NCBI GenBank assembly: GCA_001563335.1
Contig: LRSL01000066.1
Span: forward strand, 1-24,917
Reading direction: 5' to 3'
Length of the DNA: 24,917 nt
Source of the DNA: Candidatus Thorarchaeota archaeon SMTZ1-45
Lineage (GTDB): Archaea; Asgardarchaeota; Thorarchaeia; Thorarchaeales; Thorarchaeaceae
The position numbers and the translations under genes were made by a program. This document shows positions 1 through 24,917 of this stretch, in pieces. Under the pieces are notes generated by a model. The model saw nothing but the letters and a program-made list of their open reading frames with translations, was not told the origin of the DNA and did not search any database. The first letter of the stretch is position 1, and each line of letters begins with the position of its first letter.

Positions 1-2
1 AC

Positions 3-2225
3 GTTGAATCGGATAGAATGGTCATATTCAGTGGATGGCCCGACTTGCATTATGAGGGAGTCCGTTACAATGATACATGGACATATGACTATAACAGTAA
101 CACATGGACGAACATGTCACCTTCCTCAATGCCAGTCGGAAGGGGGGCTCACATGATGGCCTATAATCAGAGGGCAGATGTTACGGTCATGTTCGGAGGA
201 GTGGCTGGTTGGCAGGCTGATGATGAAAAAATACTGACCGACACTTGGACATATGATGTCAACACAAATACTTGGACAAACATGTCGCCTGCAAGCAACC
301 CGACTCCTAGAGTTGCCGCCGCCATGGCATATGACAATGAGTCTGACATAATTGTGATGTTTGGAGGATGGTTACCGGATTGGTCAGCAAGTGATGAGAC
401 CTGGATATACAACCTTACGTCGAATACTTGGACAAATGTCACCACGGGTAGCCAGCCCGAAGCTAGGTTCTATGGCAATTTAGTCTATGACTACAAAAAC
501 AGCCGGCTCTTGCTAGTTGGCGGAACTAACTGGGATGGGCTACTTCATGATATATGGGAGTACAATTATGGTTCGAATATATGGACAGAGATACTAGCCA
601 CTAATGAAGCTCCGGTCCCCGCGGTTGGTATGACTTATGACTCGGAGTCAGAACTAATTGTTGCCTACGGTGGTCCTATAGACCTTAGTGAAGCTGTATT
701 CGTCACAGAAACGTGGACATTCAATCTTACCTCAAGACAATGGAATAACACATGGTCACAAAACAACCCTAGAGAGCGGAGCAGACAATACTTGGCCTAT
801 GATATAGAGTCAGACAGAACAATAATGTACGGTGGCGCGCTTCCTAGTGGTCAGCAGGGAGAAGCAATTGGAGACACATGGGCTTATGACTACAGAGTAA
901 ATGAGCCACTTTTGATACCTCCTCCGCCAGAGGATCTGGATGTTTCACCTGATAGCACTAGTCTTATTGTAACATGGAACCCTCCGGCTGAATCTGAGGG
1001 CTTCACAATCACAGGATACAATGTCTATAGGGGTACAGAACCTGGAGTCTTTGAACTATATGCAGAACTTGGAAATGTACTAAGTTTCACTGATTTGAGA
1101 GTTGGCTTTGACATAACCTATTATTATGTTACCACTACGGTTGCTACAACTGGAGAATCAGAAGAATTCTCTAATTCTGACTCAGGATTCCTAGATCTTG
1201 ACCCATATGATGATGGAGTCTACACCTTCATAGCCTATGGTGATACAAGAGCGAGCACAGGTGGTGGAGTGTCTCCTATCCATGATGACTTAGTCAGCAG
1301 GTACCTGCAACTCTCCGACCCTGAAATGATCATTCACACAGGCGATCTAGTGAATCAGGGTGGGGATGCGGTTAATTGGCCACTATATGACGATTCAGTC
1401 TCAGCTACACAAACCTGGGACTCTAACCTGGAAATCTATTATGCAGTGGGCAATCATGAACAATACTCAGGTACTGGTCCTAGTGATGTGGACTTCAGCA
1501 CTTATCGTGACTATGTCGATTTCTCAGACGTAGTAAATGAAATAGAAGGTGAAACTGAACTCTACTATTCATTTGACTGGCAGAATATTCACTTCATCTT
1601 CCTCAATTCAATTGATGGATGGGTTGGAGAAGACTTCATCTGTCCAACTGCTCAGTGGGATTGGTTGGTATCTGATTTTGAAAGAAATGATAAGGAGTGT
1701 ATCATAGTGTCAATGCACAATCCATCATACTCTATTCGAGCTGATAGACCTGACCGATGGACTCAGGCTGCAGCTATACGTGCAGAATTCCATGACCTCT
1801 TCGTAGACAATGACGTGGATATTGTATTTTCAGGACACGACCATCAATACTATCACACATATCGGGATGGAATTGAGTACGTAGTGTCTGGAGGGGGCGG
1901 AGCACCGCTCTACGAAATCGACACAGAAGCACCAGATTGGGAGCCGGGCGATATCGCATTCAGTGACTATCACTATTGTGTCTGTAAAATAACACGGGTA
2001 AATAGCACTCACAGCCGGCTTTCTGTGGATGTTGTAGTAATGGACGGAACAACTCCAGATGTGTTCTATCTTGATTTCTCCGATCCTATTCCTGAACCAA
2101 CAACACCAACAACACCAACAACAACCGTGCCAGATGGATTCCCCATGGTCATGACATTGGTAATCTTGGGAGGAGTAGTAGCAGTCATTGTGATAATAGT
2201 ACTGATTGTTCGACAAAGGAGATAA
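3..2225 (+). CDS. Membrane-anchored extracellular Kelch-repeat + FN3 + calcineurin-like metallophosphoesterase (5'-truncated by the window edge)
   Basis: The frame is open upstream of ATG18 (VESDR-M matches the repeat consensus YDxESD), so the true start lies outside the window. Six Kelch-like repeats are visible (AYDxESDxxxxFGG...DTWxY...NTWTN...PxxR). An FN3 domain follows (PPPPEDL...IVTWNPP...ITGYNVYRG...YYYVTTT...GES). Metallophosphoesterase motifs: YGDTR, HTGDLV, VGNHE, VSMHNP, SGHDH. Ends in a P/T linker, a hydrophobic helix and RQRR. Confidence 0.9.
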   Translation, partial: VESDRMVIFSGWPDLHYEGVRYNDTWTYDYNSNTWTNMSPSSMPVGRGAHMMAYNQRADVTVMFGGVAGWQADDEKILTDTWTYDVNTNTWTNMSPASNPTPRVAAAMAYDNESDIIVMFGGWLPDWSASDETWIYNLTSNTWTNVTTGSQPEARFYGNLVYDYKNSRLLLVGGTNWDGLLHDIWEYNYGSNIWTEILATNEAPVPAVGMTYDSESELIVAYGGPIDLSEAVFVTETWTFNLTSRQWNNTWSQNNPRERSRQYLAYDIESDRTIMYGGALPSGQQGEAIGDTWAYDYRVNEPLLIPPPPEDLDVSPDSTSLIVTWNPPAESEGFTITGYNVYRGTEPGVFELYAELGNVLSFTDLRVGFDITYYYVTTTVATTGESEEFSNSDSGFLDLDPYDDGVYTFIAYGDTRASTGGGVSPIHDDLVSRYLQLSDPEMIIHTGDLVNQGGDAVNWPLYDDSVSATQTWDSNLEIYYAVGNHEQYSGTGPSDVDFSTYRDYVDFSDVVNEIEGETELYYSFDWQNIHFIFLNSIDGWVGEDFICPTAQWDWLVSDFERNDKECIIVSMHNPSYSIRADRPDRWTQAAAIRAEFHDLFVDNDVDIVFSGHDHQYYHTYRDGIEYVVSGGGGAPLYEIDTEAPDWEPGDIAFSDYHYCVCKITRVNSTHSRLSVDVVVMDGTTPDVFYLDFSDPIPEPTTPTTPTTTVPDGFPMVMTLVILGGVVAVIVIIVLIVRQRR
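2097..2123 (+). repeat. (CCAACAACA)x3 coding tandem repeat, PTT-PTT-PTT linker
   Basis: Three perfect 9-bp units read directly from the sequence, just before the C-terminal TM helix. Confidence 0.9.
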
Positions 2226-2233
2226 GAAGAACT

Positions 2234-2266
2234 AAGAGGGGCACAGCAAGAGTGCCCCTTTTCTTT
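2234..2266 (+). terminator. Hairpin + T-tract, putative intrinsic terminator
   Basis: AGGGGCAC (2237-2244), 7-nt loop, GTGCCCCT (2252-2259), followed by TTTCTTT. The stem extends by A-U/G-U pairs to 2234/2262 and starts 9 nt after the stop codon. Confidence 0.75.
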
Positions 2267-2373
2267 CAAACTTCACTTACGATAATCTGTCAATAGAAAC
2301 AAAGAACGGTCTTATACATTCGTGAAATAATGCAAATAGGTTAAATCAGATACATACATGGAAGGTTTCACTC

Positions 2374-3264
2374 GTGAAGAAAGAAGTCACGATATACAAC
2401 TTCTGCCCTTGTTACAAAGACTTTGAGGGCGAATTAATCTGTTTGAACAATGATAGTCTTTGTGACATCGAACATTCCATCTTTGCAGCTGATATACTGA
2501 ACCAAGAAGCCACTCTTGATTTAGTGAAGCAATTTGAAATCCCAGATGGCAAGACATGCTATTCATCAATCTACACATATGATGGTTGTGTCTATTGCTC
2601 ATCCCAAGGGTTCAAGATCCGTATTCATAAAGAGGACATTACCGACGATATGCTCTCACAAGCCATAAGGCTCTATGCTCTTGGACCAACCCAGATAACA
2701 GTTGACTGTGCCTCATGTATCTATGGAATTCTTTTAGCGCTTGTACTATCTCAAGACCAAGCCTCAATCAAGAGATATCTAGACGAGTTCTCTCTAAAAG
2801 TAGCAATCAAGTTCACTGAGCTTGAACTCGATGATGTTGACGAATCTACGCCATATTTTGAAACTGTGCAGTCATATCTTGTGAAACTTCTTGAGGATCA
2901 GTACTATTGGCAAGAGGTCCACAAGAATCTAATCAAAAGTAAAGAACCTAAACCTCTAATTGAATTAGTCAACAAAATGGAGCTCCTTGACAGATTACAA
3001 TTCCTATTCTATAGCCAAGTTTTGAATATCAGAAGTATTGAAAGCTCAAGGATTCTTGTTCGGATGCTCTCTCATATCCTCAGGACTTCAAGAAACATCC
3101 TCGATCTAAATGAAGAGATACACGCGTTGGTAGCTTCGGACACAATTGGTGGTCATGAAGAAGACGAAACTCTAATCTTAAAGATTGAAGACTATATGGA
3201 AAAAAGCAGGACTCTTGACCATTTCTTTGGCAATATAGCTGATATCATGAAAGGCACATCATAG
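2374..3264 (+). CDS. Hypothetical protein with Cys-rich N-terminus (possible metal binding) and acidic helical C-terminus
   Basis: 296-codon ORF filling the gap between neighbours, GTG start, TATA-like GTTAAATC at 2340-2347. Nine Cys lie in the first ~116 aa (CPC, CVYC, CASC) and none after. No family recognised. Confidence 0.7.
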   Translation: MKKEVTIYNFCPCYKDFEGELICLNNDSLCDIEHSIFAADILNQEATLDLVKQFEIPDGKTCYSSIYTYDGCVYCSSQGFKIRIHKEDITDDMLSQAIRLYALGPTQITVDCASCIYGILLALVLSQDQASIKRYLDEFSLKVAIKFTELELDDVDESTPYFETVQSYLVKLLEDQYYWQEVHKNLIKSKEPKPLIELVNKMELLDRLQFLFYSQVLNIRSIESSRILVRMLSHILRTSRNILDLNEEIHALVASDTIGGHEEDETLILKIEDYMEKSRTLDHFFGNIADIMKGTS

Positions 3265-3290
3265 ATACGAATTACTCAAATCCTAGATGC

Positions 3291-3325
3291 TTGTGGTTTC
3301 CATAACCACAAATTTACTTTCTCTA
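3291..3325 (+). terminator. Weak hairpin followed by T-rich tract
   Basis: TTGTGGTT (3291-3298), TCCAT loop, AACCACAA (3304-3311), then ATTTACTTTCTCT. Begins 27 nt after the stop at 3264. Confidence 0.4.
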
Positions 3326-3479
3326 ATTAGACAAACCTTCCTATTTTTGAAATCAAAATGATGGAGGCAAGACAAATAAGCTTACATTGACAACGGTTTG
3401 TGGGTAGGAATTCCGCCAATAAGTGTAGATAAATCCAACCCTGTCCAGTCTGCACTCCGTTTCGCAATGCAACTGAGTA

Positions 3480-3516
3480 TCATGTATACTATCAAGGTCA
3501 AATGTAGTATACATGA
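3480..3516. promoter_or_regulatory. Perfect 12-bp inverted repeat with 13-bp spacer upstream of the giant surface-protein gene
   Basis: TCATGTATACTA (3480-3491) and TAGTATACATGA (3505-3516). Ends 25 bp before ATG3542. An SD-like GAGGAG lies at 3528-3533. Confidence 0.6.
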
Positions 3517-3541
3517 AGCCACTGATTGAGGAGAAGGGCTC

Positions 3542-4930
3542 ATGAAGAGTAGAAGGTCCACATTATTTTTCCTATCTGTTTGTATAGTGGTCCTACTACT
3601 TGGTGTGAGTACTGAAGTGGCGTACCCGACTACCTATGATTCAGGAATAGTCATTCATCAAAAGGAGTATAGTCTTTCTTCATCTCTTGAGCAATTTGTT
3701 GAAAATAATCTTTCAGATGTGGATGGTCTAGGATCGTTGGGAACCCATTCGAATTTTGCTAATCAACAAGCTGGACCTGATGCCACATATGATACACTGA
3801 ATGAAGAGAACACTGAACCAATCGCAACAAATGTAGAGGATGATTATGACAGTTATGTTAGTGATGTTGATTCATCCCCAGATGTTGGCGTGGAAACAAA
3901 TCCAACAAACGCACAGGGCGATTCACTTGATTCTCTGTACATGACACTTCAAGAGGTGGAGGTAGGAAGCCCCTATCAATCGACATGGCTTGATACAGAT
4001 CAGTATGACGGATTGGTTGAAACGGGTGTCACCAATTTTGGAACATCTCCATATCTTGATGCTCAAGACTATCCTACAAACTATATGACAACAAAAGCTC
4101 CGGGTTCGCAAGGTGGATGGTGGCATTTCCCAAATACAACATTGACCGGAGAATTGTCAATAAATGTATCCCTCTATTGTTGGAATCTAGATGGAGCCAA
4201 TGATGATGGTTTTGACATATATTATGACACATCTGGTGGACCCGGCACACTCTTGGGAAGAGTCGCACAACACACAGTGCAACAATATGATACATTACAA
4301 ATCTCTGGAACCTTTACTCAAAGTCAGGTAAATTCTCTTCGAATAATGCTCGTATTCTACAAGACTGGTGGCACAAACAATGCATATGCAGACCATCTTC
4401 GAATTGGAGTGAGTTCACCCAAGGTGATAAACTACGAGGCAGATTTCGAGTATAGCTGGAGTACAGCGGATAACGACGAAGGTCATGAGGAAGTATGCAT
4501 CAACATTGGATCTTTTATTGGAACAGAGGCACTAAATGTTAGTTGTTGGAATGGAATTAGCTGGACTCAATTAGGACAGATTACAACCTCTGGCTGGACA
4601 AATCTCACAGCAACTGGGTTGACTTCAACATCATATACAATCAGAATTAGAGGTGCAGAATCCATTGAAGATGCTGTGCAAGAAACATGGACAATTGACC
4701 TCATCACACTTCATACATGGAGTGACCAAACATACAATTACGAGCTGGATTTGGAGGTTCAATGGATCAGTGCTTCGTTTGATAACAACAATGAGTTCCT
4801 CTGTATATATGCAGGAAACACAGATTCCGAAGATTTGGTGGTTGAAGTCTGGGACGGTGCTGGCTGGACAAATGTACACTCAGATTTGCAGGCAAACTCT
4901 TGGAATAATATCAGTGTAAAGCCTCATTGA
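3542..4930 (+). CDS. N-terminal fragment (signal peptide + beta-sandwich tip domains) of the giant surface protein, terminated by a frameshift
   Basis: Sec-type N-terminus MKSRRS + hydrophobic FFLSVCIVVLLLGV. Two pairs of internally duplicated segments (SDVD...TLxE twice; NYExDxExxW...C...W twice). The last segment stops abruptly at WNNISV|KPH*. Confidence 0.8.
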   Translation: MKSRRSTLFFLSVCIVVLLLGVSTEVAYPTTYDSGIVIHQKEYSLSSSLEQFVENNLSDVDGLGSLGTHSNFANQQAGPDATYDTLNEENTEPIATNVEDDYDSYVSDVDSSPDVGVETNPTNAQGDSLDSLYMTLQEVEVGSPYQSTWLDTDQYDGLVETGVTNFGTSPYLDAQDYPTNYMTTKAPGSQGGWWHFPNTTLTGELSINVSLYCWNLDGANDDGFDIYYDTSGGPGTLLGRVAQHTVQQYDTLQISGTFTQSQVNSLRIMLVFYKTGGTNNAYADHLRIGVSSPKVINYEADFEYSWSTADNDEGHEEVCINIGSFIGTEALNVSCWNGISWTQLGQITTSGWTNLTATGLTSTSYTIRIRGAESIEDAVQETWTIDLITLHTWSDQTYNYELDLEVQWISASFDNNNEFLCIYAGNTDSEDLVVEVWDGAGWTNVHSDLQANSWNNISVKPH

Positions 4931-4943
4931 TGATGGGAGCTTC

Positions 4944-7900
4944 ATGTATGCACGAGCTCGTGACTATCTCATCACTGCCAATGTGTCAGATCAAGACGGA
5001 TATACGGACATTCAGAATGTTCGGTTCTCTTTATACTCAAATGATAGACTCTCCTTATATTGGACTGTTGAATATGATGAAGATACAGACTCATTCAGCG
5101 AATATGAGGATCCGTCAGATTATATCACCCTAGATGCGATCTCCTCAGGTGCCTTAAGGTTGGGAAATGACATTGATATTACATTTCATATTACAATTGA
5201 ATGGAATCACCCTGATGTTAGTAATACGGATGTAGAGTGTATTGTTATTGACAGTAAGGTGGAGAACAGTACAGCTTGGTTTGAAGTGAATTGGAATATT
5301 GAAACACGTCTTGATGTAACGGGAATTAATGCTGACGACAATCTTGGAACCGTTGACAGAGGTGACTTGGATAGCCAATTCTTCATTTCTGGAACTGTGA
5401 CATATTATGGTTCAATTCTCAATCCCCCAACTAATGAGGTAGATGTGTGGGTTTCTAGTTCTGAGTATGGAACAAACATTGGACCTTGGATAGACTCCAC
5501 ACTTGAGTCTGGAGTCTTCAATGCATCATGCTTTTCAGATAATGAAGTGGGTATAGACACACTTACAGTAAAGGTCGTTGAGAAAGGTGCAGGTTTTGGT
5601 GGAACTGACCTTCTCTACACAAGTATAGTGGACACTTACATTGCAGACCGCATCGAATTTTACGATTCTGGAGTAGATGATTCTCGAATTGATGTCGATA
5701 CAATGGGATTAACTCTATGGAGTACACGCTATCAGTATGATTCTCTCTCAATCACTAGTGGGCTATCAGCAACCTTGAATGGCTCTAAAGGTCTATCTTG
5801 GAATGGTTCTCATTGGATATTCCAAGAGAGTAAGAGTACAGTGCAAGCTGTTGGATACTCCATCGAATCAGCTTATGAAACTACACATGGTCTTAGTATT
5901 TGGACACAAACATCAGCCAACACTACAATCATTTGGGATCGTATACGAATTTTGACTACTACGACTCAGGATGGAAGGATAAACCATGGCACGTCTGCGG
6001 ACATTCGAGTCACAGCAGAGTTGGAATATGATGGTCATCTATTAGGGTCTGGAGATACCCTCTACATGAATGATACAGTTATGACGTGGGTTAGTTCATA
6101 TTTCCAATTGCAACCGCAATTCTCCAAAGTTGGTCTGTGGATATTTTATGTGAACGCATCTGGAGCCATAGAGATAACATTTGGAATCACAGCAGTCTTC
6201 ATTGATGGGAACCAAATTGACCAAATATGGGACAGAATTTTGATAGTAACCACAACTGCCACAGATGCTAGAATTGACTATGGAACGAGTACAACTGTAA
6301 ATGCGACTGCTCAACTTGAGTATGATGGAACACCGTTGGGAAGTGGGGACACCCTTTACATGAATAATACTGCAATGATATGGGACGTAGACCATTTCTA
6401 TCTTCAAACTGGTGTATATTCAATGGTGGGTCTATTGAATTATTTCATGAATGCATCAGGTGCTCTCGAAACGACATTTGGCATCAGTGTTATGCAATCG
6501 AATCCTATCAGTGCAAGTGTGATTTGGGATCGCATTCTAATCATATCCACTTCTTCTCAAGACTCAAGGATAGACTCTGGTGTTAGTGCAGACATAAGAG
6601 TAACCGCTATCTTGGAGTATGATAGTCATTCCCTAGGGTTGGGTGATACTCTTTTCATGAATAACACCATGATGAATTGGGTGGGCCCATACTTTAGGTT
6701 CCAACCACAGTTCACCCAAGTTGGTTTGTGGAGGTTCTATGTGAATTCTTCTGGAGCGTTGGAAACCACATATCAAATCACTGCAATCAATCTAGCAGGA
6801 TTCTATGTTGATCAAATCTGGGATCGAATAGTGATTTTGACGACCAATACACAAGATGCTAGAATTGACTTTGGCACGTCTGCTGATATTCGAGTAACAG
6901 CTGAACTGGAATATGATGGTCACCTATTAGGGTTGGGAGATACTCTCTTCATGAATGATACAGCGATGACATGGGTCAGTTCATACTTTAGACTACAACC
7001 TCAATTCTCAATGGTTGGAAGTTGGTTGTTCTTCGTGAACTCTTCCAATGTCTATGAAGCAACCTATGGAATATCTGCAGTGTATCTTAACGGGAATAGT
7101 GTGAGTCAAATCTGGGATAGAATTCAATTCTATCAGAGTGGTGTAGTTGACAATCACATAGATGTCGATGCCACAGGTGTCGTTTATTGGAATGCCAGGT
7201 ATGAGTATGATGGCATTGAAATAACTGGTGCAATTTTGACAGCGTCGTTAAATGGCTCAAAAGCTCTTGTTTGGAGTTCAGTTAATCTCCGCTGGGAGTA
7301 CTCTGAGGCAAAGAGCTTGGTACAACTCATAGGGTACAGGATAGATTCAGCATCAGAAACTACCTATGGTCTTTCATCGTGGATCCAAACAGCTGCCAGT
7401 CGATCAATCATATGGGATGAGATTGAGTTCTACTTGTCTGGAGTAGCAGATAACAGGATCAATATCAACACAATTGGTACAACATGGTGGAAGGCAAGGT
7501 ATGCTTATGATAACACCGATATTACCTCAGGACTGACTGCATTACTCAATGGTACGAAAGCACTTACTTGGAACGGAGGGTCAACATGGTGGGAATATGG
7601 AGAGGTGCTTTCGATAGTTCAATCTATGGGATATGGTTTGGTGAGTGCCTCTGAAACACTTTATGGTCTTACGAGGTTTAATCAGCTTGCTGGCAATACA
7701 AGCATCATTTGGGACAAAATAACCGTCCAATCGACTAGTGTTGATATTAATCATCTCGATGTAGGAGCGCTTGCTCAGATTCGAGTGACATTGTGGCTTG
7801 AGTATGACCACACATTTCTCAGCAGTGGTGACTCTGTGTTCACCAACGACACTGCGATGACATGGGATGAGGGTAATGGTTGGTTTGGTCTTGATGTTGC

Positions 7901-10900
7901 ATTTGGGGCTGTTGGAAAGTGGACCTTCTTTGTGAATTCAACACTTGAATCCACTTATGGAATAAGCGAGCTTGACCTGAATTCGTTAAGTGTAGATGTT
8001 ATCTGGGATAGAATACTCATACTCTCGATTTCAGTTGATGACTCAAGAGTGAATGTAGGAGACACTGTTGAGTTGAATATAACTGCCAAGTTAGAATATA
8101 CTGGGAATGGTGATCATTACCTTGGGTTAGGGGATACTCTATACATGAACGGAGTTGCTATGACCTGGAGTATTCCCAACAACTGCTTTGTCTATAGTAC
8201 CTCTCAGTCCTCTGTGGGTCTTTGGAAGTATTATGTGAATTCCTCAAATGCTTATGAAACAGATTATGGAATATCAGTGGTAAACTTGGATTTGAATATC
8301 CAAGGTGTCATTTGGGACCAGTTAGTAATAGATATTCAAGCAGATGTTGAGTATCTCCTAAATGGCTACCAGGCAAACTTCACATTGAGTGTCATCTTTG
8401 ATTACGACAATGGTGTTTGCACAACTTATGGGGTTTCAATTGCTCGAAATAACACTGATTGGTTCACATTCACATATTTGAATAGAACACTATTCAATGA
8501 TACAAATTCCGATTCGTCCTATCTGTATAATGCCTCATCTGTCCTATATGAAACATTATACGATGTTACATTGTTCATAACTAATACAGAAGCTGTCAAT
8601 TGGACTGATTACATCCCAATAGTTCCTGTCAATGAAGCTCCTCCGAACCTCATTAATCCTGATGACACAGACAACATGTATGCACGACTTCGATATTATA
8701 TTATTACATCCAATGTTTCAGATTCAAACGGGTTCGAAGATATTCGCTATGTTTCACTTCTCCTATTTAGTGACGATAGGGGAACTAACTATTGGACTGT
8801 GACATTCATTACAACTAATTCTTCATTCTCCATCAAGAATGGTTCATCCTACATTTCTCTTGGTCCATGCACTTTTGAACATGCAGATACATGGTTGAAT
8901 ATCACATGGTATATCAAGATCTCATGGAATCATCCGGTTTTATTAGATGTGGATACGAAACAATTTGTTAGCAATACTTTTACAACTGCAAGCGATTGGT
9001 ATGAATCTGATTGGGATATAGAAACGCGACTAGACTATTCCGAACTTCCATACCTAAGTTCTGAACGTGGAGATGTCGATACTAATGACTTGGTGGCTGA
9101 AGGAGCAATAACTTACTATGCATCCACTCTCTATCCCTTGACCAATGAAACCGATTTTTGGATTATCCATGATGTATCAGGTTCTTGGTCAGGAGAGGTC
9201 AATGGTCTAGGAGATCTTACAATAACTGGCATCGGTTCTTCATCATTAGTGCGAATGAATACCTATACTTTCAAGATAGTGGCTCAAGGTGATGGTCCCA
9301 CTGGAACAGATCTATACTATGATACTTCTCCCACAGACACTTTCATCACTGACCAAATCGAGTTTTACATATCTGGAGTTAATGACGGGAGAATAGATGT
9401 TGGAGCTACTGGAACCACCTACTGGGTATCCCGTTACGATTACGATGATGTAGCAATATCATCAGGTTTAACAGCGTTCCTCACAGGTTCAAAAGCACTT
9501 AGCTGGAATGGTACACACTGGGTCTACTCAGAAATCAGACCGGGAGTTGAACTTCAGCAATATGGAATCCTCTCTGCCTCTGAAACATTGTATGGATTAA
9601 CTGCATGGATCCAGACTACCTCAGATGCATCAATAATCTGGGACCGTATCTTGATCACTTCAACAACAGCAAATGACAACAGAGTCAATATCAATTCAAA
9701 TGTCGAGCTCTATGTCACAGCTCAATTAGAGTACGACGGCCATCTGCTTGGATCTCTGGATACACTCTATATGGATGGTGTTCAGATGACCTGGGATGGT
9801 GGGGAACTACGATTCGAACTAGTAAGGTCCCAGATATCGGTTGGCTCTTGGAGATATTTTGTAAATGCATCTAATGGATTAGAATCGACTTATGGCATTA
9901 CTGTGGTAAACCAAGATGGATTGTACCAGGATATTATCTGGGACAGGATAACAGTACAGATGACATTGGCTGATGATAATAGAATCAACATCAACGATAT
10001 CGTTCAGATTCGCGTCACCCTAATGCTGGAGTATGACAGTACCTACCTGGGTTCTGGTGACTCTGTTTTTCTTGCAGACCAAGCGATGTCTTGGGACGCA
10101 GTCAACTCCTGGTTTGAGCTAGATGTTTCGAAGTCGAGTGTTGGATTATGGACTTATTTCGTGAATTCCAGTACTATGAGTACCTATGAAATAACAGAGC
10201 TATTCCTGAATGGCATGGAGGTTGATGTAATCTGGGATAGAATCCGAATTCTTACAACCTCCGCAGCAGACGGTCGTATAGATTATGGGTCATCAACTAC
10301 AATCTCTGTTACAGCTGAACTCGAATACGATGGCCACTTTCTAGGTGCGGGAGATGTTCTATACCTCAATGATACTCAGATGGTTTGGAGTACCGACCAT
10401 TTTGAATTAGTCACTGGTTCCAATTCAATAGTGGGATTACTCTCCTATTTTGTAAACTCATCTAATGCCCTTGAATCAACCTATGGTATCACATTTGTGA
10501 ATCGCAACAGTCAGGCTTCTGGTGTCATCTGGGACCGTATCAGGATTATCACTACAACCACCCAAGATGGCAGAATAGACTATGGATCAGCTGCAGATAT
10601 TCGTGTAACTGCATTCCTAGAATATGACAGTCACATACTAGGATCCGGGGATATTTTGTATATGGATGACAGTGTGATGATTTGGGTTTCTAGCTATTTC
10701 CAATACCAACCAATTAGAAATGAGGTTGGATTATGGAGATATTTTGTAAACTCATCTAATGCCCTAGAGGCAACATATGGAATCTCTGTGGTGAACCTTG
10801 ATGGCAAAACGATTGACCAGATTTGGGATAAGATTCTAATTCTCACAACATCCACACAAGACGGAAGGATAAACTTTGACACCCAAGCTGATATTCGTGT

Positions 10901-13900
10901 AACAGCGCAGCTTGAGTTTGATGGCCACATGCTTGGCGTAGATGACACACTCTACTTGGATGACACTCAGATGACATGGGTTGGTCCATTCTTCCAGCTC
11001 CAACCTCAGTATGCACAGGTAGGAAAATGGGTGTTCTTTGTCAACAGCTCAAACGCCTACGAGGACACCTATGGCATCTCTTACATTAATCTAGCAGGAC
11101 ATGATATAGAACAGATTTGGGACCGCATTCAAATATCAACGACAGTTGCAAATGATAATCGAGTTGATCTTGGAACAATTGTCACAATATCAGTCACGGC
11201 TCAACTCGAATATGATGGTCACATACTTACAGGAAGTGACACACTCTATCTTGATGATATTCAATTAAACTGGAACACAGATCACTTCGAGTATCAGACC
11301 TCCAAATTATCAGTAGGTAGATGGAGGTATTATGTTAATTCTACTCTTGCCAATGAGGTGACTTATGGAATCACGTCTATGAATCCCACAGTTAGCTGGA
11401 CCGATGTAGTCTGGGATAGGATTCTGATTCTCTCAACAACAACTTTGGATGACCATATCGATTATGGCTCATCTGCTATAATATCAGTAACCGCTGTGTT
11501 GGAGTATGATAATCATCCCCTAGGTGCTGCTGATGCATTGTACATGGATAACACAGGAATGACTTGGAATACTGACCATTTCGAGTATCTTCCTTCGAAA
11601 TCAGAGATAGGCCTGTGGCGATATTTTGTCAATAGCTCTAATGCTCTGGAAAATACGTATGAAATCACGCTGCTAAATGTGAATTCAAACTATCAGGATG
11701 TGATTTGGGATCGAATTGAGTTTTATCAATCAGGTGTTGTTGATGGGCGAATCGATGTTAATACAATTGGGGAAACTTGGTGGAGAGCACGCTATCAATA
11801 TGATGGAGTGGAAATAGACAATACCAAAGGGTTCTCTGCTGTACTCAATGGGTCGAAGATCCTTGCTTGGGATGGCGTGGCTGCTCGTTGGCGCTACCAG
11901 GAAAGCTCTGTAAGTGTCCAAAGCATCGGATATGGGATCCTATCAGCTTCTGAATCGGTACATGGTCTCACACAATGGATTGCCACAGCATCTGACTCAT
12001 CAATCATTTGGGACCAGATACTTGTCGTATCATATTCTGCTGATGATTCTAGAATAAATATTAACACTGCATCTTCCTGTCATGTCACACTAATTTTCGA
12101 TTTTGACGATTCATTTGTAAGTGATGGGACAATTTCGATAAATGTTCTTGGTGCGGTCTATTCTGGTTCAAATGGAGTATGGAATTTTGGCGATACTAAA
12201 AATACTGCTCAACTGGTCACATACAACTCAGTTGCGGCTTCAGCTAATGTCCATGGTATAACATCGGTAAACCAGAACTCGCAGACATTGGGTGTTATTT
12301 GGGACTCATTGACAATCACAATAACAGTACTTGATACTAGAATTAACATTGGAACAGTCGCGTCAGTAGTACCTACAGCTATCTATGACTATGATAGTAC
12401 CGCATATGATGGGACTTTACAACTGAATGACACAATCTTTCAGCAAGCCACTCCAGGCGCTCGAGGGTACACGGTGGTGACTGCTTCTGGAGATACTCAT
12501 GGAATCTCTGCTATTCGACAGAATATGGAGGTGAGTTGCATTTGGGATTCCCTCATTGTGACAATTACAGTAGGGGATTCCCGAATCAATGTAGGCGACA
12601 CAGCTTCTGTTTCTGCAACAGCAATCTATGCATTCGATAGCACTCCATTTGATGGAACACTAACTCTCAACGACACAATATTGCAACAAGGATCGGTAGG
12701 TGATAGAGCTTATACGGTGGATTCAGCGAGTGGGGATACCTATGGTATCACCGTAATTAGTAGTAATTCCGTGAAAGTTGTAGTATGGGATAGACTACGA
12801 TTGTTTAGTTACTCAGTGACTGATAGTAGATGCGATTTAGGTTCGATTCAAGAAGTCACAGCTTTCATAATACGAGAATACGACAATGTAGTGTTTACTG
12901 GTACCATGGGCGCTGTTTTCTTAAATGGGTCAGCAATGGCTTGGGATTCTGTTGACCTCGTGTGGACACAGCTAAGAACATCTGGCATCGTTAGGAAACT
13001 AACATTTAGTGTAAGTGCCATCACTGATACGCAGTACGGAATAAGTGCGATAAGGGACGAACTTCCGAAGCCCTCAATTATTTGGGATGCTTTATCTATT
13101 TCAATCGTAGTTGCAGATAACAGAATAAACATTGGAGATACTGCATCCATCAATCCAGAGGCGGCATATCTCTATGATGGTGCATCATATGATGGCACTC
13201 TAATTCTGAATGATACTGTATTCATGTATCTTTCAGCACAACGACACGGATACAATGTAAGCTCAGCAGTTGGAGATGACAGTTATGGTATCACAGTAAT
13301 TGAGATCAATGATGAGGTATTTTGCATATGGGACAGCCTAACCATTCAGATAACTGGTCCTTCTGACCAACGGATTGACGTGAATACCAATGCATCTGGG
13401 ATTGTTGTAAGTGCTACTTATGACTATGATAGTGCAATTTACGATGGTTCCCTTGTTTTAAACAATAGTGTGTTCAGCTATAGTCCAGCTCAGAAACAAG
13501 GATACACAGTGCTGTTTGCATCTGGGGATGATTCCTATGGTATCACAGCTATTCGACAAAATGCAGAAACCTATTGCATCTGGGACTCGCTTACAATAAC
13601 AATTACAGACCCACTTGATCAGAGAATAAACATTGGCGAGAACGCCAGTGGGATCGTAGTGAGTGCAATATATGATTTTGATGGATTGCCTTATGACGGA
13701 ACTTTGGTCTTGAATGACACCCAGTTTGTTTATCCAACAGTGGGTAAACGTGGATATGAAGTTTTGATAGCTAATGGAGATGATGGTCATGGAATTACAG
13801 CTATATCAATTCATGATGATACATTCTGTATTTGGGATCAACTTAGGATTGACATCCTAGTAGATGGTGCATCATTATACAACGGGCAACAGGCAAACTT

Positions 13901-16900
13901 CACACTCACTATCACATATGATTACGATTCCACATTCTGTACGACCTATGAAGTGGTGATATCCCGAAACAAAACAGTTTGGCATACTTTCACTGATTCC
14001 AACAAGTCCTTGTTCAATGAAATTAATTCCGATGTGAGCTACTACTATAATGCAAGCTTCATCAATTACGAAACTCAGTACGGAATAACAGCATTCTTCA
14101 CAACAACTCAAAAAGTCACTTGGTCGGAAGCACCAAATCAGGTTCCAACAAATGATACTGATTTTCTATCTATGTTGGAAAATCCAGATGATACTGACAA
14201 CATGTATGCTATGTACAGGTTCTATGTTATGACCACCAATGTTAGCGATGGTAATGGCTTTGACATGATAGAATACGTGGAGGTTTCCTTATACGACAAC
14301 TTCCGAAGTCAGGTAGTTTGGACTGTTAGATATACTGTTGCAACGGATACATTCACCATCCAACAAGGATCAGGTTCCATTGTTCTCGCTTCATGGTCAT
14401 CAGCAGTAGGAGTTGGGAATCAACTTGAAATAAAATGGGTCATCAAGATTTCTTGGGACCATTTAGATCTGGCAGACATTGACATTAAACAATTCGTAAC
14501 AGATGGTATTGATACAGACGAAGATTTCTATGAAGTAAACTGGGATGTTGAAACCCGACTTGACTACTCCAGTGTTCCTTCATTGTCTGATGATCGTGGA
14601 GATGTTACTACAGCTAACCTTGTTGCCACTGGCTCAGTGATTTACCTTGGTTCAACTCACAGTCCGCTAGCAAATGAGACAGATATCTGGGTCCTTCATG
14701 ACATCTCGGGAACCTGGAGCGGAAACCTGGTGGCTGATAGCTTCAGTATCTCAAGTGTTGGTTCTTCTACCTCCGTGAGAATGAATACCTACACATTCAA
14801 GATTGTCATTGAGGGGACTGGCGCTGGAGGGACAGATCTCTATCACTCGACCAGCGTGACCGATACCTTCATTACTGACAGGATTGAGGTCTATCAAGCT
14901 GGAGTGGTTGATTCCCGAATTAATACTAACGTAGACTGTGAGGTCTGGTGGAGGGCTCGTTTTGAGTATGACAGCGTTGAGATCCAGGGTGGACTGACAA
15001 TTGAGCTCAATGGATCACGAACTCTAATCTGGGATGCTGGTGACCTCTACTGGAGATGGCAGGAGACCTCGAGCAGTCCGACTTCTGCTGGATTTGATGT
15101 CGTGTCTGCCAGTGAGTCTACCTATGGTCTGTCTGAACTGTCTGTGACTACATCTGTACAGCAAGTCATCTGGGACGCTCTCATCATTACCATTACTGAC
15201 CCTATAGACCAGCGAATCAATATTGGTGAGAATGCGACCGGTATTGTTGTTAGTGCTGTATATGCATACGATGGTGCCGCCTTTGATGGTACACTCACCC
15301 TGAACAACACTGTGTTCAGCTATGCCACAGCTCAGAAACAGGACTACACTGTACAGTTTCTATCAGGTGATACTTATGGCATCACAGCTATTCAGAGCAA
15401 CGATATCACTTGGTGTATCTGGGACTCACTCACCATCACAATAACAGACGCAGCTGACCAGAGACAGAATGTAAATACCAACGCAACAGGAATCTTTGCT
15501 TCAGCAATTTACGACTATGATGGGTCGATATTTGATGGAACACTCACCCTGAACAACACCGTGTTCAGTTATGCTACGGCTCAAAGACAGGACTACACTG
15601 TGCAGTCTGTGAGTGGTGGCGATCATGGCATCACAGCTATCTCATCAAATGCTGTGACCTATTACATCTGGGACTCCTTGACCATCACCATCACTGATCC
15701 TTCAGATCAGCGTATCAACATCAACACTGCAGCAACTGGAATTGTAATATCTGCAGTCTATGACTATGATGGTGCGGTATTTGATGGAACCCTAGGTCTG
15801 AATAACACTCAGTTGATATATGCCACAGCTCAGATTCAGTGGTACACAGTGGCTTCTGCAAACGGCGACTCTCACGGAATTTCAACCATTAACACAAATG
15901 ATGTCACTTGGTGCATCTGGGACCAGATCGTCGTTCTTTCATATCAAGCGAGTGATCCTCGTGATAATGTTGGGGACTATATCTGGGTTGATGTCAATCT
16001 GCAATACGATTATGATGATACACCAGTTATGGATGGTTCGGTGACCATCAATGGATTCGTATTTCAACACATTAACTCAGGAGTCTGGCGACACAATCAA
16101 ACAGAATTGTCTGTCTCAGATATCTCCTTCGATACAGTTTCTTGTTCAGGTAATGTCCATGGAATACAAGAAGTGGATCAAAACTCACAATCTCAACTGG
16201 TCATATGGGATATGCTTACAGTCACAATTACTGTTGATGATAGACGCATTGATGTTGGCACTTCTGCCTTGCTTCAGGTAAGTGCAACCTATGATTACGA
16301 TGGTTCACTTTTTGATGGCATTCTAACATTGAACGATACATTACTTATGCATCAAGAGGTTGGTCGTTGGAACTATACTGTTCTTTCAGTATCTGGCGAT
16401 TCCTATGGTATATCCTTGATTGGTTCGAATGACGAGGATTATGTGATTTGGGACAGATTGTTGGTAATCTCATATTCTATTGACATGGATGATAGTCGAA
16501 TTAACGTTGACGATATTCAGAATGTATACGTTGAAATAATCTATGACTATGATTCAGTCATCTTTCAGGGTATTTTTGGTTTTGTCTACATGAATGGAAC
16601 AGCAATGACTTGGGACCCTGGAAATCAATATTGGTACCGCAGCTATTCGTATAGTACTCCTGTAGGCTATTCATTCCAGGTGTCAGGGATTACAGATTTA
16701 ATACATGGATTATCTGCAATTAGTGAGCAGGTTAGTCCCAAATTCATCATCTGGGACAAACTAAATGTTGTAATAGAAGCAAATACCACAATTGCATATT
16801 TTGGAGATATAGTCAGTTTCACTGTAACTGCAACACGTCAATATGATAATAGTCGAGTTGGCATGTTGACCGTTGAAACTTTGAGGAATGGTACGCTCCT

Positions 16901-18968
16901 TTTCCCAAACAATTTCACTGATACATGGAATGGACCTGGAGATGCTCTCCAGCAATACCTTGTTACTGATGCATTAGATAGCTTGTATGGAATAACAGAA
17001 TTTGACACTCTGATAATTGAGGTGTTCTGGACAGATGCTCCAATAATTAATGTTGAATTTGCTTCTACTAGCGATAGGGATGGACGCACAAACCTCGGGA
17101 CTGTGATCTTTGTCTATTTCCATTGTGTGTGGTTGGAGAATTCGAGTGATGTTGACGCGGGACTCCTGTATGTGAATGATGATCCATATACCATCAACGG
17201 AACAGGATGGGTAGTAATTACCGATTCTAGTTTGGTTGTCGTTCGCCATTGGTGGAATGTAACTAGCGTTGATGCATATGGAGTTAAACTTCTGAAAACG
17301 CCAGCTCCTAAATTGAGTATGATTTGGGACCGAATTGTCGTACAGAGCACTGTAGTAGACGATGCAAGGGTTGACGTATCTTCCAATGCCGAGATTCGAG
17401 TTACATTATTGCTGGAGTACGACAACACGTTCTTTGGAGCTGGCGACTCTGTTATCCTCAATGGCACTGCAATGGCCTGGGATGGTGTGAACTCTTGGTT
17501 TGAACTGACAGTGAGTCACTCTTCTGTTGGTTCATGGACTTACTTTGTGAACTCAAGTTTGGAAACAACCTATGGAATCAGTTTGTTAGACCTAAATGGA
17601 AACAGTGTTAGTGTGATTTGGGACAGGCTGCAGGTCCAGTCATATTCTGTTGGTGATTCTCGGGTCAATATTGGTGATAGTGTATATATTGATGTTTCAC
17701 TAATCTATGACTATGACGATACACCAGTTTCAGATGGAACCATCACTGTGAATGGAATAACAGCAACCCATCAAGGGGCTGGTGTTTGGAGATTTACTGA
17801 CTCTGAAGTTGTAGTTGTGATGAACACCTATAACCTAGTAGCCAGTGTTGGAAATATTTATGGGCTAACCACTGTGGACCAAAACTCTCAATCAGTGATT
17901 TTGATCTGGGATAGATTTGATGTCTATTGGAGTGAAAGAGAAATCCGACGATACGATCTAGGTTCTTCTGTGCAAGTAAAATTCCGAGTGAGATATTCTT
18001 TTGATGAAGTACCATTTACTGACAGCAATGGTAGATTATGGATTAATGATATGGAAGCTTCATTCGATTCGTTTAATCAATATTGGTTTGTTTCAGTATC
18101 CAGTAATGAATCAGCGGAACTTACATTCAATGTGACCAGTATAGATGATGAAACAACAAATGTTCGCGAGATAATTCAAGATAACGATGATGTTGTCACT
18201 TTGATATTTGATACTGTTATCGTTACGTCAGCTGGAGTACGCTTTTGGGATATTGAAACTAATTTACCGAGAGAGGTACCAGCACCAGACACAGTAGATG
18301 TACCAATAGGTAGTAGTGTTATAATTTATTTCGAACTTCGCTATGAAACAGATGAAAGAGCCATTACAAATCCGAATACTGAAGTCTTCATTAATGGTGA
18401 AAGAGCGACATTTAATATCAATACACAGAGATGGGAATGTGTCTTTAATGGTTCTAGCATTGGTGTTGTTAATTATACTATTAGTAAGTTCCTAGACGAA
18501 TATGGACTGACTCAAGTTCAACATGGAACTAAAATACCTAAGGTTGAATGGTACATTCAACCCATCGAAATCCCACCAGAAATTCTTTACATTAGTCTCG
18601 TTGCGGTAGCTGGTTTAACTGCTGGAATACTCGTTAGGAGATCAAAGAAACGAGTGACTGCACTTGAACATGCTCTTACACCTGAAGAACTACTCTCGAT
18701 AGAAGAAGTTGGCATTTCTAGTTCCATGAGAGAAGAAATGGTCACTCAACTTGAGTGGTTACGAAACCTATCTGAAGAGATACCATATATGGGTACTGAC
18801 ATTTTAAGAGTTCTAAATGAAGAAATCTTGAAAGCCAAATTAATGTACACAAAGGCATTTGAATTGGAGCCTCCAACTGAGCATGCAGGCAAGCAACTAA
18901 AAGAGCTGCTACTCGAGCGGATTGATGATATTCTAGAATTAATTGACAAAGAGATGGCACGTCGATAA
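4944..18968 (+). CDS. Giant repetitive single-pass cell-surface (glyco)protein, adhesin-like; main body, 4674 aa
   Basis: 14-kb uninterrupted ORF with ~40 beta-rich repeats of ~83-100 aa delimited by (I/V)WD. Three larger modules contain DDxxxMYA (Met at 4944, 8676, 14202). N-x-S/T sequons are abundant. TM helix at 18582-18635, then RRSKKR and a ~110-aa tail. No signal peptide of its own. Confidence 0.9.
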   Translation: MYARARDYLITANVSDQDGYTDIQNVRFSLYSNDRLSLYWTVEYDEDTDSFSEYEDPSDYITLDAISSGALRLGNDIDITFHITIEWNHPDVSNTDVECIVIDSKVENSTAWFEVNWNIETRLDVTGINADDNLGTVDRGDLDSQFFISGTVTYYGSILNPPTNEVDVWVSSSEYGTNIGPWIDSTLESGVFNASCFSDNEVGIDTLTVKVVEKGAGFGGTDLLYTSIVDTYIADRIEFYDSGVDDSRIDVDTMGLTLWSTRYQYDSLSITSGLSATLNGSKGLSWNGSHWIFQESKSTVQAVGYSIESAYETTHGLSIWTQTSANTTIIWDRIRILTTTTQDGRINHGTSADIRVTAELEYDGHLLGSGDTLYMNDTVMTWVSSYFQLQPQFSKVGLWIFYVNASGAIEITFGITAVFIDGNQIDQIWDRILIVTTTATDARIDYGTSTTVNATAQLEYDGTPLGSGDTLYMNNTAMIWDVDHFYLQTGVYSMVGLLNYFMNASGALETTFGISVMQSNPISASVIWDRILIISTSSQDSRIDSGVSADIRVTAILEYDSHSLGLGDTLFMNNTMMNWVGPYFRFQPQFTQVGLWRFYVNSSGALETTYQITAINLAGFYVDQIWDRIVILTTNTQDARIDFGTSADIRVTAELEYDGHLLGLGDTLFMNDTAMTWVSSYFRLQPQFSMVGSWLFFVNSSNVYEATYGISAVYLNGNSVSQIWDRIQFYQSGVVDNHIDVDATGVVYWNARYEYDGIEITGAILTASLNGSKALVWSSVNLRWEYSEAKSLVQLIGYRIDSASETTYGLSSWIQTAASRSIIWDEIEFYLSGVADNRININTIGTTWWKARYAYDNTDITSGLTALLNGTKALTWNGGSTWWEYGEVLSIVQSMGYGLVSASETLYGLTRFNQLAGNTSIIWDKITVQSTSVDINHLDVGALAQIRVTLWLEYDHTFLSSGDSVFTNDTAMTWDEGNGWFGLDVAFGAVGKWTFFVNSTLESTYGISELDLNSLSVDVIWDRILILSISVDDSRVNVGDTVELNITAKLEYTGNGDHYLGLGDTLYMNGVAMTWSIPNNCFVYSTSQSSVGLWKYYVNSSNAYETDYGISVVNLDLNIQGVIWDQLVIDIQADVEYLLNGYQANFTLSVIFDYDNGVCTTYGVSIARNNTDWFTFTYLNRTLFNDTNSDSSYLYNASSVLYETLYDVTLFITNTEAVNWTDYIPIVPVNEAPPNLINPDDTDNMYARLRYYIITSNVSDSNGFEDIRYVSLLLFSDDRGTNYWTVTFITTNSSFSIKNGSSYISLGPCTFEHADTWLNITWYIKISWNHPVLLDVDTKQFVSNTFTTASDWYESDWDIETRLDYSELPYLSSERGDVDTNDLVAEGAITYYASTLYPLTNETDFWIIHDVSGSWSGEVNGLGDLTITGIGSSSLVRMNTYTFKIVAQGDGPTGTDLYYDTSPTDTFITDQIEFYISGVNDGRIDVGATGTTYWVSRYDYDDVAISSGLTAFLTGSKALSWNGTHWVYSEIRPGVELQQYGILSASETLYGLTAWIQTTSDASIIWDRILITSTTANDNRVNINSNVELYVTAQLEYDGHLLGSLDTLYMDGVQMTWDGGELRFELVRSQISVGSWRYFVNASNGLESTYGITVVNQDGLYQDIIWDRITVQMTLADDNRININDIVQIRVTLMLEYDSTYLGSGDSVFLADQAMSWDAVNSWFELDVSKSSVGLWTYFVNSSTMSTYEITELFLNGMEVDVIWDRIRILTTSAADGRIDYGSSTTISVTAELEYDGHFLGAGDVLYLNDTQMVWSTDHFELVTGSNSIVGLLSYFVNSSNALESTYGITFVNRNSQASGVIWDRIRIITTTTQDGRIDYGSAADIRVTAFLEYDSHILGSGDILYMDDSVMIWVSSYFQYQPIRNEVGLWRYFVNSSNALEATYGISVVNLDGKTIDQIWDKILILTTSTQDGRINFDTQADIRVTAQLEFDGHMLGVDDTLYLDDTQMTWVGPFFQLQPQYAQVGKWVFFVNSSNAYEDTYGISYINLAGHDIEQIWDRIQISTTVANDNRVDLGTIVTISVTAQLEYDGHILTGSDTLYLDDIQLNWNTDHFEYQTSKLSVGRWRYYVNSTLANEVTYGITSMNPTVSWTDVVWDRILILSTTTLDDHIDYGSSAIISVTAVLEYDNHPLGAADALYMDNTGMTWNTDHFEYLPSKSEIGLWRYFVNSSNALENTYEITLLNVNSNYQDVIWDRIEFYQSGVVDGRIDVNTIGETWWRARYQYDGVEIDNTKGFSAVLNGSKILAWDGVAARWRYQESSVSVQSIGYGILSASESVHGLTQWIATASDSSIIWDQILVVSYSADDSRININTASSCHVTLIFDFDDSFVSDGTISINVLGAVYSGSNGVWNFGDTKNTAQLVTYNSVAASANVHGITSVNQNSQTLGVIWDSLTITITVLDTRINIGTVASVVPTAIYDYDSTAYDGTLQLNDTIFQQATPGARGYTVVTASGDTHGISAIRQNMEVSCIWDSLIVTITVGDSRINVGDTASVSATAIYAFDSTPFDGTLTLNDTILQQGSVGDRAYTVDSASGDTYGITVISSNSVKVVVWDRLRLFSYSVTDSRCDLGSIQEVTAFIIREYDNVVFTGTMGAVFLNGSAMAWDSVDLVWTQLRTSGIVRKLTFSVSAITDTQYGISAIRDELPKPSIIWDALSISIVVADNRINIGDTASINPEAAYLYDGASYDGTLILNDTVFMYLSAQRHGYNVSSAVGDDSYGITVIEINDEVFCIWDSLTIQITGPSDQRIDVNTNASGIVVSATYDYDSAIYDGSLVLNNSVFSYSPAQKQGYTVLFASGDDSYGITAIRQNAETYCIWDSLTITITDPLDQRINIGENASGIVVSAIYDFDGLPYDGTLVLNDTQFVYPTVGKRGYEVLIANGDDGHGITAISIHDDTFCIWDQLRIDILVDGASLYNGQQANFTLTITYDYDSTFCTTYEVVISRNKTVWHTFTDSNKSLFNEINSDVSYYYNASFINYETQYGITAFFTTTQKVTWSEAPNQVPTNDTDFLSMLENPDDTDNMYAMYRFYVMTTNVSDGNGFDMIEYVEVSLYDNFRSQVVWTVRYTVATDTFTIQQGSGSIVLASWSSAVGVGNQLEIKWVIKISWDHLDLADIDIKQFVTDGIDTDEDFYEVNWDVETRLDYSSVPSLSDDRGDVTTANLVATGSVIYLGSTHSPLANETDIWVLHDISGTWSGNLVADSFSISSVGSSTSVRMNTYTFKIVIEGTGAGGTDLYHSTSVTDTFITDRIEVYQAGVVDSRINTNVDCEVWWRARFEYDSVEIQGGLTIELNGSRTLIWDAGDLYWRWQETSSSPTSAGFDVVSASESTYGLSELSVTTSVQQVIWDALIITITDPIDQRINIGENATGIVVSAVYAYDGAAFDGTLTLNNTVFSYATAQKQDYTVQFLSGDTYGITAIQSNDITWCIWDSLTITITDAADQRQNVNTNATGIFASAIYDYDGSIFDGTLTLNNTVFSYATAQRQDYTVQSVSGGDHGITAISSNAVTYYIWDSLTITITDPSDQRININTAATGIVISAVYDYDGAVFDGTLGLNNTQLIYATAQIQWYTVASANGDSHGISTINTNDVTWCIWDQIVVLSYQASDPRDNVGDYIWVDVNLQYDYDDTPVMDGSVTINGFVFQHINSGVWRHNQTELSVSDISFDTVSCSGNVHGIQEVDQNSQSQLVIWDMLTVTITVDDRRIDVGTSALLQVSATYDYDGSLFDGILTLNDTLLMHQEVGRWNYTVLSVSGDSYGISLIGSNDEDYVIWDRLLVISYSIDMDDSRINVDDIQNVYVEIIYDYDSVIFQGIFGFVYMNGTAMTWDPGNQYWYRSYSYSTPVGYSFQVSGITDLIHGLSAISEQVSPKFIIWDKLNVVIEANTTIAYFGDIVSFTVTATRQYDNSRVGMLTVETLRNGTLLFPNNFTDTWNGPGDALQQYLVTDALDSLYGITEFDTLIIEVFWTDAPIINVEFASTSDRDGRTNLGTVIFVYFHCVWLENSSDVDAGLLYVNDDPYTINGTGWVVITDSSLVVVRHWWNVTSVDAYGVKLLKTPAPKLSMIWDRIVVQSTVVDDARVDVSSNAEIRVTLLLEYDNTFFGAGDSVILNGTAMAWDGVNSWFELTVSHSSVGSWTYFVNSSLETTYGISLLDLNGNSVSVIWDRLQVQSYSVGDSRVNIGDSVYIDVSLIYDYDDTPVSDGTITVNGITATHQGAGVWRFTDSEVVVVMNTYNLVASVGNIYGLTTVDQNSQSVILIWDRFDVYWSEREIRRYDLGSSVQVKFRVRYSFDEVPFTDSNGRLWINDMEASFDSFNQYWFVSVSSNESAELTFNVTSIDDETTNVREIIQDNDDVVTLIFDTVIVTSAGVRFWDIETNLPREVPAPDTVDVPIGSSVIIYFELRYETDERAITNPNTEVFINGERATFNINTQRWECVFNGSSIGVVNYTISKFLDEYGLTQVQHGTKIPKVEWYIQPIEIPPEILYISLVAVAGLTAGILVRRSKKRVTALEHALTPEELLSIEEVGISSSMREEMVTQLEWLRNLSEEIPYMGTDILRVLNEEILKAKLMYTKAFELEPPTEHAGKQLKELLLERIDDILELIDKEMARR
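5640..18560 (+). repeat. Intragenic array of ~40 degenerate IWD repeats in several subtypes
   Basis: Consensus WD-x(8-12)-DxR(I/V)(D/N)...(E/D)YD...(L/M)N(D/G)(T/S)...(Y/H)GI. DNA-level similarity between segments starting at 5988 and 6873. An identical 26-mer occurs at 10446-10471 and 10740-10765. Three 249-bp units span 15171-15917. Confidence 0.9.
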
Positions 18969-18982
18969 TAGTAATGTGGATT

Positions 18983-20029
18983 CTATTCGACTTCAGGTTC
19001 TGTCACTGCTAAATCTCGAAAAGTTTTTGCGAGGAGAAAGTCAGCCTCCTGCCGATCTTTATGATTTAAAACCTCTCCACGCCATTGTTCAGGTGGACAA
19101 ATCTCAATGAATCCTTTTAGGAAATTACTTAGCGAAATCCTCGCTCTGAAGTTTTCCTTTTCGGCAATCAGAGCGCCCATATATTCTCCTTCATGTTCCA
19201 TCATGATTGTCTTTCCCTCATGAGCTAGAGATCTTATCCGACCAGCATCTGGAAAAATCTCTCGTCCAACTGAAGTGACTGCAGATAATAAACCATAAAC
19301 AAGGATATTGGATTCCAGTAATTCATCACTGAAATCATATGTATAGACAGGTAAGCCATCCTTTGGCTTCATAACGACAAGACGATATAGCTTCACTGGA
19401 ACCACAATTGGCTTTCGTGCGAGCTCCATATCCATAAGCCTAGCAAAGACTCCTGGAATCTCTTCAAGACTTTCTTCTAATTCTATTTCCTCTGATGCAT
19501 CCATTTTCCATTCAAGGTCTGGTTTCCCTAGACCCTGAACTTCTGCTATCTCTCGATTGATTACTTTTACAACACCTGTGAGTTTGTTCTCAAGTGCTAA
19601 AGCTTTTGCTCTCAATAAATCATGCTTGGCGCCAACAATGTCTTTTGCAGTTCTCTTTAGAATAGCCCTCAGCAGTAGTGCCTCAACCATCCCAGGACCA
19701 AGACTTTGTTCTTCTGCAATCTGAGCAAGATTCTCAGAGTAGTTCAAGGCAGCTTTGTAGTCTTTTTCTTCACCATGAATCTGAAAGCGTTTCAAATGAA
19801 CTGAAGCGAGTTGAACTTGTGATTTTATGACATAGTCAAACATGTCACCCTCAACAGCTAAATTAAGAGCGTTTTCAAGAAGTTTGATTGCATCGTCTAG
19901 ATTCATTCTCTGATGCAATAAAACTCCCCTAGTATAGCTCATAATGACATTCCCTGCATCGAAGGCTTTTTCGCCTTCACTCTTATCGAAAAGAGAGCTG
20001 CGGGTTTCATCAGTCACGAGCTTTGTCAC
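18983..20029 (-). CDS. TPR-repeat protein with C-terminal longin-like domain
   Basis: The N-terminal part is TPR-like (LDDAIKLLENALNLA; YKAALNYSENLAQIAEEQ; AKHDLLRAKALA). The C-terminal ~130 aa show a longin/profilin-type pattern (LVVM..DGLPVYTYDF...LVYGLLSAVTSVGREIF...IRSLAHEGKTIMME...MGALIA...LSNFLKGF). GTG start, with a TATA-like CTATAAAA ~31 nt upstream. Confidence 0.75.
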   Translation of the reverse strand: MTKLVTDETRSSLFDKSEGEKAFDAGNVIMSYTRGVLLHQRMNLDDAIKLLENALNLAVEGDMFDYVIKSQVQLASVHLKRFQIHGEEKDYKAALNYSENLAQIAEEQSLGPGMVEALLLRAILKRTAKDIVGAKHDLLRAKALALENKLTGVVKVINREIAEVQGLGKPDLEWKMDASEEIELEESLEEIPGVFARLMDMELARKPIVVPVKLYRLVVMKPKDGLPVYTYDFSDELLESNILVYGLLSAVTSVGREIFPDAGRIRSLAHEGKTIMMEHEGEYMGALIAEKENFRARISLSNFLKGFIEICPPEQWRGEVLNHKDRQEADFLLAKTFRDLAVTEPEVE

Positions 20030-20189
20030 TCCGATATAATTCTGATACTCCTACTTCATTTTTATAGAAATAAGTATTTCAAAAAGTTATTCCAGATTGA
20101 TTTGTGCATATTGAATTAGTATGTTTGCCTTTTAACTATTGGATTTCTAAATAAAACCGTCAAGATTATCCAAGACTTATGAGTTTCCT

Positions 20190-20202
20190 GTGAGTGACTC
20201 AC
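20190..20202. promoter_or_regulatory. 13-bp palindrome GTGAGT-G-ACTCAC, possible operator
   Basis: Perfect 6-bp arms in the AT-rich spacer between the permease and TPR-longin genes. Short enough to be chance. Confidence 0.25.
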
Positions 20203-20250
20203 TATACGTTTGCAATAAGATATTGATGATTTTCTACTAGACATGTTAAT

Positions 20251-21312
20251 CTATCCATATTTAATCCGGGGATCTAAAACCCCATAGAGCATGTCTGCAA
20301 CAAAATTCGCTAGAATTGTTACTATGGCGATTATCAAGAAGATCGCCTGAACAACAGGAAAATCGAGTGCTATCAAACTTTCAAAGATAAATCGACCAAG
20401 ACCACGCCATGAAAAGACAGTTTCTATCAGGACAGTTCCAGTAATTAGACCACTAAGAGTCAATGCAATTGCAGTAACCATTGGTAGCATAGCATTCTTT
20501 AATCCATGCTTGTATAACACCTGGTTCTCATCTAATCCCTTTGCGCGGGCTGTCAGAATATAATCCTCGGTCATGACAGTTACAAGATTATTTCGCATAT
20601 AGAGAAACCAATATCCGAAAGCTCCAATCGCCAAAGTCATCATTGGAAGAACAAGATGAAACAGAACATCAGCAGCCACCATCAATGCTCCGAGAGGATG
20701 TATCCTGGCAACTTCCCAGACCTCATAGCTGATAGTACCAAACTGAGGGAACCCGATGGCAACGCCAAAAGTCGCTTCAGTCCATGCAGGAAGCATGTAG
20801 CCAAAGAGCATGAGAAGTACCATTCCTATCCAAAAGTAAGGCAATGCGTAGAAGAACAAGGTTAGAGTAATTGCTCCAATGTCTTTCCTTGAACCAGGAT
20901 TTGAAGCAACCTTAATACCAGTCCACATTCCCAGAAGAATAGATACCATGGATGCTGTACCCATCAGTAGGAGTGTATTGGGGAGACGCTCAACGATGCT
21001 TTCCATCACAGGTCGCTTACTCAGAAATGAAATTCCGAAGTTCCCTGTGAACATACTGACAACGTAACGCCAGAACATATAGATCCAGTCGAATATATCA
21101 GGATTCATAACAAGTCCGAAGTTTGCATACATCTGCTCTAACAGGTCTTGAGTCAAGTTACGCCGAAGCTCATCACTTAGCATCAGACTGATTGGATTAG
21201 CACCGAACAGAATGGTCGGGAGTCGAAACAAGAAGAAGTTGAAACAAATTACAGCTATTATCAGCATAAACATGTAAATGCATCTTCGTATCACATATTC
21301 TCGAAGACCCAA
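20251..21312 (-). CDS. dppB: ABC peptide/nickel transporter permease, DppB/OppB family
   Basis: YVIRR N-terminus, GNFGISF, ERLPNTLLL, HLVLP, EAA loop EDYILTARAKGL, IETVFSWRGLG, C-terminal LYGVLDPRIKYG. The likely start is TTG at 21312 (MGLREY), preceded by SD-like GGAGATGA, rather than 21351. Confidence 0.92.
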   Translation of the reverse strand: MGLREYVIRRCIYMFMLIIAVICFNFFLFRLPTILFGANPISLMLSDELRRNLTQDLLEQMYANFGLVMNPDIFDWIYMFWRYVVSMFTGNFGISFLSKRPVMESIVERLPNTLLLMGTASMVSILLGMWTGIKVASNPGSRKDIGAITLTLFFYALPYFWIGMVLLMLFGYMLPAWTEATFGVAIGFPQFGTISYEVWEVARIHPLGALMVAADVLFHLVLPMMTLAIGAFGYWFLYMRNNLVTVMTEDYILTARAKGLDENQVLYKHGLKNAMLPMVTAIALTLSGLITGTVLIETVFSWRGLGRFIFESLIALDFPVVQAIFLIIAIVTILANFVADMLYGVLDPRIKYG

Positions 21313-21445
21313 TACTTCATCTCCCCTATGAAACGAAATACCTAGTATCACTATATAGATTAACTCTTTAAAAATGTATCAATTCATGTAACTGATGTTT
21401 GATTTGTTTCAATACTAGATTAAAAATACCTGATATGCAAAAATC

Positions 21446-21507
21446 AACCGACTAGCTTATCTAAAACTTCTACCTATGGCATCCATTGCGTGTGAGAGGT
21501 CAGGAGG
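21446..21507 (+). promoter_or_regulatory. Conserved promoter/leader module, copy 1 (BRE/TATA-like + SD-like)
   Basis: AACCGACTAGCTTATCTAAAAC (21446-21467) is identical to 24582-24603. It is followed by TGCGTGTGAGAGGTCAGGAG just before the start codon. Confidence 0.7.
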
Positions 21508-24500
21508 ATGTACAAGCATTACGAGACATCCGATGAGGTGTTCGTTGATAGAGAGGAACATATCGAGTGGATGAACGAGGCTCTTGAGAGATGCAAGAAG
21601 AAGAGCGTTGTTCTCCATCTCAAGGGCATTGGAGGCATTGGAAAATCATCACTCCTTAGCCACTGGGTCAATACACACGAGAAGACAATACGCCTCGATT
21701 GCGAGCAATACTCAGAGTTTTACCAGCGTCTGAACATTCTTGCCAAGGGAGCCGTGCTCCAAGGAGTCAAGATTCAGAGGTTCCACATTCTCTGGCAGAT
21801 TCGTCAACGTTTCGGGGAGGGAGTTGAACCAGTTCGGGAAGAAGGTCGTGAGTGGGCAAAAGAAGTAGTCATGCTAATCCCCTTCATTGGGTCTCTCGCA
21901 AGTATCGGAAGTGCGATCAGTGCTGTTGGTTCCAAGGTCACTCCGAAACTGAAGGGAAAGTATAGCACACATCGAGGAACTTCTTCAAATCCTCTGGAAA
22001 GACCCAAGACGTGCAGAGTTCCTGTATTTGGAAGCGTTCTTGGAAGATATCAATAACCGAGCTGATTCAAACACCCCACTTCTCTTTCTGTTAGACCATT
22101 TTGAATATGTAGATGATACGAAAGCTCAGTGGAAATATCAAAGGCAGAAAATTAACGAAACACAACTCTGGACCATCTTCCTCTCTAACCTCACCAATTG
22201 TGTTGGGGTCCTGGCTAGTAGGCGATCAGCATCTGGTCGCAAAATATTCGATGTTGAAGAAAGCGAACTCACAGAACTGGATAGAGATAGCTGTTTCGAG
22301 ATGCTCGAGCTCCAGAATGTCACAGATCAGAAACTGCAAGAGAAGATTGTGAGTGTCAGCGGAGGAAATCCGTTTGTGATTGATACGATTTGTGACATGA
22401 TCAACACGAGTGATGTGTCAGAGTCAGATATCGAGGATTTACGTGCAGACACACTTGCAGAAGTTCGGTTGAAGGTGTGGAGAAAACTGTTCAGCGAGGC
22501 AGGGGGATTACACAATCTCATAAATCGCGCAGGAATTGTTCCCCACTTCAATGAACGAATCATGCGCATAATTTCTCCTGAACTAACACCTGATAGTTGG
22601 GATCGTCTAAGAAGACTTAGCTTCGTGAATATCCGAAGCAATGGTACATTCGTCTTGCACGACCTTGCTGAAGATTTGGTTCGTGCAGAGCTTGGTGATA
22701 GTCTAAGTAATCTTGTAGATGAAGTATCAGATCTTCTAGAGAAGAAATACAATGAAGATAAAGACAATTCATTGCTTGGATTAGCGATTTCGGTTAGAGC
22801 TTTGAAGGAACCAAAGAAGATTCTGACTGAGCTTTCGGATATCTTGAATAATCTCAGTTGGCAAAATAAGTACTCGGAAGGTATTGCCCTTTGCAATTCC
22901 ATTGAATTTCGAACTGAGGAGGGAAGAGCTTTACTCAAGATTGCAAAAGCTCACCATCTAATATACGCTGATAGAATAGCAGATGGAGAACATGAAATCA
23001 GTGAAGCCCTTGATGAATTTGAGAGAATGTCTATGATTACTGAAATTGAACGTAAGAGATATCGTGCTTTATCAGTGAGAACATTGACAGAGTTATTAAT
23101 AAGGACTGGTCGAAGTGGCGAAGCTGATAAGTTATTCAAAGAATTTATTGCCCTCTCTAGAGAAGTAGATGCTGAACCTCCAAATCATCTTCCACCTGGA
23201 TACACAACCTTCGAACTTTCAGTGAATTTATGGTTCTATGGGAACTACCTTGATGAAGTTGACAGACTCAAACAGGCAGAAGAAGCATTTCTTGAAGCTA
23301 GAGAAAAATGGGAAATTTGGGCAAATCAGGTCGATGAGCTACAATCTCATTTAGAAAGAAGGTTACTATCCTTTATCCAAGTAAACCTATGTTTTGTTTG
23401 GATGCGAATGGGAAAACTAAGCGAAGCTGAGGTAATATGCAAGAGGTTGCTTGAAGAAGTTCAAGAACCTCACTTGATCGGGGTTATCTATTGGAATCTC
23501 AATATGATTTCTCGACGAATGAACAGACCCCTTGAAGCATTAGAATGGACAGAGCAAGCAACGAAGGTATTCAATCAAATGCAAGAGAATGTTCCTGCGG
23601 TCTTAGGTGTCCACATTAATTACATATATGCCCTGCAAGAGCTCGGGAGATATAACGAAGCACTTCTCAACAATGAAGAGGTTCTTCGAAAAGCAAGAGG
23701 AGCAATGGAGAAAGCTCCTGAATTATATTCAGGTTTAGTAGCACGCCTGCTTTGGACAAAAGCGGTTCTTCTAAGACTAACTGGAAGAATATCAGAGGCG
23801 GAAAAGACATTCCATGAGGTTTTTCGCATATTTAGAAAATCGACAAATGACGACCCTAACATGATGTATAGACTCCTAAATGATCGTGGTGTCTTGTATT
23901 CAATGACTGATAAATTTCCGAAAGCTGAGAAGGACTTCAGTGAAGGTTTAGAACTGGCTAAAAGAAAGGGTGAAAAGTCGTCAGAAGTTTTTGCATATGT
24001 TATGGATTCCGCTTTCATTCTGAATAACATAGGAAACCTCTACCTAGCGACAGGACGGAGTAAAACTGCACAGGAGGTTTTTGAAGACGCGCTCACGATT
24101 TTTGAACAACTTTCAAAATTGGCCATTGACATGGTCAAGAGAGGACAATCCACAGTCCTCAATAATCTTGGCGCGCTCTTAGTTTCACTTGGAGAGCTAT
24201 CTGAAGCTGAAGTGATGCTAACTGAATCACTTAGTAAACGCAAAGAGCTCGAAGAGAACGGTGTTGGGTATCATAAAGTGCGTGTTAGCTCAACCCTGAA
24301 TAACTTGGGTCTTTTGCATATGAGTAGGGGAGAGTATTCAGAAGCTTTAGGTCTGTTTCAAGAAGCTACAGATTTGCTTGAGAAGATTGCTTTAGAAACT
24401 TCTCTTGACTGTAAGAAAGATTTGAGATGCACACTCAGTAACCAATACATAGCACTCTCGAAAATTGATTCGAAATTAGAAAAGTCAGAGAGTATCTTGA

Positions 24501-24583
24501 AACGGTTGCAGGACCTTGGTGTGAAGAAAGTAACAACCGAAAAATGGATTTTGGATGAAATGGAGTCAGAACGAATCGCATAA
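21508..24583 (+). pseudogene. STAND-class (NB-ARC/AP-ATPase-like) P-loop NTPase with C-terminal TPR array, split by a +1 frameshift
   Basis: ORF 21508-22056 has FVDREE and Walker A GIGGIGKS. ORF 22028-24583 has Walker B LLFLLDHFE, GxP motif SGGNPF, MHD-like FVLHDL and many TPRs (LNNIGNLY, LNNLGALL, LNNLGLLH). The second frame is open from 21953 and reads HIEELLQILWKDPRRAEFLY, so the two ORFs form one gene of ~1020 aa or more. Confidence 0.85.
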
Positions 24584-24641
24584 CCGACTAGCTTATCTAA
24601 AACCTATTTCTATGTCAAGAACTGCGTGTGAGGTCAGGAGT
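24582..24641 (+). promoter_or_regulatory. Conserved promoter/leader module, copy 2
   Basis: The same 22-mer at 24582-24603 overlaps the upstream TAA. TGCGTGTGAGGTCAGGAG lies at 24623-24640. Confidence 0.7.
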
Positions 24642-24917
24642 GTGTACAAGCACTACGAAACGTCTGAAGATGTCTTCGTGGACAGAGAGGAACAGATTAA
24701 GTGGATGAACGATGCTCTTGAGAAATGCAAAGAGAAGAGCGTGGTACTGCACCTCAAAGGAATTGGTGGTATTGGTAAATCATCACTTCTGAACCACTGG
24801 GTCAACACACACGAGAAGACAATTCGTTTGGATTGTGAACAAAACTCAGATTTCTACCAGCGTTTAAACGTGCTTGCGAAAGGAGCTGTTCTACAATGAG
24901 TCAAGCTTCATAGGTTC
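24642..24917 (+). pseudogene. Second STAND ATPase paralog, nonsense-disrupted, running off the window
   Basis: GTG24642 aligns with ATG21508, with 11 aa differences over 85 codons. CAA-TGA-GTC-AAG aligns with CAA-GGA-GTC-AAG, and homology continues after the stop (VKLHRF vs VKIQRF). Confidence 0.85.

Follow-up and report, generated by a model that had tools for sequence, protein, structure and literature searches.

Domain insertions occur in 20% of multidomain proteins and can build up A1-B1-C-B2-A2 nests, according to PMC13114784. The same paper describes the Si3 region of the cyanobacterial RNA polymerase beta' subunit (rpoC2) as eight domains in a 6-level recursion with bifurcating nodes. 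Recursive insertion is already known; the archaeal case described here is new and unannotated. Searches of the literature for nested or Russian-doll insertions in jelly rolls, carbohydrate-binding modules (CBMs) and Asgard proteins yielded neither this archaeal family nor any nested CBM-like domains.

The window (the whole stretch of 24,917 nucleotides from Candidatus Thorarchaeota archaeon SMTZ1-45 that was analysed) carries a head-coding ORF of 462 aa at 3542..4930 (+), and a second ORF, 4944..18968 (4674 aa), begins 13 nt downstream in a different frame. In the shorter ORF, the first-pass annotation had noticed two similar short segments (X), a unique core and two similar longer segments (Y). 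It had proposed that each X pairs with a Y to form one jelly-roll-like domain, that a copy of this domain is inserted in its own loop and that the core is inserted in the copy. The parts of the gene are the following:

3542..3616, + strand: probable signal peptide, residues 1-25; MKSRRS, then a hydrophobic stretch, presumably cleaved
3689..3814, + strand: a1, outer X, subtype xA (X HMM match 50-90; subtype score xA +64); first ~42 residues of the putative outer jelly-roll shell, pLDDT 88-92, short beta bridges
3836..3961, + strand: b1, inner X, subtype xB (X HMM match 99-139; subtype score xB -70); first ~42 residues of the putative inner shell, where the CBM86 and CBM29 alignments begin (95-97)
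3974..4426, + strand: core, innermost inserted domain, a CBM-like jelly roll by structural match to CBM36 7ay3
4421..4720, + strand: b2, inner Y, subtype YB (Y HMM match 294-393, 123 bits, profile positions 2-100; subtype score YB -66); remaining seven strands of the putative inner shell, where the CBM86 and CBM29 alignments finish (393-395)
4727..4924, + strand: a2, outer Y, subtype YA, partial (Y HMM match 396-462; subtype score YA +49)
4924..4925, no strand: break point, where ~143 nt (48 codons) are absent, giving TGA at 4928-4930 and a frame change
4925..18968, + strand: continuation of the gene, a repeat-rich stalk, called as ORF 4944..18968 (4674 aa)

Segments of the head and their fold

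The repeat order was examined by local alignment against 2000 shuffles. The a1/b1 alignment scored 50 (shuffled 22.0 +/- 4.3; z 6.5) and the b2/a2 alignment 105 (shuffled 28.6 +/- 5.3; z 14.5), scores reached by 0 of the 2000 shuffles in either case, whereas the four X-Y pairs all fell at z -0.7 to 0.8 and showed no similarity in the same test. Because X resembles X and Y resembles Y but X does not resemble Y, the X-X-core-Y-Y order is real, and it lies where the first-pass annotation had placed it. The core, expected at ~150 aa, measures 155 aa (residues 141-296) and is flanked by a1 (50-91) and b1 (99-140) on one side and by b2 (297-393) and a2 (399-459) on the other. The extents of the segments also held, with one correction: a2 covers only positions 2-65 of the 100 in the Y profile, because the window sequence breaks at 4924|4925.

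An AF2 model of the 462-aa ORF, built from a 40-row alignment, reached a mean pLDDT of 86.6 and a pTM of 0.57. It starts with a helix at residues 5-21 and a low-confidence linker at 23-42, and its X segments (pLDDT 88-93) contain short strands and bridges only. When the model was compared with known structures by VIA-align, the CBM86 chain 6sgf_C (131 aa) aligned over 122 residues (rmsd 2.9, Z 10.4, range 97..395) and the CBM29 chain 1wcu over 119 residues (rmsd 3.0, range 95..394). Both ranges run from the first residue of b1 to the last residue of b2, spanning the core, and both aligned lengths exceed the ~100 residues held by b2 alone. Rows that genuinely cover two domains have an rmsd of 11-19 in VIA-align; the low values found here (2.9-3.0) therefore argue that the match is not spread over two separate domains. 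Judging from these ranges and lengths in the model, X and Y would pack against each other in the window protein. When b1 (93-142) and b2 (294-395) were entered as two chains in a complex prediction, ipSAE was 0.00 and 0.02, a result that we take as evidence in neither direction.

The core forms a match of its own. Residues 148..292 of the model align with CBM36 7ay3 (Z 10.9, 119 aligned, rmsd 3.0, VIA-align), and residues 145..295 also match CBM6, CBM35, MAM and Eph ligand-binding domains. For CBM36, CBM6, MAM and Eph, the alignment with this insert takes in the entire domain, with Z of about 10-11, and as modelled the core is an autonomous CBM36-like jelly roll. Its orientation, possibly pointing away from the fibre, is less certain, since a pTM of 0.57 leaves the placement of the domains in the model uncertain. 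Foldseek searches with the ORF model returned tandem jelly-roll proteins, namely reelin repeats, tandem CBM22, tandem CBM51 and F-lectin; the top matches were reelin (6a48, E 6.7e-6), with low whole-model TM-scores of 0.15-0.20. A Pfam search with E values of up to 1 found 0 families in the 462-aa ORF, and Pfam gave no relevant family in 10 homologs.

If X and Y belong to one domain, they might be found side by side in relatives, and the first-pass annotation had suggested a search for such homologs. They exist. P0072 (293 aa) consists of X, a 6-residue linker and Y, a contiguous unit of type xA+YA, and adjacent X and Y also occur inside P0198 and P0106. A model of P0072 (pLDDT 85.9) was compared with 48,161 chains: residues 155..293, which correspond to X+Y, match CBM86 6sgf_A (Z 11.0, 119/129 aligned, rmsd 3.1), and residues 153..293 match CBM29 1wcu (Z 9.7, 116 aligned). 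The same two modules thus match X+Y of P0072 and the window from b1 through b2. X+Y is therefore one ~140-residue CBM-like jelly roll, as had been proposed and as these models bear out, and in the window this domain is interrupted after X.

The remainder of P0072 places the domain on another type of surface structure. Residues 17-152 match the Pyrobaculum type IV pilin subunit 8fk7_A with Z 11.6. In P0072, P0009-P0021, P0157 and others, the nest follows an archaeal type IV pilin domain (Pfam Pilin_N) in the same chain, and these proteins would be pilins with lectin-like heads.

Bracket order in relatives

Nesting can be read like a text with brackets. We took each X as an opening and each Y as a closing bracket, using an X profile of 42 positions and a Y profile of 100 positions; a split Y was merged, and half a Y at the end of a protein scored as a Y. 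The sample comprised 213 proteins, made up of 73 homologs from a whole-ORF search (the window's own protein left out) and 140 new proteins from the best 150 of the 554 representatives matched by an X-only profile. Because these proteins are related and were collected via X or the whole ORF, the counts do not represent independent events: 127 of the 213 proteins form balanced words, 55 have an excess of X and are still legal prefixes, 9 have an excess of Y and are still legal suffixes, 22 are ambiguous solely through a weak partial Y-profile match inside the core, and none of the 213 violates the bracket rule. Most of the excess-X proteins stop only a few residues after their last match and are therefore probably fragments cut off at contig ends. 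In the exceptions, a long C-terminal flank follows in which no Y was detected (P0079, 198 aa; P0174, 405 aa; P0209, 382 aa), and P0128 and P0212 likewise have long C-terminal flanks. P0054 fits only if degenerate X copies, visible by eye alone, are counted.

The balanced words are (()) in 74 proteins, () in 24, (()()) in 9, ((())) in 3 and (((()))) in one (P0078), together with (()())(), (())(), ()() and variants with a split Y. The deepest word, six levels, was found in one protein, P0076, which has six X, a 133-aa core and six Y. P0219, with 7 X and 7 Y, forms a balanced branched word; it is full-length and shares a cluster with P0075, a fragment that has six X. To judge by the names given to the homologs, the domain family occurs in Thorarchaeota, Odinarchaeota, Bathyarchaeota and Thermoplasmata.

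Two further arrangements were seen. A second insertion site lies inside Y, where 140-200 extra residues split the profile at about position 31-39 (P0070, P0084, P0107, P0147, P0150, P0177, P0189 and P0211). Paralogous heads with one X, a core and one Y are also encoded elsewhere in the genome of the window, within open frames of 1424 and 591 aa, at G000:C32:7243-11160 (L002, L003, L006) and G000:C46:17495-20614 (L004, L005).

Subtype profiles were trained on 19 X-X-core-Y-Y proteins, with the outer X as a, the inner X as b, the inner Y as B and the outer Y as A. The test set consisted of 110 balanced proteins that had played no part in the training, and only Y matches of at least 80 positions were considered; it excluded the window protein itself as well as P0018, which nearly duplicates a training row. 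In these 110 proteins the subtypes agree in 210 of 211 bracket-matched pairs, the one discordant pair being in P0132, with a weak score of -8. The subtype words are aaAA (34), aA (28), abBA (18), bbBB (9), aaAaAA (9), bB (3) and single cases that include baaAAB. All mixed words are mirrored, abBA in 18 proteins and baaAAB in 1, and neither abAB nor baBA was found among the 110. Such a mirror order is predicted by nesting, unlike by independent tandem duplications.

The loop that receives the insertion is not tied to one guest. We collected as cores the segments of at least 30 aa between X and Y from the first homolog set (n=64) and linked them by BLAST at E<1e-5. This divides the 64 cores into 14 groups that BLAST does not connect, of sizes 36, 6, 5, 4, 3 and 2 plus 8 singletons, and range in length from 133 to 445 aa. 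That of P0076 is an F5_F8_type_C domain (Pfam, 35.6 bits against a cutoff of 28.2), and that of P0114 consists of DUF2341 and Laminin_G_3 (Pfam, 75.1 bits), the latter belonging to the ConA-like lectins. Thus, different cores (CBM36-like, F5/8 type C, ConA-like lectin) do occupy the same insertion site, as the first-pass annotation had suspected. Weak Y-profile matches inside some cores (~20 bits) hint at a distant relationship.

To explain this order we propose that the head is a recursive domain-in-domain nest, in which jelly-roll shells enclose a lectin-type core, and we hold this to be very probable. The X and Y counts, the bracket order and the mirrored subtypes all support the nested insertion that the first-pass annotation had deduced from one protein, with a copy in its own loop and the core in that copy. 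Could the segments instead be beads on a string, X a short motif or linker and Y a small beta sandwich, multiplied by two unrelated tandem duplications and sharing no fold? Tandem duplication is the commonest origin of repeats, X and Y have no sequence similarity and tandem six-X arrays do exist (P0048, P0075). However, the complete relatives of these arrays have six or seven Y (P0076, P0219), and a contiguous X+Y models as a single CBM-like domain. Two separate duplications would also have to account for equal numbers of X and Y in 127/213 proteins with the bracket order broken by none, for subtype agreement in 210/211 pairs and for mirroring in 19/19 mixed words, and we regard them as very improbable.

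A different use of the same pieces would be strand donation, in which X fills in the Y sandwich of an adjacent molecule and the nest serves as a polymerisation device. Pilins polymerise, and some members of the family are archaeal type IV pilins, as the 8fk7_A match of P0072 (Z 11.6) and the Pilin_N assignments indicate. Nevertheless, in both models AF2 puts X and Y in one compact domain of a single chain, and the strict matching of brackets within a chain, with its mirroring, is expected for intramolecular pairing and is not needed for exchange. Strand donation thus appears even less probable than independent duplication, and we keep to the recursive nest.

The gene around the break

The head-coding ORF stops where its homologs go on. 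In homologs of 66-76% identity, ...NNISV is followed by WLTSSTFTIRF..., which finishes the second Y, then by a short linker (...SNIDDGS.) and then by the sequence that opens the second ORF of the window. No stop interrupts the frame of this second ORF upstream as far as 4920, and the residues encoded ahead of its ATG are SLIDDGSF, to be compared with SNIDDGSF/Y of the homologs. In a search of 31 genomes, the window turned out to be without residues 461-508 of P0006 and to change frame at that point, and in genomes of the same genus head and stalk lie in single open frames of 3808, 4048 and 3848 aa.

We compared Logan contigs of four public runs over 4600-5300, and no contig in the four runs bridges 4924|4925. 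The contigs of runs X2 and X3 extend 47 and 40 letters beyond 4924, and the first 30 of these translate by hand, in the frame of the head-coding ORF, as WLTSSTFTIR. The contig of run X1, which may be the sample from which the window was assembled, has 124 letters before 4925 that end, also by hand translation, in ...SIDEMPAISN directly ahead of IDDGSF. In these three runs, the loose contig ends on either side of the break thus match the stretch of the homologs that is missing from the window. Because no contig bridges the break and its loose ends code for what the second Y lacks, we conclude that ~143 nt (48 codons) were most likely lost in assembly and that this loss is probably the origin of the stop and the frame change. 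Once it is allowed for, the true gene would be one ORF of ~5,190 codons with a C-terminal membrane anchor.

The break could be real if the organism itself carried the 143-nt deletion; the outer shell would then be broken, and the gene would yield products of 462 aa and 4674 aa or be a pseudogene. The window does show TGA at 4928-4930, followed by an ATG in another frame, and contigs attest to the presence and not to the absence of a sequence, so that a deleted variant may exist. However, the junction is bridged by no contig of the 4 runs, the contig ends of X1, X2 and X3 match the stretch present in homologs and the relatives keep one open frame, which makes a genuine deletion unlikely. A programmed frameshift or a recoded TGA at 4928 was also considered and dropped, because 48 codons are absent and not merely shifted.

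Beyond the break, the stalk ends in a C-terminal transmembrane helix (18582-18635), followed by a tail of ~110 aa. A module that opens with ...DDTDNMYA(R/M).R.Y..T.NVSD is present three times in ORF 4944-18968, at residues 1, 1245 and 3087, and long runs of ~95-100 aa repeats (IWDRI...) lie between the three copies. Pfam gave sub-threshold matches alone in the first 1000 residues of this ORF and none in the last 989. The upstream neighbour at 18-2222 (+) encodes a protein of 735 aa in which Pfam recognises a Kelch beta-propeller and a calcineurin-like phosphoesterase domain. Farther downstream, at 21508-24899 (+), an 851-aa TPR protein lies between AAA_16/ATPase_2 fragments of 182 and 114 aa (Pfam); 22028..24583 begins before 21508..22056 has ended, and this overlap suggests that a STAND-type NTPase-TPR gene has been split or frameshifted.

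The proposed nested head among known systems

How would such a head be built? The region would be the N-terminal head of a giant, C-terminally membrane-anchored surface protein of the Thorarchaeota archaeon. Given the C-terminal anchor, the head would lie at the far end of the fibre, provided that the N-terminal segment is a cleaved signal, as we infer. Each shell would be a ~140-residue CBM-like jelly roll composed of X, with its ~42 residues, two short strands and a helical turn, and of Y, which would supply the remaining ~100 residues and seven strands; the loop between X and Y would accept insertions. The outer shell, a1+a2 of subtype A, would thus host the inner shell, b1+b2 of subtype B, which would in turn host the CBM36-like core. 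For the outer pair, the a1-a2 association is suggested by comparison, from the 210/211 pairs overall and from P0072, where xA+YA models as one domain. We envision a chain that goes out via the X pieces, forms the core and comes back via the Y pieces. Across the family in other archaea, this loop would have been reused recursively, to depths from one to six, with branches and with the second site in Y, and the innermost domain would be exchangeable (CBM36-like, F5/8 type C, ConA-like lectin and others).

The function of such a device may be to display a ligand-binding domain, probably a glycan-binding one, on stacked shells, at a fibre's end in this protein and on archaeal pilins in other members of the family. 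We would give a role in adhesion or glycan binding about even chances; neither a Pfam family nor ligand-binding residues point to glycan binding by the window core.

If the proposal is correct, it defines a new domain family without a Pfam model, whose X/Y shells will be missed by domain finders that expect contiguous domains. It would account for the heads of giant surface proteins in Asgard archaea, and for those of some archaeal pilins, as lectin-like shell stacks with an exchangeable tip. It would also point to cell-cell or cell-substrate recognition, in organisms whose contact biology draws wide interest. In the family, host domain and loop stay the same while the depth goes from 0 to 6, a natural series in which the folding of discontinuous domains and the limits of recursion can be tested; if true, the self-inserting jelly roll is a ready-made natural scaffold for such studies. 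Finally, the comparison flags a probable assembly error that made one gene into two.

The nearest relatives in fold are the CBMs. The shells resemble CBM29 and CBM86, with Z of 9.7-11.0 over 116-122 residues, and the core resembles CBM36, CBM6 and CBM35, although shells and core lack Pfam membership and share only 6-20% identity with their structural matches. Because Z values of ~10 also fit MAM and Eph domains, only the fold class is established by these models and sugar binding is putative. Reelin presents another likeness: in its order of subrepeat A, EGF and subrepeat B, jelly-roll sandwiches pack against one another while a further module separates them along the chain. The subrepeats of reelin are complete domains, none of them split, whereas the segments that flank the core in the window are domain halves, and no EGF or other Pfam match was found there.

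At the level of the whole protein, the closest likeness is to giant fibrillar adhesins with a ligand-binding tip, which the archaeal protein would resemble in its probable signal peptide, a repeat stalk of thousands of residues, a putative C-terminal anchor and a distal lectin-like domain. From its hydrophobic N-terminus, its 4674-aa repeat ORF and its C-terminal transmembrane segment, the window protein would be secreted, anchored and adhesive. Its tip would differ from that of fibrillar adhesins: instead of a simple terminal domain, it would consist of discontinuous domains nested in one another.

The architecture itself is closest to Si3 as described in PMC13114784. In both, a domain repeatedly hosts its own kind in a loop, and the archaeal family is equally deep and also branches. 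The folds and settings differ: Si3 is built from the hybrid-motif/HABAS fold and belongs to a cytoplasmic enzyme, whereas the archaeal family uses a CBM-like jelly roll and forms the extracellular head of fibres and pilins. Unlike Si3 in that description, it carries an exchangeable lectin-type innermost domain, and its depth varies from 1 to 6 among relatives. We lean, by a modest margin of confidence, towards a general view of the family: a jelly-roll loop that takes copies of itself without apparent limit would give a self-similar two-stranded stalk, which evolves by cassette insertion and displays exchangeable lectin domains on fibres and pili. Among the published cases found, this would be the second natural six-level recursion of a single fold after Si3, and both its place on a cell surface and its swappable payload would be firsts.
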